A DNA stretch of 64,000 nucleotides, from IMG/VR virus record IMGVR_UViG_3300044697_000009, positions 1 through 64,000 of that record. The stretch is one strand, 5' to 3'. Source of the stretch: a virus. A program made the position numbers and the translations under genes. Positions 1 through 64,000 of the stretch are shown here, in pieces. The notes beneath the pieces were generated by a model. It did not search any database. It was not told where the DNA came from and worked only from the letters and a program-made list of their open reading frames with translations. Each line of letters starts with the position of its first letter. Within the stretch, counting starts at the first letter, position 1.

Positions 1-84
1 ATATATCGAAGTAATTGAAGAACAAAATGAGTATGATAAAATCTTAGATCATATGCCGATTCCCGGTGAAAACGAGTCGAACTA

Positions 85-2220
85 ATGTATGATAAACTCA
101 TATTTGGAAAAAATAATACCGAGAATGTAGTAAGTATTGAAATCAAAGACCATGAAGCTGAAATATTCACTGAGACTAAGGACGGAGTCACATCGTTTAA
201 GACTGGAAACAAATTCTGGATTCTCAGTCCTTATCCAGTTAAGACCGTCAATGGGTGGATAAAACTTCAAGGCGATCTTCACTATAAATTCGGATTATTG
301 TTTGACAATGAACGAGATTTCTTGAATACTAAACGTGGACTTCATGGAGACACGTATTCAATCTACGATAAAAAAGAAGCCTTCATGGTTGCACAAGGCT
401 TTACTAGTTTTAAAAACTTAAGTCTTAAAGATGTCTCAGTATTATCATTTGATATCGAGACAACAACCCTTGACCCTAATGCTCCTAATGCGAAGATATT
501 ATTAATCTCAAATACGTATCGTAAAGGAGATTTTACTGAAAAACGATTGTTCTGCTATGATGATTATGACTCAGTTTCTGAATTTATTGATGATTGGTGT
601 ACATGGGTTCGTGAAAAAAATCCGAGCATTCTTTGCGGGCATAATATCTTTGGATTTGACTTACACTATCTTAATACTATCGCTGTTATTAATAACACTA
701 CTCTGTCACTTGGTCGCGATAACTCCCCGATAAGATTTAATACATTTGAGTCAAAGTTTCGAAAAGATCAAACTCAGAATCTTTCTTATAAACGATGTTT
801 TGTCTATGGCCGAGAAATTGTTGATACTTACTTCCTTAGTATAAAATACGATACAGTAGCAAAGAAATACGAATCCTACGGATTGAAACAAATCATCAAG
901 ACTGAAGGCTTAGAGAAAACTAATCGCGTGTTTTACGACGCTTCAAAGATTCGTGATAACTACATGATTCCTGAAGAATGGAAAAAAATCAAGAAATATT
1001 GCGAAGATGACTCTGATGATTCTTTGGCGTTGTTTGATCTTATGGGTCCACCATTCTTTTATATGACCCGTAATATACCTAAGAGTTTTCAATCTGTATG
1101 TTATTCGGCAAGTGGAGCACAGATCAATTCAATAATGGTTCGTGCTTATCTTCAAGACGGCCATTCAATTCCTAAAGCATCTATGTCTGAAAACTTCGAA
1201 GGTGCTATTAGTTTTGGTAATCCAGGTATTTACACTAACGTTTTTAAAGCTGACGTTGCAAGTCTTTATCCGTCTATAATGATTCAATATGAAGTCTACG
1301 ATAAACAAAAAGATCCAAATGCGTATTTTAAACAACTAGTAAAAACATTTACTGAACTCAGACTTGAATACAAAAAACAAGCGAAGGAGAATAAATATTA
1401 TGATGATCTTCAGAATGCTTACAAAATTTTTATCAACAGTTGCTTTGGCTTCCTTGGGACTAACGGCCTCAATTTTAATTCTCCTGATAATGCTTCCTTT
1501 ATTACTTCTACAGGTAGAGACATCCTCACTACATCCATCAAATGGGCTGAAGAAAATGGCTTCAAAATCTGTAATGTTGACACAGACTCCCTTAGCATTT
1601 GCTTTATGGATGGCCGGGACTTCAATGGAGAAGTACACGATATACTTAGAAGACTTAATAACCTTTATCCAGCTCGTATTCGATTCGAAGATGACGGATA
1701 CTACAAAAAAGTAATTGTATTTAAAGCTAAGAATTATGTCTTGTGGGATGGGAAAAAAATCAAACAAAAGGGTTCAGCATTAAAAGCTGGAACAAAAGAA
1801 TTAGCATTGAAAGAATTTATGAATAAAATCGTAGATTCTATACTCAATGATAGACATGACTATACTGATATATACAATGAATACGTCAAGGAGATCTCAA
1901 ACATTACTGACATCAAACGTTGGAGTACTCGCAAGACGATTACAGATAAAGTAACTAACGCAGAAAGAACGAACGAACAAAAAGTATTAGATGCGATTAA
2001 AGGAACTGAAATCAAAGAAGGTGATAGGGCTTACTTTTTCTTTAAGTCAGATGACACTCTTTGTCTGATACAGAATTTCAATGGCGATTATTCTAGGACT
2101 AAGCTTCTTGAGAAACTTTATAAAACGGCGCAGATATTTGAGACTGTATTACCTGTAGATGATTTGTTTTTGAATTTTAAATTAAAACGTAACCAAGAAT
2201 TGTTGAAGCAAATTGCATGA
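85..2220 (+). CDS. polB: Family B DNA polymerase with 3'-5' exonuclease
   Basis: Exo motifs FDIET and GHNIFGFD; polymerase motifs DVASLYPS, KIFINSCFG, NVDTDS, KNY. Confidence 0.95.
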   Translation: MYDKLIFGKNNTENVVSIEIKDHEAEIFTETKDGVTSFKTGNKFWILSPYPVKTVNGWIKLQGDLHYKFGLLFDNERDFLNTKRGLHGDTYSIYDKKEAFMVAQGFTSFKNLSLKDVSVLSFDIETTTLDPNAPNAKILLISNTYRKGDFTEKRLFCYDDYDSVSEFIDDWCTWVREKNPSILCGHNIFGFDLHYLNTIAVINNTTLSLGRDNSPIRFNTFESKFRKDQTQNLSYKRCFVYGREIVDTYFLSIKYDTVAKKYESYGLKQIIKTEGLEKTNRVFYDASKIRDNYMIPEEWKKIKKYCEDDSDDSLALFDLMGPPFFYMTRNIPKSFQSVCYSASGAQINSIMVRAYLQDGHSIPKASMSENFEGAISFGNPGIYTNVFKADVASLYPSIMIQYEVYDKQKDPNAYFKQLVKTFTELRLEYKKQAKENKYYDDLQNAYKIFINSCFGFLGTNGLNFNSPDNASFITSTGRDILTTSIKWAEENGFKICNVDTDSLSICFMDGRDFNGEVHDILRRLNNLYPARIRFEDDGYYKKVIVFKAKNYVLWDGKKIKQKGSALKAGTKELALKEFMNKIVDSILNDRHDYTDIYNEYVKEISNITDIKRWSTRKTITDKVTNAERTNEQKVLDAIKGTEIKEGDRAYFFFKSDDTLCLIQNFNGDYSRTKLLEKLYKTAQIFETVLPVDDLFLNFKLKRNQELLKQIA

Positions 2221-3143
2221 AACAAAAAGTTAACATATTACTTGCTGGTGGTGGAGCTGGAGACTTGCTGTGTGCATTAGTCGCAGTTGATTACAACATC
2301 AGGCATTATGACAACTGTACGTTTTATACATATGTACCAGATTATCTTCTTGAGTTCGCAAGACATGTTTTACCAAATGAAGCAATCGTGAGGTCATATA
2401 CCAAAGCTAAGTCTAAATACGATGCATCACTACCGGGAGTCACGACTCAATGGAATAATTCATTTCATACGGCAATGAGAACGCATCCTTTGGATTATTC
2501 ATTTCACGTACTTACAGATAAACATATTTATGACATCAACGAGAAGAACTATCTTAAGATCAATCCTGAAAGAATACATATCGAAAGATTTGAACTTCCT
2601 GAGAAATATGTAGTCTTCGCTTGTGCAGCTGTTGTACCAGTTAAAGAAATTCCAGTATCAACAATGAATCAAATCATAGACTACGTTTTAGCTAAAGGAT
2701 ATGTTCCGGTGTTCTTAGGTAAAACATTTGCTCATACTGGATATGGTGATGTTGCGATTCAAGCTTCACCTATAGATATTAATTTCAATAAAGGATTTAA
2801 TTTACTCAATAAGACTTCATTATTAGAAGCGGCGAAGATTATCCATGGAGCTAAAGCTTTTATCGGTGCTGATGGTGGACTTATGCATCTTGCCGGATTT
2901 ACAGACACCGAGATCCTAGCTTCATTTACATTAGCATCTCCTACACACCTAGCTCCAATTCGTAATGGAAGTCAGACGTATAAATTCCACGCAATAGAGC
3001 CTGATGACATGTCCGGTAAATATTATCAAACTAACACGAATTTCAACTTTGATGAAGACATGAGATTTTTTGATGGATGGGAAAAGGTTCGCGATTCAAT
3101 CACGGCAGATAAGTTTATTAAAGTCCTGGAGGAAATTCTTTGA
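2217..3143 (+). CDS. GT9-like (GT-B fold) glycosyltransferase
   Basis: N-terminal GGAGDLL; C-terminal LLNKTSLLEAAKII...FIGADGGLMHLAG, typical of GT9 heptosyltransferase-like proteins. Confidence 0.85.
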   Translation: MKQKVNILLAGGGAGDLLCALVAVDYNIRHYDNCTFYTYVPDYLLEFARHVLPNEAIVRSYTKAKSKYDASLPGVTTQWNNSFHTAMRTHPLDYSFHVLTDKHIYDINEKNYLKINPERIHIERFELPEKYVVFACAAVVPVKEIPVSTMNQIIDYVLAKGYVPVFLGKTFAHTGYGDVAIQASPIDINFNKGFNLLNKTSLLEAAKIIHGAKAFIGADGGLMHLAGFTDTEILASFTLASPTHLAPIRNGSQTYKFHAIEPDDMSGKYYQTNTNFNFDEDMRFFDGWEKVRDSITADKFIKVLEEIL

Positions 3144-3790
3144 AGACTCTTTTATTCGCACCTTGTTATTTGAATGAAGGTGAGAGATTACAAAGAAATA
3201 TTAAATGGTTGAACTATTATTTGCCGATGCAAAATAAAGAATTAAATTTCGATTCTATTTATTTGGTTGATAATTCTTCATCAAAAGAAAAATTAGATGT
3301 ATTAAAGTCTCAATTCAAAAATGCGCCAATAGAAATTTATGAAAGAAAGGTTCATCTTCCTCGTTGGAAAACCAATGCCTATCCTTATTGGTATGTAGGT
3401 TTTGCTAAAGCTTTAGAATATGCAATAAAAAATGAATATTCTAAAATCTTACACATAGACAGTGATGTATATTTATTGAATAAGAATATCTGCGATTATG
3501 TCAATAACGCCAATACCGGGTGGATTGCATTTTGGTGTAGTATGTATAACTATCCAGAAACTACTTTCCAAATAATTAATCAAGATAATTTCCAACTCGC
3601 TCATCGTTGGTTTACCGAGGATTTTTTAGAATTCTATCCAGAAGATATAGCCGAAACCAGGATACCGTTTACTTATGTAGAAAAAAAATTCAATGGTGAT
3701 AGATTTGGGGAAAAATTATTACAACAAAACGATTCAATGGATTATTATGGCCAATGTCCAGTTGATATTACATTAAAGTTTAGGGGTTGA
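3140..3790 (+). CDS. Putative GT-A fold glycosyltransferase
   Basis: YLVDNSS strand motif and DxD motif (LHIDSDV); overlaps the GT9 stop. Confidence 0.6.
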   Translation: MKTLLFAPCYLNEGERLQRNIKWLNYYLPMQNKELNFDSIYLVDNSSSKEKLDVLKSQFKNAPIEIYERKVHLPRWKTNAYPYWYVGFAKALEYAIKNEYSKILHIDSDVYLLNKNICDYVNNANTGWIAFWCSMYNYPETTFQIINQDNFQLAHRWFTEDFLEFYPEDIAETRIPFTYVEKKFNGDRFGEKLLQQNDSMDYYGQCPVDITLKFRG

Positions 3791-3791
3791 T

Positions 3792-3968
3792 ATGAAATTT
3801 CTTAAGAACTTTATATTTGGAGCTTTTGTACTTCCTATTGCATTCGTGCTTATGATAACAATACCTGCAATTCCGTCATTTTTAGCGTATATAAAAAGTA
3901 ATCTATTATGGCTTCTTTTATATTTACCATGTCTTGGATTGGTTTATGCTATAGAGGAAAATAAATGA
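3792..3968 (+). CDS. Small two-TM membrane protein (58 aa, not in ORF track)
   Basis: MKFLKNFIFGAFVLPIAFVLMITIPAIPSFLAY...; fills the gap, ATGA overlap with next gene. Confidence 0.6.
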   Translation: MKFLKNFIFGAFVLPIAFVLMITIPAIPSFLAYIKSNLLWLLLYLPCLGLVYAIEENK

Positions 3969-4579
3969 AAGCTATTATACCTTGTAGCGGATTTGGTTCT
4001 AGAATGAACATGAAACCCAATCAATCTAAAGAACTGTTACTAGATTCTAAAGGTAAGTATATTATTGAATACTCTATGGATTTATGTGAAGACTATGGTA
4101 TAGAACCATTATTTATTACTCGTCCTGAGAAAGAAGACCTAATACATTACCTAAAAGCTAATGATCTCAATGTGTTAGTTCAACCTCCCGGAAAAGAATG
4201 GGCCGAGACTGTACACAACTCTAAAGACCACTGGGACTCTAAAAACATACTTATCCTACCTGATACTCGTTTTACACCAACAAACGCAATACAGCAAGTA
4301 ATAGACGCTTTAAACTTCGGTTCTGAGGTAGTCTTTGGTCTTCATAGAGTCTCAGATGTATCTCAATGGGGTAATGTTACTATCAGTCAGTATTGTGAAA
4401 AACCCAAAGAAACGACTGAAGGATATGCATGGGGAATTATAGGGTTTACAGACTATGCAGGAGATTCTTTATTTCGTAAAATGCAGACAAATGACTATAA
4501 CTACCATAGTTTTAACACTAACTACGTATTTCTTAATACTTTCAAAGATTTAACTAGGACAGGAGTGATTGATGATTAA
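3965..4579 (+). CDS. Sugar-phosphate nucleotidyltransferase-like protein
   Basis: N-terminal KAIIPCSGFGSRM..SKELL; LILPD; EKP motif. Confidence 0.8.
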   Translation: MKAIIPCSGFGSRMNMKPNQSKELLLDSKGKYIIEYSMDLCEDYGIEPLFITRPEKEDLIHYLKANDLNVLVQPPGKEWAETVHNSKDHWDSKNILILPDTRFTPTNAIQQVIDALNFGSEVVFGLHRVSDVSQWGNVTISQYCEKPKETTEGYAWGIIGFTDYAGDSLFRKMQTNDYNYHSFNTNYVFLNTFKDLTRTGVIDD

Positions 4580-4814
4580 TTTTCTAAAACGATTATTCAA
4601 ACGAAACCGCCGTGAGGAAGTAGCCCCCCAACTATCAGATGCAACAGAAGGTGTCGATTTAATCGCAAAACAGTTATCTCAGGAACAAAATAATGTAGTA
4701 TCTTTGCGCCCCGAATATAATAACTATAATTACGAGGTCCTTGAGACTGTTATAACGAATAAAATGGCGGAAGAAATTAAACAAGCCTATAGTACGGAAA
4801 CAAAAGATGAGTAA
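4569..4814 (+). CDS. Hypothetical protein
   Basis: ORF packed in the operon with GGAG RBS. Confidence 0.55.
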   Translation: MMINFLKRLFKRNRREEVAPQLSDATEGVDLIAKQLSQEQNNVVSLRPEYNNYNYEVLETVITNKMAEEIKQAYSTETKDE

Positions 4815-5034
4815 AGTCATCAGTCTTGAAGACATTAAGCAGTCTAAGAAATCTAAAGTAATCGCAGAAGAACTCGATATCTGTATAAACATTCTTAGGC
4901 TAACTATTAAGGGTTTAAGGCTCTTTAGGTATTACTCTCCAATCCAAGACTTATTACCTCAACTTCAAGACACGAAGACTATACTTGAAATCCATAAAAA
5001 CCAACAACTTAATCTGATCGATCATGACGAATGA
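4807..5034 (+). CDS. Hypothetical protein
   Basis: ORF packed in the operon. Confidence 0.55.
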   Translation: MSKVISLEDIKQSKKSKVIAEELDICINILRLTIKGLRLFRYYSPIQDLLPQLQDTKTILEIHKNQQLNLIDHDE

Positions 5035-5135
5035 TGTTGAAGGATTCAATGACCTAGACGCAAGCGAAGGTATTGGAGTATCAACTACCCAAGACTTTAA
5101 CAATAATTGTGATAGGTCTAGAAAAGGATTTAAAA

Positions 5136-6119
5136 ATGGATATTTTAGAAGAAATAAAAGGTTTTATTCAAGAAGCTGCAAAAAAGTTCAACGTAGAACC
5201 GTTTAATGTAACACCTGCTCAGTTCTGGCTTGTGTCAGAGAATATCACGGAATGGCAATTAAGAAAACGTGGTGGATTTACCGCTGTTCGAGATGCCTTA
5301 TTCCCTAAAAAAGACTCAATTGATCCTAATAAAAAAGCCAAAGTCTTGATTTTTGATATAGAGACTGCTCCTATATTAGCCCATGTATGGCAACTTTGGG
5401 ATCAGACTGTAGGATTAAATCAGATTGAAAACGATTGGCATGTATTAAGCTGGTCTGCTAAATGGCTTGATGATCCAGAAGATAAGATTATGTACATGGA
5501 TCAACGTAATGCTAAGAATATTGAAGATGACAAAGAAATCCTTGAAGGAATATGGAAACTTCTTGACGAAGCAGATGTTGTCATTACTCAAAATGGCAAA
5601 GCATTTGACCAGAAAAAGCTTAATGCTAGATTTGTTATGAACGGTATGCAACCACCTAGTACGTTTAAACACATTGACACTAAGGTTATAGCTAAGAAGC
5701 ACTTTGCTTTTACTAGTAACAGTCTTGAGTATATGACCTCCCATCTCTGTACGAAATATAAGAAACTCAAACACGCTAAATTCTCGGGGTTTTCGTTATG
5801 GAAAGCATGTCTTGAAGGTAATCTAGAAGCATGGGAAGAAATGAGAATCTATAACAACCATGACGTTCTTAGCCTTGAAGAATTATATAAAAAACTCGCT
5901 CCATGGGATAACTCAGTAGATTTCAATATTTACCATAACGGACTTGAGAATACTTGTTCTTGTGGTAGTTCTGATTTCATTAAATACGGCCTTCATCACA
6001 CTAAAACTGGTGTATTTCAACGCTATAGATGTAAGAAATGTGGTTCTGAAACACGGGATTCATCTAACCTTCTGTCTAAAGAAAAACGTGCAAGTCTAAA
6101 AAAACCAACTAATCGTTAA
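5136..6119 (+). CDS. RNase H-like (DEDD/YprB-type) exonuclease with C-terminal Zn ribbon
   Basis: IFDIET, QNGKAFD, YNNHDV; CSCGS...CKKCG; ATG 5136 chosen for its AAGGA RBS (track start 5073). Confidence 0.8.
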   Translation: MDILEEIKGFIQEAAKKFNVEPFNVTPAQFWLVSENITEWQLRKRGGFTAVRDALFPKKDSIDPNKKAKVLIFDIETAPILAHVWQLWDQTVGLNQIENDWHVLSWSAKWLDDPEDKIMYMDQRNAKNIEDDKEILEGIWKLLDEADVVITQNGKAFDQKKLNARFVMNGMQPPSTFKHIDTKVIAKKHFAFTSNSLEYMTSHLCTKYKKLKHAKFSGFSLWKACLEGNLEAWEEMRIYNNHDVLSLEELYKKLAPWDNSVDFNIYHNGLENTCSCGSSDFIKYGLHHTKTGVFQRYRCKKCGSETRDSSNLLSKEKRASLKKPTNR

Positions 6120-6127
6120 GATTTTAC

Positions 6128-6156
6128 TTGACTTTTTATATAATATGTGATATAGT
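6128..6156 (+). promoter_or_regulatory. Sigma70-type promoter with TG-rich spacer
   Basis: TTGACT-17nt-TATAGT, TGTG just before the -10. Confidence 0.8.
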
Positions 6157-6182
6157 ATACCTATAATCAAAGGAGGATTATT

Positions 6183-6401
6183 ATGAAAAATTATCTCGTA
6201 CCTGAAAACATTCTCAAGAACATGCTTTATATTGTTACTCGTCAACCGTATGGTGATGTTGCAGATCTAGTTAAAAACATTGAAGCAAATGTTCGAGTCT
6301 CGCCAGTCGTCGATGCAGAACCCGAAGCTTCTGTTGTAGAAACCCAACCCGATACCCAAGCCGTTAGTAATCAAACCGAAGCTCCTCAACAAGCTAACTA
6401 A
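6183..6401 (+). CDS. Hypothetical protein
   Basis: Strong AAGGAGG RBS, downstream of promoter. Confidence 0.7.
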   Translation: MKNYLVPENILKNMLYIVTRQPYGDVADLVKNIEANVRVSPVVDAEPEASVVETQPDTQAVSNQTEAPQQAN

Positions 6402-6410
6402 GGAGATAAA

Positions 6411-6755
6411 ATGGCCGGAGGCAAGAAATTCGATCAAGGCAAGCCTCGTTTGTCGCTAGTTAGTTCAGATGGAATTGAAGAAGTTGCAAAAGTCGCAACC
6501 TTCGGCGCTCTTAAATACGATGACCATAACTGGCGAAATGGATTTAAATGGTCTAGAGTATTAGATGCTGCAATGAGACATTTGAATAAATATAACCGAG
6601 GTGAACGTATTGATTCAGAAAGTGGGTTATCTCACTTAGCTCATGCTGCGTGGAATCTTCTTGCGTTGATAGAATTTGAGAAACACAACATCGGCGAGGA
6701 TGATTTATTTAAGGGTTATAAAGATGAAGAAAACAAGTCTTCTAACGAAGATTAA
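6411..6755 (+). CDS. dATP/dGTP diphosphohydrolase-like protein (DUF5664-type)
   Basis: KFDQGKPRLSL, FGALKY..NWR.G, AAMRHL, D.ESGLSHLAHAAWN. Confidence 0.88.
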   Translation: MAGGKKFDQGKPRLSLVSSDGIEEVAKVATFGALKYDDHNWRNGFKWSRVLDAAMRHLNKYNRGERIDSESGLSHLAHAAWNLLALIEFEKHNIGEDDLFKGYKDEENKSSNED

Positions 6756-7056
6756 GAATTTATTACTCCCGATTCGCGTTTCAGACGTATCTAAGCTTCC
6801 ATTCTATAAAACTACTCCGCAAGGACGTAAAGCCGTAGTTAATAAACTCGACGTATATTATTTAACTGGCGATAGATGGATTCCAAAAGAAATTAAGTCA
6901 GACCCACATACAAGAAACACGGAAGACGATTTCAAACTCATGGAATGGGGTTATGATCATAGAGACCCTGTAAGGACCAGAAATGGGCAAAACGAAACCG
7001 GAGGATCAGCTCCGCAAGTTACTGAGGGAACAGAAATTAGAAATCAGGCGACTTGA
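6724..7056 (+). CDS. Hypothetical protein
   Basis: ORF in operon; start uncertain. Confidence 0.4.
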   Translation: MKKTSLLTKIKNLLLPIRVSDVSKLPFYKTTPQGRKAVVNKLDVYYLTGDRWIPKEIKSDPHTRNTEDDFKLMEWGYDHRDPVRTRNGQNETGGSAPQVTEGTEIRNQAT

Positions 7057-7237
7057 AAGGGAAGTAAAGCAATTACGTAAACACCAACAACCTCAACAAG
7101 AACCTAAAGACAAGCCGAAGAAACAAATGAATCCCATGTGTTATGATTGCGGTAAGTCCGAATTCACTAGAATGGATATAGGAAACCGAAGTTATTACGT
7201 CTGTGATTTATGTGGTTATAGAGAACGAATCTCATGA
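6983..7237 (+). CDS. Coiled-coil plus Zn-ribbon protein
   Basis: CYDCG...CDLCG. Confidence 0.6.
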   Translation: MGKTKPEDQLRKLLREQKLEIRRLEREVKQLRKHQQPQQEPKDKPKKQMNPMCYDCGKSEFTRMDIGNRSYYVCDLCGYRERIS

Positions 7238-7524
7238 CTAAAAAAGATAAAGCTAAAGACTATCATCTAAAACGAACCTATGGCATTACCTTAAAGCAAT
7301 ATAAGAAAATGCTTAAGGATCAAAACAATTCCTGTAAAATCTGTAAACGTCATGAATCAGAATTCTCTAATTCTTTAGCTGTAGATCATGATCACAAAAC
7401 CAATGAGATTCGCGGCCTCTTATGCTTTGTGTGCAATAAATTAATCGTTGGACGACATAACAAAGACTCTGTAAAAAAACTTGTTGAATACATTCTGCCA
7501 GAATACGAATTAATAAAGAAATAA
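7234..7524 (+). CDS. Recombination endonuclease VII family protein
   Basis: YGIT..Y..ML..Q..CKIC...LAVDHDH...IRGLLC..CN. Confidence 0.9.
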   Translation: MTKKDKAKDYHLKRTYGITLKQYKKMLKDQNNSCKICKRHESEFSNSLAVDHDHKTNEIRGLLCFVCNKLIVGRHNKDSVKKLVEYILPEYELIKK

Positions 7525-7534
7525 CATTTTTCTC

Positions 7535-7563
7535 TTGACTTTTTACTAGAACTGTGGTATAGT
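7535..7563 (+). promoter_or_regulatory. Sigma70-type promoter
   Basis: TTGACT-17nt-TATAGT with TGTGG before the -10. Confidence 0.8.
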
Positions 7564-7572
7564 GGATGAATA

Positions 7573-7839
7573 ATGGATAAAGTTCAAAATATTATTAAAA
7601 CAATATTATCTAAAATGAACTTACTGAGTTACGATGAAAAGCTCAGTCTTACTAATCTCATAGTTTATATTTTTACTGCTATAACTGCTTTTAGATTATT
7701 ATTTGCCAATGTCACTATACATTTCTCTCATGGATCTTGGAACATCCCAGATCTTAATATTTCAGTAGTTCTTCCAATGCTGTTTGGACTTTTAAATTAT
7801 GGCCATAAAAGATATATTAATGATAATAACTCAGACTAA
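7573..7839 (+). CDS. Two-TM membrane protein, possible holin
   Basis: Two hydrophobic segments, 88 aa. Confidence 0.45.
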   Translation: MDKVQNIIKTILSKMNLLSYDEKLSLTNLIVYIFTAITAFRLLFANVTIHFSHGSWNIPDLNISVVLPMLFGLLNYGHKRYINDNNSD

Positions 7840-7863
7840 GGTTAAAAACCAGGAAGGTAATGA

Positions 7864-8730
7864 ATGAAACTCGTTTTGACAATATTCGCAATTCTCGCAG
7901 CTGTTATAGGTGTAGCTGAATTAACATCAAGTGGTGATAGAACAAAAGCCAGTGTTATGATTACGACAAGAAGTCTTGATCACGGCGGAACTGGAACTAT
8001 CCTTCAGTCAAGTAATCAAGGTAGTTATATCTTGACCAACGCTCATGTCTGTGAGGTAGTTAAAGACGGTGGAGTAGTTACTGCTAATCATCAACAATAT
8101 CAAGTCGATGCATATCAAGAATCACCTACTAATGATCTTTGTATGATATATGTTCAACAAAACCTTCATGAGTCAACTAAGATCTCCCATCGCGCCCCTC
8201 GATTAAATGCAGATGCGACCGCAGTTGGCCATCCGGCTCTTATGCCTACTGTTATTTCCGAAGGTAAATTCTCTGAGCATTCTATCATTAATGTTATCAT
8301 CGGGTTTAAACCTTGTACAGCAGAAGATCAAGCCGATCCGTTAAAAGGATTGTTATGTGCGTTTTTAGGTGGTATTCCTATTGAACGTAGTTATGATTCC
8401 CAACTCGTATCAGCGACGATTATGCCTGGTAGTTCTGGAAGTGCCGTATATAACACAAGTAATAGACTTGTTGGTGTTGTATTTGCTGGTCAAGGTGATT
8501 TTGGCTATGCCTGGACTATGCCATATCAAGCCGTGACTCGTTTCTTGTATCGTGAACTCCGTCGTGATGGATGGACGTATGTAGATCAATCAAGTGTTTT
8601 TGGAGTGAAATCAGAAGCGAGGAACGTTGATATCTATACCGCAATGAATAAATGCAAAACGTTGCGAACTATTCCTAATGATGAAGTAGCTAGGATTTGT
8701 AACATCTTGAAACGTGATGTGGTGTATTAA
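7864..8730 (+). CDS. Secreted trypsin-like serine protease
   Basis: Signal peptide; catalytic triad LTNAHVC / NDLC / PGSSGS. Confidence 0.9.
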   Translation: MKLVLTIFAILAAVIGVAELTSSGDRTKASVMITTRSLDHGGTGTILQSSNQGSYILTNAHVCEVVKDGGVVTANHQQYQVDAYQESPTNDLCMIYVQQNLHESTKISHRAPRLNADATAVGHPALMPTVISEGKFSEHSIINVIIGFKPCTAEDQADPLKGLLCAFLGGIPIERSYDSQLVSATIMPGSSGSAVYNTSNRLVGVVFAGQGDFGYAWTMPYQAVTRFLYRELRRDGWTYVDQSSVFGVKSEARNVDIYTAMNKCKTLRTIPNDEVARICNILKRDVVY

Positions 8731-8926
8731 TATGAAAAAATTGGCGTTAATAACAAGCTATTTAAGTGCGACATTGGCAACTATCGTTGGTATATCGACC
8801 GCAATTTTCGCATATACCTCCAATACTACAGCTAGAGCAACTACAGTGGCGGTGATATTAGGAATATTTAGTATTGCGTCTTGGGGCATTTCTTTTACTA
8901 GTCCTAAGAATTTAGAGGAAAGATAA
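8714..8926 (+). CDS. Small two-TM membrane protein
   Basis: Two hydrophobic helices. Confidence 0.55.
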   Translation: MMWCINMKKLALITSYLSATLATIVGISTAIFAYTSNTTARATTVAVILGIFSIASWGISFTSPKNLEER

Positions 8927-9273
8927 TGCTACAGAATATAAAGACTGCTATTACTAATGTTGCAAATCAGATTGTTCAAGGCATTACCATCATAGCAGGA
9001 ATCGTAGCTGCTGTATTTGCTGCGCTGTTCTTTATCGAACGAAATGAAAAAGATGCAGATGATGCACTACTGAAAGACCAAAAAGCTAATGCTCAGATTA
9101 ATCAGGATGAATCGCAAGTCTCACAAAACGATAAAGCCTTAGATTCTGAAGCACAAAAAAGACAAGATACAGAGAATCAGATTAATAATGAGAATAAGGA
9201 GAATCCTAGTGAAGGCCAAATGCTTGATTTCTTTAATTCTAATGACTCTAGTAACTCTTCCAGCAAAAGCTGA
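8926..9273 (+). CDS. Membrane-anchored coiled-coil protein (i-spanin-like)
   Basis: N-terminal TM followed by a polar coiled coil. Confidence 0.5.
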   Translation: MLQNIKTAITNVANQIVQGITIIAGIVAAVFAALFFIERNEKDADDALLKDQKANAQINQDESQVSQNDKALDSEAQKRQDTENQINNENKENPSEGQMLDFFNSNDSSNSSSKS

Positions 9274-9463
9274 TACGAAGTTTCATTTCCATGACCGTGT
9301 TTCATTTACTCGTGATTTCTACGGGAAATGTGAAGGAACTGTAATTAGCTTTAAAGCTCCTGATACTTATGAACTTGAATCGGTGTATTGCAATGGTTAC
9401 TTTTATATGGGTCGTTTGTTCGCAACTGAAAACGAACTTACGATAGTGCCGACAAGTGATTAA
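9188..9463 (+). CDS. Small exported protein
   Basis: Signal-peptide-like segment ending AKA, then a short beta domain. Confidence 0.5.
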   Translation: MRIRRILVKAKCLISLILMTLVTLPAKADTKFHFHDRVSFTRDFYGKCEGTVISFKAPDTYELESVYCNGYFYMGRLFATENELTIVPTSD

Positions 9464-9842
9464 ATATTTATTGATATTTACATTGTTAGGAAATTTATGC
9501 TATGCTGATACAAACGTTACGTTCTTGCCTAAAGGATCAACTACGCCGTATGACGGATATCTTTTCACACCAGACGCAGCAACAACTGCCTATAAAGCAG
9601 AACAACAATTACCCCAATATAAGCTTCTTAATGAATCACTTACAACCTCACTTACCCTCGAACAAAACAATACAAAACAAGAAACTGATGAAAAACAAAT
9701 CTGCATGACAGATAATCAAAACCTCAGAACAAGTCTTGAAAAAACAAAAGAAACATCAACTCTTGAGAAAATTCTTTACATCGGTATTGGTATTGTTGTA
9801 ACGGGGTTAGCTGTTGATCTTGGAAGTAAGGTGACTAGATGA
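9456..9842 (+). CDS. Exported coiled-coil protein with C-terminal TM (possible spanin component)
   Basis: Signal peptide, coiled coil, C-terminal hydrophobic anchor. Confidence 0.5.
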   Translation: MIKYLLIFTLLGNLCYADTNVTFLPKGSTTPYDGYLFTPDAATTAYKAEQQLPQYKLLNESLTTSLTLEQNNTKQETDEKQICMTDNQNLRTSLEKTKETSTLEKILYIGIGIVVTGLAVDLGSKVTR

Positions 9843-10162
9843 AAACGTTTTTATCGTATATATTAATTTTTTCCGCCACAATAATGACATTAAATTACAA
9901 AGATATCAAAGCTAAATACATAACAAAATACCCACCTGGCACTTGCGTATTATATGACGGAAATGGCGTTAAATTCAATGATAAAATAATCGGGTTTCAA
10001 AATGGAAAATATAAAGTAATTTTTTGGTATGGTCCTGATAAAATATCTACACACTTAGCTAAAAGTGATATTATTACTGGAAGTTTTACTGAAGATCGTT
10101 GGTGGATCAATAGGTATTGGACTGTCGCTAATTGTGATGAACTAGAACAGAAATATAAATAA
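9839..10162 (+). CDS. Exported or membrane-anchored hypothetical protein
   Basis: N-terminal hydrophobic segment; ATGA overlap. Confidence 0.5.
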   Translation: MKTFLSYILIFSATIMTLNYKDIKAKYITKYPPGTCVLYDGNGVKFNDKIIGFQNGKYKVIFWYGPDKISTHLAKSDIITGSFTEDRWWINRYWTVANCDELEQKYK

Positions 10163-10240
10163 TGTTAATTAAATGTAAATACTGCAAGAAATCCTACCCT
10201 AAATCCTGTATGGAAACTCCTGATTATTGTTCAAAATTCT

Positions 10241-10966
10241 GTGTCCGTGGCAGTAGTTCAGGATTGTCATACGAAAATTATAAAAAGAATGAAAAAAAAG
10301 ATAAATGAGTATTCAATCGAAGAACTATCAAAACTAGCCGAATCGACTGAAGACACAAAAACAGAAAGAATTATAGAAGATGCAGGTACTGACGTCCTGT
10401 CGTTTGTTACATTCTATAATCTTAAAGCTGGACGTGATGTAGTACCTCAAAAAACGATTTATTTCCTATACAAAGAATGGTCAAAGACTCCTTTACCAAA
10501 GAAAACTTTTGAAATCGAGCTTAGTAAATACTTAGTTCCTAATCAAATTGGCGGTGTCATAGTCTATAGGATTAATAAAAAAGCTACAGAAATTTCAGCT
10601 AAAGCATGGGAATTAATTCTCTTAAAATCACGTGAAGCAACTAAAATCCCACAAATCAAGAAACACTTCGAATTATTCTGTAAAGCATATGATATAAAAC
10701 CGGGCGACTATTTCGTACAGAGTTTTGTATTATATGATATGTATGATGAATTCTGCTACAAGACTAAGAAAAAAACACATATGGGACCTCAAGAATTCCA
10801 TAATGTATGTGAAGTATATTTCAAGCAAAAACGATTAACCCAAAATAAGCTTGCTTGGTGGGGTTTAGATCCATCAATCAAGAAGCATCTAACCATGGAT
10901 CGGTTATTAAGGCTACGGAGGGCCAGATTGCTTTATGCCAAAAAGAAAAAGTCGAAGAAGTCGTGA
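10241..10966 (+). CDS. Putative DNA-binding protein with two winged-helix-like repeats
   Basis: Twice-repeated pattern (IYFLYKEWS...F..EL / LYDMYDEFC...F..V) resembling D5-type C-terminal wHTH; basic tail. Confidence 0.45.
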   Translation: MSVAVVQDCHTKIIKRMKKKINEYSIEELSKLAESTEDTKTERIIEDAGTDVLSFVTFYNLKAGRDVVPQKTIYFLYKEWSKTPLPKKTFEIELSKYLVPNQIGGVIVYRINKKATEISAKAWELILLKSREATKIPQIKKHFELFCKAYDIKPGDYFVQSFVLYDMYDEFCYKTKKKTHMGPQEFHNVCEVYFKQKRLTQNKLAWWGLDPSIKKHLTMDRLLRLRRARLLYAKKKKSKKS

Positions 10967-11552
10967 GAAATACCCTGCATTATATCCACATTTAAATGTA
11001 AAATCAAAATATGAAATGTTTGATATGGATTATGTAAAAGAACTTCCAGATAAGCCGGTGCCTCATTGTGGAAATTCAGATGGTAAGTGTAAAGTCTGTA
11101 ACAACCCTAAAACTAGGTTCATTAATCCAAAAGATTATTTAAACAGATTTATGGAAGAATTCGCTAATGCTGATTTTCATCATGATGGCAAGAAACTTGA
11201 TGATTCACCAAAAGCTAGGAAAGAAGCGTATAACAGATCTAATGCTAGATACAGAGATCTTTTGAATCAACTCAAAATTAATCAAAGTCTTTTAGTTGAT
11301 ATTGAGAAACTTCATGAATTCAATAGTTTTCAAAACAGGATATTTATGAATCCGAATTTCGAAGACCAGAGTTATTCACCGGAAGACTTTGCTATTTTTA
11401 TTGAAGAACTAAAGGAATTATTGAATAACAAGAATTTACGGAAAAATATCAAGAACAAGAAGCTTCTAAAGGATTTTAAAGAACGACTTGAAGAATACGA
11501 ATCAATGGACTATAAATCTGATGATAGCGATGACAGTTCCAGCGGTGGTTAA
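10935..11552 (+). CDS. Hypothetical protein (basic N-terminus, Cys/His cluster)
   Basis: Long ORF at the end of the + strand block. Confidence 0.6.
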   Translation: MPKRKSRRSREKYPALYPHLNVKSKYEMFDMDYVKELPDKPVPHCGNSDGKCKVCNNPKTRFINPKDYLNRFMEEFANADFHHDGKKLDDSPKARKEAYNRSNARYRDLLNQLKINQSLLVDIEKLHEFNSFQNRIFMNPNFEDQSYSPEDFAIFIEELKELLNNKNLRKNIKNKKLLKDFKERLEEYESMDYKSDDSDDSSSGG

Positions 11553-11801
11553 GATTACAGTACCAAGTTTCAATGCGCCTAGCATTCTGTCTCTAAAAGA
11601 TTTCAATGGTTCTAAATCAGCTTGAATTTTATTGAAGTTTTCTTGTTGAGCTTTTTCTAGTAACGAAATGTGTCTCTCGGCAATGTCGGTACGTTTAACA
11701 TGATATTCCCAGTCTGCCCTCATCTTACCGCTTTCGACTTTTATATCACTAATGTCTTCAATAATCTTATCTAGTTTATCATTTATTCTTTGATCATCCA
11801 T
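11502..11801 (-). CDS. Coiled-coil protein with C-terminal TM (holin/XhlA-like)
   Basis: Heptad repeats, C-terminal TM; last gene of the late block. Confidence 0.5.
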   Translation of the reverse strand: MDDQRINDKLDKIIEDISDIKVESGKMRADWEYHVKRTDIAERHISLLEKAQQENFNKIQADLEPLKSFRDRMLGALKLGTVILTTAGTVIAIIRFIVH

Positions 11802-11808
11802 AACTCTC

Positions 11809-14574
11809 TCAAAAGCTATACTTCATTTTCCCAGTGGGAGCAGAAGCTCTAGGGGTTTGTTCAGTTTTAAGTCTAGAATTCATATCTGGATCTAAATACG
11901 CTTTAGCCATAGGATTTTGTTGTATTGCAAAGATGGCGGCATTCTTTCTAACCGAGTCATTTGATTGTAAAGCAGAACTCAATGCTTCACCTAAATTCTT
12001 AGTCTGAGGATTCATAGCAAGTTTTTGAGCTACTCCCGTTAAGACTTGATCAGGAGCATTGTAAGCTGATCCGCCTATTTGAGTATTACTACTATCAGTT
12101 TTAGGCCCATTTAATGCGATAGTGCCAGTGTTCTGAAATTGTTTAGCCGTATTCTCTCTTTGAGATGAATTCTTTATGTAATTGGCGACTTCGTCTTTAT
12201 TTAATCCTACTTTAGAAAACAACGATTGGTAAGGCCTTCCTTCTGCCTGGGCTTGTTGCATATTTTGTTGATCAAGTTCAGACAGACGATTCAACACGGT
12301 CTTAATTTTATCCATTGGTTGTTGTACTGGAGCCATAGATTGTCCGATTTGAGACCCGCCAGCCTGAACTGCACCTAAGTTCTGTAATCCAGTATTTGAT
12401 GCTTGTCCAGCTATGTTACCGGCCATTACTCCAGCACTTTGTAAGTTCTTCGGAATAGAGACTTGTGGATGAGTTAAAAGACCCATTAAATCAACAGTAT
12501 TAGCTTTATCAACGAGTTGTTTTTGTTGCATTGCTTTATTCAATAAAGCTTGGTCTTGTGCTTGAGTCTGTTTTAAAGTCTGCTGGTATTGATTCTCTAT
12601 GTTATTTAATACAGCTTGATTTTGTAGATCAGTTGCATGTTGGATTTGTTGTCCTTGTTGAGCTACTTGTTGAAAATTCCTCTGAATCTTCTGAGCTAAT
12701 ACTGGATCAAATTTCTGTACAGCAGCTAGATTTTGTTCAAACTTCGCTTGTCTAGCGAGATCTGCAATACTAGAGCTTTGAGAATTTGCAGCTTGGCCTT
12801 GTCTTGCAAGAGTTGCAATGTTGTTAAGTCCATTACCAATATCTTGTTGGAACTGAACCCCAGCTCTATAACCGGCATCAGCTGCCGCAAGGCCTGGGAA
12901 TTTAGCTTGCATTAAAGATGAGAGTTTATTGTATTGATCATTGATGAAACTATTATCAGCAGCACTGAGAGTTGGATCATTTCTCATTTGTCTAAGATTA
13001 GTTCTTAACTGCCTTAATTGTTCATAAGTAGGATCTAATGTCCCACCTTCACGAGTCTTAACTAATTTAGAAATAGGAGACGTTGTTTCAGGACTACCTG
13101 GTTGAGCAAATTTTGATACAGTCGACAATGTCTGATTACTTGTATCCATACCAGGAGGTGTGTCTTTAACGATATTAAGACTTAAGATCTGCCGTCCGTC
13201 TTGTGTCTGTGATGGAACGATTTGATATTTAGCGGCAAGACCTTGTTGACGGGCTTGAGCAACAGCTAGTTCTCCTTGGTCTTGGAGTTTTTCAACTGTA
13301 CCTGGAACCGCAGGAGCTGTAGCATATGTCGTGACTTGTTTAGTTTTAATCGGGCCTTCTACGATATTCTGGAGTTCATTTTGTAGATAAGGTTCGTTTT
13401 TAGAATTTAATTGATTCAAACTATCATAAAACTGATCAACATAGTCATCAAATGCATCAATAGGCTGAATACTTGATGGATCTCGTCCTTCAGGAGAATT
13501 AGCTAAATCTGAATTCACTTGATTAATAGTTTTACCGGCGTTTTGAGCATTGACTTGTTGATAAGCATTCCCACGTTCGCCTAATGAAGCTTCGATATCA
13601 GCTTGAGTTTGTTGAGCAGCATTTAATAATTGTTTATTTTGTATAGCTTCGGCATTTGTTTGTGCAATACTAGATTGGTCTTTAGCAGCTTTAGTTGCTT
13701 CTTTTTTAGCTGTTTCGATATTATCTATATTGTGTTTAGCATTATCCTGGGCTTGAGCCAATGCTTGATCTGCCGCGTCTTGAGCTGCAGGACCAATAAG
13801 ATTTTGACCTTGTTGTCCAGCTTTTGTTGCTTGAATAACAGCACTATTTGTTTCAGGATTAGCGGCATCTATTGCACCACTACCAGCGCCAAATACACCG
13901 CCAAGCATAGCGCCAGTTTGTGCTCCTTTAAGAGCATCATTAAGATTTTGTTGTTGTTCTTGTTGGCTTGCACCTATGATATTATTTGGAGAATTAGCTG
14001 ATGCCAATGCTGCACCACCAACTGCGCCTATTCCAGCGCCTTTAATTGCTTTTGGTAGGACTTTAGCTGCAGCTCCAGCGACAGAACCAGCTTCAGGTAA
14101 TGCTCTGAGTCCAGCAAGAGCTTCAGTTCCTCCAACAGCTAAACCGGCTAGTCCACCACCAACACCAACACCTTTACCGATCGCAGAAGCCAATGGATGA
14201 GTAGCTTCGTCAGTTTCAGTCTGTTTCTGAGACAATTGTTTATACTGATTATAGAGTTGTTCAAGTTTTTGTGTATCAGTTAAATCCGAAGGATGCTGTA
14301 TAACATCACCTAAAACTCCACGAGCACCTTCAGCTGCAGTATATGCGCCTTCACCGATTAATCCCCTAACAGCAGCATTTGCAGTAGAATTAATATAACC
14401 AGATGGAGTGACATCATCAAGTTGTTTTTGAAAATTGTCTTGAGGTGTAGACGGTTGGCTTTGAGGAGAATTTTGAGCAATATAAGAATTTACATCAAAT
14501 CCAGAAGACTGGGGTTCTGCTTGATTATCTTCTTGTTGATTTTGTTGGATGTATTGGTTTACATCAAAACTCAT
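11809..14574 (-). CDS. Internal virion (DNA ejection) protein
   Basis: 921 aa, Gln/Ala-rich helical, Gly/Ala hydrophobic stretches; position after tail genes. Confidence 0.7.
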   Translation of the reverse strand: MSFDVNQYIQQNQQEDNQAEPQSSGFDVNSYIAQNSPQSQPSTPQDNFQKQLDDVTPSGYINSTANAAVRGLIGEGAYTAAEGARGVLGDVIQHPSDLTDTQKLEQLYNQYKQLSQKQTETDEATHPLASAIGKGVGVGGGLAGLAVGGTEALAGLRALPEAGSVAGAAAKVLPKAIKGAGIGAVGGAALASANSPNNIIGASQQEQQQNLNDALKGAQTGAMLGGVFGAGSGAIDAANPETNSAVIQATKAGQQGQNLIGPAAQDAADQALAQAQDNAKHNIDNIETAKKEATKAAKDQSSIAQTNAEAIQNKQLLNAAQQTQADIEASLGERGNAYQQVNAQNAGKTINQVNSDLANSPEGRDPSSIQPIDAFDDYVDQFYDSLNQLNSKNEPYLQNELQNIVEGPIKTKQVTTYATAPAVPGTVEKLQDQGELAVAQARQQGLAAKYQIVPSQTQDGRQILSLNIVKDTPPGMDTSNQTLSTVSKFAQPGSPETTSPISKLVKTREGGTLDPTYEQLRQLRTNLRQMRNDPTLSAADNSFINDQYNKLSSLMQAKFPGLAAADAGYRAGVQFQQDIGNGLNNIATLARQGQAANSQSSSIADLARQAKFEQNLAAVQKFDPVLAQKIQRNFQQVAQQGQQIQHATDLQNQAVLNNIENQYQQTLKQTQAQDQALLNKAMQQKQLVDKANTVDLMGLLTHPQVSIPKNLQSAGVMAGNIAGQASNTGLQNLGAVQAGGSQIGQSMAPVQQPMDKIKTVLNRLSELDQQNMQQAQAEGRPYQSLFSKVGLNKDEVANYIKNSSQRENTAKQFQNTGTIALNGPKTDSSNTQIGGSAYNAPDQVLTGVAQKLAMNPQTKNLGEALSSALQSNDSVRKNAAIFAIQQNPMAKAYLDPDMNSRLKTEQTPRASAPTGKMKYSF

Positions 14575-17117
14575 TGAAGAAGTCCTTTAGATTTGAGAAT
14601 ATTTCCCAAAACAGCTTTATTTGGATCAGAATCATCCATTGTTTGGTAATGTTGAAGAGCTTGTTGGTCTTGAGATGAAACTTCATTCACAGGAGTATTA
14701 TATTGACGAATAGCCGCATTCAATACCGGAGTATCAGCACCACTAAATGGCTTGCCATATTGTTCTGCTAATTCACTCTTTCTTTGATTTATTGTAGTTT
14801 TATAATCATCTCTTAAAGCTTGTACAGTTTTTTGGATTTGATTAACCAATGCTGGATCAGTTTTTCTTAAATCAATATTTGGGTTATTACCATAATATTG
14901 AATTTTTTGAGCAATAGTTCTACCGATAGTTTGAAGTTGAGTCCTATCGATTTTACCTTCACTTCCACCCAATCCACGGATTTGCATACCGCTAGCTACG
15001 TCTTGTTCAGCATCTGATAAGATTTGAGGAGTCAAAGGTACAGATTTGTTATTAATTAAATTCATCGCTTTATCCAACGAACCTAAGTTCTGAGTCGATG
15101 GTTTAATCAAAGGATCATTTTGGATATGATTAATGAATTGAGAAGCAAGTTGTCGGTCTTGCATCGTCATTCTAGTACCATTCATAGAGTTATATCCCTG
15201 GATTCTGGCATTACCCATAATACTAGCGGATTTTTCTCTAGATTCGTTACTAGCCTTAGCTCTTTCATTTTCTTGTTGTTGCTGATAAACCATTTTAATC
15301 ATTGCATTTTTAAGCTGCTGATCTTGTTTCAAATATGGAGCGACTTGCATCAAATCATTAGCACTTGCGTTGTCAGGAACTTTAATACCTTTAGATTGAA
15401 GATATTGTTTCATGACTTGCGATACAGGACTTGCTGGATCATCTGATTGCATTTTAATTTGCTCAGCAAGATTTTGTACAGGGAGTTGCCCTAAATCACC
15501 AAGAGATTTGAAATAAGCCGGATTAACTGGAGTAGCACCGTGACCAGCAATACCAGCCGCCAATAAAGCACCGGAATTAGCTCCAGCTTCAGCTGACATA
15601 TAGTTTTCACGTTGTTGCTGGGCTTGTTTCAACTGATCCATAATAGATTGTCTAGATGCGATTTGATCTGGATTCAAACCTACTTGTGAAGCAGGAACGG
15701 CATCCTGATCTTCAGACTTCATACCTAAATCTGATACATCGGCAATCTTAGCGATGTCTTCAGGACTTGCAGCATCTAAATCTGTAGAAGTTTGAGGCAT
15801 TGTACCAGACCCAGTGTCTTGGTCTTGCGCCTGTGGACTATCGACATATCCAATTGCAGAACTTTGATCTTGATCCTGACTATCATCTTGTTGAGACTGA
15901 TCTTGGTCTTGATCATTTAGAATTAAATCATTAGCAGCTTGATCGATTTGATCTCCAGTACTCATATCTGCCGCATTCTCAGCGTCTTGTTCTTCATCCT
16001 CAGGAGTATACATTCCAGTCATTATAGGACTAGCTGAGATATCTTGTTCGTCACCTTGTACTTCTTCAACTCGCGGAGTTCCTTCATCATAATGACGAAC
16101 TTTACCACCTTTATTTAATGCTTCTCTTTGTTCTTCAGATAAGAATTCAGCAAATGCAGCTTTAAGACCTTCTATATTATTTTTATTATGATCACCTTCT
16201 GATTCTTCTTCATTAAGAAATTTCTTGAGACGATCTTTAAGACTCTTAATATTCTTTGTATTGTGTGGTTTTTCTTTCTTAGGCTTTATCTTACCACCTT
16301 CAGATTTCATTTCAATATCAGGATATTTTTTATGGACTTTAGATTTGACTTCAGCTTTTTCTTTAGGACTGCCGTTTTGAGACACACGAGCTAAAGCATT
16401 TCTTGCATGATTCTTATCATTAATAGGGTATCTACGTCCAGGTAAAGCGAAGTTTTTTTCAGAAATATGTTTTCTTGCATTAGTATCAAGCTTACCACCA
16501 TCATGAAGTCCTGTAGTTTGTGCAGCTTGAGCTAATTGATTTGGATCAACCGGAGTATTAGCAAGATTTTGGTATGGATTAGGTGAAGGAGATATATAAT
16601 TTTCTAGTTTTTGAAGAATCGATGGATCTTGTTGAACTTCACCACCATCATCATAACCAGGATATGACTGAGCCTTTTTAATAGCATCATTTACTTTGTC
16701 ATCACCAGGGCCAAACATATCACCAATACTTTGGTTTTTATCAGTACCTGGAGGAGGTTGAGAAGTACCGGATTGAATTGTTCCGCCTTGGTCATATTTC
16801 TTTATTTTACCGCCATAATATTCATTAGGAACTCCCTGAGCTTCTCCCATATTGACTAAATTCTGATGACGGATTTTATCGTATTTTTGTTGTTGAGTTT
16901 CATCTGGAGTAGGAGTTGGAGAAGGTTTAGGACCTTCAAAAGCTAAGGTAAGAGCTTGTCCTATATTTGTCAATGGTCCAATAGCACTATCTAATACAGA
17001 GTTATCATAATCTGATCCTGAATCATTAGAAGCTGATGGAGTTCCATCGTCGTAATGTTTCATTTTTTTGAATTGTTCAAGAAGTTTTTTACGGTATTCT
17101 AAAGAATTCTTATCCAT
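14571..17117 (-). CDS. Internal virion (ejection) protein with repeated xxGG-hydrophobic motifs
   Basis: Acidic and Q-rich; repeated YDDGG/EGGKI motifs; contains FALPGRRYPI..KNHARNAL module; ATG 17117 preferred to track start 17159. Confidence 0.65.
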   Translation of the reverse strand: MDKNSLEYRKKLLEQFKKMKHYDDGTPSASNDSGSDYDNSVLDSAIGPLTNIGQALTLAFEGPKPSPTPTPDETQQQKYDKIRHQNLVNMGEAQGVPNEYYGGKIKKYDQGGTIQSGTSQPPPGTDKNQSIGDMFGPGDDKVNDAIKKAQSYPGYDDGGEVQQDPSILQKLENYISPSPNPYQNLANTPVDPNQLAQAAQTTGLHDGGKLDTNARKHISEKNFALPGRRYPINDKNHARNALARVSQNGSPKEKAEVKSKVHKKYPDIEMKSEGGKIKPKKEKPHNTKNIKSLKDRLKKFLNEEESEGDHNKNNIEGLKAAFAEFLSEEQREALNKGGKVRHYDEGTPRVEEVQGDEQDISASPIMTGMYTPEDEEQDAENAADMSTGDQIDQAANDLILNDQDQDQSQQDDSQDQDQSSAIGYVDSPQAQDQDTGSGTMPQTSTDLDAASPEDIAKIADVSDLGMKSEDQDAVPASQVGLNPDQIASRQSIMDQLKQAQQQRENYMSAEAGANSGALLAAGIAGHGATPVNPAYFKSLGDLGQLPVQNLAEQIKMQSDDPASPVSQVMKQYLQSKGIKVPDNASANDLMQVAPYLKQDQQLKNAMIKMVYQQQQENERAKASNESREKSASIMGNARIQGYNSMNGTRMTMQDRQLASQFINHIQNDPLIKPSTQNLGSLDKAMNLINNKSVPLTPQILSDAEQDVASGMQIRGLGGSEGKIDRTQLQTIGRTIAQKIQYYGNNPNIDLRKTDPALVNQIQKTVQALRDDYKTTINQRKSELAEQYGKPFSGADTPVLNAAIRQYNTPVNEVSSQDQQALQHYQTMDDSDPNKAVLGNILKSKGLLQ

Positions 17118-18378
17118 TATTTCTTTCCATATCCGCTCGAAGACTGTGGTGATCTTCAAGAAGTTTAGCTAATCGTTTACCAAGGCTTGATTGAGCCATA
17201 GTACGAGGCAGAACAATCTCACCGGGACTTAACATCGCTGGAACTATATCATTTTTTGGTGAATCACCTTGTACGACAGCTTGACCAGGCACTGTTCCAC
17301 CTTTACGGAAATCATGGATTTGTCCACCACTAGATAAACCAATGTTATAGTTATTGGTCGTTCCACTGCCAGAACTCTTACCAGAATTTAAATACGAATT
17401 CTGAGCTTGTGTACCAAACATTCCAGTAGCTGCACCAAGACCACCTAAAGTCCCACCGATTCCACCACCAAGATTTGCTCCTGCTTGAGCCGCTTGTTGA
17501 GCTTGTTGATTTTGATATCCAGCTAGATTCTGATACCCACCAGCTTTCACTCCGGCATTTTGTAAAGTGTCTTCATATTGTTGTTGAGTCATAGCTTGTT
17601 GGTTATAAGCAGCTTGATTTGCAGATGTTACATTAGCATTTGACAGATTTTGTACGTTATTAAGATTATATTGTTGACCTTGATTCTGGGCTTGAACGTT
17701 AGCATTCTGAGCTGCCGTTTGTTGTTGTACATTGAAACGGTTCAATTGGTCTTGAGCCTGAGCCTTAGTTAATGCTTGTCCAAAGAGTTGAGAATTCAAC
17801 TGACTTCCCATAGAGCCTTCTTGAGCCGCAGCATTTAATGCATTGGCTTGAGCATTGGCCATTATGTTCTGTGATTGATTCGCTTGCTCATTTGCTCCTT
17901 CTTGTTGAGCATTCAAAGCATTCATAAGTTTAAGACCAGTCATGCTACCAGCGCCACCGGCCTGAGCATTTAACTGATTCATCAACGCTTGTTGACGTCC
18001 TGAAATCTGGCTACCCGTTTGTTGATTGACTTCATTTAATGCGGCACGTTGTTGAGCTGTCATACCCATACTGGCAGTTTGAGCCATTTGCTGAAGAGCT
18101 GCACGTTGAGCATTCAAACTACCTTGGTCAGTACCAAGTCCAGCAACTGCCGAAGGGCCTTGTTGGATAGCTTGTTCCATTGCCGGATTATATACACCAG
18201 ATTGTTTATATTGTTGAAGACTTAATGGAGCTGATAAATCAGGAGCATTTGGTATGTTCTGAAGTATTTGATTTGCTTGATTCAAATCATTGTTGGCTTG
18301 ACCTGAATATTGTGATGCATTTGCATTACCAATTGCACCTCCAATAATACCGCCAATAGATGAAATAATACCCGCCAT
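17110..18378 (-). CDS. Internal virion / pilot-like ejection protein
   Basis: Gly-rich N-terminus, Q/N/A helix, C-terminal GG.V.G...D.VPAMLSPGE motif. Confidence 0.7.
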   Translation of the reverse strand: MAGIISSIGGIIGGAIGNANASQYSGQANNDLNQANQILQNIPNAPDLSAPLSLQQYKQSGVYNPAMEQAIQQGPSAVAGLGTDQGSLNAQRAALQQMAQTASMGMTAQQRAALNEVNQQTGSQISGRQQALMNQLNAQAGGAGSMTGLKLMNALNAQQEGANEQANQSQNIMANAQANALNAAAQEGSMGSQLNSQLFGQALTKAQAQDQLNRFNVQQQTAAQNANVQAQNQGQQYNLNNVQNLSNANVTSANQAAYNQQAMTQQQYEDTLQNAGVKAGGYQNLAGYQNQQAQQAAQAGANLGGGIGGTLGGLGAATGMFGTQAQNSYLNSGKSSGSGTTNNYNIGLSSGGQIHDFRKGGTVPGQAVVQGDSPKNDIVPAMLSPGEIVLPRTMAQSSLGKRLAKLLEDHHSLRADMERNNG

Positions 18379-18767
18379 TATATACTCCTAAAATAAACTT
18401 TGTTAGAAGGTAAGTATTTAAACTCCAAGTCTTCTAATTCTTTGATTAAACTATTTAATTCTGCAAATGTTAGGATAAGTTTATATCCTTCAGTTTTAGC
18501 CGCATTAATAATTGTTTCGAACAATACTCTAATACCTTGTCTACGTTCTTGTTTCTCTGTATTAGGATTTGAAATAAAATTTTCAATGTAACAAACTTTA
18601 CTATTTGTTTTATATAAAAATCCAGCGACGATATCTTTTTGAGCATCACTAATCATAAATCCGAAATCTGACAACAAGTCTTTATCAATACCAAATGATT
18701 TATGATCTATAAGCCATTTGTTGATTTGTTGATAATCTTGATCTAGATTCAACTTGCGCGTTATCAT
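18378..18767 (-). CDS. GNAT-fold acetyltransferase-like protein
   Basis: VAGFLY, CYIENFISNP..RRQGI, AK.EGYK; typical position among podophage ejection genes. Confidence 0.7.
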   Translation of the reverse strand: MITRKLNLDQDYQQINKWLIDHKSFGIDKDLLSDFGFMISDAQKDIVAGFLYKTNSKVCYIENFISNPNTEKQERRQGIRVLFETIINAAKTEGYKLILTFAELNSLIKELEDLEFKYLPSNKVYFRSI

Positions 18768-20500
18768 GAATTTTGACTCGCTAGACTACTCATCATAGGT
18801 CCCATTGATGATTGATTAGGAACTATATTAATTGTTTCTGGTGTACCATATTGAGCATTTAATTGAGCCATTGTATTGTTATAGTTCTGAGTTTGCGTAG
18901 CTAAATTATTTAGCCCCCATACATAATCTAAACCTAAATTAGCATTACCCAATGCACCATTGGTATTTCCATAAGTTCCTAGTCCAGCATTTGCTACTGC
19001 ATTTTCTAAATTTGCTTGTTGTTGTGGCGATAAAGCTTCTGCCTCAAATTCATTATTGATTCCAAATTGTTTATAAATATTCATTAAATTATTAGCATTA
19101 TTGTATTGAGTTAATGAAGGATTTAAGACAGAATTGTAGTTATTCTGAGTATTAGTCAAAGCATTTTGGAAAGCAGTTTGATTAGCTTGAACCTGAGGAG
19201 CTTGAGAATATGTCCCAGCCTGAGAAGGATTTTGAAATTGTTGAAAGACTTGTTGAGCAGCTTGAGGCGCTGCGGTGCCAGCTAACTGCTGTAATGCTTG
19301 AAACTGAGCATATTGTTGAGGTGTTGCAATATTCTGAGCATTGGCTTGTAAAGGATTTTGTGTCAAATAATTCTGGGCATTGTTGCCGCCAAGAAGATTA
19401 TATACGTTCTCACCCTGAGTCAAACCCAGAAGATTGGCTTGTTGTTGAGTCACATTCCCAGACTGCAAAGCCTGGATCAATTGTTGATACTGGAGATTAG
19501 AATTTTGTTGAGCTTGTGATGCCTGATTCTGAAGATTGGCCTGCATTTGTTGAGCAGTAGTCCCGAGTTGTTGTTGAGTTTGTTGGCCAAATGTCTGCGC
19601 ATTCTGCGCTTGTTCCTGAGCTTGAGTTTGAGCACCAGTATTGGCTTGGTTTGTATAATTCTGCAATGCAAGGGCTTGGTTCTGAGCTTGGGCCAATGCT
19701 TGAGGACTTGTACCTTGGCCTAAAAGAAATGCGTCAAGATTTTGTTGACCTTGAGTATATCCAGGGTTTTGAAACAAATTCTGAAGAATACTAGTTCTGC
19801 CACCTTGTGTACCAAGATTTGATGCTTGTTGAGCCATCGCATTTGCTTGAGCAGATAATTGACTAGCGTTTTGAAGTCCAGTAGGACCTTGATATCCACC
19901 ACCAATTAATTGAGTAAATAAATTACCTTGCGCCTGGGCTTGTTGAGAAGCTTGGTTACTTTGAGCTTGTGTTTGATTATTAGCTCCAGTACTACCAATA
20001 GCGTTACTTGTATTACCTGAAACATTGGCATATTGTAACGGATTATTTAAAACATTTTGTACGAGTTGTTGATTTTGTGATGTATTTGCTTGACTTTGTT
20101 GAGTCTGTTGTTGGAATTGATTCTGTGCTTGTTGTACATTACCTAATGCTTGAGACGTTTGTTGGCCAATGTTCTGAGCTACAGTATTTCCGAGTTGTGA
20201 TGGATTATTAGCCGCTACGTATTGATTAAGATTAGTGAATCCAGTCCCTTGATTTTGCTGACTATAGGCTTGTGGTTTATACTGAGAACCAGAAGATCCA
20301 CCAGAAGGAGTTGAAGCAGTAGGACCTGCGTTAGTACCTTGTTGTCCGGCCTGCGGCGTCTGTGATGGCGCCTGAGTCTGTGAAGACTGGCTTTGAGTAG
20401 ACGACTGCGGAGAACCTGGTTGATTCTGGTTTTGTTGGTTTTGATTTTGATTCTGTTGACCTTGATTCTGAAGGTCACCGAAACCTATGGTCGTGGCCAA
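18764..20500 (-). CDS. Gln/Asn-rich internal virion protein
   Basis: 578 aa, low complexity, TTG start with GGAG RBS, own late-promoter motif. Confidence 0.65.
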   Translation of the reverse strand: MATTIGFGDLQNQGQQNQNQNQQNQNQPGSPQSSTQSQSSQTQAPSQTPQAGQQGTNAGPTASTPSGGSSGSQYKPQAYSQQNQGTGFTNLNQYVAANNPSQLGNTVAQNIGQQTSQALGNVQQAQNQFQQQTQQSQANTSQNQQLVQNVLNNPLQYANVSGNTSNAIGSTGANNQTQAQSNQASQQAQAQGNLFTQLIGGGYQGPTGLQNASQLSAQANAMAQQASNLGTQGGRTSILQNLFQNPGYTQGQQNLDAFLLGQGTSPQALAQAQNQALALQNYTNQANTGAQTQAQEQAQNAQTFGQQTQQQLGTTAQQMQANLQNQASQAQQNSNLQYQQLIQALQSGNVTQQQANLLGLTQGENVYNLLGGNNAQNYLTQNPLQANAQNIATPQQYAQFQALQQLAGTAAPQAAQQVFQQFQNPSQAGTYSQAPQVQANQTAFQNALTNTQNNYNSVLNPSLTQYNNANNLMNIYKQFGINNEFEAEALSPQQQANLENAVANAGLGTYGNTNGALGNANLGLDYVWGLNNLATQTQNYNNTMAQLNAQYGTPETINIVPNQSSMGPMMSSLASQNS

Positions 20501-20536
20501 TTAAAACTCCATATTTCTGTAAATATATGGTATACT

Positions 20537-20548
20537 TATAGTTATTAA
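20537..20548 (-). promoter_or_regulatory. Putative late promoter TTAATAACTATA
   Basis: Intergenic 12-mer recurring upstream of late genes. Confidence 0.75.
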
Positions 20549-20577
20549 AAATACCGTATTAGATATAGGACAAATTT

Positions 20578-20994
20578 TCATCCAGCTCCCCACGCAATGA
20601 GGGTCAGGGAATATGAATTATTTTGTTGTAACCCTGTTACATTATTAATAGAAATCCCGTTTTGAGTCTGTGTATAGCTTACTGTAACGCCAGAAGTAGG
20701 ATAACTACTTGAATTCTTTGTGTTTGTCACGTTTATGACCGAGATTCCTAGGACTTGACCAGTAAAAGTCAAAGGAAATCCAGTAGTTGTAGTAGGATTG
20801 CCGTTTTGATCGACTTGAACTGTCAATGTCTTTACAGTGCATAGGATATTGTCTTGGAGTGATACATTGTTATCCATGGCTGTATTAAGACTGCTTATAG
20901 CGGTGTTTAGAGAGTATGACAGGGTTTCTATCATAGATTGGAACTGCTTAGCATAATCGGTCTTAAGGATCGTTTTAAATGAAGGTAGCTGCAT
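20578..20994 (-). CDS. Virion structural protein (tail-associated)
   Basis: Follows the nozzle gene; helix plus beta domain. Confidence 0.55.
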   Translation of the reverse strand: MQLPSFKTILKTDYAKQFQSMIETLSYSLNTAISSLNTAMDNNVSLQDNILCTVKTLTVQVDQNGNPTTTTGFPLTFTGQVLGISVINVTNTKNSSSYPTSGVTVSYTQTQNGISINNVTGLQQNNSYSLTLIAWGAG

Positions 20995-20997
20995 ATT

Positions 20998-23900
20998 CTA
21001 TCTATACGCCCTCGTAGATTGCGAGATCTCGCCAGTTAAGCTTAAACCGTATATAGCGAATTCTTCTCTAGCAATCTGGTGTTGAAATTGACAGTTAAGA
21101 TATCGACATCGTTGACAATTTCTAGGAATATATGTACGAAATGGAGCAGAATTTGAAATACCACCGAAGAAATTACCACCAAATCCAGGATTACCACCAC
21201 TAGAATTAGGCATATTCACGCCCGTTCCAGTAAATCCAAAGATTCCATTACCATCCCCAGGTATAGTAATTGGGATATAAGCAGGTAAAAGGTCAGTTGA
21301 GAAACTCATAGTTGCGGTAGTAAAGGCCTTGTTTTGAAACATGAGTGTTGCTTCTCTCATATGCTTAAGACCAAGTGGATCATTTAAAGTCTGAGGAGCC
21401 CATGTAACCGATGTAGGTATGCTGTTGTAAATTGTAATAGGACCTACAACAAAATCCAATGCATAGTTGACATAGATATTTGAATTAGCATTATTAACAG
21501 ATTGGATACTTGTTATAATAGCTTCTTGAATCGTAGTTTCAGTAACAGTTGAGTAATTATGAAATGTACAACCAAGATCAGTGTTCATTGTATTGATCAT
21601 TGAGTTAAAACTTGTTTGAATATCTCTAAAGTCTTCATTATCAACAAAGAAGCTTCCAGAAGTTCCAGGGACAGTAACACTTACTGGGACTGAAAACGTA
21701 TTATCGTCAATCACAGTGACTTGATACGTACCATCAATACTAGGTGTTGAGTTACTTCCTGAGATCGTGATAACCCGACCAGTTTGAAGATTATGATTAT
21801 CACATGTAATAACAGTAGGATCTGCAGCTGAAATATTAGTTATAGTTCCAGTACCTTCGATTGTTTCAAATGCTTCATAAACATCAGCTGCCGTTGCACC
21901 ACTTTGAGCCAATCGTTTAGAATCATTGGCTACTTGATTAATCAATGCGTCAACAGCAGTTCTAAGATCAACTCCAGCTGAAATCTCTAGGTTCTCAGTA
22001 TACGTATGAGTCAAAGTTACGTCTGTATCCATTTTTTGGAGAAGGTTATTATATCCGTAGACTGTGAGAAGTTGTTCTTGAACAAGTACATCACCAACAT
22101 CGACGTTACTTAGTCCAGTGAATAGTAATTGAGTCCCAAAATATGCATCAACTGCTAACTGAACGTCTATTTCTCGATCTGCATAATCAGTACGATCAAA
22201 ATTCTTACGTTCCTGCTCGATATAATTTGTATCTCCAGCACCTAAATACTGTAAGTCATCAGCAGAATTAATAACTCCGCATGTATCTGTTTTATCAAAA
22301 ACAGACCAAGTATTTGTTAACGTACTATAGCGATAAGCAATTGTAGCGTATGTATCGTCTGTAGAACTAACAGTATAAACAGTATAGCTATTGTCCGATT
22401 CATAACCTATTCCCCAGGTAGCTGAGTTAAAATTAGTGTATTGAGTCGTTGCAAGTGGTAAGACTAAAGTATCTATAGGACGAGAAATAATATTAACGCC
22501 AGCTTCTGATACTGTATGGATACCTTTAGTAGTCCACGCAAAAACCAAGTTGTTCTGAACATCAACCGAATCAGGCGCTATAAGTATAACGCTACTATCA
22601 AACAACGCTAGGTTAAAAGGAGCAACTTCTCCAGATATACGGAATAATCCGTCTTCTTTAAAAACAAATAAACTATCACGTAATGGAAATATTCTTAATA
22701 TTGCTTTATCTTTTGCACCAACATCAATTGTGTTAACAAGCGGCACGGCTTCAGGTTGCAAGTATTGTGAATAATAAATCCTATTTGGAAGGACTTGATC
22801 GTCACTAACGGGAGCACCATCTGCAGCTCTGATACTTCCAGTTGTACCAGCAACTGTTACATGTACTGGAATACTAAAAGTATTAGCGTCAATAACCGTT
22901 GCCGTGTATAATCCATCGATATTTGGTGTTGAGTTACTACCTATAATCAAGACTTGATCTAGATTTGTTAAACCATGGCTTGTAGCAGTAATTACTGTAG
23001 GATTAGCAGCGGTGATATTAGTTATAGTATCAGAAGGTGAAAGATCTGGGTTAAAACTTGTACCAACGTTTTCATCGTTAGCTATGACATAAAATGGATT
23101 TGAAGACAATGTTCGTTCTTGAAGTGAAATTTGTCCAGGAACTGTTAAACTACTAGAAAGATAATATGCATTAACTGAGCTATCAGCGTTTTGATTAATG
23201 ATTCTAACAAGACTTCTAGCAGTTTCATCAACTGCCGTCGCTGGAGATTCAGAAGTAGACAACAATACAGTATTGGTTGCGGCATTTTCACCAGTACCAG
23301 ATTGAGTCGTAGTAACAGTAAATCCACTTGTACCAGCTGCCGAAGCTGAAGTAATTCCATCACCAACCGTAGTTATTGTAACGTCATCTCCAGAAACTGT
23401 TGTTATGAAATCATAGTTATATCTAGCAATAGTATAATTTGTTTTAAGGGCAACAGTATTTGCATTATCACCAGAATTCACACTTACACGAATACCAGTT
23501 AATCCGGCAGGAGCAGGATCTGTAGCAGTACCAAGTTCATACCAAACGTAGTATTGAGTCTGATTCTCAGCTGAATTAATAGTAAAATAGCTTGCAGCTC
23601 CAGAACTATTTAAAGTCGATGCTGCTTTAGTCACGACATCTGTAATTTGTGGAGTTCCTGTTGCGAAGTTATAAGTCGTAGTATGTATACCATCAGTAAT
23701 CATTAACAATGGAGTAATGGAATTATTAAAATCGGTAATCATCTTAGCAACGCCAAGAAGATTTATGGTTAATTGATGCGGGCTTCTTGTATTGGCATAG
23801 AACATACAGTTCTTGAAATAGTTCATGTCAACGCAATAAGGCGGAGCTTGATTTGCACTTAAAATCCCAGTTCCATTTGCAGCATCGGTATACAAGAATG

Positions 23901-26193
23901 CGCCCAAAAATGCATCTGGAGTATCATCAGTAACAATAATATAACCATTTGATATATCAGTATTAGTCGGATAAGCTTCGTAGACTTGTTGAAGTTCATC
24001 ACTAGGTGAGACATCCGTCTGAATTACAGAAGGGCCAGTTGCTATTGCTTGAGGAGATCTATAGATTTGAAAAAAGTCGTTTGTAGTAACACCTTGAGGT
24101 ATAGTTATTCTTAAGACAACATTAGCTGTTGTCGTTAAGCTAAGCCCTGAGATATATTTTGACATAGAATCTGGAGATATAACAGGAGTTGTTCCAGAGG
24201 TAGGCTCAGTTTGAAGTGCAGTAAGTATTGACCTAAGATATGTTTGTAATGCAACGAGTTCTGCATCGGTAGCTGGAGAATCAGGAACTGCCGGTTGAGT
24301 AATATTTGTAAATGTATTGCTATTAATTGTAGCTGAAACTACACTAACAAGTCCGGTAGCTGATGTCAAAAAAGTAATACCAGGTCCAAAAGTAAATGTC
24401 ACACCGGTATTATTGACGTTAATTCCACTTGAAATAGTAACGGTATTAGGACCAGCAGCTCCTATTGCTGTTACATACGTATAACTAGGAATTCCTGTAC
24501 CGGATACAAGGCTTCCTACAAAGATTCCTGAGATATCGGCTAAATTTGTTAATACGTTATTTGCAACGCCAGACGTTGTCGTGTTAACTGTGAATACTGT
24601 AGTACCTGCAGTCGCATCAATAGAAGGACCAACATTTGCGTTAGTAATCGTTAAAAGATTTGATATAGTAAAGCTACCAGCACTACCAGCAACAGTAACA
24701 TCAACTGGAACTGTAAATTGAGTTGAATTCAATACAGTCACGGTCTGAGACCCATCGATACTAGGTGTTGAGTTACTACCAGAAATCGTAATAGTATCGC
24801 CAGTAGCTAATCCATGTGGTGTCAATGTAGTGACTAAAGTAGGATTTGCAACAGAGATATTTGATATATTTATAGTTGAAGACGTAGTTGTAATACTAAA
24901 ATCTGATGTAGCTCCTAGAATTGCTGCAGATGTTTGACTAGCAACAGTAGCGGCGTCGTCATTTGTAGTTAAAGACACCTGAATTCCAGTCTTACCAGGA
25001 AGTGCCGGGTCATTACCTGCCGATGAGACTTGATACCAAACGTAGTATTCTGTTACGTTATTGGCATTATTAAGCGTGAAATAGCTTCCAGCTAAACTCT
25101 GAGAATAATCAGCACCAGTTGCAACAGTTGTTACTTGTGCAGTACCACTTGATTCATTACCGGTAGTAGTAAAAGTATTAAACACACTAGATACTGTCTC
25201 AGGACCATCTAGTGTTCCAGTTGTGGGAGTAAATCCCGAAAGATTAATCGATTGGCCAGATACGAAATAATCATTGGGATCTACTCCCGTGTTAGTAAAG
25301 GCGACACTGGCAACGCCATTACTTATGCTACTACCAGAGATCTGAAGCGGAGCAACTGATACTTGATCGGCATAAACTATATCAGCGTCTAATTCTTCTG
25401 TCAGATTTATTAAATTTTCTTGTAATTCAATGCCTGTTGCATTTGTTGATAATCCGTATGTTTCAACAAATTGATTAAACGTAATAAGGCTCGGATTACT
25501 TGAGTTATTTGCTGTATCATCTAATGCACCTAAAAGATTCATAAAATCTCTTAACAAAAGACTAAGCAATGGATTATATATAGTTACAGGCTCACTTGGA
25601 GATCCATAAATCAAGTTATCATTGACGTCAATTGTATTCCATAATACACGATACTCAACACCAGCGTCTTGAGTCATATATCCAGTTTGACTACCAGTTG
25701 TGACATCAAGTGTTGCAGTTAAATCTAAAGCATTGATGCCGCCAGCATTAGTTATATATCCATCCGCAGTTGTGAATTGACTTGGATCAGAAGCTGAGAT
25801 TTTTTGAACACCATTTGAAGTCGTGAAATAAAAATTACTATTGGCCTCAATAAAACGAATTCTACGTCCTGTTTGAGGTTCAGTATAACTACCGGCAAAT
25901 GTATTAAAGATCTCATTTCCACTTGTATCAGTTGTACCGGTATCGTATTGAAGACTTGTTGCAAAATGTCTTAAGATTCTATTTTTGTAGACTGCAAGTT
26001 GTTTTGCTCTATCGTTTTCATCTCCAAAGCTTTGGCCATAGAGTTGATATCCACGACGACTCTCAATAACGCCATCACGTTTAATAATAACGTTAGTTGC
26101 TTCCATTAAACTACCAGGAGGAGTTAAATCTGGATCAAGAGAGTTCGGTTGTGGATTCAAACCGATAGCTTTTAAGAGAACACTTGCGGACAT
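20998..26193 (-). CDS. Tail nozzle / tubular protein B-like, with inserted repeat domains
   Basis: 1731 aa; NV.I.RDGVIESRRG start, RIYYS..QPEAVP, LFVFKEDGLFRISG beta-propeller-like segments; follows the adaptor. Confidence 0.7.
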   Translation of the reverse strand: MSASVLLKAIGLNPQPNSLDPDLTPPGSLMEATNVIIKRDGVIESRRGYQLYGQSFGDENDRAKQLAVYKNRILRHFATSLQYDTGTTDTSGNEIFNTFAGSYTEPQTGRRIRFIEANSNFYFTTSNGVQKISASDPSQFTTADGYITNAGGINALDLTATLDVTTGSQTGYMTQDAGVEYRVLWNTIDVNDNLIYGSPSEPVTIYNPLLSLLLRDFMNLLGALDDTANNSSNPSLITFNQFVETYGLSTNATGIELQENLINLTEELDADIVYADQVSVAPLQISGSSISNGVASVAFTNTGVDPNDYFVSGQSINLSGFTPTTGTLDGPETVSSVFNTFTTTGNESSGTAQVTTVATGADYSQSLAGSYFTLNNANNVTEYYVWYQVSSAGNDPALPGKTGIQVSLTTNDDAATVASQTSAAILGATSDFSITTTSSTINISNISVANPTLVTTLTPHGLATGDTITISGSNSTPSIDGSQTVTVLNSTQFTVPVDVTVAGSAGSFTISNLLTITNANVGPSIDATAGTTVFTVNTTTSGVANNVLTNLADISGIFVGSLVSGTGIPSYTYVTAIGAAGPNTVTISSGINVNNTGVTFTFGPGITFLTSATGLVSVVSATINSNTFTNITQPAVPDSPATDAELVALQTYLRSILTALQTEPTSGTTPVISPDSMSKYISGLSLTTTANVVLRITIPQGVTTNDFFQIYRSPQAIATGPSVIQTDVSPSDELQQVYEAYPTNTDISNGYIIVTDDTPDAFLGAFLYTDAANGTGILSANQAPPYCVDMNYFKNCMFYANTRSPHQLTINLLGVAKMITDFNNSITPLLMITDGIHTTTYNFATGTPQITDVVTKAASTLNSSGAASYFTINSAENQTQYYVWYELGTATDPAPAGLTGIRVSVNSGDNANTVALKTNYTIARYNYDFITTVSGDDVTITTVGDGITSASAAGTSGFTVTTTQSGTGENAATNTVLLSTSESPATAVDETARSLVRIINQNADSSVNAYYLSSSLTVPGQISLQERTLSSNPFYVIANDENVGTSFNPDLSPSDTITNITAANPTVITATSHGLTNLDQVLIIGSNSTPNIDGLYTATVIDANTFSIPVHVTVAGTTGSIRAADGAPVSDDQVLPNRIYYSQYLQPEAVPLVNTIDVGAKDKAILRIFPLRDSLFVFKEDGLFRISGEVAPFNLALFDSSVILIAPDSVDVQNNLVFAWTTKGIHTVSEAGVNIISRPIDTLVLPLATTQYTNFNSATWGIGYESDNSYTVYTVSSTDDTYATIAYRYSTLTNTWSVFDKTDTCGVINSADDLQYLGAGDTNYIEQERKNFDRTDYADREIDVQLAVDAYFGTQLLFTGLSNVDVGDVLVQEQLLTVYGYNNLLQKMDTDVTLTHTYTENLEISAGVDLRTAVDALINQVANDSKRLAQSGATAADVYEAFETIEGTGTITNISAADPTVITCDNHNLQTGRVITISGSNSTPSIDGTYQVTVIDDNTFSVPVSVTVPGTSGSFFVDNEDFRDIQTSFNSMINTMNTDLGCTFHNYSTVTETTIQEAIITSIQSVNNANSNIYVNYALDFVVGPITIYNSIPTSVTWAPQTLNDPLGLKHMREATLMFQNKAFTTATMSFSTDLLPAYIPITIPGDGNGIFGFTGTGVNMPNSSGGNPGFGGNFFGGISNSAPFRTYIPRNCQRCRYLNCQFQHQIAREEFAIYGLSLTGEISQSTRAYR

Positions 26194-26194
26194 G

Positions 26195-27778
26195 TTATAC
26201 CCTGCGTCTCACGCCCATTTTATTGTAACGAAGTAAACTATGGCGAGCTGTGATTTTTTGTGGAGTTCCTTCTACACGATCATCAAGCAATGTACCTTGT
26301 TGTTGGTTCATTTCCTGAATCTTTTGTAAAGAATTCTGAAGACCTTGTTGATCGCCAAGACTTGCGAGTATTCTTGCCGCTGCACGTTCTGCTAAAGAAT
26401 TATGTAAATCAGGAGGAAGTTGTGGAATAATTGCTTCATTAGCAGGACAAATATAGTCTCCGACGCTTAATCCTATTCCGTTATAAGCATTTGGAACCGG
26501 AATATCTACTGCATTGAAATAAATCGTATTACCAGAAATCGAGACAATCGGAATATCCCAATTAAAGATTCTATGTCCTGGATTAGTTTGTAGGAAATCG
26601 ATAAGATTTCCATTTGCATAAACACCAGAAGGAATACTAACAAAGTCAATACCCTGAGTACCAGTGACAATTCCATTTGTATTCAACGTTGGAATACTAA
26701 AAGCTTTTGAATTATTTGTAGTGAATGAATAACTAACATTAGAATACTGAATATGAGCTACATCAGTTGATGAATTCCCATTTGTAGCATTGTTGATAAT
26801 TCCAGTAAGCGCATTTAATGCAATAACGAAATTACTAGTTGTAGTAACTGAACTACCAGAATCAATCAAGAATTGATTAGGACTTGTAAAACTACCTGAA
26901 GACCCATTTCCTGTGATAGTAGCTGCGATTTGGAAATTGTCATTATCTACGATGTTAATTACTTGATACGTTCCATCAATACTAGGGGTAGAATCACTTC
27001 CAGAGATTACAACAGTTTGTCCAAGAGTTAAATAATGATTATCGGCAGTGATTTGAACAGTACCAGTTTGAGGTGAAGTAATACTTGTAATTGATACAGA
27101 AGAACTAGGAACTGCAGTTAAAGTCGCAATTGGAGTTGTATAGACTTCATAACTACCAGGTAAATAACTCTGATAAGGAGGGTTTCCAACGGCAGGGAGA
27201 ACTGAAACCGTTTGGACAAGTTGGATATTAAATACATCACCTGGATTCATTACACTACTATTTACTGTAATGTCTTGTGAAAAATACTGAATAATTGCAG
27301 CTTGGTCATTGGTAACGAGTTGATTCGGACGAATATAAAACGACATTACAAACTGACCAGTAGGATCAGCAGTAACAGCAGGTAAAAGAACGATATCATT
27401 ACCTTCTACGTAATATTTATGAACCGCCTGATTAGCACCGATATTTCTTTGAAAGAAAGCTTTGTCATCAGGTGAGACACGAGTCATATCGAACATATTG
27501 CCGGCATTATCTTGCCATTTTATGTCACGAAGTCTCATACCAATTGCACGATTGGGAATTGGATAACGATTAATTCCAGTAGTTAAAGGTACGACTTCAT
27601 ACGTAACAAAGAATTCTTCATGATACGTCAATACACTTGGGACTTGAGAAATATACATTTCTTCGTTCACAAATGCGAGAATATCGTCATTGCTAAATGT
27701 GTTTTGACTTATCGGAAAAGCAATCTTACGTTGAATACTAGCGATAAGGTCATCACTCGTCAGCCACGGATTAGCCAT
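26195..27778 (-). CDS. Head-tail adaptor / tubular protein A-like with inserted domain
   Basis: N-terminal DDLIASIQRK..DDILAFVNEE helices; C-terminal IPQLP.DLHNSL helices. Confidence 0.7.
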   Translation of the reverse strand: MANPWLTSDDLIASIQRKIAFPISQNTFSNDDILAFVNEEMYISQVPSVLTYHEEFFVTYEVVPLTTGINRYPIPNRAIGMRLRDIKWQDNAGNMFDMTRVSPDDKAFFQRNIGANQAVHKYYVEGNDIVLLPAVTADPTGQFVMSFYIRPNQLVTNDQAAIIQYFSQDITVNSSVMNPGDVFNIQLVQTVSVLPAVGNPPYQSYLPGSYEVYTTPIATLTAVPSSSVSITSITSPQTGTVQITADNHYLTLGQTVVISGSDSTPSIDGTYQVINIVDNDNFQIAATITGNGSSGSFTSPNQFLIDSGSSVTTTSNFVIALNALTGIINNATNGNSSTDVAHIQYSNVSYSFTTNNSKAFSIPTLNTNGIVTGTQGIDFVSIPSGVYANGNLIDFLQTNPGHRIFNWDIPIVSISGNTIYFNAVDIPVPNAYNGIGLSVGDYICPANEAIIPQLPPDLHNSLAERAAARILASLGDQQGLQNSLQKIQEMNQQQGTLLDDRVEGTPQKITARHSLLRYNKMGVRRRV

Positions 27779-27801
27779 TTAAAGCTCCTGTGGTTTCAGT
27801 A

Positions 27802-28338
27802 TTAATATGGATTTTCAGATTTCTTTGAGCTACGTTTTTTCTTCAAAGCCATGAGTTTTTCAAGCTTTGCATTTAACTCGTCTTCATCCATATCTTCAGG
27901 CATATCACCTTGCATTTCAGAAGCAGCAGGAGAACCATGTTCTTCATGAGCAGACAAAGCATCATGGACGGTGTTTTCAGCGTCATCAACCATATCATTC
28001 ATTTCTGAATCACTGGTATCATGTTCTGGAACATCGCCGCCTTCACTCATTTGAAGACTATCATCGTCGGAGTTTTGGTCCATAGACATATCGGGACTTT
28101 GATCAGGATTTTCTTCTTGATCAACGACTTGTTTAGCTTTGTCAAGACCGGCTTTCAAGTCCTCAGGACTATCAGCGGCGACAACGGCTTTATGGACTTC
28201 AGGCGAAGCCATTTTGTGATGCATGTGCTGGGCAGCTAAATCTCTTAGATGCGAAACAACATCCATCTTTGCAGCTTTTTCGGCGTCAGAAAGATTTTTC
28301 TTACCTTTCATCACCTTTTCTAGTTTTTCTCGTAACAT
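27802..28338 (-). CDS. Acidic hypothetical virion protein
   Basis: AAGGGAG RBS; contains MSEGGDV motif. Confidence 0.6.
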   Translation of the reverse strand: MLREKLEKVMKGKKNLSDAEKAAKMDVVSHLRDLAAQHMHHKMASPEVHKAVVAADSPEDLKAGLDKAKQVVDQEENPDQSPDMSMDQNSDDDSLQMSEGGDVPEHDTSDSEMNDMVDDAENTVHDALSAHEEHGSPAASEMQGDMPEDMDEDELNAKLEKLMALKKKRSSKKSENPY

Positions 28339-28359
28339 TTTATTCTCCCTTTAGAATAG

Positions 28360-28641
28360 TTACACTTTAAAAAATCGTTTAGTACGATTAAATACTCTTG
28401 GTTTTGGAAGTCCTGCGACTTTAACGGGTTCAATCTTAGGCCCTGCAGGAGGAGTTTGAGTCGGTTGTTCTTGTACACTCATTACTCCAGGTTTTCCATA
28501 AGGCGAAGACGTTGCACCTGGAACTGAAGTCTTAGGAGTAACACCAACACTAGGAATACTAGGTGCTTGATTCCCTATTTTTCCCAATGCTTGTTCTTTT
28601 TCAAAAAATCCTTTACGTTGATTGGGATTCTTAAAACTCAT
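28360..28641 (-). CDS. Small Pro-rich basic protein
   Basis: MSFKNPNQRKGFF resembles the N-terminus of the upstream small protein. Confidence 0.55.
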   Translation of the reverse strand: MSFKNPNQRKGFFEKEQALGKIGNQAPSIPSVGVTPKTSVPGATSSPYGKPGVMSVQEQPTQTPPAGPKIEPVKVAGLPKPRVFNRTKRFFKV

Positions 28642-28809
28642 TTAGCTTCCTTCCCACATTTTCTTCAAACGTTTGAATTTATGAACTTTCTCTGGTAATT
28701 TTTTACCTTTAGAAGCACGATCAAATTCTTTCACTGTTTTAGGTGAGATTTCACCACGTTCTTCTGCGGCATGAAAAAATCTACGTTGGGCATCTGATTT
28801 ATAAGGCAT
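28642..28809 (-). CDS. Small basic protein MPYKSDAQRRFFH... (55 aa, not in ORF track)
   Basis: Hand translation fills the gap exactly between neighbours; MP.KS.AQRR start recurs in small phage late proteins. Confidence 0.7.
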   Translation of the reverse strand: MPYKSDAQRRFFHAAEERGEISPKTVKEFDRASKGKKLPEKVHKFKRLKKMWEGS

Positions 28810-29861
28810 TATCCTACTACCATCCAGCTATCACTGTCGCCGTTATAACACAAAGCAACATGACCATAATTAGAACTTATTACATAACTTGTTGCACCAT
28901 CTATATGATCTGCTTCATAAGGCGTGACTGTAATATGATTAGTGCCAGCATGACCATCTACATCTTTAATTATGTAATACTGTCCTTGTGTTGCGCCTTG
29001 TGGAAGATTAACAGTACACGCTTTACTAGAAGTTGAAATAGCAACTACGTTATCTATGGTTAAACCAACACTTAATGGAGATGCGGATGAATTATAGTTC
29101 TGAACATTTAAATACACTGAATAATTGAATTGACCTGGACCATCAAGAATAATTGCGTTATTTTGATTTCCATTTCCATCAGTGCCAGTGGTGATAATTA
29201 CACTGCCACCGATTGGACCACTAGTACTATTTGTGCTTCCTGCCATAATATTTATATTACCACCATTAGCTGAGTTAGATGTACCAGCCGAAAGACTTAA
29301 TGCAGCTCCTCCAGCTTGATCTGAATTTCCGCAACTAATATTGACACGTCCTGCTTGGCCAGATCCACTAGAAACGCTACCGCCAGAGATGTTTATAGTA
29401 GAAGCATTTCCGCTTCCAGCATTAGCTATGTTTCCGCCTTTGATGTTTATTACTCCAGCATTACCAGTAGATGAAGGATTAAGTAAATCACCAGTTAACA
29501 ACAGGAGTTCAGATGAATCATTAGAAACAGAATTTGTATCTGTAGAACCAATCATTATTAATTGCTGAGATTGGTCGTCATCAGAAACATTACCAATAAA
29601 TGCGCCTGGTCCAGCTGAATTCAGAGTTAATGAAGCTTCAGCTTCTATAGGACTAGGAAGACCACTACCACCACCTGCATCTTGAAAACTAGGATCAACA
29701 TCAGGGCCATTAGATGTCAGGACTTGACCAGATGTTCCTTGGTTAGATGATTGAACTGCAGTCTGAGCATCTTCAAGTGCTGAAACGACAGTATTCGTGT
29801 ACATTGGATCACCACCAAGTACGCTCTGCAGAAGATTAATTATCGTTTGATTAATAGCCAT
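28809..29861 (-). CDS. Tail fibre/spike-like protein
   Basis: GNxGxIxIxGG beta-helix-like repeats; C-terminal module shared with the other fibres. Confidence 0.7.
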   Translation of the reverse strand: MAINQTIINLLQSVLGGDPMYTNTVVSALEDAQTAVQSSNQGTSGQVLTSNGPDVDPSFQDAGGGSGLPSPIEAEASLTLNSAGPGAFIGNVSDDDQSQQLIMIGSTDTNSVSNDSSELLLLTGDLLNPSSTGNAGVINIKGGNIANAGSGNASTINISGGSVSSGSGQAGRVNISCGNSDQAGGAALSLSAGTSNSANGGNINIMAGSTNSTSGPIGGSVIITTGTDGNGNQNNAIILDGPGQFNYSVYLNVQNYNSSASPLSVGLTIDNVVAISTSSKACTVNLPQGATQGQYYIIKDVDGHAGTNHITVTPYEADHIDGATSYVISSNYGHVALCYNGDSDSWMVVG

Positions 29862-29869
29862 ATATTTCC

Positions 29870-31951
29870 TTATAAAATTCTAACAATAGACATTTCAAGA
29901 GCACTACCATATGCTTCGCCTAAACCGATAGAAAATGTTGGTCCACTAGTAACTTGTTGTAACTTCAGAGTCACACTAGATGAAGTACCAGGTGCATAAA
30001 TTCCTGTTATTGTTACTGGAGATCCTCCAGACCCAGAGCCACCACTGACATATACCGACATTGGAGCAGAAACTACATTTGTTCCATCTGTTAGTTGAAA
30101 CGAACACCAACCAGTTCCACCAGTAGATGAAAATGCTAAAAAAGAAACAAAATAAACAGCACTTGAAGATGCTGGTGTAAATGTTATGCCGGGTAAAGAA
30201 CTACCGGCAGCTGAAACAGTTATATTGTTTGATGTTCTTGTATTTAAAGTATCATTACCGCCAGTCAATCCGAAATCAGCATATCCTATAGTAGAACCGC
30301 CAGTCCAAAAATTGGTATGATCGAAGTATCCAGACCAATATGTATTCGTTGGATTAGAAGTTAATGTAGTCAAAAGTTGTGCTTCTGAACCACCAGATGG
30401 TTTTATATAATAATTGTTATCAGACTTTGGATAAATTGCTACATATCCAGAAGGAACTGATGATGGAGTCGTGATTTTGTTGATGGCGATACCACCAGGA
30501 GACTGAGCCTCTATAGTACCGTTACCACCAGTCTGAAGAAGCAAGATTTCATTATTTGAAGCAACAATGCTTATCCCTGAACCACGATCTGAGACTTCAT
30601 TAGTTAATATCGTGTTTTGAAATGTTTTATTACCAGCAAATGTTTGAGCCCCTGTATTAACCATTCCTGGATTGGTAGCTGAAGCACTTTGTGCATAGAG
30701 ATCGTTGCTTACGATTACTAAACCGTTACTTGACGCACTCTGTGAATCAAAAGTTCCAATTGTATTGACACCACTTCCGCCACCACCAGAACTGCCACCA
30801 AATGAATACCAATTCGTACCATCTGAGTAATAAGCCGCAGAACCGTAGTTTGAAGAAATCGTGGCACTAGAAGCACCATCAATTGTTTCTGAACTATGAG
30901 GATCAATAGTAATATTGTGTGTAGCTGAAGCGCCTTTATAGTCTTTTACATAAATTACACGACCTGAAGTAGGACTAGGTAACGTAATAGTCGATACGGC
31001 ACTACTGACATCAACATCCAAGAAATAATCAGTTGTTGAATTATCAACTGAATAACTTCCAGACACGGCATTAGTTGTAAAACGAATTCCACCTAGAAAT
31101 TCATGAACTGCAGTACTACTTGCGGCACCAAGTGTGACTTGACTACTAGTAGAATTACCTAAAACAGTGTTTCCATCAGATGTCAATGCACCAGTAAATG
31201 TTTTACTGCCAGAAAAACTCTGAGTCCCAGTATTGACCAATCCAGGTTCTGTACTAGAAGCAGATTGAGTAGATAATACGTTACTAACAAGGCTTAAACC
31301 ATTTGAGTTCGCGCTCTGTGAATCTAAAGCACCGATACTTGTTGGAACACTTGATATTCCAAGCATTGTGTTGACTTGTGACACTGTCAGGTCACTAGGT
31401 GAGGCTGAACTACCTGTATTATTACCCTTTAAAGTATTGGATGCCATCTGTGAGAGATTTGAATTCCCAACAGTATTAGATGCAAGATTTGCTCCGGTAA
31501 TGCCAGCAGATCCTGAGAGATTTGTATTTGTCAGTCCAGTGATTGTATTACTACCGGCAGCGATTGTTTTATTAGTCAATGTATCTGTAGTATTTCTACC
31601 AACTAATGTATCAGTTGCATCGGGAAGTGTGACTGTACGATTTGCAGTTTGAACGCCAGCGAGAGTTAATTCAGTACCAGTTGTAGCACCAGAAACAGAG
31701 AAATCAATGACCTTTGTCGTATCTGTAGGATCTACGAAATCGGTATTAGAAGCGTCTAAGTCTTTATTTTGCAACCTATTAGCACCTTGATCTGCATGAG
31801 TCTCAGTTACGACTGGAGATGCATTAGTGCCGTTATGAAAATTGATTTTGTTGATTGTGTTTAAGACTTCAATCTCACCTAGTTGACTAACACTTGATGT
31901 AGACACCGGAACGACTTGAAATCCGAACATTAAACGACGTATATTAAGCAT
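29870..31951 (-). CDS. Tail fibre protein
   Basis: Ser/Thr/Gly-rich; internal repeats QSASSTEPGLVNTGTQSF / QSASATNPGMVNTGAQTF. Confidence 0.75.
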   Translation of the reverse strand: MLNIRRLMFGFQVVPVSTSSVSQLGEIEVLNTINKINFHNGTNASPVVTETHADQGANRLQNKDLDASNTDFVDPTDTTKVIDFSVSGATTGTELTLAGVQTANRTVTLPDATDTLVGRNTTDTLTNKTIAAGSNTITGLTNTNLSGSAGITGANLASNTVGNSNLSQMASNTLKGNNTGSSASPSDLTVSQVNTMLGISSVPTSIGALDSQSANSNGLSLVSNVLSTQSASSTEPGLVNTGTQSFSGSKTFTGALTSDGNTVLGNSTSSQVTLGAASSTAVHEFLGGIRFTTNAVSGSYSVDNSTTDYFLDVDVSSAVSTITLPSPTSGRVIYVKDYKGASATHNITIDPHSSETIDGASSATISSNYGSAAYYSDGTNWYSFGGSSGGGGSGVNTIGTFDSQSASSNGLVIVSNDLYAQSASATNPGMVNTGAQTFAGNKTFQNTILTNEVSDRGSGISIVASNNEILLLQTGGNGTIEAQSPGGIAINKITTPSSVPSGYVAIYPKSDNNYYIKPSGGSEAQLLTTLTSNPTNTYWSGYFDHTNFWTGGSTIGYADFGLTGGNDTLNTRTSNNITVSAAGSSLPGITFTPASSSAVYFVSFLAFSSTGGTGWCSFQLTDGTNVVSAPMSVYVSGGSGSGGSPVTITGIYAPGTSSSVTLKLQQVTSGPTFSIGLGEAYGSALEMSIVRIL

Positions 31952-31952
31952 A

Positions 31953-32450
31953 TTAATCCGTAATCAAGAGTGATTTAGCTGTGTAACCAATCGTACCTGA
32001 ATGATTAGATCCAGTAATACTGGTAGATGAGAATTGGACTTGACCCAAGTCTGTAATAGAGAATGTAACGTCTCCGTTGCCCGTATATTCCCTTGACATT
32101 TCCCATTTATTACCAGTAGGATTATTAGGATTGTATATAACTTCTAAAGTCCCAAACTCCGATACTGTCGTAGCACCTGATCCAGTTGTAGATCTATAAA
32201 CAGTGTATTGAACTGCTGCACCTTGTACTGCCGCAACCGGGAAGGCTAAAGCTGGTAAACTAACATTTGTATTAACATTAGCGACCATTGTATAGATTTG
32301 AGGAGGAATATCGTAAGGACCTGCAACTGATGCAAGAGCATCTGCCGTTAATTCAGCGAACTGAGTAATAGCAGGCGCCCAGTTTGGGGAATCAGCAGAT
32401 ACGGGGAATTGTATAGGAGTTCCAGATATAGTAACAGTGATTGGCATCAA
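31953..32450 (-). CDS. Virion structural protein
   Basis: Beta-rich, first gene after the late motif at 32479. Confidence 0.6.
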   Translation of the reverse strand: MMPITVTISGTPIQFPVSADSPNWAPAITQFAELTADALASVAGPYDIPPQIYTMVANVNTNVSLPALAFPVAAVQGAAVQYTVYRSTTGSGATTVSEFGTLEVIYNPNNPTGNKWEMSREYTGNGDVTFSITDLGQVQFSSTSITGSNHSGTIGYTAKSLLITD

Positions 32451-32478
32451 TAACCTATAGTAGAAAAGAGATCTACTA

Positions 32479-32490
32479 TATAGTTATTAA
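32479..32490 (-). promoter_or_regulatory. Putative late promoter TTAATAACTATA
   Basis: Exact copy of the motif. Confidence 0.75.
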
Positions 32491-32492
32491 CT

Positions 32493-33992
32493 TTATGATC
32501 TTTTAGGATAAGGAAAATTTGTCCAGGTTTTTTCTAGTTTCTCGTATTTATTTTTCTTTAATAAAAGCACATACTTACCTTTTTTAGGTTTCTTTTTAAT
32601 CGGTAAGTCCTTGTATTGTAGTCTTGCGTATTCATCAAGGAGTTGTTTCACCTCCAATGGCATAGCCTTCCTGTTTTGAAACCCTCCTTCAGTATTCCAT
32701 TCTGGAAGCCATTCTATACCTAGGTCTTTAGCATATTTTTTCATGCTAGATGTTCTTGTAAAATGCCGTTCAGTTACTTCTTTACCATCTTTAACATAGA
32801 CCTGGGTTGATCCATAGTTTTTACCTAAGTAATCAAAATTACAAGCCTGGTATATAGTTCCTATTTCACCTGCATCAGGATCGCTATAAGCCGTAAATAT
32901 ACGTTTTTCTGTATTATTCACCATCCATCTACAACTAAACATAACTAGCCGTGAGCCTAAATTCTTCGGAGTCCAGCTAGCGCAGGCTCCTCGTTGAATC
33001 AAGGCTTCTAATTTCTTATCGAATTGATAGCTATTAGGCTCAGCTATCATCACGACTCCGCCTAATAACCCGTTGTATCTAGCTGTAAACACGTATCTAA
33101 CGCCAAATCCACAAGTCCCAAGCCATTCGTATCTTTCAATAAACTTTCTATGTTCATCCGTAATCTTTTCTTGAGCTAAAACGAATTCACTAGCTTTTAC
33201 GTTTAAAGGCATTCCATTTTTGATGTCTTCTTTAAGTAGTTGATCTCTCTTAAGTTTTTGCCAACATACATTTTTTGGAAGACTATCTTTTTTAATATTT
33301 CTATTATAGTCGGAAAACTCAGGTTTTAAATTAGTGTAATGACATAATTCGTACATCTGTTGTTCGGTTCTAACTTTAGATAAAGGAATAACGTGATCTA
33401 TATCCCATATTTCACCGTAGTTATCCCAAGTCATATTAGGTTGGAATTGAGACTCCAGATACATTTTAAGTTCTTCTAGAGTACATCCTATGTATTCAGA
33501 AAAATGAGTGTCCTTTTTCCAAGACGTTCGTTTTAATGCGTAATATAACCTATTTCTGAGTCTTCGGCTTAATTTATAGAATAAATCATTTTTTTCTCGA
33601 TCTTTTCTATAAGACCGTCTTTTTATTCTAATTATAGGCTTATTATCATGGTAATATTGTCTAGTTCTTTGTTTTATATTTTCTTTTTTAGATTCATAAT
33701 ATTTTTTAGTATTTATAGATCTGCATTCTTTACATTGTGTACATAATCCATCCGGATTGTTTTTATCTTTAGTAAAGTATTCGGCGGGTTTTTGAATGCC
33801 ACAAGTTCTACAAATTTTTGAAGAAACTGATATAGAATTATTTTTTGGATTATTTAGACGACGAATTCTTTTTTTCTTAGAACCGCAATTTCTGCAATAT
33901 GTTCTATATCCGTCTTTAGTTAAACTATGTTTATTGAATTCACTTATATTATATTCTGTATGACATAATGTACATGTTTTTCGATCAATCAT
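32493..33992 (-). CDS. Fusion: Zn-finger/HNH endonuclease plus Mom-like (GNAT) DNA-modifying domain
   Basis: Two CxxC..CxxC repeats; WDIDHVIPL..CHYTNL..N HNH core; C-terminal PKNLGSRL..AYSDP..G.IGTIYQACNF.YLG, resembling the phage Mu Mom family signature. Confidence 0.75.
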   Translation of the reverse strand: MIDRKTCTLCHTEYNISEFNKHSLTKDGYRTYCRNCGSKKKRIRRLNNPKNNSISVSSKICRTCGIQKPAEYFTKDKNNPDGLCTQCKECRSINTKKYYESKKENIKQRTRQYYHDNKPIIRIKRRSYRKDREKNDLFYKLSRRLRNRLYYALKRTSWKKDTHFSEYIGCTLEELKMYLESQFQPNMTWDNYGEIWDIDHVIPLSKVRTEQQMYELCHYTNLKPEFSDYNRNIKKDSLPKNVCWQKLKRDQLLKEDIKNGMPLNVKASEFVLAQEKITDEHRKFIERYEWLGTCGFGVRYVFTARYNGLLGGVVMIAEPNSYQFDKKLEALIQRGACASWTPKNLGSRLVMFSCRWMVNNTEKRIFTAYSDPDAGEIGTIYQACNFDYLGKNYGSTQVYVKDGKEVTERHFTRTSSMKKYAKDLGIEWLPEWNTEGGFQNRKAMPLEVKQLLDEYARLQYKDLPIKKKPKKGKYVLLLKKNKYEKLEKTWTNFPYPKRS

Positions 33993-33998
33993 ACATAC

Positions 33999-34027
33999 AC
34001 TATATCACAAGTTATATAAAAAGTCAA
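33999..34027 (-). promoter_or_regulatory. Sigma70-type promoter of the HNH/Mom gene (probably leaderless mRNA)
   Basis: TTGACT-17nt-TATAGT; -10 lies 6 nt from the ATG; no RBS. Confidence 0.8.
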
Positions 34028-34049
34028 GTGTTTTTTGCATGAATTATAT

Positions 34050-34077
34050 AAAAAAGAGGGGGCTGTTAACCCCCTCT
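34050..34077 (-). terminator. Rho-independent terminator after the major capsid gene
   Basis: Stem AGAGGGGG/CCCCCTCT followed by a T run on the - strand. Confidence 0.9.
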
Positions 34078-34090
34078 AGATACTGAGGAA

Positions 34091-35332
34091 TTAGGTATTT
34101 ACGATGTTGTTGACCAATACGTTTCTACCTGGGGCCATGCAAAATATCGCCTGATCCGAGTAGAGACGGAGTTCATAGGCTGCAGAGTTTTCCAAATCGC
34201 GGAAAAACTCTTCACCTTGACCAGGTCGTTTAAACGTCATATCAGTTGAACCAACTCGGAACCATTCTTCCATAGCAAGGATATAAGCATAACCTTGTTT
34301 AACGTAGATAGAAGGCTCGATTTCGATCTCACCGTTTTGTGAGAAGAAACGGAGAGCTTTCCCACCGTTTTGGAGTTGAACAGAAGAATACGATTCGTCG
34401 TATCTGCGGAGAGCAGCTTGGTCAGACAGAACGTTTGACCAGGTACGAGGATTCAAGAGAGCCAAGACGTTACCATCGAGACCTTTTTCAACTGCACGAG
34501 CAGTCGCATAGTTCAAGATGTTAAACGAAAGAGCGGAACTTGAAGCGGAATACGTATTACCTTTCCAGAGGTTAAACTGAGCCGCGTTGATATTAAACAA
34601 CGTAGTTTGATTCGTAAGAATCATATGGATACCAGGAAATTCGTTACCATAAGCGCCAGCGTGCCAGATAACGTCGTTAGTCTGAACGCCAGTAGCGTTA
34701 GTTGACAATGTAACGGTTTGAGCCGTCATATCAACAGCGGAAACTGAGAAGTTCCCACGAGATGTCGAACCGTTGCTGGAACGAATCTCAATCGGCATAC
34801 CTTCAGCACCAGCCCAGATACCAGGAGCCCATTCAGACGTAGTGATTGTAAGAACAGCGCCAGACGTACTAGCGATGGTCGCGTAACCAACTTGTCCATA
34901 GAGCATCTCGATTTCGAGCTTTTTAGCCATAGAACGGAGCATGTTGGCAACGAGGAATTTCGTCGCATCCATGAACGCTTTTTGACCACCAAGGGCTGCA
35001 CGAGAAGCAGCGGCATAACCGAGCAGTGAACGAAGCACTACAGGATTACCACGGACTTGAGCATCCTTGATTTGACCAGCGATAGGAGCATTCAAATTGA
35101 AAGCATCTTCATCACTAGCAGCAAAGGTGATACCATGTTCCAGACCCAAGATAACAGGTTGATGGTAAAGGTTACCAGGCTGTTTATCTTTAGACAGGAA
35201 CTTGATTTTATTCATGAGCTTAACTCCATCAGGAATCAGCTCGCCAAGTTTATCAGCGTAGGTTTCTTTGAAGAAACCGTTAAGGGTACCAACCGAGTTA
35301 TTCGGGGTACCAAATGTATTTGCACTCGCCAT
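34091..35332 (-). CDS. Major capsid protein
   Basis: 413 aa after the scaffold; AAGGAG RBS; C-ending codon bias; downstream terminator; HK97-like ending ELRLYSD...PG.N. Confidence 0.85.
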   Translation of the reverse strand: MASANTFGTPNNSVGTLNGFFKETYADKLGELIPDGVKLMNKIKFLSKDKQPGNLYHQPVILGLEHGITFAASDEDAFNLNAPIAGQIKDAQVRGNPVVLRSLLGYAAASRAALGGQKAFMDATKFLVANMLRSMAKKLEIEMLYGQVGYATIASTSGAVLTITTSEWAPGIWAGAEGMPIEIRSSNGSTSRGNFSVSAVDMTAQTVTLSTNATGVQTNDVIWHAGAYGNEFPGIHMILTNQTTLFNINAAQFNLWKGNTYSASSSALSFNILNYATARAVEKGLDGNVLALLNPRTWSNVLSDQAALRRYDESYSSVQLQNGGKALRFFSQNGEIEIEPSIYVKQGYAYILAMEEWFRVGSTDMTFKRPGQGEEFFRDLENSAAYELRLYSDQAIFCMAPGRNVLVNNIVNT

Positions 35333-35350
35333 TTTCTATACTCCTTAAAA

Positions 35351-35830
35351 TTAATAGCTTTCGCCGCTAGAGGTTGCAGGTTCTGTAACGTATTCGACTT
35401 CGACACAGCCGTTAAGAGTGTTTGAAGTAGCGATAGATACAGAAGCTACGCAATCCAACATCATATCGGAACCGTTACTAGCGATAGGACCGCCAGCATC
35501 TTCAGACAATTTGTATAAAACTCCGGTAACGACATCGGCACAACGAAGGCTGACTATCTTTTGTACGGGTTCTCTAATTTTGACCAAAATATTAAAGGTC
35601 CCGGACGAGTCAACGGGTGAAGTGGAATAATTTGCAGTTTCTCCAGAATCCAAAGCGGAAGTGATTTGATCGACACCTTGTGTCCTGATAAACAGGATGG
35701 CAGGTTCGTCACAACTCACTGAAACGCTAGCTGAAGAAGCATTCCCAACGATCACGAAGGGAATTGAGACTTTTTGAACTTTAAGTTGTCTTTGTAACGT
35801 AAGTTCATTACTAGCTTGATATTGAGACAT
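35351..35830 (-). CDS. Head decoration / minor capsid protein
   Basis: Beta-rich; ATG 35830 with AGGAAAG RBS preferred to track start 35905. Confidence 0.55.
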   Translation of the reverse strand: MSQYQASNELTLQRQLKVQKVSIPFVIVGNASSASVSVSCDEPAILFIRTQGVDQITSALDSGETANYSTSPVDSSGTFNILVKIREPVQKIVSLRCADVVTGVLYKLSEDAGGPIASNGSDMMLDCVASVSIATSNTLNGCVEVEYVTEPATSSGESY

Positions 35831-35952
35831 CTTGTCTTTCCTTCTAAAATAGGTTAATACAATGAAATTAAACCCTATTTCTTCCCGTTGGATGTCCACG
35901 CCCAATTAAGGTAACGCAGAGTCTACTAAGCAAATACTTTAGTGCTTACACA

Positions 35953-35964
35953 TATAGTTATTAG
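35953..35964 (-). promoter_or_regulatory. Putative late promoter (CTAATAACTATA) of the capsid operon
   Basis: One mismatch to the motif. Confidence 0.72.
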
Positions 35965-36027
35965 AAATTATATAATATTTTGGTATATTTTTTGCTTACC
36001 ATAGGATTATATAATGATTCTGAGGAT

Positions 36028-36933
36028 TTACACCCCAAAAAAGGTTTTGAAATTTACTTTCTTACCAGTTTCTTTAGGTTCTGCTTTTTTACCAACATCG
36101 AGAGTTTTGTTGGAACCAACGGCGACTTTTTCTTTCGCCCTAGCAACATTTTTCTTTCTAATGCTGTTAATTTTGTCCTTACCAACAAGTTTCTCTACGA
36201 CTTCATCAGGCATTACCTGAAACATGGACTTTAAGTCTTCCATTACTTCTTCACGAACCAATGGAATAACGTCTTCTGGGAGGACGTCTTTACCATTTTG
36301 AAGCCCAACAAGCATATAATCTGCAATCTTTTTAACTATATACGGGGATTTAGGAAGATCAGTTTTTTGAAGTGCTTGATCCATAAGGATGTCATAACGT
36401 TCATATTGTTCTTCTGTAAGTCTTTGTTTTTGTTCTTCTAATGCAGCTTGCTTTTCTCTTTCACGTTCTTCTTTTAAGGCTTTAAGCTCAGCTTCAAGTT
36501 TTTCTTTAGCAAGTTGTTCAGGAGATTTCTTAGAGTCAGCAATTTCTTTCTCAATGATATCAGCTGCTAGTTTTTTAACATCTAGACCGATATGAGGGTC
36601 TGAAAGAACACGAGCTGGATCTTTTCGTAAATCTTCAATGAATTTAACTACTTCCTTTTGAAGACTTGAGAATTCTTCCATCCGTTTACCAGCGACTTTT
36701 GCCATCTGGAGTTGACGAGTGATGTATTCATCGTCATTTGGATCGAATTCTTCCTCGAATTCTTCACCGTCGACTTTGAGTTTAAATTTTCTTTTAGAAG
36801 GTGTGGAAGATTGAGCTGGTTTAGTCTGAGCTTGAGTTTCCTGAGTAGTTTCAGGGGTTTCAGCCGCAGTGTCTTGTGTTTCAATACTATCTGTTGCTTC
36901 TGGCGCCGCAGGAGCGGCTTGATCTTGTGCCAT
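36028..36933 (-). CDS. Capsid scaffolding protein
   Basis: Acidic disordered N-terminus, FKLKVDGEE motif, charged coiled coils, upstream of capsid. Confidence 0.8.
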   Translation of the reverse strand: MAQDQAAPAAPEATDSIETQDTAAETPETTQETQAQTKPAQSSTPSKRKFKLKVDGEEFEEEFDPNDDEYITRQLQMAKVAGKRMEEFSSLQKEVVKFIEDLRKDPARVLSDPHIGLDVKKLAADIIEKEIADSKKSPEQLAKEKLEAELKALKEEREREKQAALEEQKQRLTEEQYERYDILMDQALQKTDLPKSPYIVKKIADYMLVGLQNGKDVLPEDVIPLVREEVMEDLKSMFQVMPDEVVEKLVGKDKINSIRKKNVARAKEKVAVGSNKTLDVGKKAEPKETGKKVNFKTFFGV

Positions 36934-37015
36934 GGTTTAATTCCTTTCGTCCCGTCCATTGGATAGGGAGAATAATACCGTCCCGAAATTGGGATAGGTC
37001 AATAATTCTAGAGAG

Positions 37016-37243
37016 TTATACGGCTACACCTTTTTTACCTTTGATATTCAGATACGATTTATCCTTTAAAGCCTTCATTGGGTCTTGAGAAGCCTTAGCT
37101 TCGGCAGTAGCTTTGCCAGGATTGATTAAATCTTGTACCCTAGTGAATTTCTTAGGTTTTTCTTTCTCTTTTTTCTTACTTGAATCACTATAAGTTTCTT
37201 TCATGTCAGGTAACAAACCGTTAAAAGTGTTTATGGATGCCAT
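37016..37243 (-). CDS. Small basic protein with capsid-like N-terminus
   Basis: MASINTFNG...KETYSD vs capsid MASANTF...NGFFKETYAD; own late motif and AGGA RBS. Confidence 0.65.
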   Translation of the reverse strand: MASINTFNGLLPDMKETYSDSSKKKEKEKPKKFTRVQDLINPGKATAEAKASQDPMKALKDKSYLNIKGKKGVAV

Positions 37244-37265
37244 ATATAATAATTCCTGTCTGTAA

Positions 37266-37277
37266 TATAGTTATTAA
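37266..37277 (-). promoter_or_regulatory. Putative late promoter TTAATAACTATA
   Basis: Exact copy of the motif. Confidence 0.75.
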
Positions 37278-37393
37278 AACTAAAGCAATCGTGAATAGTT
37301 TTAATCTTTTATGTCTTTTGATGTATTTATCTTGTTTTATATTCAAAGTATGATGAGATTTTTGTGGATTCGAATTAAATATGATTTTACCCA

Positions 37394-37744
37394 TTATAAA
37401 TTACCTACTGCTTGAATAATTTGGTTTTTCATGTATTGAATTCTGTCTGGAGTTAAATAAGGTGACATTTGTGGAGTTATTTCAACATAACTCAATGCAT
37501 CAAACGCCAACCAAAGAAGCCCTTGACTTCCATAAAGATTTACTTCTTGTAGAGCTAATTCTATTTCATTTGCAATTGTTGAACTCATGCCCATAGCCAT
37601 GTTTTCAGCACCAAATTGTTGTACCATTCCAGTCCATGCGGCTTGTGCTTCTTGAACTTTTTCTAATGCCGTGTTGTATTGTGTTTGATTCAAATTAAAG
37701 TATGTAGGATTTCCATTATATCCGCACGCCATTTCATTCCTCAT
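37394..37744 (-). CDS. Hypothetical protein, possible fibre assembly chaperone
   Basis: Follows the Gly-rich genes. Confidence 0.5.
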   Translation of the reverse strand: MRNEMACGYNGNPTYFNLNQTQYNTALEKVQEAQAAWTGMVQQFGAENMAMGMSSTIANEIELALQEVNLYGSQGLLWLAFDALSYVEITPQMSPYLTPDRIQYMKNQIIQAVGNL

Positions 37745-38726
37745 ATTCTATTACAACTAAACCAGGAGATCCTGAACCACCATTTCCCGCATTGCCTCCA
37801 GCTCCACCACCTGCAGTACCGGCGCCACCTCCGCCACCTCCTCCGCCACCACCACCACCACGTCCTCCAACTCCAGCTGTACCAGATGTCGCATTAGTAC
37901 CAGTACCTCCTGTACCAGATGCTACTCCAGTTCCACCATTACCACCATTTCCAGCATTACCACCTGAAGGAGAAGGTAAATTTCCTAATGTAAATTCATC
38001 TCCAATACCACCTACACCGCCTGCACCACCTCCGCCTCCACCACCAGAAGAACTATTTCCAGTTCCACCTGTACCAGCTGTACCAACTACAGGAGCAGTA
38101 AATGAATTTCCATAAAAAAAACTACTACTAGCAGGAGTTGCTGGAGTTCCGCCATTATTACCACTTGCTCCTGTAGAACTAGCGCCACCAGCTCCAGATC
38201 CAGAAGCTGCTGTTTGTGAACTAGGTGTATATAACAAACCATAACTTGTTGATGCCGCAGCTCCGCCTATACCCCCGGCACCTCCAACTGATGCGGATGA
38301 TGCTATTAAACCTCTAGTGCCATTACTACCACCTGTTCCACCTAATGTTGTAGATACAAGTCCAACGATTGCCGATAATCCACCTTGACCACCTGAACTC
38401 CCATTTGTTCCATCGGCTGGAGTACTTGCTCCTCCAGTTCCTGCAGTTCCACCACTACCACCGGAACCGACAGTAATTGTATATGTTGTACCAGGAGTAA
38501 CAGCTAATGAAACTTCTATAAATGAAGTTGGCCCACCTCCACCTCCACCATTTCCACCGCCTCCACCACCGCGATTTGTATTTATTTGACTTCCCGCACC
38601 ACCACCACCTCCACCTCCACCACCAGCTCCTGGACGTAAGAAAGCTTTTATACACGTTACTCCCGCAGGACATGTCCACGTTCCTGATGTAATAAATGTT
38701 TCATATATTTTTCTTGTTTGAGGCAT
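37734..38726 (-). CDS. Glycine-rich tail/adhesin protein, paralog 3
   Basis: FITSGTWTCPAGV...GAGGGGGG...GSPGLVVIEY. Confidence 0.75.
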   Translation of the reverse strand: MPQTRKIYETFITSGTWTCPAGVTCIKAFLRPGAGGGGGGGGGAGSQINTNRGGGGGGNGGGGGGPTSFIEVSLAVTPGTTYTITVGSGGSGGTAGTGGASTPADGTNGSSGGQGGLSAIVGLVSTTLGGTGGSNGTRGLIASSASVGGAGGIGGAAASTSYGLLYTPSSQTAASGSGAGGASSTGASGNNGGTPATPASSSFFYGNSFTAPVVGTAGTGGTGNSSSGGGGGGGAGGVGGIGDEFTLGNLPSPSGGNAGNGGNGGTGVASGTGGTGTNATSGTAGVGGRGGGGGGGGGGGGAGTAGGGAGGNAGNGGSGSPGLVVIEYEE

Positions 38727-39724
38727 TACTCAGTCCATTCAATAACTATTAAACCAGAAGACCCATTTCCACCAGCACCACCAGAACCTCCAGCACCACC
38801 AGATACTAATCCCGCACCACCACCGCCACCGCCGCCTCCTGAACCGCCACCACGTCCTCCAGTTCCGTTTCCACCAGATGAACCATTTGTTGCAGCACTA
38901 GCAGTTGCAGTACTTCCACTAGTTCCATTTCCGCCGGCTCCGCCGTTTCCACCGGAAGGTGCCGATTGTCCATAAACTGAATATTCATCAGCTGTCGCAC
39001 CACCACTTCCTCCACCGCCAGCACCTCCTCCCCCATATAAGCTACTAGAACCTGTTCCGTTAGTGCCTCGTAATCCATTTGTTGAATTAGCGTTAATATA
39101 TATGAAATATGAATTTGTTGTTCCTGGTGTTCCACTTGTTCCAGCTCCACCATTTCCACCAGTTGAACTCCCCCCTACGCCACCAGCAGCTCCAGGTCTA
39201 GCAGTACCAGAAGTTAAAACTCCAACACCAAATGATGTGCCCGCTGTACCAACTGCACCAACTGCTCCTCCAGAACTAGAAGTACCAGGATTTCCTGGAC
39301 CTCCGCCGCCTCCTGGGTATCCGCCAACTGCGTATATTCCATAAGGAATTCCTAAAGTAATTAAATTTCCAAAAGATGATATACCACCAAATCCTCCAGA
39401 ATTTCCAGTAGTACCAATATTACCAGCAGAACCTCCATTAGCGGCAGATCCACCTGAACCACCAGCTCCGATTGTTACTGTATATGTAGTTCCAGGGACA
39501 ACTGTTAATGGGAAATACCAACCAGATGCAGCACCACCAGAACCTCCAGAAGAACCACCTGCGCCGCCTCCTCCTGCTCCAGTGTAACCTCCACCTCCTC
39601 CACCGCCACTACCACCTCCACCAGCTCCTGGTCTTATATAAATTCTAATATTTTCAACACCAGCCGGTGCTGTCCAAGTTCCACTTGTTGTAAATATTTG
39701 AGAAACTTTTCTAGATTGAGACAT
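38726..39724 (-). CDS. Glycine-rich tail/adhesin protein, paralog 2
   Basis: FTTSGTWTAPAGV...GSSGLIVIEW. Confidence 0.75.
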   Translation of the reverse strand: MSQSRKVSQIFTTSGTWTAPAGVENIRIYIRPGAGGGGSGGGGGGGYTGAGGGGAGGSSGGSGGAASGWYFPLTVVPGTTYTVTIGAGGSGGSAANGGSAGNIGTTGNSGGFGGISSFGNLITLGIPYGIYAVGGYPGGGGGPGNPGTSSSGGAVGAVGTAGTSFGVGVLTSGTARPGAAGGVGGSSTGGNGGAGTSGTPGTTNSYFIYINANSTNGLRGTNGTGSSSLYGGGGAGGGGSGGATADEYSVYGQSAPSGGNGGAGGNGTSGSTATASAATNGSSGGNGTGGRGGGSGGGGGGGGAGLVSGGAGGSGGAGGNGSSGLIVIEWTE

Positions 39725-39978
39725 TACCCATTACCATTAACTATAATAGTTCCATCGGGAGAAGTATAAGTATCTGGATTTGGATATATAGGAGGTAGAT
39801 ATGACCAACCGATTTGTGGTATACAGCTAACTCCATTTAAAGTTAAATTATCTATTCTATTTACGTAATCGAAATTTTCTCCACCTAATGGATTAACAAA
39901 GAATAAATCAAGTATTGAATCATCATCTAATTCAAATACATTAACAATAAAACCTTGTGAAATTTGCGCGTATGTCAT
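39724..39978 (-). CDS. Small protein, possible adhesin partner or chaperone
   Basis: YAQI..G.IVNV...IGWSY pattern often seen beside Gly-rich fibre genes. Confidence 0.55.
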   Translation of the reverse strand: MTYAQISQGFIVNVFELDDDSILDLFFVNPLGGENFDYVNRIDNLTLNGVSCIPQIGWSYLPPIYPNPDTYTSPDGTIIVNGNG

Positions 39979-40958
39979 TATTCAATCCATTCTATAACTA
40001 ACAATCCATTACTTCCTTGCGATCCTGCGGCACCATTTCCACCACTTCCACCAGTTGTACCGCCAGCTCCGCCACCACCGCCTCCTCCACCACCAGCACC
40101 ACCTCTACCGCCAGTTGGTTGAGAACCAGGATTTGTACCAGATACGCCATTTGAACCTGTAGTTAAACTTGCATTTCCACCATTACCACCGTTACCAGCT
40201 GTCCCACCTGTTGGAGCGCCAACTCCATAGACATTGTATTCATCACCATTTGAAGCAGTGCCACCAGCGCCGCCAGCGCCACCACCACCGTTTGTTGATA
40301 TTCCGGTGCCACCTGTTCCCGAAGTTGCTAATGTTGGTATAGAATTTATTGGAGAAAAAAATATATTAGCGGCAGGAGTTCCTACCGTTCCACCATTACT
40401 GCCATTAGCACCTGTATCAGAACCACCTGCTCCACCGGAAGAACCATTAGCACCAAGACCAGGTAATAGTCCATATACGCCACCATTTGAAGCCACACCG
40501 CCTCCAGTTCCTCCCGTTGTTGAAGTTCCTGCACCGCCTAAATGACTAGCCAAACCACCATTTCCTCCTCCAGTTATATTATTTTGACCAGCAGAAATTA
40601 AAGATCCAAGACTTGTTATTCCACCATTACCACCGGCAGATCCTGCAGTTCCAGGATTTCCAGCAGAACCTCCAGTTCCAGCTGTTCCGCCTGAACCCCC
40701 AGAACCAACTGTAACCGTGTATGAAGTTCCTGGAGTAACCATTAAAGATGTATAAAATCCAGAAGCCGCTCCTCCAGATGATCCTCCACTTCCGCCTCCT
40801 CCACCACCGCCAGATGAGCCCGAATATCCTCCCCCACCACCTGCACCACCTCCGCCACCTCCGGCGCCAGGTCTGATGTAAACTCTTACACTAGTAACGC
40901 CAGCAGGAGCCACCCATGTACCAGAAGTTATGAAAGTTGTAAAAAGTTTACGACTCAT
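39978..40958 (-). CDS. Glycine-rich tail/adhesin protein, paralog 1
   Basis: FITSGTWVAPAGV...GSNGLLVIEW. Confidence 0.75.
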   Translation of the reverse strand: MSRKLFTTFITSGTWVAPAGVTSVRVYIRPGAGGGGGGAGGGGGYSGSSGGGGGGGSGGSSGGAASGFYTSLMVTPGTSYTVTVGSGGSGGTAGTGGSAGNPGTAGSAGGNGGITSLGSLISAGQNNITGGGNGGLASHLGGAGTSTTGGTGGGVASNGGVYGLLPGLGANGSSGGAGGSDTGANGSNGGTVGTPAANIFFSPINSIPTLATSGTGGTGISTNGGGGAGGAGGTASNGDEYNVYGVGAPTGGTAGNGGNGGNASLTTGSNGVSGTNPGSQPTGGRGGAGGGGGGGGGAGGTTGGSGGNGAAGSQGSNGLLVIEWIE

Positions 40959-40961
40959 TTC

Positions 40962-43781
40962 TCAAATCATCCACCAATTCCCGGCAGATCCAACATGAAA
41001 TGTCCAAGAACCATAATTTGTATATAAAACTTTTGATGCACTTAATCCTTCAATCATTTCTGAAGAATGCGGAGCAATTGTAATGGGATAAGTCTGAGCA
41101 TTACCAGAACGGTCTTTAATAACAATAGTTCTACCAACAGTTGGTGTCGGTAATGTAATAGTTATAGCAGCAGATTGATTACAAAGAATTACATCATCAG
41201 TAGTAGTCGTATCAACTGTATAATTACTTGTGATAGTTTTAGTAGTTCTATACATACCACCATTTATTTGATGTATAGCAGTACTAGATGATTGAGGACC
41301 TAGAGTAACACCGCCAGAATCAACTCTAAAAGCTTCAGCTGATGTCACAGATCCAGATGGAGTTACATTTATTGTGATATAAGTATGATTAGATGAATTC
41401 GTGAAAGTTTCACCGGCAATAAAATTCAAAGACCCAGTTGATGCTGAAGGAAATGTAGATGTTCCATATCCTTGGCCGGAGATAAATCCTAAAATATTAC
41501 CTGTTGTGGCAGCGGTTGGAGACCCTGATGTACCATTTGCGTATCTATTTCTAGTACCAACTGTTCCACCATATCCGGTTTGTACAATTCTTTGGGTAGA
41601 TCCGGTATTATTAACAATATCAATTGCCGTTCCAGAAGCTGCAGAAGTCTCACCAATAGCAATCTGGTTCACGTTATTGATAGAATAATTGCCCATGTTG
41701 AGATTTGCGGCTTGTGTACCAAGACTTTGAAGTGATGATGTAACAACAGTGGAATTCAATGTCGTTCCAGTTAAAGTCCCAGCTGGAGCGATAACTACGT
41801 TTTCAGATGCAGCAGTAATCAATCCTTTTCCGTTCACGGTGAATGAAGGAATTGATGTCGATGATCCAAAACTACCAGTATTTGAATTCACAGTTGCAAG
41901 CGTTAAAGCTGCACTTCCAGGACCAGATGCACTGCCATCTCCCGTCAAAGCTGTAATAGTGCCAAGCATTGTGTTGACTTGTAAAACTGTCAGATCACTA
42001 GGTGTTGCGGAACTTCCAGTGTTATTACCTTTCAATGTGTCTGACGACATTTGGGATAATTTAGAGTTTGTTACACCGTTGTTTTTAACTTCAAGGTTAT
42101 TTGAACCATTTATATCTAATGTTGAATTATCAACATTGACGTTCCATGTAACACCACTATTTGATAATCCTAGTCCTGGGTTGACTACAAATCCAGTTGC
42201 TACTTGTACCCACATTGTTCCGTTGTAATAATAAGTATCACCAGCATCATAGGATAAAGGATTGTTATCTAATACTAACCATCTGTTTTCAGGAACAGCA
42301 AATGAATATGCGTAAGAACCGGGCGTGGCATTTGTAACCGTTGCTATATTGTCTTGATGTCCTACAAAATTACCACCTAAAGTCCCAGTTTGGCTTATAT
42401 TAACGCCTAATCTATCGCCAGTTTGAACTGCTCTTCCAAGAGCGTCATGCCATGTAGTTCCATCATAAAATACAAAATGTCCAGCACCGATAGATGACCA
42501 GGCACCAGTTGGAGAAGCTCCAATTAAATACGTTGTAGTATAATTAACCGGTGATACAGGAGGTGTTGATAAACTATCATCTATTAAATTAGCTATGATT
42601 ATTGGATTTTGAGGATAGATTCCTTGAGCTAAGTAGTCAACATAGTTCTTCGTTGCCGCGTCTTGATTCGAAGTAGGATCAGTGACATTATGTATAAAAT
42701 TTGAACCCATATCAAGGGCCCCGCTCATTGTGTCACCAGTCTTTAAAACGTTTAACGAAGCCGCACCTGTTAAACTAGCGGTGATTGTTCCAGCAGAAAA
42801 ATCTCCAGAAGAATCACGTTCGACTATCGTTGATGCAGTATTAGATGAAGTAGCAGAATCTAGGATTACTTTATCAGTCGCAAGCATAAACCCGTTATTT
42901 GATTCAGTAACAGCAGCATGTAATGTAGGAGATGTTTGATTGCCGTGAGCATGAACGTGATCAGCTAATGCTAAATAAGATGAAGATCCAGCAACGTTTG
43001 AAGTCCCGATTTGAACCGGAGCAGTTGAATCGTTAAGCATTGCTGAGACATTGGCGACAGAAAGATCTGAGGCATTTGCTGTTGAACCAGAGTTATTACC
43101 TTTGAGAGTCAAGGAAGCCATTTGAGCAAGCTTACTATTACTTACTACATTGCTTTGAATTGTGGAAGAAACTGATCCAGGTCCTGTTGCAACAACATCA
43201 CCAGTTAACGCCGTAATAGCTTCATCAGAAAACGCATTGATTTGTCCTTGGATTTTTTCAAGGGCAGAAAGAATAGAATCTGTTGCTGAGATCGGTGTAT
43301 TAGCGCCGACAGAATATCCTGTTAATAATTTCCCAGTAACAACAGTAGACGCTATTGATGTACTAGATTGAGTACCTGTAACATCACCTGATAAAGATCC
43401 AGTAAATCCTGTTGAGTTACCGGATAAACTAGCAGTAATAATACCAGCTGAGAAATTACCTGAAGAATCACGTTCGACTAATGTAGAAGCGGTGTTAGTT
43501 GAAGTCGCTTCTGAAACAGTTGTAACAGTATTTGCGATATTAGTTGCTGATTGTCCGCCAACTGAATTAACGGTAGCTGAAGCACTTCCAGGGCCAGTAG
43601 CTGAGACATCCCCAGTTAAAGCTGAAATAAAATCAGTAGAACCGAATTGATATGTAGTACCATCACTGTCTTGAAGATATATACTAGTACCTTGAATATA
43701 TAATTCGATGAATCCACTTGGAGGAGGCGAAGGAGTTGTTGAATATTGTGCTAAAACTAATAAAGAACCTGGATTTGCCAT
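40962..43781 (-). CDS. Long tail fibre protein
   Basis: Repeats ALTGDV.ATGPGS (x3), NTASTxVERDSSG.FSAG.ITA (x2), DAATKNYVD. Confidence 0.8.
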   Translation of the reverse strand: MANPGSLLVLAQYSTTPSPPPSGFIELYIQGTSIYLQDSDGTTYQFGSTDFISALTGDVSATGPGSASATVNSVGGQSATNIANTVTTVSEATSTNTASTLVERDSSGNFSAGIITASLSGNSTGFTGSLSGDVTGTQSSTSIASTVVTGKLLTGYSVGANTPISATDSILSALEKIQGQINAFSDEAITALTGDVVATGPGSVSSTIQSNVVSNSKLAQMASLTLKGNNSGSTANASDLSVANVSAMLNDSTAPVQIGTSNVAGSSSYLALADHVHAHGNQTSPTLHAAVTESNNGFMLATDKVILDSATSSNTASTIVERDSSGDFSAGTITASLTGAASLNVLKTGDTMSGALDMGSNFIHNVTDPTSNQDAATKNYVDYLAQGIYPQNPIIIANLIDDSLSTPPVSPVNYTTTYLIGASPTGAWSSIGAGHFVFYDGTTWHDALGRAVQTGDRLGVNISQTGTLGGNFVGHQDNIATVTNATPGSYAYSFAVPENRWLVLDNNPLSYDAGDTYYYNGTMWVQVATGFVVNPGLGLSNSGVTWNVNVDNSTLDINGSNNLEVKNNGVTNSKLSQMSSDTLKGNNTGSSATPSDLTVLQVNTMLGTITALTGDGSASGPGSAALTLATVNSNTGSFGSSTSIPSFTVNGKGLITAASENVVIAPAGTLTGTTLNSTVVTSSLQSLGTQAANLNMGNYSINNVNQIAIGETSAASGTAIDIVNNTGSTQRIVQTGYGGTVGTRNRYANGTSGSPTAATTGNILGFISGQGYGTSTFPSASTGSLNFIAGETFTNSSNHTYITINVTPSGSVTSAEAFRVDSGGVTLGPQSSSTAIHQINGGMYRTTKTITSNYTVDTTTTDDVILCNQSAAITITLPTPTVGRTIVIKDRSGNAQTYPITIAPHSSEMIEGLSASKVLYTNYGSWTFHVGSAGNWWMI

Positions 43782-43790
43782 ATTTTTTCC

Positions 43791-44126
43791 TTAAAGTATA
43801 ATTACTTCTCCACCGGGTTGGATAACTAAACTTGCTCCGGATTGTAATGTTAGACCTGGAGTAATTAAAGTTTCATCTGTATTTACAGTTACAGTTCCAT
43901 TAACATTTCGTTGTGTTATATATCCTTGTGCTTCAATAGCCCCTGAGTCTTGGACATTTGTACCAGGAGAATCTTGAATCGTTGTTCCTGTATCATCGGC
44001 CCACCTAGTAATAGCTCCAGTTGTTGTAGGTGATAATCCAGTAACATTTCCAGAACCAGAACCTGATTCGATATAAATCAACTGTAGATTGCCAGTATAA
44101 GGATTTAAGATCGTCTTATAAGCCAT
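43791..44126 (-). CDS. Virion structural protein
   Basis: Beta-rich, NPYTG motif, in the fibre operon. Confidence 0.55.
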   Translation of the reverse strand: MAYKTILNPYTGNLQLIYIESGSGSGNVTGLSPTTTGAITRWADDTGTTIQDSPGTNVQDSGAIEAQGYITQRNVNGTVTVNTDETLITPGLTLQSGASLVIQPGGEVIIL

Positions 44127-44552
44127 TTATGTCCTAACTGCCGATGTTAAATTCGCACTACTGTCATAACCAAGAGTAAGAGTCGCAACAAGAGTTCCAG
44201 ATAATCCACCAGAATAGTATTCAATCTCAGTTGGAACTGTCTGACTATCTATAACTGAATTCGTTATACTGATACTATCGAAACTAACTGGAATTAACTG
44301 AGCGACATTAATAACGCTTTGATTCCCAGAACTATCAATCTTTGGAATCTGTAGTGTTCCATTTGATTGACCATTCTGCGTTCCATACATTATTACACTA
44401 TCACCATCAGTAGCTGTAACACTAACTAACAATTCCCCATTCACTGTCAAAGGAGCAGTCAGTGTCGCAGTAGTTCTTAATGCCTGAGCAATAGGGTCAT
44501 AAGAATATTGAAGTATTTGTTGATGGTCTAAACCACTTGGTGTAAAAGCCAT
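44127..44552 (-). CDS. Virion structural protein
   Basis: Y.SGG.SGT.VATLTL.YD module; directly after the portal. Confidence 0.55.
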   Translation of the reverse strand: MAFTPSGLDHQQILQYSYDPIAQALRTTATLTAPLTVNGELLVSVTATDGDSVIMYGTQNGQSNGTLQIPKIDSSGNQSVINVAQLIPVSFDSISITNSVIDSQTVPTEIEYYSGGLSGTLVATLTLGYDSSANLTSAVRT

Positions 44553-46660
44553 TATTTCCTCATAGGTGGAGTCATTTGATTAGCCATTACTGGTAAGTTA
44601 CGAAACTGTCCAGGAGGCTGTGGGATATTAGGTAACGCCATAGGCGCTTGTCCGTTACTAAGTGTCACTCCTGGAGTAATAGGTCCAAGTGCAGGATTAG
44701 ATAATATAGGAGCAGGACCTTGTCCAGGTGGCGGTATCACTCCATGAGGACCGCCCTGGACATTAGGAGTGGGACCACCGGGAGAAGGAGGAGTTCCCGA
44801 TGGCCCCGTTTGTTGACCGGGCAACGGAGGAAGTTGCTGTTCTCCGATCAACTGTAGTAAGCCTGGATCTGTATTTCTTAATGCATTTAAATGAGCCTCG
44901 ATATGATCCATTACGATTTTAACAAGTTCTGGATTTTCTCTCAAATCTGGATCATCAAGTACGGCTTTATGTTCTTGAACGTGTTGAGAATGTTTATCAG
45001 TTGGCGATACTAAAGGATTTTCACCATTCAATAATTTTTCATTCTCACGTTTAATTGTTAAGAGTTCTTTCATCTCGATGTTGTACATATCATCAAGACG
45101 GCCTGTATTAATAACTTGGAAGTATTGTTGAGGATCTGTCAAAAGTTTCATCTGAAGGAGTTGTTCTGCCATTTGAACACGACCAGCGATTGTCCGTGAC
45201 AATGGGTTACCAACATCAACAACAACACGATTGATCTCAGAGATATCATCTCCAGTAAATTCTTTAAGCATAGAACGATTGCTAACGCCAACTAATGTAA
45301 CAATCTTAGGCGTCATCGCAAAGTCTTTAAGAATACTCAGTAATCCCGTACCAACGTTCTCAATAAGTTTAACGTATGATTGTTGAAGACCTGATACGAA
45401 TTGAAGCGCCATGGATTGAACAAGAGCAAGAGCAGTTCCAGATTTCAATGAAGCTTCTGGATTACCACGAGCAACAGAGTTAACACCTGAGATCGTCTCA
45501 GCAGATTGAATACACATATCTAGGAATTTAAAGATTTCAGCTGGTGTTTGTGTCAGGTTCAAAGGCTCAGGTTTCATGTTACCTTCGATAATGTTCATTG
45601 CACCTTCGAGCTGGTTGACTGCGATATCAGCGCCACGAGGTACAAATAGATTCTGAACACCAAATGCGTTTTCGTTAGTTGCAATCGTACTGAATAAAGA
45701 ATTGATTAATTCCTGAATCGGCATGATATCAAACATGTCAGTATATCCATAAGGAGTACCAAGGATCTCAGCAGGTACGATTCTAAAGATCGGAATTGTT
45801 CTATAAGGCATCTTGGCGTCTTGAAGAATACAATCGCTATCCAAGAACAACATATATCGACCTTCAGGCAAGGCTTCAGATTGACGATGAAAAAATTCGT
45901 ATACTGCGATGTCATCTGTTTCATCATTTGACCAAACAGCTAAACGATATACAGAACTATCTGTTTTGGAAGGAATTCCACGGATTTTATCAGCTAGTTC
46001 AGGATACTTAGCCATTAAGTTATAGCGATTTTGAAAACTACGACAAAGAATCCAATCATTGTCCCAATTTTCTTTTGTACCATCCACTACGACATCAAAT
46101 GGAGTTAATGTAGTGAATTCGATTTCACCTTCGTAATTAAACTCACCAGTTTCAGGATCAGCATCATAAAGATTACCGCCCATTGCATTCCAGGCAAGTT
46201 TTATATATCCAGCACCAAGTACAATAGCAAGTTCGACGGCTTTATTTAAAACGTCTTCAAGATGTTTTTCTCTCATGTAGTAATCAAGAATACCATCTGC
46301 GATAATCGTTTGAGATTCTGACTTAGCATCAGAGTTTACAGCACGAGCTTCCATAATAGGACGATTTGAAGTAATCATGATGTAAATATGTCGTGCTAAG
46401 TTTCTAAAATGGTTTACTGGAAATTGTATTAACTCACCTTGATCGCCAGTAAAGTTAACTCTATGTCCATAACCCAGGTCATGTTCATATGCGCCATGAT
46501 ACATTCTCCACATATTGCTAAGTTTTTCTAAATACGCATTAGCTCTTAACATATTGAAGAAGCTCTGTGCTCTTGATAAACACGTACTTGCTACAACATC
46601 TGGAGTATTAGCTGCGAAATAAATCGAATCAGCTTGTTTAAAAGAACTTGTATCGCTCAT
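44552..46660 (-). CDS. Portal protein
   Basis: 702 aa directly after terminase; GAGYIK, ETISGVN...RG..SGTAL portal-like motifs; Pro/Gly tail. Confidence 0.88.
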   Translation of the reverse strand: MSDTSSFKQADSIYFAANTPDVVASTCLSRAQSFFNMLRANAYLEKLSNMWRMYHGAYEHDLGYGHRVNFTGDQGELIQFPVNHFRNLARHIYIMITSNRPIMEARAVNSDAKSESQTIIADGILDYYMREKHLEDVLNKAVELAIVLGAGYIKLAWNAMGGNLYDADPETGEFNYEGEIEFTTLTPFDVVVDGTKENWDNDWILCRSFQNRYNLMAKYPELADKIRGIPSKTDSSVYRLAVWSNDETDDIAVYEFFHRQSEALPEGRYMLFLDSDCILQDAKMPYRTIPIFRIVPAEILGTPYGYTDMFDIMPIQELINSLFSTIATNENAFGVQNLFVPRGADIAVNQLEGAMNIIEGNMKPEPLNLTQTPAEIFKFLDMCIQSAETISGVNSVARGNPEASLKSGTALALVQSMALQFVSGLQQSYVKLIENVGTGLLSILKDFAMTPKIVTLVGVSNRSMLKEFTGDDISEINRVVVDVGNPLSRTIAGRVQMAEQLLQMKLLTDPQQYFQVINTGRLDDMYNIEMKELLTIKRENEKLLNGENPLVSPTDKHSQHVQEHKAVLDDPDLRENPELVKIVMDHIEAHLNALRNTDPGLLQLIGEQQLPPLPGQQTGPSGTPPSPGGPTPNVQGGPHGVIPPPGQGPAPILSNPALGPITPGVTLSNGQAPMALPNIPQPPGQFRNLPVMANQMTPPMRK

Positions 46661-48126
46661 AATATCCTCTTGGGTTTGGACTTAACATTAAAGATTTTTT
46701 TATATACATCAGCAGGGTCTTGATTTTGAGTATTGTAGTATTTCATTTGATCAATCATCGTGAGACTTGATGGATTGATATCGTAGTTAGCTGGATATGG
46801 ATTTTTTCCAAAAATAACGTTACGAACTAAATAAATCAATGCATCGACTGCATCATAATGTGCATCATCAGGAGATCTCGCAAAACGATTCCTTGCATTC
46901 CTACTATCCCATTTAGCGTTCTTAAGATGCCGTATTAATGTTACACATCTAGGATGGATTATTATTTTCTTTGCCGCCAACAATGTTCTAAGATTATTAA
47001 CCGCTGTTTCTTTTTCATCTTTTTTAGTAGGTATGAAGTTTATACGATTACCACTGTTAACCAAGATCTCACGAATCGTAATATAATCTACGTCACTGAA
47101 TCTAAGATAAGGTGTCTTGACTTCCAATGACAAAGGATTGGTCCAGAGTTCTTTTTCTTTTGTATCAATCCTCTCGACAAGTTTTACAAGACTTTCGTTA
47201 GGATTATTAAAGTTCATAATGAGTTCGTCTTCAATAATGATTTTATTTGCACGGAAGTCGAAGTATCCAAATACAACAACAGTTAAGTCCCGACCACCAG
47301 TATCCATAGCTTCGTATGCATCATAAAATGGAGGTTTTGGCCATTCTTTAACGATTTCTTTTTCTAAGACTGCATCAAATTCAGGAACGACGGATAAAGT
47401 AGGATCTTTAATGACTTGGCATAAGAATTCCCGTTTCCAGGAGTCTGAGTTCTCACCACCCATTGATTCTTTAAGACGTTCGATTTGTTCTTCTTTAAGT
47501 AATGGATTGTCGTAGACTGTCTTTCTAGTAAGTTTATTTCGCGTCTCCGCTTCCTCAATAAACTTAAAAAAATCATGGTCAAGGTCTGCTGGAGGAGTAC
47601 TAGCAAGTACGATCTTACCTCCAGTATGAATAGTTGTAGGAATAAAGATTTGTTCTACAATATACCTTAAATCTGTACAAAAACCTGCTTCATCGATTAA
47701 TACAAGTGTAGCTTTTTGACCACGGAGACGATCATAGTGTTTATTGTCTGTACCGGCTAACTGGATTTGTGAACCATTACTGAAGTAATATGTATGGTAC
47801 TTAGCTTTGAAGTCCGGGCGGATACTTTGAGGACAATCATTTAAGAGTTCAGTAAAGATTTTTTCAAACACGGAATGAATATGGACTTTTGTATCTGTTA
47901 CTAGTTTTATAATTGCGTCATTTTTTCTAAGTGCGTGTTCAAGTGCTAGAATCGCCATGAGATACGATTTACCACTTTGACGACTTAAGAGCCATACGAG
48001 GATACTATGAGGATCGGAGTTATAAAAGAGATCATACATCTCTTGTTGGACTCTGTGGCATTTCCATCTAAGGTTGCCTTGCGTCCATAAAATAGCCCGG
48101 GCCTGCTGAGTATCGAGTTTAGACAT
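46657..48126 (-). CDS. terL: Terminase large subunit
   Basis: Walker A SRQSGKS, LRG, Walker B VLIDEAG, ASTP, REFLC, nuclease MDTG and HYDAVDALIY. Confidence 0.95.
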   Translation of the reverse strand: MSKLDTQQARAILWTQGNLRWKCHRVQQEMYDLFYNSDPHSILVWLLSRQSGKSYLMAILALEHALRKNDAIIKLVTDTKVHIHSVFEKIFTELLNDCPQSIRPDFKAKYHTYYFSNGSQIQLAGTDNKHYDRLRGQKATLVLIDEAGFCTDLRYIVEQIFIPTTIHTGGKIVLASTPPADLDHDFFKFIEEAETRNKLTRKTVYDNPLLKEEQIERLKESMGGENSDSWKREFLCQVIKDPTLSVVPEFDAVLEKEIVKEWPKPPFYDAYEAMDTGGRDLTVVVFGYFDFRANKIIIEDELIMNFNNPNESLVKLVERIDTKEKELWTNPLSLEVKTPYLRFSDVDYITIREILVNSGNRINFIPTKKDEKETAVNNLRTLLAAKKIIIHPRCVTLIRHLKNAKWDSRNARNRFARSPDDAHYDAVDALIYLVRNVIFGKNPYPANYDINPSSLTMIDQMKYYNTQNQDPADVYKKIFNVKSKPKRIL

Positions 48127-48520
48127 CGTCCTCACCAGTTGCAAGACGTAAGAGTTCTGCTTGAGGTATGTCTTTACCGAGGTCAGCTAAGTTCTCGGTT
48201 TTTGTTATGTCTTTAAGGATTTTACAATAGATATCAAATCTTTTAGCTTCTTCAAGAGTTAATGCGCGAGTCAATGAAAAATCACGGAGTTTTGAGATCT
48301 CAGTTCTACAGATATATTCTTGGTCATTAGTCTCAAACTTCTTTGCATCTGATTCAGTTTTGATTAAAGGAACTGTACCTTCAACAAGAGCTTTGAGATG
48401 AGTAATCTCTTCTTCTTGAGCTTTAATTGTTTTTAAAAGTTCTGTATTTGTTTTAGTCAGAGCAATATTGAAAGCTTTTAGATCTATGATTTCTTTTGCA
48501 ATATCAAGTTTGTCTTTCAT
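48119..48520 (-). CDS. Hypothetical protein, candidate small terminase subunit
   Basis: Helical 133 aa directly upstream of terL. Confidence 0.4.
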   Translation of the reverse strand: MKDKLDIAKEIIDLKAFNIALTKTNTELLKTIKAQEEEITHLKALVEGTVPLIKTESDAKKFETNDQEYICRTEISKLRDFSLTRALTLEEAKRFDIYCKILKDITKTENLADLGKDIPQAELLRLATGEDDV

Positions 48521-48867
48521 TAAAACCTCGCAGGCGTTTGAATCGGTTGACCTTGCTTCATTGTTTTAGCGAGACTAAGACCTGATACGTGGGTTCTGAC
48601 TTCGTCGTATGCTTTTGCTTGAGCATTCACAGTCTTGATAATTGCTTCATCTTGGTCTTTTAAGGCCTTGATTTCAGCATCATAATTCTGTTTCATGTCT
48701 TGGATTTCTTTAGATCGGTCTTTTAATTCATACAGACCAGCTAAGATACCCGCTATAACGACAGCGGTAGCTGACTGCCAATCTGCTTGAAAAAATAATA
48801 CTTTTCCAATAGTTAGAGAAAAAAGGAAAAGCGGGGCGTGTTTTAGATAACTCATTTTATCCTCCAA
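48520..48867 (-). CDS. Two-TM plus coiled-coil membrane protein
   Basis: Two hydrophobic segments then heptads. Confidence 0.55.
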   Translation of the reverse strand: MEDKMSYLKHAPLFLFSLTIGKVLFFQADWQSATAVVIAGILAGLYELKDRSKEIQDMKQNYDAEIKALKDQDEAIIKTVNAQAKAYDEVRTHVSGLSLAKTMKQGQPIQTPARF

Positions 48868-48972
48868 GTTATTGAAATTATTAAAGAGTTTTGCGTAAAC
48901 CGCTCTTTTGTCCGGGTCAAAGCCCGTGTATTGCCCTAACTGGGCCTCCGGTATTGCTAAATCTCTCTAAGA

Positions 48973-48984
48973 TATAGTTATTAA
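48973..48984 (-). promoter_or_regulatory. Putative late promoter of the packaging operon
   Basis: Exact TTAATAACTATA. Confidence 0.75.
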
Positions 48985-49004
48985 ATTCTTAGATAATCCC
49001 CGTT

Positions 49005-49016
49005 TTAATAACTATT
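49005..49016 (+). promoter_or_regulatory. Divergent putative late promoter for the endolysin unit
   Basis: TTAATAACTATT on the + strand. Confidence 0.7.
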
Positions 49017-49020
49017 TAGT

Positions 49021-49158
49021 ATGAAAATAAAACACTTAGATCAATCACCTATCTGCCCGGTATGTTCTGCCTGGATGCTTACACATCCTAGTAATCATGA
49101 GTATCTTAAGTGTATAAGTTGTGGATTTTGTTGTAAAATTATAAAAAGGTTGAAATAA
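49021..49158 (+). CDS. Small Zn-ribbon protein (45 aa, not in ORF track)
   Basis: MKIKHLDQSPICPVC...KCISCGF; stop overlaps the endolysin ATG. Confidence 0.55.
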   Translation: MKIKHLDQSPICPVCSAWMLTHPSNHEYLKCISCGFCCKIIKRLK

Positions 49159-49592
49159 TGGTTGGATTAGATTGGAATGACCCTAATTCTTTATTAAGTC
49201 AGTATTTTCGAGTGCACGAAGCGTTGTATCTACCTACCTGGGGGCGATTAGCAACAGAAGATGATGGTTTGACTGATGAAATTAAAGAAAATTTATTAGA
49301 TCTTTGTTCTAAGATGGACCAAATACGTGAATTCCTTGGATTTCCTATGAATGTCCATTGTATGTACCGTCCTCCGAGCTATAACCTAGTGATTGGAGCA
49401 CCAGAGAATGACGTCCATAGTCTAGGACAAGCCGTTGACTTTGATTGCAACCCTGATCTCACAATAGATGAAATCAGAGACAAAGTTTTACCGGTATTAG
49501 ATAAATATAATATAAGAATGGAAAGAAACACATCGACATGGATTCATTTAGATACACATCCTGTCGGAAATGCTAGATATTTTTATCCATAA
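49158..49592 (+). CDS. Peptidase M15 family endolysin
   Basis: YRPPSYN..IGA...VHSLGQAVD, WIHLD zinc ligands. Confidence 0.85.
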   Translation: MVGLDWNDPNSLLSQYFRVHEALYLPTWGRLATEDDGLTDEIKENLLDLCSKMDQIREFLGFPMNVHCMYRPPSYNLVIGAPENDVHSLGQAVDFDCNPDLTIDEIRDKVLPVLDKYNIRMERNTSTWIHLDTHPVGNARYFYP

Positions 49593-49601
49593 GGAGATAA
49601 A

Positions 49602-49769
49602 ATGGCTAAACCTAAATTAGGATCTGGAGAAAGATTCGCAAGATTGAAGAAACATATTCAAAGCGAAGGATATTCTTCTGAATCAGCTCAGAAAATCGCA
49701 GCTTCGGTAGGACAGAAAAAATATGGAGCTAAGAAAATGGCCCATATGGCAGCTAAGAATCGGAAATAA
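49602..49769 (+). CDS. Small basic protein MAKPKLGSGERF... (55 aa, not in ORF track)
   Basis: AAGGAG RBS; hand translation open to TAA. Confidence 0.7.
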   Translation: MAKPKLGSGERFARLKKHIQSEGYSSESAQKIAASVGQKKYGAKKMAHMAAKNRK

Positions 49770-49770
49770 T

Positions 49771-49962
49771 TCAAGAAGCTTGTCTTTTTAATCGCATTTT
49801 TGATTTAATACGTTCTCTATTACAATCAGGGCAGTAGTGACCATTCCAAAGACCACCGGTTGAGTCCTTCCACCGTTTGTCTTTAGTATTATATTTCCCG
49901 TCTTGTATCCGTAGCTTAAGTTGTTTACAGATACGACATTCCGTCATGTTCTGTTCACTCAT
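49771..49962 (-). CDS. Small Zn-finger protein
   Basis: CRIC...CPDC. Confidence 0.6.
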   Translation of the reverse strand: MSEQNMTECRICKQLKLRIQDGKYNTKDKRWKDSTGGLWNGHYCPDCNRERIKSKMRLKRQAS

Positions 49963-50176
49963 TTTCTACTGCCTTTCTTAAAGGAATGACTTTAGACTTT
50001 TGTTTCAACCCATCAATAACTTTGAGATAAACGTTTTTATGAGAAATCAAGGATCTGACGAGATTAAATACAGCTTTTTCATCACTCCAGTCTGATTTAT
50101 CCATAGCCCTAAGCCATGCAAATACAATAGGATCGTCTTGGTATTGTTCTGTAATAGTATCAATGATTTTGGACAT
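49955..50176 (-). CDS. Hypothetical protein
   Basis: GGAGG RBS. Confidence 0.6.
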   Translation of the reverse strand: MSKIIDTITEQYQDDPIVFAWLRAMDKSDWSDEKAVFNLVRSLISHKNVYLKVIDGLKQKSKVIPLRKAVENE

Positions 50177-50203
50177 TTAAGCCTCCTGCTTATCTGAATA
50201 AAG

Positions 50204-50470
50204 TTATTCGTCTTGAATAACTATCTGCATTTTATAGAAATTAATAAATACTTGGTGTTTGTTATCAATTGCTTCTAATAAAAACTTTAATTCTTTAAGG
50301 TCTTCAGCCTCAATCAGTATTTCCTTTAATCCATCATCGTCTATAAGTTCTTGTTTATACTCAAAGAGTTCATTAAACCTACCTTGAAGTTCAAGAGTTT
50401 CCATATAATGAATTTCTTCTGCTTCAAGTACTAATGGGAGTTTAGATTTCCGTGATAATTTAAAGACCAA
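50204..50470 (-). CDS. Hypothetical protein
   Basis: ORF in operon. Confidence 0.5.
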   Translation of the reverse strand: MVFKLSRKSKLPLVLEAEEIHYMETLELQGRFNELFEYKQELIDDDGLKEILIEAEDLKELKFLLEAIDNKHQVFINFYKMQIVIQDE

Positions 50471-50830
50471 TTATTCATCCTTGAGATAGATATGGCTTCC
50501 AAGCACGCTATTGGCATCAGAATCGTCAATCCATTTGGTTGGCTTAGTTTGTACATAGTCAACAATATCTTCTAACTCTAAGGCTTTTACAGCTTCAAGG
50601 GCCCATTTATATCCGGCTGCCGACCAAACGACAATCGTCATACCACGTCCTTTATATTTCCTTAAGAGTTCTACGTGTTTTGTATGTGGTTTTAAATAAT
50701 TAATGGAGTTGTCATAAGGATCTATTATCTTTAATTTGTATTCACTAGGAATTTTGTATGTATGATCCCACATTAATAGCGTGTTATCTACATCACATAC
50801 TATAACAGATTCGTTTTCTATAACCTGCAT
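50471..50830 (-). CDS. HAD-superfamily phosphatase
   Basis: DVDNTL motif I, VWSA motif II, KP...IDD motifs III/IV. Confidence 0.85.
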   Translation of the reverse strand: MQVIENESVIVCDVDNTLLMWDHTYKIPSEYKLKIIDPYDNSINYLKPHTKHVELLRKYKGRGMTIVVWSAAGYKWALEAVKALELEDIVDYVQTKPTKWIDDSDANSVLGSHIYLKDE

Positions 50831-50853
50831 CGCTCCTCCGATTATCAGGTTTT

Positions 50854-50882
50854 ACTATACCACAGTTTACTATAAATGTCAA
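50854..50882 (-). promoter_or_regulatory. Sigma70-type promoter
   Basis: TTGACA-17nt-TATAGT with TGTGG before the -10. Confidence 0.8.
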
Positions 50883-50889
50883 GAGAAAT

Positions 50890-51084
50890 TTAGTACTTTG
50901 GATCGAATTTACATTTAGTACAGGTTAGGTGCCCTTCTTCATTATACTCATAAGTATGCGGAGGACAACACTTTTCTTCTGTATTCAATGGTTTATGATC
51001 GGACTTGTGTTCCGTATGTACAGGAAGGTTTAATACAAAGAAAAATAATAAAAGAATTACCCAGAACATTTCTTTTCTTTCCAA
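50890..51084 (-). CDS. Small membrane-anchored Cys/His protein
   Basis: TM plus CCPPH...CTKC. Confidence 0.45.
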   Translation of the reverse strand: MERKEMFWVILLLFFFVLNLPVHTEHKSDHKPLNTEEKCCPPHTYEYNEEGHLTCTKCKFDPKY

Positions 51085-51153
51085 ATCACAGTCTTACCGC
51101 AGATCCAGCATTTCATTCCGTATAACGTGATTCCATAATTATGTACTTTACAC

Positions 51154-51981
51154 TTAGCCATGAGTTTTTAAAATACCTTCTATTATCTGGTACATAGACC
51201 AAACGTACTTACTAAAGGCTACGTCTTCAAGATTTAATTGGTCTATAATCGATTTAATCCAGTCGGGTTTTTTATCAATGTGCTTTACTTCCATAATAAA
51301 GTCGTCATGATTCGTGTACTTAGTACCTAAGTCATGGAATTTATCCCATAGGCCTTGGTTCTTAATGTCTTGTATTACATTGACACTTGGGGTTAATAAC
51401 GCTAGAGGTGAGATGTTTTGATCAATAGTTACCCTAAGATCTTCACCGTCTTGATATGCATAACGTTTATAGATGATGTCTACAACAGGACGGAGCTGAT
51501 TCATAATGAATATGTAATTCAATAACTTAGCTTGGGTTACGACATCGTCATGAGGAATGTCTGTATTATATTGGAATAATTCATCATCTATTGGAAGCTC
51601 GGGCTTAGATGACTGAGTCAATGCTTTAAATGCATTAGGACCTATACGAAGACGGTTCTTACGACTATCACCTTGTTGTTTGTATTTACATTCCAAAAAG
51701 ACTTCATCACTCCATTTACCGTTTGGAGCATAGGCTCTAATTCTTATCTTTCTTCTATCATCAAGTCCAGCTAAGTGTTGTTTAAGAAATGTAAAGTCCG
51801 GGCTATCAAAATAAATACTACGATTCAATGTATATACTGTATTAGGCTGAGGAAAGTATAACTCCATGTGTTTTTTAATCTCAGCTTTAACCTCGATATA
51901 ATACTGTTTCTGTACTATATACTTTTGCTCAATTCTATTTAAGTCGATAGAATTACCTTCAGGAATACCAACATTACTCAT
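51154..51981 (-). CDS. VTC-domain (polyphosphate polymerase-like, CYTH superfamily) protein
   Basis: RIEQKY, SIYFDSPD, KIRIRAY, FLECK.K, K.R, Y.R.AY, RVTIDQNI, IMEVK, FSKY. Confidence 0.88.
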   Translation of the reverse strand: MSNVGIPEGNSIDLNRIEQKYIVQKQYYIEVKAEIKKHMELYFPQPNTVYTLNRSIYFDSPDFTFLKQHLAGLDDRRKIRIRAYAPNGKWSDEVFLECKYKQQGDSRKNRLRIGPNAFKALTQSSKPELPIDDELFQYNTDIPHDDVVTQAKLLNYIFIMNQLRPVVDIIYKRYAYQDGEDLRVTIDQNISPLALLTPSVNVIQDIKNQGLWDKFHDLGTKYTNHDDFIMEVKHIDKKPDWIKSIIDQLNLEDVAFSKYVWSMYQIIEGILKTHG

Positions 51982-52204
51982 TATGTGTCCTTTTAATTAC
52001 ACGGAATTTATTACGACGTTTCTTAATCTTTCGTTCACGAAGGTCATCCTTGATTACGACATAGATCATAGTAGATAATCCAATGAGAAACAATAGAATA
52101 AACCCTACGGATTTCAGGCAGACTTCCCCTCGTATTAGTACAAGTACGTCGACTTGCATTAGGAAAACAATAAGAAATACTTCTTTATTGTGACAGGCGA
52201 TCAA
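51974..52204 (-). CDS. Small membrane protein
   Basis: TM plus basic tail; start uncertain. Confidence 0.4.
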   Translation of the reverse strand: MIACHNKEVFLIVFLMQVDVLVLIRGEVCLKSVGFILLFLIGLSTMIYVVIKDDLRERKIKKRRNKFRVIKRTHNE

Positions 52205-52253
52205 GCCTGTATAGATTAACTAACTGTACAACAACAACTGCTGTACTTCACAT

Positions 52254-52265
52254 TACAGTTATTAA
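52254..52265 (-). promoter_or_regulatory. Late promoter variant TTAATAACTGTA
   Basis: One mismatch, intergenic. Confidence 0.6.
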
Positions 52266-52296
52266 TTTAGAGGTATGAAAAACGTATGTTTTTGCA

Positions 52297-52812
52297 TTAT
52301 TTTTTTAGTAATGTTGTAGTTAATTCATTTGTTGCATATACAGGACGTATAGGAGTTAATGAATTTATGTATTTACAAAAGGATTCGGCATCATGTATAT
52401 TATCGAAGTACCCGATAGTACTAGACTTATTCTGAGAATTGACTATATCAACACGTACTAAAGTCTTTGTTTTAGGATCTATTACAATACGAGTCTTGTA
52501 TTTAACAGGTGGGACTTGGTTATAGAGTTTATAGCCTTGAGATTTGTATAAGTCATAATAATAGGATTGACGTATACGTAAGTCTTCAGGACTACAGAAT
52601 TCAAGGATATAGAGTTTTAAGTTACTATAGTATTTATTTAATGATTTGTTACTATGGATACCTTGTTTCATATCCGAGATATGCTTAGACACACTAATTA
52701 GTATATTGTTACTATAACTAATATATAGACTTTTAGTACGATGATGTACGAAGGCATAAACACCAGATTGGGATAATTCTTTCATGTTACTATAATTAGA
52801 TACAAGGACCAT
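52297..52812 (-). CDS. GIY-YIG family endonuclease
   Basis: SGVYAF...LYISYSNNI...H...LYN; degenerate YIG, catalytic Arg not evident. Confidence 0.65.
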   Translation of the reverse strand: MVLVSNYSNMKELSQSGVYAFVHHRTKSLYISYSNNILISVSKHISDMKQGIHSNKSLNKYYSNLKLYILEFCSPEDLRIRQSYYYDLYKSQGYKLYNQVPPVKYKTRIVIDPKTKTLVRVDIVNSQNKSSTIGYFDNIHDAESFCKYINSLTPIRPVYATNELTTTLLKK

Positions 52813-52818
52813 ACAATA

Positions 52819-52830
52819 TATAGTTATTAA
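52819..52830 (-). promoter_or_regulatory. Putative late promoter TTAATAACTATA
   Basis: Exact copy, 6 nt from the ATG. Confidence 0.7.
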
Positions 52831-53530
52831 ATAGAGGTGGTTATATCACCTCGATACGGGAATTTCCATGTAATGAAATCAAGGACTTAGTATGTTACTA
52901 TAGTAGTATTTTTAAAGAAATACATAAGAAATTGGACTTAATGTACCTAAAACATACATTTTTAGTGTTAGAATTATGTTACTATAGTGAAATCCTGTAA
53001 GTGGTTGTATTGACTATAGTTATAACTCTTACCCCTCAGAGACTACCTACCCCCACCTGGCATAATCCTTGCAATAATAGCAATCCCTATACCATATACG
53101 CTATACAATCCCCGACTATTATAATGATAGATACAAAATAATAACATATTGATAATACTATAGTAACACGAAGGTTGTATGTGTTATATACAGTTATAGT
53201 AATTCCCTAATAGTTGTAGATGTACAGAATATGTACTACAGAACGTATACAATCAGATCTAATACGTTTGGGGATGGTTTGGTATGGGATTTGTAACGAG
53301 AAGTGGGTGAGAGATGGAGTTGAGACGAATGTTTAATCTACCCTTCCCTTTACCCTTTGACCTAGACCAGAACGTAGGCAGACATTCCCCTCTTCTTACC
53401 CTTTGCTTGAACTACTGTCTTGACTCCGTCTCTCTTTTCTTGTATATTAGTTATATATTGATTCGTTGATAATGAAACTAAAGTTTTTAAAACATATACC
53501 GATATAGTAACAGAACGTTAGTGAAAGGAT
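52831..53530. other. Non-coding strand-switch region (candidate origin, genome terminus or packaging site)
   Basis: No ORF; TGTTACTATAGT repeats; IHF consensus; purine then pyrimidine tracts. Confidence 0.55.
53058..53073 (+). promoter_or_regulatory. Sigma54-type promoter
   Basis: TGGCATA-ATCC-TTGCA matches the -24/-12 consensus. Confidence 0.6.
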
Positions 53531-53773
53531 TTGAATATGAATACGAAAACAGGTACGATAGTACAGTTATTCCCTAAACCGAAGTATTCCAGCTATAGAA
53601 CGTATTTGAACTCATTGAACGTTGAAGTAGAGCAGGAACGGTCGGGAACTACCAATACCGATATACCTCAACCAGAAGGTTATATCCTAAATATTGACGT
53701 TGAAGAACCTAAATGCGAAGCCTGTAAGCTCTATCTATCGAAATGTTATTGTTTAGGGGGAGATGCATCATGA
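53531..53773 (+). CDS. Hypothetical early protein with Cys cluster
   Basis: AAGGA RBS; CEAC..C.C. Confidence 0.55.
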   Translation: MNMNTKTGTIVQLFPKPKYSSYRTYLNSLNVEVEQERSGTTNTDIPQPEGYILNIDVEEPKCEACKLYLSKCYCLGGDAS

Positions 53774-53961
53774 TTCCAGTATATACGATTACCCATAAAA
53801 CGACCTCACTAACTCATGGAAAAATCTATGTCTATCAAAACCATAAGCTTATATTCGTTAAGACTTGGACTAATCCAAAGACAATTGACTTGATTAAATC
53901 TGAAATCCGTAGTATTATACAGAATAGATACGGAAATGTTATAGAATTGAGGACTGCATGA
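53770..53961 (+). CDS. Hypothetical early protein
   Basis: ATGA overlap with GGGGAG RBS. Confidence 0.5.
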   Translation: MIPVYTITHKTTSLTHGKIYVYQNHKLIFVKTWTNPKTIDLIKSEIRSIIQNRYGNVIELRTA

Positions 53962-54114
53962 CACCGTTTGAAGCATTATGGAGTCTAGGATTGTTAGGAC
54001 TAACGATATACGAAGGTTATGGAATGCCTAACGACCTAGATAAAATCTTTAAAATCTCAGTTGTAACGTTTTTATTTGGTATATACACGACGTTACGTAC
54101 GAAAGGAACACGCC

Positions 54115-54966
54115 ATGACTAAAGACCAAGTATTAAAGCGTATTAAGGGCAACGACCTACGTATTAAGTACAAACCTAGGAAACATACGTTTGAAGCAAG
54201 TAATCTCGTTATAGACGCGAATACAATGCAAGGTTGGTCATACGACTGGTATACAATCTTACATTACTTCGATAAAACGTTGGTGTTAAATACCTATCGT
54301 TATTCACATTCAACTATTAAACACGTATATAAAATCATGAGTCTTTTGGATACATTAGGTTTAAAATACGAATGTCTTGAAGCACCTCAAGGTCTCCAGG
54401 ATTTACATAGTTCAGTATTTTATAATATCAAAGAATTAGCTAAGTTTATCGTGAAACAGAAATATTCGAAAACGAAGATTTACGACTTTAACATTAAAGA
54501 ACAACGAAAACAGTTAAAACTACTGAATAAATTAGGTTTTCCCTATAGTAAAAAAGAATTAGAACTACAGATTGAGGTCGAAGAAAAGAAACGAGACCAA
54601 CGTTTGATTCAACAACGTGAATACCATAAGAAGCGTGCAGCTGAACTATCCGCAAAACGTAAAGAACGAGCTGAAATTTTAAAGAAATTCAAATCATCTA
54701 AGTACGTTCTTATGAGTCTTTGGAACAACCTTGTTACTGTAGTAACCCTTAATAAATTCTTAAGAACACATAATATTGATATTGAAAATTTTTCTAAATA
54801 TTACAATGTGAAAAAAAGTATTTTAGATACACTTGAGAACTACGATTTGTTGAACTCAGAAGCGATAACCTCGCTGAAAAAAGCACAGAATGCATACAAT
54901 GTAATGCAAAAGTTTAAACAGTCTCAAAACGATTATAACGCAGTATATAATGTCGAAGTTGTGTAA
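54115..54966 (+). CDS. Hypothetical basic protein
   Basis: Long ORF; ATG 54115 has AAGGA RBS. Confidence 0.7.
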   Translation: MTKDQVLKRIKGNDLRIKYKPRKHTFEASNLVIDANTMQGWSYDWYTILHYFDKTLVLNTYRYSHSTIKHVYKIMSLLDTLGLKYECLEAPQGLQDLHSSVFYNIKELAKFIVKQKYSKTKIYDFNIKEQRKQLKLLNKLGFPYSKKELELQIEVEEKKRDQRLIQQREYHKKRAAELSAKRKERAEILKKFKSSKYVLMSLWNNLVTVVTLNKFLRTHNIDIENFSKYYNVKKSILDTLENYDLLNSEAITSLKKAQNAYNVMQKFKQSQNDYNAVYNVEVV

Positions 54967-55082
54967 CTATTTAAAAAGGTAGGGAATTTATGCGTAGTTT
55001 ATTTGTAGTATTGTTGACGCTGTTATTTACTGTAGTTGTATATAACTTTACGACTAACGTATTCACGACACAAAATGAAGTC

Positions 55083-55111
55083 TTGACAGTGATCACGAAA
55101 TAATGTAGAAT
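55083..55111 (+). promoter_or_regulatory. Sigma70-type promoter for the tRNA/AAA operon
   Basis: TTGACA-17nt-TAGAAT. Confidence 0.7.
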
Positions 55112-55145
55112 AAATATTATAGAGTATTTTGTATTAGACGATACA

Positions 55146-55218
55146 AGTCCCGTAGCTCAATGGTTAGAGCAGGCTCTTTATAAGGGTCAGGTTGCTGGTT
55201 CGAGTCCAGCCGGGACTA
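55146..55218 (+). tRNA. tRNA-Ile(UAU)
   Basis: Acceptor AGTCCCG/CGGGACT; D arm GCTC/GAGC; anticodon loop TT-TAT-AA; T arm GCTGG-TTCGAGT-CCAGC; discriminator A; no encoded CCA. Confidence 0.9.
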
Positions 55219-55237
55219 TTAAACGAAAGGGTATGAT

Positions 55238-56242
55238 ATGAAACCAAGTGATTTAAGACAATTGATCGAAACACGTTTTAAAGCAGGTATTCGTAGACCA
55301 TTGCACGTCGAATCAAGTCCTGGATTAGGCAAGACTCAAATCCCTGCGCAGATCGCTAAAGACTTAGGTATTGGATTTATTGCAATTCATGCTCCGTTAC
55401 TTCAGCCTGAGGACTACGGGTTTCCTGTCATTAACCAAACGCGTGACGACGTTGATTTCGTTGTTAGTCGCACGAAATTCCCTATTGAGTCGTCCAAATG
55501 CCCTGAGACTGGTATTCTTTTAATTGACGAATTGTCGCAGGCAGATAATTCTGCTCAAAAAATCTTAGCGAATCTTATTCAAGAACGTGAAATCCACGGT
55601 CAACATTTAAAACCCGGGTGGATGATCATTACTACGGGTAATAGAACAACTGACAGAGCAGGTGCGAACCGTTTACTTTCACATCTAAAGAACCGTTTAA
55701 CGACAATTGAACTTGAACCGTCACTTGATGACTGGACTAACTGGGCATTATCAAACGACGTCAAGACTGAAGTCATCTCATTTATTAGGTTTCGCCCTGG
55801 ATTATTGTCAAGTTTTGACCCACAACAAGACGTAAACCCGACACCTAGGTCATGGACTGAAGGTGTATCTGCCGCATTCGGTATTGTCAACCCTGCTCAG
55901 GAATTCCAAGTCTTCAAAGGAGACGTAGGCGAAGGTCCTGCTGCTGAATTCTGCGCATTTCTTAAGATCTACCGTAACCTTCCAAATCCTGATCTCATCG
56001 TAATGAATCCAAAGACTGCCGAAGTCCCTAAAGACCCAGCAACGATGTATGCATTGACAGGTGCATTGAGTACAAGAGCGACGACTGAAAACTTCGTTCG
56101 TATTCTTGAGTACATGAAACGTTTGACACCTGAATTCACTGTATTGTTTGTACGTGATGCATTGCATAAAACTCCAGGAATTGCAAATACAAAAGAATTC
56201 ATTACGTGGGCAGCAGGCGACGGCGCTAAACTCTTAAGCTAA
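55238..56242 (+). CDS. MoxR-like AAA+ ATPase
   Basis: Walker A SSPGLGKT, Walker B LLIDEL, TGNR..DRAG, L.NR, TPRSW. Confidence 0.9.
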   Translation: MKPSDLRQLIETRFKAGIRRPLHVESSPGLGKTQIPAQIAKDLGIGFIAIHAPLLQPEDYGFPVINQTRDDVDFVVSRTKFPIESSKCPETGILLIDELSQADNSAQKILANLIQEREIHGQHLKPGWMIITTGNRTTDRAGANRLLSHLKNRLTTIELEPSLDDWTNWALSNDVKTEVISFIRFRPGLLSSFDPQQDVNPTPRSWTEGVSAAFGIVNPAQEFQVFKGDVGEGPAAEFCAFLKIYRNLPNPDLIVMNPKTAEVPKDPATMYALTGALSTRATTENFVRILEYMKRLTPEFTVLFVRDALHKTPGIANTKEFITWAAGDGAKLLS

Positions 56243-56345
56243 GGTACTGTATGGAATATTTAAGCTTGATTAATACTTATTTCGAGTTTATAATAGTTGT
56301 AGTCGTAGTCATCGTATTATGTTTTATTGATTAACGAGGTATATA

Positions 56346-57178
56346 TGCTTAATGAAAAAGCTGTATTAGTGAATCTTAAGATCTCCCAGTGGACTGGTCG
56401 GAAGTTTGATAAACGTGCAACGTCAACGGTCGTAACGACGCATAACACTGACGTACAGGCAGGTAACTATTCAAAGAAACTCTTACCCGGAGCAAAAGAA
56501 CTTGACGCAATACAGAATACGTCAGCTAACATACGTAGCTTTTTTTATCAACAAACGTTGCCTTGGTGTAACGAAGGCTCTAGAATCCTTGCTAGTTCAA
56601 ATTACCTAGGTTTCACTAACGCGATTCGTACCCATAAATCAGAATTCGAAACCGCTGTCAAGGAGTTTATTAAAAAATACCCAGAACTTAAGGACATGGC
56701 CAAGACTAAACTCGGTGATTTGTTCAACGACTACGAATACCCAGACGTTGCGACACTTCAAAACTCGTTTGGTTGCGAAGTTTCCTACATGCCGGTGCCT
56801 ACAGTTGGTGACTTCCGCGTTGAGTTAACGCCTGAAGAAAAACAGAACTTCGAAAAACAAATTAAACTTGCTGAGACTCAGGCATTAAACGACGTATGGC
56901 AACGTTTAAACTCGGTCGTATCAAAAGCAGTTGATAAACTAAAGTCTCCTGATGCCGTGTTTCGTGATTCACTAATTGAGAATATTCAAGATTTATGTAA
57001 CCTTTTGCCAAGACTTAATGTCACTGAAAACGAAAACGTTGAGAAAATGCGGCAAGACGTACAAAAAATTGTTGACAGCATTAGCGCTGAAGATTGTAGA
57101 AAAATCCCCGAAGTCCGTTCACATGCCGCCGAACGCCTTGATGAAGCAATGAAACGTATGTCTGGGTTTATTTCATGA
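56346..57178 (+). CDS. DUF3150-like helical protein
   Basis: LVNLKISQWTGRK.D, TLPW...G.R, F...YP, YP; lies between AAA and vWA genes. Confidence 0.6.
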
Positions 57179-57378
57179 AACCTTTGACTGAACTCGAATA
57201 CAAACTTTTAACGCCGGGCATGAAAGTTAAGTGTATTGATCATACACTTACAACGAGTCTTGAAAAATATAAAATCTATAAAGTAAAAACTATATGTTTT
57301 AATTGTATTGTTGTTGAAGAAACTCCGCATTTTTTACCGTTTGCTTATTCTAGATTTACGTTAGATTTAGGGGAATAA
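57175..57378 (+). CDS. FTLDL-family small protein, copy 1
   Basis: L.PG.KVKC...IY...RFTLDL. Confidence 0.7.
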   Translation: MKPLTELEYKLLTPGMKVKCIDHTLTTSLEKYKIYKVKTICFNCIVVEETPHFLPFAYSRFTLDLGE

Positions 57379-57380
57379 CT

Positions 57381-58499
57381 ATGAACGAAAAGATTTCAAA
57401 AGCAAAAGCATTGCTGGTACTTGATCAACCGTTTTTCGCAAGTCTCCTTTTGACGATGCCGATTCATGAAGACAAAAAGATTACTACAATGGCAACAAAC
57501 GGCGATTGGATCAAGTTTAACCCAGAATTCGTTGATAAATTATCGATTCAAGAACTTATCTTTGTCCTAGCGCATGAAACAATGCACTGCGTTTTCCAGC
57601 ACATGCTTAGACGTGGGGATAAAAACCATAATAAATACAATATTGCGGGGGATTATGTCATTAACGATCATTTGATTCGCGAACATGTAGGCGAAATGCC
57701 TCATGGCGGACTTCATAACCCCCAGTTAGTACAAGAAGGCAATGGGACGACTGAAGGCGTTTATGCCTTATTACCTAAGGAAGACGAACAAAAAACAGCG
57801 GGCAACATGGGTCAAGGTGGAAGCATGGATGAAGTCGAGTCCGATGACTTGACCCAGGCAGAAGCAAATCAAAAGTCTGAAGAAATGCGAGTCAAGGTTA
57901 TTCAGGCAAAGAACGCGGCTAAGACGTGTGGCAAATTCTCAGCAGGCCTTGAGAGACTCGTTAATGATTTAACCCGCCCTAGAATTGACTGGAGAACAGT
58001 ATTGAGACGATTCTTAAGCGATCGGGCAAAAGTTGATCTGAGTTATGCAAAACCTAAGCGGCGTTTCATGGCCGACGACGTAAACCTGCCAAGTCTGTTA
58101 GGTGAGCAGTTAGGTGAAATCGTCATTGCAGTTGATTGTTCAGGCAGTATTGATGACAAACTTCTAAACGAGTTTGGTACTGAAATTTCAAGTATCAAAG
58201 AAGACACAAAACCAGTGAAAGTCCACGTAATTTATTTTGATTCTGAAGTCCTAAGGCATGATGAATTCTCAAGAGACGACGACCTTCGCATCAACGCATG
58301 CGGTGGCGGTGGGACGGCATTCTCACCCGTGTTTAGATATATCCAAAACAAAAACATTAGCCCTGTGGCATGTGTATTTTTGACTGATCTTCAGTGCAAT
58401 GACTTCGGTCAAACACCGAGTTACAATGTAATGTGGGCATCGACTGACAATGGCAATGCGCCGTTTGGTGAAATCTTATTATTGAAAGATGCCGCATGA
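57381..58499 (+). CDS. Metallopeptidase (HExxH) plus vWA domain protein (DUF2201-like)
   Basis: T.ATNG, LAHETMH...H..R, NIAGDYVIN; MIDAS VDCSGS, GGGGTAF, FLTD. Confidence 0.9.
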   Translation: MNEKISKAKALLVLDQPFFASLLLTMPIHEDKKITTMATNGDWIKFNPEFVDKLSIQELIFVLAHETMHCVFQHMLRRGDKNHNKYNIAGDYVINDHLIREHVGEMPHGGLHNPQLVQEGNGTTEGVYALLPKEDEQKTAGNMGQGGSMDEVESDDLTQAEANQKSEEMRVKVIQAKNAAKTCGKFSAGLERLVNDLTRPRIDWRTVLRRFLSDRAKVDLSYAKPKRRFMADDVNLPSLLGEQLGEIVIAVDCSGSIDDKLLNEFGTEISSIKEDTKPVKVHVIYFDSEVLRHDEFSRDDDLRINACGGGGTAFSPVFRYIQNKNISPVACVFLTDLQCNDFGQTPSYNVMWASTDNGNAPFGEILLLKDAA

Positions 58500-58705
58500 A
58501 ACCGTTAGATGAAATCTCTTTGAAGTTTTTAAAGCCCGGCACGAAACTTAAATGTATTAATGCCATATATGAATTGAGAAATGGAGAAATATACGAATTT
58601 ATGGAAATTTATTCCATTAACAATGGAAATATAACAATTAATTTAAAAAATGTTAAACATACTTATTTCATTAACCGTTTTACACTAGACTTGGGATGTG
58701 AATGA
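58496..58705 (+). CDS. FTLDL-family small protein, copy 2
   Basis: LKFLKPGTKLKC...EIYEF...RFTLDL. Confidence 0.7.
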   Translation: MKPLDEISLKFLKPGTKLKCINAIYELRNGEIYEFMEIYSINNGNITINLKNVKHTYFINRFTLDLGCE

Positions 58706-59349
58706 AAGCATTTAATAACAATACTTACATAAAACAAGAGATCGTGGGAAATCTAGTAAAATCAAGATTCACATCTCAAAACATTACACTACAAACGGAT
58801 TCATTACCGAAGTGGTTAGTCTTTTATTTAAATTGCCAACCTGATAAAAATAGAATTCTTGAAGTCATCAACGCTATAGAGCCGGGAATGGACTTAGATA
58901 ATATAAAGCAGTTATTCATGATTCATGTCCTTGAATTCTCACTACTTCAGTTCGATCATTCAAAAAATCTGAAAGTTAAAAAAGCGATTATACAAGTAAT
59001 AAATCTTTATAAACAAAACAATACTGACAAAAAAAAATGGAATGCCGCTCAATCCGCCGCTTATGCCGCCTCTAATGCTACTTATGCCGCTAATGCCATT
59101 AATGCCGCTTATGCCGCTAATGCCGCCTATGCCGCCTCTAATGCTACTTATGCCGCTAATGCCGCCGCCTATGCCGCCTCTAATGCTACTTATGCCGCTA
59201 ATGCCGCTAATGCCGCCGCCTATGCCGCCGCCTATGCCGCCGCTAATGCTACTTATGCCGCTTGTGCCGCCGCTTATGCCGCCGCTCAAAACAGGTTATT
59301 AGACTACTTAATTAAATTAATACAAGACTTAAAGGTAAATGCTGCATGA
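58702..59349 (+). CDS. Protein with Ala/Tyr/Asn repeat tract
   Basis: AAYAA/NATYAAN repeats ending QNRLL..LI.L. Confidence 0.7.
   Translation: MKAFNNNTYIKQEIVGNLVKSRFTSQNITLQTDSLPKWLVFYLNCQPDKNRILEVINAIEPGMDLDNIKQLFMIHVLEFSLLQFDHSKNLKVKKAIIQVINLYKQNNTDKKKWNAAQSAAYAASNATYAANAINAAYAANAAYAASNATYAANAAAYAASNATYAANAANAAAYAAAYAAANATYAACAAAYAAAQNRLLDYLIKLIQDLKVNAA
59041..59286 (+). repeat. Degenerate coding tandem repeat (AAT/TAT-GCC-GCN)
   Basis: TATGCCGCCTCTAATGCTACTTATGCCGCTAATGCC occurs three times. Confidence 0.9.
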
Positions 59350-59570
59350 CTCCTATAACTAAAGACATGCTCATATATTTACAACGTGGGACGAAGGTAA
59401 AAAGCCTTGAAAATAGAGGCCACAGGGAAATTGGATTAGTAAAAGATAAGATTTATACGATTAATAGAATTTATCCTACAGAAAGTTTAGATGGATATCT
59501 TTCATTACAAGAAGTTCCTAGTCCTATTTATTTATCAACTAGATTTACATTGGACTTAGAGGAAAAATGA
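59346..59570 (+). CDS. FTLDL-family small protein, copy 3
   Basis: YLQRGTKVKS...KIYTI...RFTLDLE. Confidence 0.7.
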   Translation: MTPITKDMLIYLQRGTKVKSLENRGHREIGLVKDKIYTINRIYPTESLDGYLSLQEVPSPIYLSTRFTLDLEEK

Positions 59571-59749
59571 AACTATTATTAATCCTAGTATTGACTTTTC
59601 TTATAAGTTGTGCTCAGCCCGTTGAATTTTCAACTATTACCCAACCTGTGATTCAATATTGTACCAAACAATGCCAAAACTACGGCAGAACGTTGGACTT
59701 CATAGTAATTTATCCAAATGATCAGGGCGATATGTGTCAATGTAATTAA
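59567..59749 (+). CDS. Small Cys-rich lipoprotein
   Basis: Lipobox-like LISC after a hydrophobic leader. Confidence 0.6.
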   Translation: MKLLLILVLTFLISCAQPVEFSTITQPVIQYCTKQCQNYGRTLDFIVIYPNDQGDMCQCN

Positions 59750-59877
59750 TCTAAATATTTTCTTTGACTTTCTAAAACTAATTCGATACAACGTGTTCAG
59801 TGTCTGTCAGGTAGCTGATAGCTATTAAAGCTATTAGTGGGGGTGGGGTTGTTCCGTGACCCCCGACTAAGGAAAAT

Positions 59878-60159
59878 ATGAAGATCACAAACACGATGCT
59901 AAAAGAATACCTAGACCTTAAGCAAGAACAAAAACGTATTGAAGCCCGACTACTTGAAATCAAATCAGAAATCATTGAACAAGGTGGCTGTCAGACTCAA
60001 GATTACGTTGCAGGTATAAGAGTCCAGCCTCGTCGAGTCCTGGCTAGTATTGAGACGTTTGAAGACTTATTAGGCGAATTCTACATGACTAGAAATAATC
60101 TAGTGAATACAATACAGGTCACCTACGTTGACGTAGTTAAACGCCCAAACCGGCCATAA
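59878..60159 (+). CDS. Hypothetical protein
   Basis: AAGGA RBS; N-terminal coiled coil. Confidence 0.6.
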   Translation: MKITNTMLKEYLDLKQEQKRIEARLLEIKSEIIEQGGCQTQDYVAGIRVQPRRVLASIETFEDLLGEFYMTRNNLVNTIQVTYVDVVKRPNRP

Positions 60160-60228
60160 CTTTAACACTTTCATAGTACTTTAAAGCAATATAACCCTAT
60201 AGTATGAGAGTTGCATACTTAGTTTTGT

Positions 60229-60405
60229 ATGCCTGCTGTAGTCGTTAAACAATTCTCAGTCTATCTCTACGATAAATTCTCAATCATTCTTCGTGTCGGT
60301 GACCAATTAATAGTTGATACTTCTGAAGGCATTGCATGGCGCCCCGGCTATGAACAATATACTTTTGACATTTCGACTGAAGAATACAGACTAATAGATA
60401 ACTGA
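60229..60405 (+). CDS. Small hypothetical protein (58 aa, not in ORF track)
   Basis: MPAVVVKQF...RVGD; follows a sigma54-like TAGTATG-N4-TTGCA. Confidence 0.5.
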   Translation: MPAVVVKQFSVYLYDKFSIILRVGDQLIVDTSEGIAWRPGYEQYTFDISTEEYRLIDN

Positions 60406-60464
60406 CAATCGCCGCACATTGACAATTTTTGTCAAGTCCTAAGGCTTATATTCAATTCCTAGAC

Positions 60465-60480
60465 TGGCATGTATCCTGCA
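60465..60480 (+). promoter_or_regulatory. Sigma54-type promoter
   Basis: TGGCATG-TATC-CTGCA upstream of a gene with AAGGAG RBS. Confidence 0.6.
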
Positions 60481-60526
60481 CATAATATAAAATTATTATT
60501 AACTTCCATATAAAGGAGAAAAATTT

Positions 60527-61000
60527 ATGGAAACTGTTCTTAATACAAATGAAATTAAAGAAATTGCAAATTCATCTAACACAGCTAAAGCGATTTTTAA
60601 TGAACTCGGCAGACGTGTCAGGTCCCGGTCGAGACTTGATCTTCGAAAACTGAAATACGAAATTTTGTCAAGTGGAAATCAAGTAGTTGACGAAGAATAT
60701 GTCGAAACGTTTAAAAAACTTCAGGCCTCGGGAGCTGGTAAACTCGTTAGCGGAAGACTTGGAAATCCAACTAGATTTATTTGGAATTATAAATTGAAAG
60801 ATGTTACAAATTCCGCATTTGAACCTGAAACTAAAGTTAATGAGCCTGGTATTAAACCGGTGAGACGTAAATCCAAGACTCGATCTAAGCACAAAGACTT
60901 GTCATTGGCGCCCATTACAATAACGTTTCAACTTCCAAATGATATCAGAAGCGAAGATTTGAGTGCATTAATGAGTCTAGTAAAGGAATTATCGAAATGA
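60527..61000 (+). CDS. Putative winged-helix DNA-binding protein
   Basis: FKKL...G.GK.V.GR.G.PTRF.W helix-wing pattern. Confidence 0.5.
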   Translation: METVLNTNEIKEIANSSNTAKAIFNELGRRVRSRSRLDLRKLKYEILSSGNQVVDEEYVETFKKLQASGAGKLVSGRLGNPTRFIWNYKLKDVTNSAFEPETKVNEPGIKPVRRKSKTRSKHKDLSLAPITITFQLPNDIRSEDLSALMSLVKELSK

Positions 61001-61323
61001 AAGTATTAGTGATTGAAAGTGACTACGACCTGGCTGAGAGTTTAAAACTAGCTATCAATAACCTTGGTGCAGAAGTTGATATAGCATTTGATATAAAAAC
61101 GGCAGCTAAGCTTTTGAATTACCATTATGATTTAATACTAGCTGACCATATGCTATTAAAAGTATCAGGGAATTTTGATATCTTATCTAAAGTCAAGTCT
61201 AATTCGGTCGTAGTCCTTTCTTCACTAACACCTAACGAAACAAAGGAATTGAAGTACAACCATATACAAAAACCATTCGGATTAAAAGAAATAGAAGATT
61301 ATATAAACCCTAAACACCCGTAG
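60997..61323 (+). CDS. Stand-alone response regulator receiver (CheY-like) protein
   Basis: KVLVIESD, YDLILAD phospho-acceptor, VVVLSS, QKPF. Confidence 0.8.
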   Translation: MKVLVIESDYDLAESLKLAINNLGAEVDIAFDIKTAAKLLNYHYDLILADHMLLKVSGNFDILSKVKSNSVVVLSSLTPNETKELKYNHIQKPFGLKEIEDYINPKHP

Positions 61324-61471
61324 AAGTTTTATACACTTGGATTCTATAATAATTTCCTTATGTTATAGTGTCTGAGTCTAATACTATCTAAGACTTATAC
61401 ATGGCAGAGTTTTAATTCTCTAATGATTTCAATCCCCTAACATTGGCACGAACTGTGAAATACCAATTACC

Positions 61472-61910
61472 AGACAGCACGAGTAACGAGACGATAAGAT
61501 CTACTCGGAAGCAAGTCGAAGTAAGGTGGTTGACTTCAAGTATTGAGATGACATAATGTAGGTAAATTAGTGGACGGTCTTTAGACTTATGGAACTAGTT
61601 CGAAACATTAGTAGTCGGTATCAAGTAAACCTTGCAAGCTTAACAAGTACTATGAGAAAAAGTCGTTGCTTTTTCCATGGGATACGGATGGCGGGTTACC
61701 ATCACGGGACGAATCTCCCGGCGGACAGCGGACCTTACTTACCTCGGGGCTTTAATGCCTAAAACACAGGGGTTATACGGAATCACGAAACACGCGGTTT
61801 CCCAAGAGAAGTACGGCAACGATGCTTTAACCGTGGAAATAAGGATTCTTTCGAATAAAAGTCGAAACGGCGGGATAGCATGGCCTAGGCCTAAACTTTC
61901 CTAGCTGTCT
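61472..61910 (+). ncRNA. Putative large structured non-coding RNA (~440 nt)
   Basis: Ends pair (AGACAGC/GCTGTCT); many nested helices; 8-bp loop pseudoknot; GC-richer than flanks. Confidence 0.65.
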
Positions 61911-61914
61911 AACG

Positions 61915-62127
61915 ATGAGGTCGTTACTGATGAGACTATCTAAAACTGTAATTATTAAAATGACTAGAAAAGATGCCGAAGAATTAGGTCTTCTGATTTG
62001 TAAATGTGGGCATCCTAGAAACAATCATTTTGATTTTGATGAAAAACCTTGCGCACATTGTCCATGTAAATATTTTCACGAAATTTCTCGACGTGGTATT
62101 ATAATTAAATCAAGGAGTAAAAAATGA
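61915..62127 (+). CDS. Small Cys/His-rich protein
   Basis: CKCGH...H...C.HC.C. Confidence 0.6.
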   Translation: MRSLLMRLSKTVIIKMTRKDAEELGLLICKCGHPRNNHFDFDEKPCAHCPCKYFHEISRRGIIIKSRSKK

Positions 62128-62234
62128 TAATTAGTACATCCAATTGCATGGTTTCTTTATTTAATCTTTTTTGGATTTAAAGTAGGAAGAAAATGTAAAA
62201 TGAGATACTTTGAATATCAAGTTAGGAATCGAAA

Positions 62235-62564
62235 ATGAAGTTTTACTTAACAATATTCGCATTGATTTTATTAGGCTGTAGTCCTGGAGACTACGCTACG
62301 TTACAAGGCCCACCAGGGCCGCAAGGTCCTATTGGAAATCCTGGTAGTAGTGTTACAATGGTACAGTTTTGTTCGAATTATTCAACTACATACCCGTCAA
62401 CATTTCCTGAATACGGATTCTGTGTATCAAATAATCTTTATGCAACGTATTGGAATGGGACAGATGCTTGGACTGCGGAAATCGTACCTGGGTATTATGA
62501 TTCAACATCAACGTCTGCTCCTTGTAGTTTTACTGTTTTACCTAACTGTGTGGTGGAAAATTGA
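62235..62564 (+). CDS. Lipoprotein with short collagen-like repeat
   Basis: Lipobox LLGC; GPPGPQGPIGNPG; four further Cys. Confidence 0.75.
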   Translation: MKFYLTIFALILLGCSPGDYATLQGPPGPQGPIGNPGSSVTMVQFCSNYSTTYPSTFPEYGFCVSNNLYATYWNGTDAWTAEIVPGYYDSTSTSAPCSFTVLPNCVVEN

Positions 62565-62782
62565 ATCGCAAATACAAACGTCTTAATAAATTTATGTTGA
62601 AATTCTTACAACCCGGAGTTAAAGTAAAATACGTAGGAAATCTTCGAGAAAATCATCATTATAAATTAAAACGTTATAAAGTCTATGAATTCATTAATTA
62701 TTTTGGTTACAATCATGTGATTATTCATGCTGAGAATCGTAATATCAACGTTCCATGCCATGCATTTACATTGGATATCTAA
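62561..62782 (+). CDS. FTLDL-family small protein, copy 4
   Basis: LKFLQPGVKVKY...VYEF...AFTLDI. Confidence 0.7.
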   Translation: MNRKYKRLNKFMLKFLQPGVKVKYVGNLRENHHYKLKRYKVYEFINYFGYNHVIIHAENRNINVPCHAFTLDI

Positions 62783-62994
62783 TGAAGACATTTCCTAAAC
62801 ATTTAAAAAAACTTCTAGTACCTGGAGTTAAACTAAAGTGTGTAGATGATTCTTCAAATACGCGTAAAGATAAAATAAAAATGAATGAGATTTACACATT
62901 TGACGGCTGGCATGAAGTATGGGACAATGAAATTTATATAAAAGAAAACAATCAGTCTTGGTTTATAGATCGGTTTACATTGGATTTAGAATGA
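62782..62994 (+). CDS. FTLDL-family small protein, copy 5
   Basis: LLVPGVKLKC...EIYTF...RFTLDLE; ATG 62782. Confidence 0.7.
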   Translation: MKTFPKHLKKLLVPGVKLKCVDDSSNTRKDKIKMNEIYTFDGWHEVWDNEIYIKENNQSWFIDRFTLDLE

Positions 62995-63305
62995 CCCTCA
63001 CTGCTGAAGCATTAAAATTTTTGCCAGATGGCACAAGACTTAGAAGCCTAGTGAATGATGTTGGTCTTGAATTTAATAAAATCTATACTTTAGATATATT
63101 TCCTAAGACTTATTCCACACTTAATGGAATGTTAAAAGAATTATACGCAGATAAATTAATTGAATTAATTCCTGATGGCGTAGGTTTATTATCTAAAATC
63201 AAGTTTAATCGCACTGAATTTAAAACACAAGTATTATCACTCAAAGAATTTCCATATAAAGAATTCCCTATTAGTTATTTTTCTCTAGACTTGGAGTCAT
63301 TATGA
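62991..63305 (+). CDS. FTLDL-family protein, copy 6, carrying a major-capsid N-terminal segment
   Basis: LKFLPDGTRL...KIYTL...[TLNGMLKELYADKLIELIPDGVGLLSKIKF]...YFSLDLE. Confidence 0.8.
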   Translation: MTLTAEALKFLPDGTRLRSLVNDVGLEFNKIYTLDIFPKTYSTLNGMLKELYADKLIELIPDGVGLLSKIKFNRTEFKTQVLSLKEFPYKEFPISYFSLDLESL

Positions 63306-63478
63306 AAATGAAAATCGTTGAATCCTTGAAACCAATCTGTGTAATCTGTGGCGAAAAAAACCTAGAGTTGTATTACAATGACACAGAAGTCCGGTGTTTA
63401 AAATGTATTCCAACAGGGCATAATGTCGAAACTAGAAATGAAACGTTTGAAGTCAAGAAACCTGAGGCGTTACACTAA
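63302..63478 (+). CDS. Small Zn-ribbon protein (58 aa, not in ORF track)
   Basis: CVICG...CLKC; ATGA and TAATG overlaps on either side. Confidence 0.6.
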   Translation: MKMKIVESLKPICVICGEKNLELYYNDTEVRCLKCIPTGHNVETRNETFEVKKPEALH

Positions 63479-63759
63479 TGTGGAAAGTTGGCGATAAAAT
63501 CAAATGTATTTTATATGATGGCGATTCTATCCAACCTTGGATAACTATAGGAAAGACCTATGAAATACTCGAAGTCATAAAAAATTATCATTACGATAAT
63601 GAACATAAAGATAAATATAATCAACAATATAGAATAATGAATGACCAAGGTGGAAGTTGGTGGATACAACCGCATTGTTTTAAACTAGTATTTAAAACTA
63701 CGGGCCCAGAGAAATCTGAAGTCGAAATCCTGGATAGAATACAAGAGAATTTTAAATGA
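63478..63759 (+). CDS. SH3/KOW-like small protein, distant relative of the FTLDL family
   Basis: KVGDKIKCI...ITIGKTYEI...CFKL. Confidence 0.6.
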   Translation: MWKVGDKIKCILYDGDSIQPWITIGKTYEILEVIKNYHYDNEHKDKYNQQYRIMNDQGGSWWIQPHCFKLVFKTTGPEKSEVEILDRIQENFK

Positions 63760-63974
63760 AACCATTAGATGAAACTACAGTAAAATTCCTAACGCCCGGA
63801 GTGAAATTAAAATGTATCGTTAAGGGGGAAAAATATTCTCTACAAACAAATAAAACATACACATTTAACAACATATCTGGAATAATTAACGATATAACAG
63901 TAATTTGTGTTATGGAAGGAAATAAAAAATTAGGCCCATATTTTGCTTATAGATTTACATTGGATTTAGAATGA
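63756..63974 (+). CDS. FTLDL-family small protein, copy 7
   Basis: MKPLDE..VKFLTPGVKLKC...YTF...RFTLDLE. Confidence 0.7.
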   Translation: MKPLDETTVKFLTPGVKLKCIVKGEKYSLQTNKTYTFNNISGIINDITVICVMEGNKKLGPYFAYRFTLDLE

Positions 63975-64000
63975 CTGATATTGAATACAAACTTTTAACT
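63971..64000 (+). CDS. FTLDL-family copy 8, truncated by the window edge
   Basis: MTDIEYKLLT matches copy 1 (LTELEYKLLT). Confidence 0.5.
   Translation, partial: MTDIEYKLLT

Follow-up and report, generated by a model that had tools for sequence, protein, structure and literature searches.

A putative mobile cassette encoding a zinc-ribbon HNH domain fused to a Mom-family domain downstream of a phage major capsid gene

The window analysed here is a 64-kb stretch of an 85,261-bp virus record with direct terminal repeats, and we describe the region between its major capsid protein gene and the next structural gene (Table 1). A preliminary description of this DNA had proposed that a single 499-aa ORF joins zinc-finger and HNH motifs to a Mom-like motif, that it lies right after the capsid terminator, that it has its own sigma-70 promoter, and that a late motif follows directly on its stop codon. 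The ORF and both motifs are present as described, and each of the flanking elements can be located. The terminator-like hairpin at the left edge of the cassette sits just past the capsid stop at 34091, and consists of a stem of 10 pairs (6 of them G-C), a loop of 3, and a run of TTTTTT. The promoter (TTGACT-17-TATAGT, with the TG of an extended minus-10) ends 7 nt ahead of the ATG, and because of this spacing a leaderless start of the fusion gene is plausible. A generic promoter scan yields no more sites than chance (10 versus 10.5 expected), although the pattern TTGAC-N14-17-TGNTATAGT is found four times in the window against 0.01 expected; a near-twin of the promoter at 6128-6156 on the plus strand differs at 3 of 29 positions (counted by hand). 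At the right edge the motif TAATAACTATA is directly 3' of the fusion stop. It is over-represented in the window, with seven exact copies – five of which are upstream of minus-strand genes – and 16 copies at one mismatch or fewer compared with 3.6 expected, and in relatives with an empty slot its equivalent, TTAACAACTATA, is found after the capsid terminator and before the next gene. With its own terminator, an early-class promoter, and a late motif beyond the stop, the insertion has the self-contained organization previously suggested. The GC content of the 5' half of the fusion gene is 0.26-0.33, compared with 0.41-0.485 in the capsid gene. The product of the downstream flanking gene has no match in Pfam or PHROG.

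Two metatranscriptome runs hold 28-30% of the sampled words, and the contigs fall mainly within the capsid gene, with one piece of 136 nt inside the fusion gene (33526-33661) and another covering 32253-32454, where the following gene has its 5' end. These RNA contigs show no levels, ends or strands and could include DNA carry-over, a lack of coverage carries no meaning, and the RNA evidence is thin.

Table 1. Features at the capsid-downstream locus, listed in the direction of transcription; coordinates are those of the 64-kb window.
Feature	Coordinates	Strand	Evidence
Major capsid protein gene, 413 aa, upstream flank	34091..35332	-	phrog_14242 (major head protein), E 4.5e-15
Intrinsic-terminator-like hairpin and T-run, cassette left edge	34055..34077	-	relatives compared
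Sigma-70-type promoter, extended minus-10, early class	33999..34027	-	pattern scan
HNH-Mom fusion ORF, 499 aa (stop codon inside coordinates)	32493..33992	-	ORF call, relatives, AlphaFold2 model
Zinc ribbon 1, residues 7-36, C7/C10/C33/C36	33885..33974	-	Cys invariant in A1
Zinc ribbon 2 (second copy), residues 61-90, C61/C64/C87/C90	33723..33812	-	
Four long helices with basic YYxxNKE-type repeats, residues 88-156	33525..33731	-	DSSP on models
HNH / beta-beta-alpha-Me core, residues ~190-235, D199/H200/N221/N230/K234	33288..33425	-	
Mom-family GNAT domain, residues 243-499	32496..33266	-	PF25680, phrog_1384, Foldseek, hhalign
Late-promoter-like motif TAATAACTATA, cassette right edge, precedes next structural gene	32479..32489	-	
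Downstream flanking gene, 165 aa, no family	31953..32450	-	

The HNH-Mom fusion is genuine and conserved. There is no internal stop in the ORF, and a database search identifies 746 relatives at E<=1e-5; in 88 of the best 120 of these (the query counted, and the number taken by hand from the table of best-scoring relatives) the match extends over at least 85% of the query, with identities of 37-72%. Loci L004-L007 each encode the fusion as a single ORF. The AlphaFold2 model of the full-length protein has a pLDDT of 95.3 and a pTM of 0.79, and confidence stays high over the HNH/Mom junction. Comparison of positions 28000-40000 with 50,697 phage records by megablast gave zero matches, no tblastn match in phage records spans 80% or more of the fusion, and it is unmatched in the NCBIfam and PADLOC libraries.

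Judged from its sequence, the N-terminal half is composed of two zinc ribbons and an HNH (beta-beta-alpha-Me) domain with predicted nuclease activity. Both ribbons are of the CxxC...CxxC type, and in an alignment of 32 sequences (A1) C7, C10, C33, C36, D199, H200 and N221 are invariant, with N230 conserved in at least 90%; C33, C36, D199, H200 and N221 are also invariant in an alignment of 75 free-standing relatives (A3). The HNH motif (D199-H200...N221...N230) coincides with a core that is modeled as strands 196-200 and 222-226 and helix 227-234. Two ribbons are present in a minority of A1 (P0001, P0002 and P0009, from alignment blocks read by eye), and matches to phrog_1035, phrog_2255 and phrog_2633 begin at residues 52-58. 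The four long helices (H88-101, H103-116, H118-135 and H137-156 by DSSP) carry basic repeats whose consensus is present in both alignments, and may have a role in DNA binding. The HNH half matches phrog_1035 (endonuclease VII; E 2.6e-20), phrog_2340 (E 6.2e-14) and phrog_2255 (E 4.5e-9), but the N-terminal half matches no Pfam HNH model at E<=0.05, and no NCBIfam or PADLOC model. Ribbon 1 has a sequence match to the N-terminal ribbon of the restriction enzyme Hpy99I (E 0.06-0.08), which is also the top solved-structure match to the N-terminal half (PDB 3fc3; Foldseek E 2e-3); in the same search T4 endonuclease VII and Cas9 HNH domains score E>0.7 only. A match of residues 2-112 to phrog_5558 ('Lar-like restriction alleviation') covers the zinc-ribbon region alone, and we take it to reflect ribbon similarity and not function. 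Free-standing homologues of the N-terminal half have the same D-H...N...N motif, and among 120 listed free-standing relatives (132-420 aa; counted by hand) just six contain PF25680 and 114 do not.

The C-terminal half was previously described as Mom-like, and profile and fold searches agree in identifying it as a Mom-family GNAT domain, which is predicted to modify DNA and to counter restriction. PF25680 (Mom) matches residues 341-422 at 44.6 bits (cut-off 27.1), and the motif originally noted, AYSDP..GTIYQACNF.YLG, is within this match at residues 368-390. There is a further match to phrog_1384 (residues 280-498, E 5.2e-20), and Foldseek ranks 1 and 2 are chains A and B of phage Mu Mom (8bv8; E 3.5e-9 and 1.1e-8), with target TM scores of 0.61-0.65 and 15-17% identity in the fold alignment; generic GNATs trail these, starting at E 1e-4. 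Alignment to Mu Mom by hhalign (probability 91%, E 9.5e-7) pairs R334, S347, D371 and Y381 with Mu Mom R111, S124, D149 and Y159 respectively, and across 103 sequences S347, D371 and Y381 do not vary and R334 is kept in at least 90%. Silva et al. 2026 (PMC13219725) describe Mu Mom as a tRNA-dependent adenine N6 modification enzyme, in which R111, S124, D149 and Y159 are essential or important and the R151A substitution leaves activity not detectable. An equivalent of R151 is lacking in the fusion, where the aligned position, D373, is variable in A1 (D, E, M, S, T and others). The fusion also seems to have an invariant E289-W290 where Mu Mom has the H58-Y59 pair, judged from a by-eye match of 'RYEW' to the canonical Mom 'K(W/Y)HY' that lies beyond the supported hhalign stretch, where the global alignment is unreliable. 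Given these two departures, the chemistry or the substrate may differ from those of Mu Mom. In the model, a helical insertion (~408-461), recognized by its secondary structure alone, places helices 408-412, 414-423 and 446-461 between strands 404-406 and 465-477, and the C-terminal PYPK(R) tail aligns with the C-terminus of Mu Mom. Mom proteins of this clade are also free-standing, as in a 290-aa protein of Vibrio phage 501E54-1, and a BFVD fold search with the Mom half recovers proteins of about 400-710 aa named 'endonuclease-like' or 'putative homing endonuclease', including those of Pseudomonas phage PA5oct and Campylobacter phage CP21.

Relatives of the capsid protein are present in viral contigs in 57 stretches representing 55 distinct loci (53-79% identity), and a homologue of the 165-aa downstream gene is found in 43 of the 55. 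The occupancy of the slot between them was a comparison that the preliminary description had called for, and it is patchy: in 39 related phages the slot is empty in 11 (several of which are near-duplicates) and occupied in 28, with endonucleases of several unrelated families among the occupants. Homing-endonuclease-type genes account for 24 of the 28 occupied slots, with eight each of the HNH, GIY-YIG, and phrog_3339/DUF7487 types. Three of the HNH-type slots contain fusions to Mom, and the HNH family is present without any Mom at five of the 39 loci; one of the GIY-YIG slots has a fusion to a different Mom. Nuclease and Mom are also seen as overlapping genes, and in the split two-gene HNH and Mom forms at L008, L009 and L014 a complete separate HNH gene is kept. 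Other arrangements are more varied. L010 (332 aa) has a zinc ribbon alone before Mom and P0070 has an HTH_23 domain in that position, and in L098 the Mom profile match ends at position 149 of 202 and is followed by a GIY-YIG endonuclease with DNA-binding motifs. Mom has been joined independently to a PF01844 HNH, to DUF7487 together with an MTES_1575 restriction-endonuclease domain, and to GIY-YIG. The HNH protein gp43 of Geobacillus phage PK3.6, encoded by a gene overlapping a canonical Mom gene, is a PF01844 HNH that is unrelated to the one described here (hhalign probability 0.8%). Relatives also occur on two contigs of phage size assigned to Bacteroidales MAGs by binning or by name; the binning of phage contigs is unreliable.

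Two pairs of closely related phages bear on the mobility of the cassette. In 100-nt windows the flanks of L008 and L009 show 95-100% identity (mostly 100%), along 2.8 kb on the upstream side and 1.9 kb on the downstream side. Their HNH and Mom cassettes are just 67-89% identical where they can be aligned, and the boundaries at the slot are sharp. The sequence comparison indicates that HNH+Mom cassettes have been swapped between these near-identical phages. L108, with an empty slot, and L136, with HNH only, differ by six substitutions in 2 kb of otherwise identical sequence; all six are in the last 14 capsid codons beside the insert and are synonymous (codons read by eye). Their divergence begins 6 nt past the capsid stop, and the terminator is therefore part of the exchanged segment in this pair. 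A near-identical empty partner was found for none of the HNH-Mom loci, so the homing signature holds for the HNH-only relative, which is about 35% identical to the HNH of the window, and not for the copy in the window itself. Capsid and Mom identities roughly track one another over eight loci, which is also consistent with largely vertical descent and occasional losses.

We propose, with a probability of about 0.55, that the ORF forms a mobile cassette, made by fusion of an HNH homing endonuclease, free-standing in origin, with a DNA-modifying enzyme of the Mom family. In a co-infection, the HNH half would cut the DNA of relatives that lack the cassette, close to the capsid gene's 3' end, and the cassette would be copied in as the break is repaired by recombination. 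The Mom half would acylate adenine N6 in double-stranded phage DNA post-replication, probably with an aminoacyl-tRNA as donor by analogy with Mu Mom, and the modification would blunt host restriction, a benefit that could retain the cassette in the phage; fusion would let the two functions travel together. The transfer expected of a Mom-family enzyme is that of glycine, taken from Gly-tRNA, to adenine N6 of dsDNA. The preliminary description had left a choice between a homing endonuclease with an anti-restriction cargo and a cut-and-protect module similar to restriction-modification. We favor homing because the slot is a hot spot, the HNH family occurs there without Mom, and the cassette has been exchanged between near-identical phages.

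In the cut-and-protect alternative, Mom marks the phage's own DNA, and any host or co-infecting phage DNA that lacks the mark is cut by the HNH nuclease, as predicted for fusions of Mom with restriction-endonuclease-fold nucleases in jumbo phages by Iyer, Anantharaman, Krishnan, Burroughs and Aravind 2021 (PMC7824862). The location of nuclease and modification domains in one polypeptide or in overlapping genes is consistent with this, and the early-class promoter would suit action ahead of replication. Mom has also come together repeatedly, and independently, with HNH, GIY-YIG, and restriction-endonuclease/DUF7487 nucleases, which may exceed chance hitch-hiking, the association with at least four nuclease types perhaps pointing to functional coupling. 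However, the large majority of the listed free-standing relatives lack Mom, as do the five HNH-family loci in this same slot, which indicates that the nuclease is tolerated without protection and weakens the alternative. The HNH-only element shows immunity based on sequence, in the form of clustered silent changes, and not a need for modification, and Mom of this clade also occurs alone, as in the Vibrio phage. We consider cut-and-protect possible but unlikely. One version of it, in which Mom-marked virion DNA is immune and early HNH cuts unmarked co-infecting relatives and perhaps the host, is more doubtful. If true, modification-gated homing would make the cassette a gene drive that resembles restriction-modification but is encoded in one gene, carrying DNA hypermodification into phage populations, and the repeated joining of Mom to homing nucleases of the HNH, GIY-YIG, and DUF7487/restriction-endonuclease types would be its footprint.

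Slightly less probable again is that the N-terminal half plays no independent part in homing or restriction and serves Mom mainly as a module for DNA binding or targeting, or as a helper that nicks. The zinc ribbons and long basic helices do resemble DNA-binding parts, the shorter forms L010 and P0070 retain just a zinc ribbon or an HTH before Mom, and in L098 the Mom profile match stops early, with DNA-binding motifs in the adjacent GIY-YIG endonuclease. Against this, the catalytic D-H, N and N residues are invariant or nearly so in the fused forms, the split forms have a complete separate HNH gene, and Mom retains its own helical insertion and C-terminal tail. Finally, the concern raised at the outset that a sequencing error might have produced the fusion can be extended to any frameshift or assembly error, or to a gene in decay, and could draw on the split two-gene relatives. 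We regard such an artefact as very improbable and largely refuted by the dozens of independent fused relatives with both halves conserved, and by the model confidence across the junction. A DNA contig of 85,048 bases from a public run matches the window with 0 differences, but it may be the source sample and is therefore not independent support.

Mom-type adenine hypermodification has been explained recently, and for one enzyme only, that of phage Mu. The Mom clade described here is abundant in metagenomes, differs at residues that are important in Mu, and is tied to homing nucleases. If the homing interpretation is correct, the cassette represents a route of horizontal spread for anti-restriction DNA modification among phages, riding on a selfish nuclease; it would also be a small, naturally occurring combination of a site-directed nuclease and a DNA-modifying domain. 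The slot downstream of the capsid gene, where endonuclease cargoes vary and near-identical filled and empty pairs exist, offers a natural system for the study of intron-less homing.

The N-terminal half resembles Hpy99I, a beta-beta-alpha-Me type II restriction endonuclease, in its fold match and its CxxC...CxxC ribbon, although the fold match is a weak one (TM about 0.2) and in sequence only the ribbon is matched. The C-terminal half shares with Mu Mom the GNAT fold, the motif S-x-D...G-x-x-Y-Q-A-x-N-F-D-(F/Y)-(I/L)-G, the equivalents of R111, S124, D149 and Y159, a helical insertion before the last strand, and the PYPK tail; it differs in its longer insertion and in the attached nuclease. 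The expression also differs, as the fusion has an early-type promoter whereas Mu mom is expressed late under Com/Dam control (a Com annotation was found).

As a genetic element, the cassette is similar to the T4 seg/mob-type genes, which are free-standing phage homing endonuclease genes, in its intergenic insertion by a conserved gene, its own promoter, its patchy presence in relatives, and the silent-site polymorphism beside the insert. Unlike these, it has an entire second enzyme domain as its cargo, and its cleavage site and homing are putative. A literature search found no description of an HNH-Mom fusion, and the supplements of Silva et al. 2026 may contain fused forms. A published parallel is with the Mom and restriction-endonuclease-fold DNase fusions predicted in jumbo phages (Iyer et al. 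2021), which likewise combine a Mom-family and an endonuclease domain in one polypeptide; the BFVD matches to the Mom half, among them those from PA5oct and CP21, are proteins of this kind. The nuclease here is instead a zinc-ribbon HNH, the phage is 85 kb and not jumbo, and the hot spot, cassette exchange, and HNH-only alleles point to homing over restriction. Nuclease-Mom fusions are already published for jumbo phages, and the zinc-ribbon HNH-Mom at a homing-endonuclease hot spot is a variant of them.

The 499-aa HNH-Mom fusion is real and conserved. Searching a large protein collection at E≤1e-5 recovers 746 relatives; of the best 120 (query included), 88 align over at least 85% of the query with 37-72% identity (manual count), and most are 476-505 aa long. 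An artefact, including the sequencing error raised in the preliminary description as a possible origin of the fusion, is essentially excluded. The whole fusion reaches at least 80% coverage in none of the 113 matching records of sequenced, named phages. Seven loci recovered by searching from the Mom side have HNH and Mom adjoining a capsid homologue; the two form one ORF in L004-L007 and separate ORFs in L008, L009 and L014 (the contigs of L004, L005 and L006 are also listed as L132, L084 and L138). At the same position downstream of the capsid gene, a 188-aa HNH gene in L008 and L009 overlaps by 4 nt a Mom gene of 254-259 aa, which begins at the conserved CWQK motif; the two ORFs of L014 are 224 and 340 aa long. 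In a different phage lineage, L011 and L012 encode a 573-575-aa HTH-ribbon-HNH-Mom protein after a 462-463-aa ORF; in L011, the one of the two scanned, this ORF (phrog_752) encodes an unrelated major head protein.

Features of the fusion locus and of other regions of the window
Feature	Position	Strand	Remarks
HNH-Mom fusion ORF, 499 aa	32493..33992	-	between major capsid gene and 165-aa gene
Major capsid gene	34091..35332	-	phrog_14242
165-aa gene, structural region	31953..32450	-	other flank of fusion ORF
Strong terminator-like hairpin with T-run	34077-34055	-	after capsid stop
Promoter TTGACT-17-TATAGT, extended-minus-10 TG	34027-33999	-	next after hairpin
Late motif TAATAACTATA	32489-32479	-	directly 3' of fusion-ORF stop
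A+T-rich inverted repeat TATAGTAGA ... TCTACTATA, loop 7	32451-32492	-	overlapped by late motif; just ahead of downstream gene's start
Second, unrelated HNH endonuclease gene	57381-58499	+	phrog_1314, E 6.6e-96; replication region
tRNA-Ile gene, anticodon TAT	55146-55218	+	sole tRNA gene in window

The window covers the first 64 kb of a virus record that is 85,261 bp long and bounded by direct terminal repeats. The fusion ORF, capsid terminator, promoter and late motif are all as first described from the sequence. The fusion gene has a GC content of 0.26-0.33 over its 5' half, versus 0.41-0.485 for the capsid gene. The ATG stands 7 nt past the promoter without a Shine-Dalgarno sequence, and a leaderless start, which would fit this spacing, is plausible. 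A generic promoter scan of the window gave 10 sites for 10.5 expected, not above chance; the specific pattern TTGAC-N14-17-TGNTATAGT occurs four times for 0.01 expected, and another copy, at 6128, differs from the cassette promoter at 3 of 29 positions (manual count). Because of this excess and the near-twin, we read the cassette promoter as belonging to the phage's host-type (early) class. The late motif has seven exact copies in the window (4718 on the plus strand; 20537, 32479, 35953, 37266, 48973 and 52819 on the minus strand); five of these lie ahead of genes on the minus strand. Allowing one mismatch raises the count to 16, versus 3.6 expected. Relatives carry TTAACAACTATA at equivalent places, and the motif is probably a phage-specific late promoter.

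The N-terminal half contains two CxxC...CxxC ribbons, four long basic helices and a beta-beta-alpha element bearing D199-H200, N221 and N230. Support for its assignment as a nuclease is mixed: PHROG endonuclease VII and HNH families match (phrog_1035, E 2.6e-20), Pfam, NCBIfam and PADLOC give no match, and the top fold match, the beta-beta-alpha-Me restriction enzyme Hpy99I, is weak (E 2e-3, TM about 0.2). Free-standing relatives of about 180-290 aa are plentiful (32-57% identity), and a Mom domain is present in 6 of 120 HNH-half relatives among the matches listed (manual count). As had been proposed, the C-terminal half, from about residue 243 to 499, is a member of the Mom family: Pfam PF25680 matches residues 341-422 at 44.6 bits (cut-off 27.1), phrog_1384 (Mom-like) spans residues 280-498, and a model of the whole product built on 103 relatives (pLDDT 95.3, pTM 0.79) finds phage Mu Mom (8bv8) as its best solved structure (E 3.5e-9, target TM 0.61-0.65), followed by ordinary GNAT acetyltransferases. 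Mom proteins of the same clade also occur without a nuclease, as in Vibrio phage 501E54-1, which has one of 290 aa (43% identity). Bdellovibrionota and Bacteriovoracaceae MAGs (L141-L172) often carry such domains lacking the HNH half, some on megabase contigs; these are possibly cellular or prophage copies.

The capsid protein as query recovered 55 loci in viral contigs (53-79% identity), 43 of which have both flanking genes. We surveyed the slot between these genes in 39 loci, having dropped L089, L109, L121 and L137 (capsid 3' ends 96-100% identical to retained loci); representatives were typed by PHROG and Pfam and the others by BLASTP against them. The slot is empty (88-181 nt) in 11 loci, several of them near-duplicates of one another. 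It otherwise holds an HNH of the window's family, either alone (three loci) or with other ORFs (two), the HNH-Mom fusion (three), a GIY-YIG endonuclease (seven), a Mom-GIY-YIG fusion of opposite order (one, L098), a phrog_3339/DUF7487-type 'homing endonuclease' of about 460-480 aa (eight), an unknown protein of about 280 aa (three) or small ORFs only (one). Presence or absence in relatives, proposed earlier as a check, thus identifies the slot as a homing-endonuclease hot spot. In empty slots the capsid stop is followed by the terminator, the TTAACAACTATA motif and the next gene, and inserts therefore fall between terminator and late promoter. Slot proteins of ~276-295 aa in four relatives (L100:6371-7258, L102, L103 and L123:3934-4797) have no PHROG or Pfam match and could represent a homing endonuclease not yet described, or other cargo. 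In many relatives (L105, L108, L136 (about 4195-5001); L111; L122; L126; and others) the capsid gene is itself interrupted: the codons for residues 1-57 lie about 800 nt upstream of those from residue 58 on, and in L111 and L126 the N-terminal part is split into two or three pieces that lie apart. This suggests introns or inteins; the capsid gene of the window is uninterrupted.

Compared in 100-nt windows, the flanks of L008 and L009 share 95-100% identity, in most windows 100%, along 2.8 kb upstream (capsid gene included) and about 1.9 kb downstream, whereas a sharp-edged block containing HNH, Mom and a small ORF (L008 about 4300-5900) shows 67-89% in alignable windows and less at gaps; the capsid, Mom and HNH proteins are 99%, 83% and 70% identical. 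Across 2 kb the empty locus L108 and the HNH-only locus L136 differ by just six substitutions, all synonymous (manual codon reading) and in the last 14 capsid codons beside the insert, and identity resumes just ahead of the late motif. This would be expected of a homing endonuclease targeting the end of the capsid gene, but the L136 HNH is only about 35% identical to the window's, and the pattern is the relative's rather than the window copy's. No near-identical empty partner of any HNH-Mom locus was found among the loci compared. In a comparison of eight loci, divergence is much faster in the HNH half than in Mom (window versus L005: capsid 78%, Mom 68%, HNH 39%), which suggests module swapping.

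The preliminary description had left two readings side by side, and slot context and block exchange favour a mobile homing-endonuclease unit with Mom as cargo (probability roughly 0.55), because the nuclease family bears homing hallmarks and occupies the slot with or without Mom, HNH and Mom are swapped as one block, and either half can stand alone. The other, that nuclease and Mom form a restriction-modification-like module, draws on the repeated, independent joining of Mom to nucleases. This Mom clade is joined to a PF01844/HNH_5 nuclease (P0261), to DUF7487 plus an MTES_1575 restriction-endonuclease domain (P0083), and to DUF7487 in proteins of 700-816 aa (P0265-P0276). The 448-aa slot protein of L098 (2972-4318, plus strand), with an N-terminal canonical Mom (PF25680, E 6e-33, profile positions 1-149 of 202) that appears to lack the helical insertion of Mom and a GIY-YIG homing endonuclease with NUMOD3 and zinc-ribbon motifs, is, judged from sequence, an independent fusion in reversed order. 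Iyer et al. 2021 (PMC7824862) predict that the restriction-endonuclease-fold nucleases joined to Mom in jumbo phages act as a restriction component, and BFVD viral proteins whose Mom-like part matches our model are named 'endonuclease-like' or 'putative homing endonuclease'. However, the nuclease is tolerated without Mom, which weakens the restriction-modification-like reading, and we consider it less likely. That the HNH half serves purely in DNA targeting is unlikely, because its catalytic motif is invariant. The literature searched describes neither an HNH-Mom fusion nor Mom as cargo of a homing endonuclease, the reading we prefer.

Silva et al. 2026 (PMC13219725) show that Mu Mom takes glycine from Gly-tRNA(Gly) and attaches it to N6 of adenine in double-stranded DNA, and report R111, S124 and R151 to be essential and D149, Y159, H58 and Y59 to be important. 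Alignment of the Mom half by hhalign to the sequence from the Mu record pairs R334 with R111, S347 with S124, D371 with D149 and Y381 with Y159. Across the 103 relatives each of these four is either invariant or conserved in at least 90%, and a C-terminal PYPK tail is common to the Mom half and Mu Mom. However, the R151 position is a variable D/E, and H58-Y59 seemingly corresponds to an invariant E289-W290 in a stretch aligned by eye only. These differences identify the Mom half, at the sequence level, as a distinct clade of the Mom family, and its donor and target may not be those of Mu Mom.

Follow-up and report, generated by a model that had tools for sequence, protein, structure and literature searches.

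Genomic setting of the gap

The locus described here is a gap between two small early genes at positions 61324–61914 of a 64,000-nucleotide stretch of phage DNA (the window). The window covers positions 1–64,000 of an IMG/VR phage record that is 85,261 bp long and has direct terminal repeats. The genes of this phage (G000 in comparisons with relatives) are closely spaced; a late block occupies the minus strand at ~11.8–52.8 kb, and from ~54 kb onward the plus strand carries numerous small early genes. Its capsid protein retrieves 55 related IMG/VR loci at 53–78% identity, and no close cultured phage was found. A 31-mer search of public sequencing runs matched the phage DNA in three peat runs, all of them DNA. 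The matches consist of two identical contigs of 85 kb, from which the present DNA may derive, and an identical contig of 251 nt; they show no variants.

The gap is genuine, and no other ORF-poor stretch of the genome is as long. Upstream, a plus-strand gene (60997–61323) encodes a stand-alone receiver-domain (response-regulator-like) protein of 108 aa, recognized by Pfam (PF00072, E 1.1e-5, 25.9 bits, under the cut-off of 30.2) and by PHROG 731 (E 7.4e-9). This gene has a codon LLR of 0.314, and 2 of 25 related records contain a weak homolog of it. Downstream, also on the plus strand, lies a gene for a small Cys/His-rich protein. Its ORF is listed with starts at 61915 and 61930, and the public gene call (65 aa) uses the second of these. 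Since the two positions fall within stem I and the CUGAUGA core, respectively, of the hammerhead motif described below, the true start is probably the ATG at 61960, placing the gene at 61960–62127. The Cys/His-rich protein retrieves no homolog besides itself and is found in 0 of 25 related records; a search of IMG/VR with the two flanking genes as anchors returned zero loci. The whole neighbourhood of the gap is composed of orphan, hypervariable sequence.

The base composition of the gap is unusual for this genome. The stretch between the receiver-domain gene and the hammerhead motif (61324–61859), hereafter the spacer, is AT-rich to ~61440 and GC-raised from ~61600. GC reaches 0.475–0.495 at 61600–61899, compared with ~0.28–0.40 nearby and 0.37 for the genome. 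Positions 61576–61825 form the sole 250-nt window in the 85-kb genome whose GC content exceeds the mean by 0.09 or more and which no ORF of at least 90 aa covers. The cumulative GC skew gives no sign of a replication origin at the gap.

Coding potential of the gap

The gap contains an ORF of 75 aa at 61677–61904. It is called as a gene in public data, where its cluster holds one member sequence on two contigs. The codon LLR of this ORF is 0.012 per codon, compared with 0.59 ± 0.31 in long genes and 0.07–0.52 in 13 ORFs that lie nearby but not in the gap. Its GC content at the three codon positions is flat (GC1/2/3 0.48/0.51/0.53), whereas GC3 in the same neighbours is 0.19–0.40. The ORFs of 61324–61859 in general show flat GC1/2/3 and a codon LLR of ~0. 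Reading of the sequence ahead of the 75-aa ORF revealed no Shine-Dalgarno motif, and some neighbouring genes have one.

Searches for protein relatives gave a consistent picture. The 75-aa ORF has no match in Pfam or PHROGs, and in a word-indexed search of 5.8 billion proteins it matches itself alone. A phmmer search of 1.84 billion representatives returned the ORF itself and two repeat proteins, one a surface protein of 3249 aa with eight matched repeats and the other a protein of 395 aa composed of what we read as BON-like repeats. We judged both to be spurious, as they align differently and have unrelated architectures. When 19 stop-to-stop peptides from the gap were compared with 13 relatives by tblastn, the best E value was 0.032. 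Back-translated patterns and tblastn with the 82-aa and 63-aa stop-to-stop frames retrieved nothing from IMG/VR, and the same searches with the 82-aa frame retrieved nothing from the JGI metagenomes.

The absence of a codon signal, the flat GC1/2/3 and the lack of protein relatives together indicate that the stretch is non-coding in its behaviour. Conservation of the 75-aa ORF at the protein level, which would have told against the non-coding reading proposed in the first-pass annotation of this DNA, was not found. The alternative that this ORF, or another small one in the gap, encodes a genuine orphan protein would agree with its 75 open codons and with the public gene call; given the codon statistics, the missing ribosome-binding motif and the failure to find a family or a credible homolog, we consider it highly improbable.

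Folding of the gap and homology searches

The first-pass annotation had proposed that positions 61444–61910 form a structured non-coding element of ~440 nt with a closing stem and a pseudoknot. All nine pairings on which this proposal was built are present in the sequence, seven of them fully Watson–Crick and two (61513–61519/61530–61536 and 61662–61669/61816–61823) with one G·U pair each. Such pairings are equally frequent in shuffled sequence, as holds for complementary words of 5–9 nt in this stretch. At a word length of seven, 61444–61910 contains 7 complementary words against a mean of 6.0 in mononucleotide shuffles, a count that 129 of 300 shuffles reach. The corresponding values are 2 against 1.5 (128 of 300) for a length of eight, and 1 against 0.4 (78 of 300) for a length of nine.

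The folding energy leads to the same result. The minimum free energy (MFE) of 61440–61915 is -128.8 kcal/mol, with a z-score of -1.25, and 11 of 100 shuffles fold as well; the minus strand of the same segment gives a z-score of -0.81. Narrower segments yield -0.69 (61564–61909) and -1.68 (61640–61860). Sliding 150-nt windows in the element range from +0.67 to -1.37, and the flanking genes score no worse. With pairings at chance level and a folding energy no better than that of shuffled sequence, the ~440-nt architecture finds no support in our analysis.

In agreement with this, no known RNA family was recognized in the gap. At gathering thresholds, Rfam 15 produced a single match, a tRNA-Ile at 55146, and none in the gap. 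Relaxed searches (E ≤ 5–10) of 61250–62000, 61324–61600 and 61560–61870 returned only noise, namely mir-239, SNORD65, MIR827_2 and RAGATH-30 (14 bits against 59.5). ARAGORN predicts neither a tRNA nor a tmRNA in the gap. ROOL and GOLLD RNAs, to which the element had been likened, are of a similar size class and occur in phage-related DNA. The resemblance ends there: the gap has no Rfam match at E ≤ 10, no conservation and no folding signal. The assignment to these RNAs, or to a new class of large RNA, is therefore not borne out by Rfam matches, folding or homologs.

Nucleotide searches likewise failed to uncover homologs of the element. A blastn comparison with 50,697 phage records found nothing, and a comparison with 35 related records found one 22-nt noise match. 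Neither nhmmer against 13 whole relatives (E ≤ 10) nor an exact 20-nt pattern search of IMG/VR gave a match, and the 31-mer search of public runs revealed no further homolog. The gap that follows a receiver-like gene in the related genome G029 is AT-rich, unlike the one described here. GC-rich, ORF-free islands do exist in relatives; they are unrelated to the island in this phage and have no Rfam match. The large-RNA reading is not supported: folding and pairing are at chance, and no homologs were found in the collections searched. The absence of conservation in close kin also speaks against an important large RNA.

The transcription start that had been proposed for this RNA fared no better. 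The string TGGCACG-N4-GTGA, read as an imperfect sigma54 site, is present at 61444–61458 and occurs once in the genome. The sigma54 consensus is GG-N10-GC; the -12 element here lacks the GC (GG-N10-GA). In addition, the neighbouring receiver-domain protein has no activator domain in Pfam. A sigma54 start at this position is not supported.

A type II hammerhead motif upstream of the Cys/His-rich gene

The end of the gap contains a feature that the first-pass annotation had missed. Positions 61860–61937 of the plus strand hold a complete type II hammerhead motif, with a full catalytic core and three stems without mispairs. The 3' strand of stem II (AGUC, 61860–61863, positions 11.4–11.1) forms four Watson–Crick pairs with the 5' strand (GACU, 61934–61937, positions 10.1–10.4). 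It is followed by the core residues G12, A13 and A14 (61864–61866), which we read from the sequence and which align to the core of the Rfam model RF02276. Stem III (61867–61908) consists of the A15.1–U16.1 pair (61867 and 61908) and four further pairs (61868–61871/61904–61907), one of them G·U, and closes an insert of 32 nt that folds on itself.

Stem III is followed by H17, which is C61909, and by stem I, a hairpin at 61910–61926 with six Watson–Crick pairs (61910–61915/61921–61926) and either a UGAGG loop or a seventh, U·G pair and a loop of 3 nt. The remaining core residues, C3 U4 G5 A6 U7 G8 A9 (CUGAUGA), occupy 61927–61933. Applying the core numbering of Perreault 2011 (PMC3088659) to the alignment places the predicted self-cleavage site between C61909 and U61910, after a GUC triplet. 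The order of the elements (GAAA, stem III hairpin, UC, stem I hairpin, CUGAUGA), with stem II open, is that of the type II topology.

The core described as required in PMC3088659 comprises C3 U4 G5 A6 N7 G8 A9 G12 A13 A14 A15 U16 H17, and 13 of these 13 positions are present. The pairs adjacent to the core (G61934–C61863, U61910–A61926 and A61867–U61908) are standard, and stems I, III and II contain 6–7, 5 and 4 contiguous pairs, respectively. The motif thus agrees with all three acceptance criteria given in that source, which are an unmutated core, no mispair beside the core and no multiple mispairs (PMC3088659).

Both the MFE structure and the centroid of 61852–61945 are exactly the hammerhead three-way junction. 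Stems III and I are retained in the MFE structures of 251-nt and 551-nt contexts, and in the longer folds stem II is displaced by competing pairings. The hairpin 61850–61854/61862–61866 of the first-pass annotation overlaps C11.1 and G12–A14 and would sequester the latter. The earlier closing stem, at 61904–61910, overlaps the 3' strand of stem III and the cleavage site, so that it and the hammerhead fold are mutually exclusive. Of the earlier idea of a structured non-coding element, what survives is the non-coding appearance of the gap and a structured, probably functional part, the ~80-nt hammerhead, which alone among the RNA features examined exceeds chance; the ~440-nt architecture as a whole does not.

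Comparison with the type II hammerheads of RF02276 and PMC3088659 shows the same core, the same GUC triplet, a short stem II and an intergenic, coding-strand location in phage DNA. The motif described here differs from them in its lower score, its 32-nt insert in stem III, its AT-rich stem I and the lack of a pseudoknot of at least 4 bp between loop I and the 3' tail, where the best complement is 3 bp. According to PMC3088659, most but not all type II hammerheads have this pseudoknot, and its loss lowered the activity of the construct studied there 20- to more than 100-fold. On sequence grounds, we classify the motif as a low-scoring member of the known type II class, situated in a phage early operon.

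Score and chance expectation of the motif

The model RF02276 (Hammerhead_II), positions 1–66, aligns to 61860–61944 with 18.6 bits, half the gathering score of 37. The E value of 0.079 applies solely to this search of 111 nt with 4227 families, a segment that was chosen after the motif had been seen by eye. The match is not listed in the 751-nt search, in the search at gathering thresholds or in the search of the phage's own genome at E ≤ 10, because the filters of larger searches are stricter.

Chance expectation was assessed with a type II descriptor that requires the core words, U–H, at least four pairs each in stems I and III, and at least three pairs in stem II. Across both strands of 14 genomes (2.27 Mb) it has three matches, at 61860–61937 in the phage of the window, at 704–769 in G009 and at 968–1059 in G011. 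Dinucleotide shuffles totalling 90.9 Mb contain eight loose matches and no match at the observed stem lengths. The loose matches scale to a chance expectation of 0.2 for the 14 genomes together and 0.015 for the present one. Other thresholds gave one match in 39.5 Mb of shuffles, and the reversed real sequence (2.27 Mb) gave none. With three matches against 0.2 expected, the motif is more common than chance. Descriptors for type I and type III hammerheads found nothing in the 14 genomes. A looser type II descriptor also matched G010; with 0.8 such matches expected, this one is likely false.

The hammerhead-like motif could still be a chance look-alike or an inactive relic within a long regulatory intergenic region. 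Its sub-threshold Rfam score, the lack of a pseudoknot, the long insert in stem III and the competing local hairpins are all compatible with this, and some bioinformatic hammerhead matches were found to be inactive false positives (PMC3088659). Against it stand the counts in shuffled and reversed sequence, the intact core, the perfect stems, the fitting strand and position, and the presence of the same architecture in relatives. A look-alike or relic therefore seems quite unlikely to us.

Hammerhead candidates in related phages

All three descriptor matches have the orientation of the early genes; each precedes an ORF and lies outside any credible gene. Synteny by tblastn places the start of the G009 and G011 contigs immediately behind the late block, so that their hammerheads are no more than 1.1 kb into the early block. 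The G011 hammerhead is located ~2.9 kb upstream of a homolog of the gene at 64627–66015 of the phage studied here, in which the hammerhead is ~2.7 kb upstream of that same gene. Both relatives share with our motif a 4-bp stem II (A..C/G..U), a 6-bp stem I and the early-block position, and G011 also shares the long stem III.

The similarity does not extend further. Outside the core, the hammerheads of G009, G011 and G008 show no sequence similarity to the one described here, and their upstream regions are unrelated to it. A pseudoknot of 7 bp is found in G009, unlike here, and one of 5 bp in G011, but 16 nt away. Since the descriptor demands pairing, the apparent covariation among the relatives does not constitute independent evidence. 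MAFFT misaligned the four hammerheads (those of G008, G009, G011 and the present phage).

Among the 35 relatives, RF02276 recognizes a hammerhead in G008 alone. This type II hammerhead (24171–24238, 35.8 bits, E 1.4e-7) is located just 5' of an ORF. Unlike the motif here, it belongs to the classic, GC-rich type known from Rfam and has a stem II of 2 bp. It sits in a clearly foreign GC-rich island that contains genes. The G009 and G011 candidates are absent from a 43-kb search at E ≤ 10, and RF02276 fails to detect that of G009 at E ≤ 10 even when the search is confined to 111 nt.

The spacer upstream of the hammerhead

The spacer contains a sigma70-like site at 61530–61557 on the plus strand (TTGACT, 16 nt, TG-CATAAT), from which RNA would start near 61564 if it is used. 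With 10 of 12 consensus positions and an extended -10 element, no plus-strand site within 5 kb matches better. Sigma70-like sites are no more frequent across the region than in shuffles, however (25 against 20.5 ± 4.9), so that the site is a lead and no more. A direct repeat of 13 nt, with copies at 61383–61395 and 61935–61947 on the plus strand that are identical at 12 of 13 positions, flanks 552 nt. The second copy overlaps the last 3 nt of stem II (61935–61937) and the start of the 3' tail. Nowhere else in the genome does a sequence match the repeat with one mismatch or fewer; by our own arithmetic, ~0.15–0.5 such repeats are expected by chance in 700 nt. The copies may be the borders of an insertion or may have arisen by chance. 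No MITE-like terminal inverted repeats were seen by eye. A hairpin at 61373–61397, considered as a relic of a G009-like hammerhead pseudoknot, was rejected, the shared 8-mers being common and 8 of 283 genome windows being alike.

In its strongest form, the large-RNA reading holds that the GC-rich RNA, beginning at ~61470 or 61564 and reaching to 61909, is a discrete phage non-coding RNA, large and structured, that represents a new class and has a 3' end made by the hammerhead. Structured RNAs are commonly sought in GC-rich intergenic regions when the genome is otherwise AT-rich, and this gap is both the longest ORF-poor stretch and the only GC-raised, ORF-free window of the genome. The coding signal is absent, and the promoter-like site and the cut at 61909 would bracket an RNA of ~346 nt that matches the GC-rich part. 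This has to be set against the z-scores, chance-level pairings and empty Rfam searches reported above, and against the absence of homologs in the 35 relatives and the other collections searched, given that a functional large RNA is usually kept in close kin. Moreover, the stretches upstream of the relatives' hammerheads have zero similarity to the spacer here. We regard the large RNA as improbable.

A different possibility is that the GC-raised stretch is dead DNA, a decayed gene or cassette from a GC-richer phage or host, kept for a useful hammerhead or promoter. Its GC content of 0.47–0.50 in a genome of 0.37 would fit such an origin, as would the 46-, 63- (61571–61762) and 82-aa stop-to-stop frames, which overlap out of phase with one another, as the pieces of a frameshifted gene would. 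The foreign island around the G008 hammerhead offers a parallel, and the direct repeat flanking 552 nt and the orphan, hypervariable neighbourhood point in the same direction. No credible relative was found for any of the frames, however, in searches whose largest protein collections were queried with the 75-aa ORF, and the repeat itself is possibly a chance occurrence. Overall, we find this origin possible but doubtful.

Discussion

The evidence is best accounted for by two separate things: a type II hammerhead at 61860–61937 ahead of the next gene and, upstream of it, an orphan non-coding spacer of ~535 nt. We assign this reading a probability of about 0.7. The spacer may contain a promoter (61530–61557) and may have been left behind by foreign DNA of higher GC content; it is not a demonstrably folded RNA.

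Hammerheads flank phage and prophage genes, and it has been proposed that they process long phage transcripts (PMC3088659, PMC6765202). From the motif, its strand and position, the statistics and the motifs of related phages, we infer a similar course of events in this phage. In an early polycistronic RNA, stems III and I would fold locally, and the 4-bp stem II would close the three-way junction. The RNA would then cut itself between C61909 and U61910, 50 nt upstream of the likely start codon at 61960 and on the coding strand, splitting the upstream RNA from the mRNA of the next gene. Of the two products, the downstream RNA would begin with a 5'-hydroxyl and have stem I as a hairpin at its 5' terminus, and the upstream RNA would end in a 2',3'-cyclic phosphate. 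A likely effect would be to uncouple the flanking cistrons in stability and translation. According to the two sources cited above, the processed RNAs would differ in stability, a purpose that is itself a proposal (PMC3088659, PMC6765202).

A more far-reaching interpretation combines two claims. The first is that the GC-rich ~350–440 nt upstream of the cut are a discrete orphan RNA with a job of its own, unique to this phage and set free from the early transcript, whose 2',3'-cyclic-phosphate 3' end is made by the ribozyme. The second, separate claim is that the three low-scoring hammerheads may represent a subclass that occupies a fixed position in the early operon of these peat phages and that the Rfam model misses; they have in common a 4-bp stem II and a 6-bp stem I, two of the three have a long stem III, and the one described here has no pseudoknot. 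The probability of this interpretation appears low to us.

The proposed new class of large RNA thus gives way to a mostly ordinary and testable reading, in which a hammerhead probably processes an early phage transcript. This hammerhead and those of two relatives score well under the Rfam threshold, yet they have the core and stems of the accepted type and exceed the expectation from shuffles, so that phage hammerheads with a long stem III or without a pseudoknot may be under-counted. Finally, the motifs of three related phages occupy comparable places toward the beginning of the early genes, a hint that their role in processing early mRNA may be conserved.

Hammerhead candidates in related phages

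A type II hammerhead is present in the related phage fragment G008 at positions 24171-24238 (L120:1501-1568), where it matches the Rfam Hammerhead_II model RF02276 with 35.8 bits (E 1.4e-7), slightly below the gathering cut-off of 37 bits. It is flanked by ORFs of 58 and 169 aa and lies in a GC-rich island (GC 0.45-0.59) of an otherwise AT-rich phage. Upstream of the hammerhead, at about L120:790-1010, GGCTAT-like words recur.

Two further type II candidates, in the relatives G009 (L070:704-769) and G011 (L080:968-1059), were detected only by our descriptor of core words and minimum stem lengths, and neither is among the Rfam matches. Both are located within the first 1.1 kb of the early gene block, and in each of them stem II has 4 bp and stem I has 6 bp. 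The G009 candidate has a loop I/tail pseudoknot of 7 bp, and stem III is long in G011.

ORF-poor stretches in related phages

In the relatives G024 (82600-83700; L089:2600-3700) and G020 (1800-2800; L116), divergent genes are separated by roughly 1 kb of ORF-poor DNA with raised GC. The two are 87.7% identical across 439 nt, have no match at the Rfam gathering level, and are unrelated to the element at 61444-61910 of the window. Another ORF-poor stretch of G024 (12170-12950; L085) carries several internal repeats of 26-107 nt with 90-100% identity, and a portion of this stretch also occurs at G020:17663-17811.

Other features of the window

A 13-nt direct repeat (12/13 identical, spacing 552 nt) occupies window positions 61383-61395 and 61935-61947, the only two sites in the genome at ≤1 mismatch. 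In the hammerhead, the end of stem II and the 3' tail overlap with the second of these copies. This repeat may mark an insertion, or it may have arisen by chance.

Reading by eye, we observe a hydrophobic mini-ORF of 18 codons (62125-62181) overlapping the end of the Cys/His-rich gene; its AAGGAG is the strongest Shine-Dalgarno-like sequence in the neighbourhood.

Two coding stretches have a GC content far above the genome mean: 59000-59300, within ORF 58702-59349 (0.575), and 38000-41000 (0.49-0.50), where GC skew is strongly negative. Both may represent acquired genes.

Follow-up and report, generated by a model that had tools for sequence, protein, structure and literature searches.

Capsid proteins of phages, and short segments of them, can be specific ligands of other proteins. 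For example, the Gol peptide of T4 gp23 acts with Lit and EF-Tu. Besides, a short peptide, the capsid-targeting sequence, brings the non-structural T4 proteins IPI-III and Alt to the head as it assembles; it lies at the N-terminus, is removed by the prohead protease, and does not copy the capsid protein. T4 gp61.1 (AAD42508.1, 54 amino acids) does carry a local copy of capsid sequence: its residues 2-38 match residues 57-93 of gp23, in the N-terminal part of this major capsid protein, at 17 of 37 positions (pairwise E 6e-9). Gene 61.1 (L071:3967-4131; the gp23 gene is L073) lies between gene 61.2 and the primase gene 61, and our literature search found no functional study of gp61.1. The copy spans the region of gp23 where the head protease cuts. 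In the 80alpha procapsid, the C-terminal helix-and-hook of the scaffold grips the helix of the capsid N-terminal arm (N-arm), as seen at near-atomic resolution, and CpmB of SaPI1 binds the capsid protein likewise via a shared C-terminal motif (PMC5644958). Furthermore, a capsid protein is the direct trigger of bacterial immunity by CapRelSJ46 (PMC9712102).

The present study concerns a mini-protein of an uncultured phage that was predicted from the DNA to carry a piece of the phage's major capsid protein. It is of the type seen in gp61.1, namely, a small protein that is encoded in the non-structural arm, among replication genes, and part of which is significantly similar to the N-terminal region of the capsid. 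It differs from gp61.1 in two respects: the T4 capsid belongs to another family (gp23 type), and the copy makes up most of gp61.1, whereas here it is a loop insert in a folded scaffold. No orthologue of the mini-protein was found in related phages. If the insert acts as a mimic of the N-arm, the closest analogy would be the 80alpha/CpmB case, where a protein with the motif of the normal partner competes for the binding site. However, CpmB is a satellite-encoded copy of the scaffold side, and here the phage itself copies the capsid side. CapRelSJ46 and Gol/Lit also differ, as those host sensors answer the real capsid and no phage-encoded peptide copy is involved. Unlike the capsid-targeting sequence of T4, the capsid-like peptide is internal (amino acids 43-72). 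Our analysis portrays the gene as a real case of gene mosaicism and a plausible case of phage molecular mimicry; the functional reading rests on one sequence.

Results

Genome setting and gene layout

The analyzed stretch of 64,000 nucleotides (the window) opens a phage genome of 85,261 bp, which is a single contig whose ends overlap. The metagenome runs that hold the phage are from peat. The minus strand forms the structural arm, with large terminase, portal, tail protein, and capsid genes. From about 53 kb, the plus strand carries the replication and accessory arm, which includes an AAA ATPase, a DUF2201 metallopeptidase/VWA protein, a receiver domain, and a family-B polymerase. A tRNA gene (55146-55218, plus strand; Rfam 66.6 bits) lies just 5′ of the AAA ATPase gene. 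The accessory arm also contains the dispersed members of a second small-protein family (63478-63759 in the window; 70527-70766, 71858-72100, and 76697-77131 in the genome), which have an SH3-like start, GDK[IV], and share a C-terminal E.E.LDR.Q.NFK motif.

The chimeric mini-protein gene (62991-63305, plus strand) encodes 104 amino acids. Its start codon, ATG 62991, overlaps the preceding gene's stop codon (ATGA), and its own stop (63303-63305) overlaps the ATG of the following gene in the same manner. The ATG in the overlap is the true start, rather than TTG 62958. The gene is part of a translationally coupled operon, and it looks maintained: the frame is intact, both ends carry the ATGA overlap, and the same sequence occurs in the contigs of two peat runs.

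Five segments make up the protein. The N-terminal half of the scaffold (62991-63098; amino acids 1-36, LKFLPDGTRLRS ... KIYTLD) corresponds to positions 3-41 of the paralog HMM. It is followed by an upstream linker (63099-63116; amino acids 37-42, FPKTYS) with no clear match to scaffold or capsid, the N-arm copy (63117-63206; amino acids 43-72), and a downstream linker (63207-63224; amino acids 73-78, NRTEFK). The C-terminal half of the scaffold (63225-63302; amino acids 79-104, ending in YFSLDLESL) covers HMM positions 48-71. Among metatranscriptome contigs, the sole match was a 208-nt peat contig identical to 63313-63520, in the zinc-ribbon-like gene directly 3′ of the chimera; the chimeric ORF lies outside it. 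The phage or its DNA was thus present in the RNA library of a third study.

A tandem family of SH3-like mini-proteins

The scaffold belongs to a tandemly amplified family of eight SH3-like copies of about 70 amino acids at 57.1-64.2 kb. Six complete plus-strand paralogs lack the insert, at 57175-57378, 58496-58705, 59346-59570, 62561-62782, 62755-62994 (directly 5′ of the chimera), and 63756-63974; an eighth family member begins within the window (63971-64000, plus strand) and continues to genome position 64174. The capsid-like insert is found in none of these seven siblings.

A profile of the seven siblings matched the chimeric ORF with an E value of 1.2e-6, the top non-training match among 221 ORFs. 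The match comes in two pieces, amino acids 2-36 and 79-102, between which 42 residues (6 + 30 capsid-like + 6) stand in place of a 6-position loop. This confirms the original prediction that the insert sits in the variable loop of a paralog scaffold of about 70 amino acids whose siblings lack it. The middle of the family varies in length and sequence; the siblings, of about 67-79 amino acids, have a short middle loop, and the chimera at 104 is outside the family length. The family motifs LKFL.PG.K.K, KIYTF, and RFTLDLE appear in the chimera as LKFLPDGTRLRS, KIYTL, and YFSLDLE, respectively. With 22 bits, compared with 90-107 for the siblings, it is the most divergent member of the family. Thus, the chimera shares with this FTLDLE family the LKFL.PG.K.K strand, the KIYTF strand, the FTLDLE end, the coupled operon, and the SH3-like barrel, and it is the sole member with a 42-residue loop and with similarity to a structural protein.

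In the AlphaFold2 (AF2) model, the two scaffold pieces form a confident small barrel (pLDDT 82-91 overall and for the N-terminal half, 88-89 for the C-terminal half). Residues 38-77 are a low-confidence loop, in which the insert has pLDDT <50 and a predicted helix at amino acids 48-59. The model thus suggests that the insert would project from the barrel as a flexible loop with an amphipathic helix. The likeness of the barrel to SH3, CPH, KOW, and Tudor domains is weak (Z 4-5.6).

Outside this genome, an alignment scan of IMG/VR gave no match to the paralog family, and the ESM Atlas returned no named relatives. In the two closest complete relatives, the best ORF matched the family with an E value of only 2.7e-4. 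An identical 22-nt junction, made up of the end of a mini-gene and the ATGAC start of the next gene, occurs at 62974-62995 and at 63954-63975 and is common to two otherwise diverged paralog pairs. This suggests either gene conversion or a translational-coupling signal under strong constraint.

The capsid protein and its gene neighborhood

The major capsid protein gene (34091-35332, minus strand) encodes 413 amino acids with an HK97 fold (phrog_14242, E 4.5e-15), and its model matched phage capsids and encapsulins with a Foldseek probability of 1.0. At least 2,408 relatives of this capsid occur in public metagenomes, many of them on 80-95-kb contigs. In the capsid model, residues 1-50 form an N-arm ahead of the E-loop, with helices at 17-25, 29-32, and 39-42. 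The copied segment, residues 16-45 (35198-35287, minus strand), is nearly invariant among 120 relatives that are 73-82% identical overall; it ranks 78th of 384 windows in conservation and is included in the major-head-protein family profile.

Two genes upstream of the capsid gene lies a minus-strand gene (36028-36933) for a protein of 301 amino acids. Its N-terminus is acidic and of low complexity, its middle resembles a coiled coil, and its C-terminal tail, F[KR].FFG[VF], is conserved in more than 20 relatives. No scaffold family or named family of Pfam or PHROGs matched it. By position and sequence character, it is the putative scaffolding protein and a candidate partner of the N-arm. The co-variation of its tail with the N-arm (r 0.36) is below that of the whole capsid (r 0.69) and thus uninformative. 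No head protease was found among the head-module ORFs scanned.

The next late gene of interest (37016-37243, minus strand) encodes a Lys-rich small protein of 75 amino acids, the first ~20 residues of which resemble capsid residues 1-27. The protein is kept in five relatives, in three of which it is 51-58% identical, and the five also keep its start, MAS.NTF..NG..KETY[AS]D. A profile of this start found the capsid as the best non-self match in three genomes, weakly (E 0.0013, 0.0086, and 0.065), and these weak likenesses suggest that the N-terminus of the capsid can be reused as a module.

The match between the insert and the capsid arm

The translation of 63117-63206 (plus strand) is TLNGMLKELYADKLIELIPDGVGLLSKIKF, and that of 35198-35287 (minus strand) is TLNGFFKETYADKLGELIPDGVKLMNKIKF. 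The two align without gaps, with 23 of 30 residues and 60 of 90 nucleotides identical; a different synonymous codon is used at 11 of the 23 identical residues, so that the similarity originally described was reproduced in every count. The GC content of the insert is 25.6%, and that of the capsid segment 40%. By BLASTP among the 221 ORFs of the whole 85-kb genome, this pair gave an E value of 2.7e-10 (50 bits), and no other match links a structural ORF to a non-structural one. When the genome was scanned in six frames, a capsid N-terminal profile built from the first 55 residues of the 120 relatives matched the ORF at E 1.1e-15, and the next non-capsid match was at E 0.23. The match is far above chance.

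The part of the capsid that is matched is confined to residues 16-45 (possibly 13-45). The ORF gave no capsid-family match in Pfam or PHROGs, and the spine helix, P-domain, A-domain, and E-loop of the HK97-fold capsid (phrog_14242) are absent from the mini-protein. Judged by its sequence, the mini-protein is not a capsid paralog.

The insert agrees with the capsid family consensus at 24 of 30 positions, with the best relative at 25, and with the phage's own capsid at 23. The suggestion that it was captured from the capsid gene of a related phage therefore fits well, as the family consensus matches it at least as closely as the own capsid does. Most residues kept in the insert are those that are invariant in capsids. 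It departs from the 120 relatives at three invariant or nearly invariant positions (F21L, K38G, and N41S), which places it outside the capsid's own constraints, and it may have lost the contact. Since the copied segment is nearly invariant among the capsid relatives, the capsid was the source and the mini-protein the recipient. The gene is a true mosaic, in which a segment of the capsid N-arm, residues 16-45, was copied into the variable loop of the paralog scaffold, and the donor is a phage of this capsid family.

Artefact and recent capture

An artefact is highly improbable, whether through a chimeric assembly or through a similarity that arose by chance, by convergence, or by duplication of the family's L.PG.K motif within the ORF. 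The first strand of the family, LKFL.PG.KLK, does loosely resemble the capsid's LIPDGVKL, and the ORF contains repeats in register, 147 nt apart. Nevertheless, a repeat of this kind was reached by 8% of codon shuffles and is not significant, so internal duplication was rejected. A kinship of family and capsid through an L.P(D)G.KL motif was likewise rejected, as the paralog profile does not match the capsid, and chance is opposed by the N-arm profile match (E 1e-15).

The assembly was also found to be sound. An identical chimeric protein is present on two assembled contigs. The 85,048-nt contigs of two peat DNA runs, which may derive from the source samples, are identical across 61.5-64 kb at a depth of 17-18. 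Furthermore, the insert is identical to 48 capsid N-arm DNA segments of related contigs at only 51-64 of 90 positions (at most 71%). A k-mer misassembly is therefore impossible. Near-identical donor DNA was sought with a pattern of 32 specified bases in the viral contigs of IMG/VR and with an exact 21-mer scan of JGI metagenome contigs; neither found any, both having low power below about 95% identity. Thus neither misassembly nor a near-identical capsid donor, two outcomes that the original prediction had raised against itself, was borne out.

A singleton in a fast-changing region

The chimera is a singleton in all databases searched. Besides the ORF itself, no homologue was found among 5.8 billion protein clusters in a near-length search, and amino acids 36-80 used as a query against longer proteins gave no match at all, which is weak evidence. 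A full HMMER search of 1.8 billion representatives found no homologue either; it returned five capsid N-terminal fragments of 53-92 amino acids and two long repetitive proteins. None was found in IMG/VR or JGI metagenome contigs, and in 10 related phage records only the capsid gene matched. The concern that the insert might be absent from relatives thus applies solely because none of them has the gene at all. The early region turns over fast, with 4-5 of about 60 ORFs matched in phages whose capsids are 77-79% identical.

The capsid gene itself is broken up in many relatives. In 21 of 55 of them (related IMG/VR loci L022-L054), it is split within the first ~90 codons, after codons 21, 49-57, 63-68, 78-80, or 86-89; examples are L041:1719-1971, L032:1217-1876, and L028:1031-2337. 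The interruption contains an Rfam group I intron (50.3 bits) in one case and a GIY-YIG ORF (Pfam E 4.9e-8) in another. A mini-exon of 36 codons, comprising residues 22-57, is present in L028 and L039. With 21 of 55 genes split early, this region is probably subject to frequent breaks and repair, which would make it a plausible source of stray segments. The window's own capsid gene is unsplit. Directly 3′ of it, an ORF of 499 amino acids (32493-33992, minus strand) has profile matches of Lar-like, endonuclease VII/HNH, and Mom-like DNA-modification type (PHROGs E 1e-20 to 1e-21), and it has the look of a free-standing nuclease insertion next to that gene.

These observations bear on a reading in which the insert is a tolerated passenger. 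An accident of ectopic recombination or repair would have put a capsid 5′ segment into a permissive loop; the barrel would work like those of its siblings, if at all, and the insert would play no part related to the N-arm and would be slowly decaying. We consider this almost as likely as a functional mimic of the N-arm. The singleton status, the fast turnover of the early region, and the intron, homing-endonuclease, and split-gene record of the capsid 5′ region, as a plausible source of stray DNA ends, all favor it. So do features of the chimera itself: the family middle varies in length and sequence anyway, the insert is modeled as disordered, three invariant or nearly invariant capsid positions are substituted, and the chimera is the most divergent member by profile score. 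In contrast, the intact frame and operon coupling speak against a passenger, as does the comparable capsid N-terminal copy in an unrelated phage, T4 gp61.1. The base composition considered below also speaks against it.

Is the peptide constrained?

The original prediction took the different synonymous codons to mean that the peptide rather than the DNA is conserved. As an argument for selection, this could not be upheld. Between insert and own capsid, pS is 0.78, which is saturated, and pN is 0.22, like capsid-capsid pairs; the median pS among capsid pairs is 0.81, that between insert and capsids 0.78-0.80, and pN is about 0.2 in both. Synonymous sites are saturated across the family and the capsid side alone is strongly constrained, so the synonymous-codon argument has no weight alone, and its removal adds to the case for a passenger. 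A conserved capsid donor with different codons would look the same.

The GC content at third codon positions (GC3) is more informative. It is 0.17 in the insert, 0.19-0.27 in the flanks and siblings, 0.50 in the own capsid segment, and 0.27-0.53 in most sampled capsids; the insert thus fits its new context. In neutral simulations, a typical capsid segment drifted under AT-biased mutation until GC3 reached 0.17. The 23 of 30 identical residues were retained in 1.3-1.5% of the runs, or in 5-12% with laxer stops; the neutral path therefore destroys the peptide in about 88-99% of simulations. A passenger would thus need a donor that was already AT-rich, as are 8% of the unique sampled capsid segments. 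Either there was such an unsampled donor, or the peptide was held while its codons adapted. The GC3 pattern is moderate evidence for constraint on the peptide, roughly five-fold, and not decisive.

This argument applies equally to a reading in which the constraint has nothing to do with capsid-like binding, and the helix instead packs on the barrel or self-associates in a new structural role. In its favor, the substitutions T24L and G30I make the helix more hydrophobic, with a mean hydropathy of +0.48 instead of -0.08, and its hydrophobic moment drops from 0.49 to 0.30. However, AF2 leaves the insert unpacked on the barrel (pLDDT <50), and most of the residues kept are the capsid-invariant ones. 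We regard such a role as quite improbable.

Discussion

The mosaic origin of the gene is established; what the insert may do is a matter of graded likelihood. We assign a probability of about 0.35 to the reading in which the mini-protein would dock, via its copy of the arm, on the partner that the N-arm has in head assembly. As 23-25 of 30 residues of an almost invariant capsid segment are kept, the loop would bind with the specificity of the capsid N-arm, and a head-assembly partner would be its target because the C-terminal tail of the scaffold grips the N-arm in the procapsids of other HK97-fold phages. The foremost candidate for the partner is the F[KR].FFG[VF] tail of the putative scaffold (36028-36933); else, it may be a neighboring capsid subunit. 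In that case, the mini-protein would be a competitor or an adaptor, which might hold assembly back, disturb a co-infecting relative, or enter the head.

In favor of such docking, the mini-protein carries the N-arm binding motif (23 of 30 residues of the own capsid, 24 of the consensus). A second N-arm look-alike, the start of the small late protein at 37016-37243, is kept in relatives and can be counted as a precedent. The intact, coupled gene and the GC3 pattern also favor docking, and the 80alpha/CpmB case and T4 gp61.1 are further precedents. Against it stand the singleton status of the gene, the identification of the scaffold by position and sequence character only, the three altered positions, at which the contact may be lost, and the possible combination of an AT-rich unsampled donor with a recent neutral capture.

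A displayed N-arm peptide could also serve as an immune decoy that soaks up or blocks a host sensor of this capsid segment before real capsid is made. Capsid proteins do directly trigger bacterial immunity, e.g., CapRelSJ46 (PMC9712102), and a segment conserved across thousands of relatives would offer a sensor a suitable pattern. The gene is placed among replication and accessory genes in the non-structural arm, and the altered invariant or near-invariant residues could turn an activator into a non-activating binder. On the other hand, our literature search found no phage-encoded capsid-peptide decoy, and an early copy of the trigger should set off an abortive-infection sensor, not silence it. 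Thus, a decoy appears unlikely.

Returning to the N-arm mimic, a broader proposal may be put forward tentatively, and we hold it to be rather doubtful. The mini-protein would be a working display protein that presents the N-arm apart from, or before, the capsid and engages a scaffold tail (its own or a rival's) or a host sensor. Along with T4 gp61.1, it would be one of a recurrent and so far undescribed class of capsid-peptide mimics.

If the loop is a passenger, the gene would be a record of how exon-sized pieces of structural genes are shuffled into fast-evolving accessory families. If, instead, the loop keeps the specificity of the N-arm, this phage would have grafted a copy of part of its own capsid protein onto a small, soluble scaffold. 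The mini-protein would then be a compact natural probe or blocker of the capsid-scaffold contact in a large group of uncultured phages, whose capsid has more than 2,400 relatives. With T4 gp61.1 alongside it, a class of accessory proteins made from capsid peptides would seem to have been overlooked.
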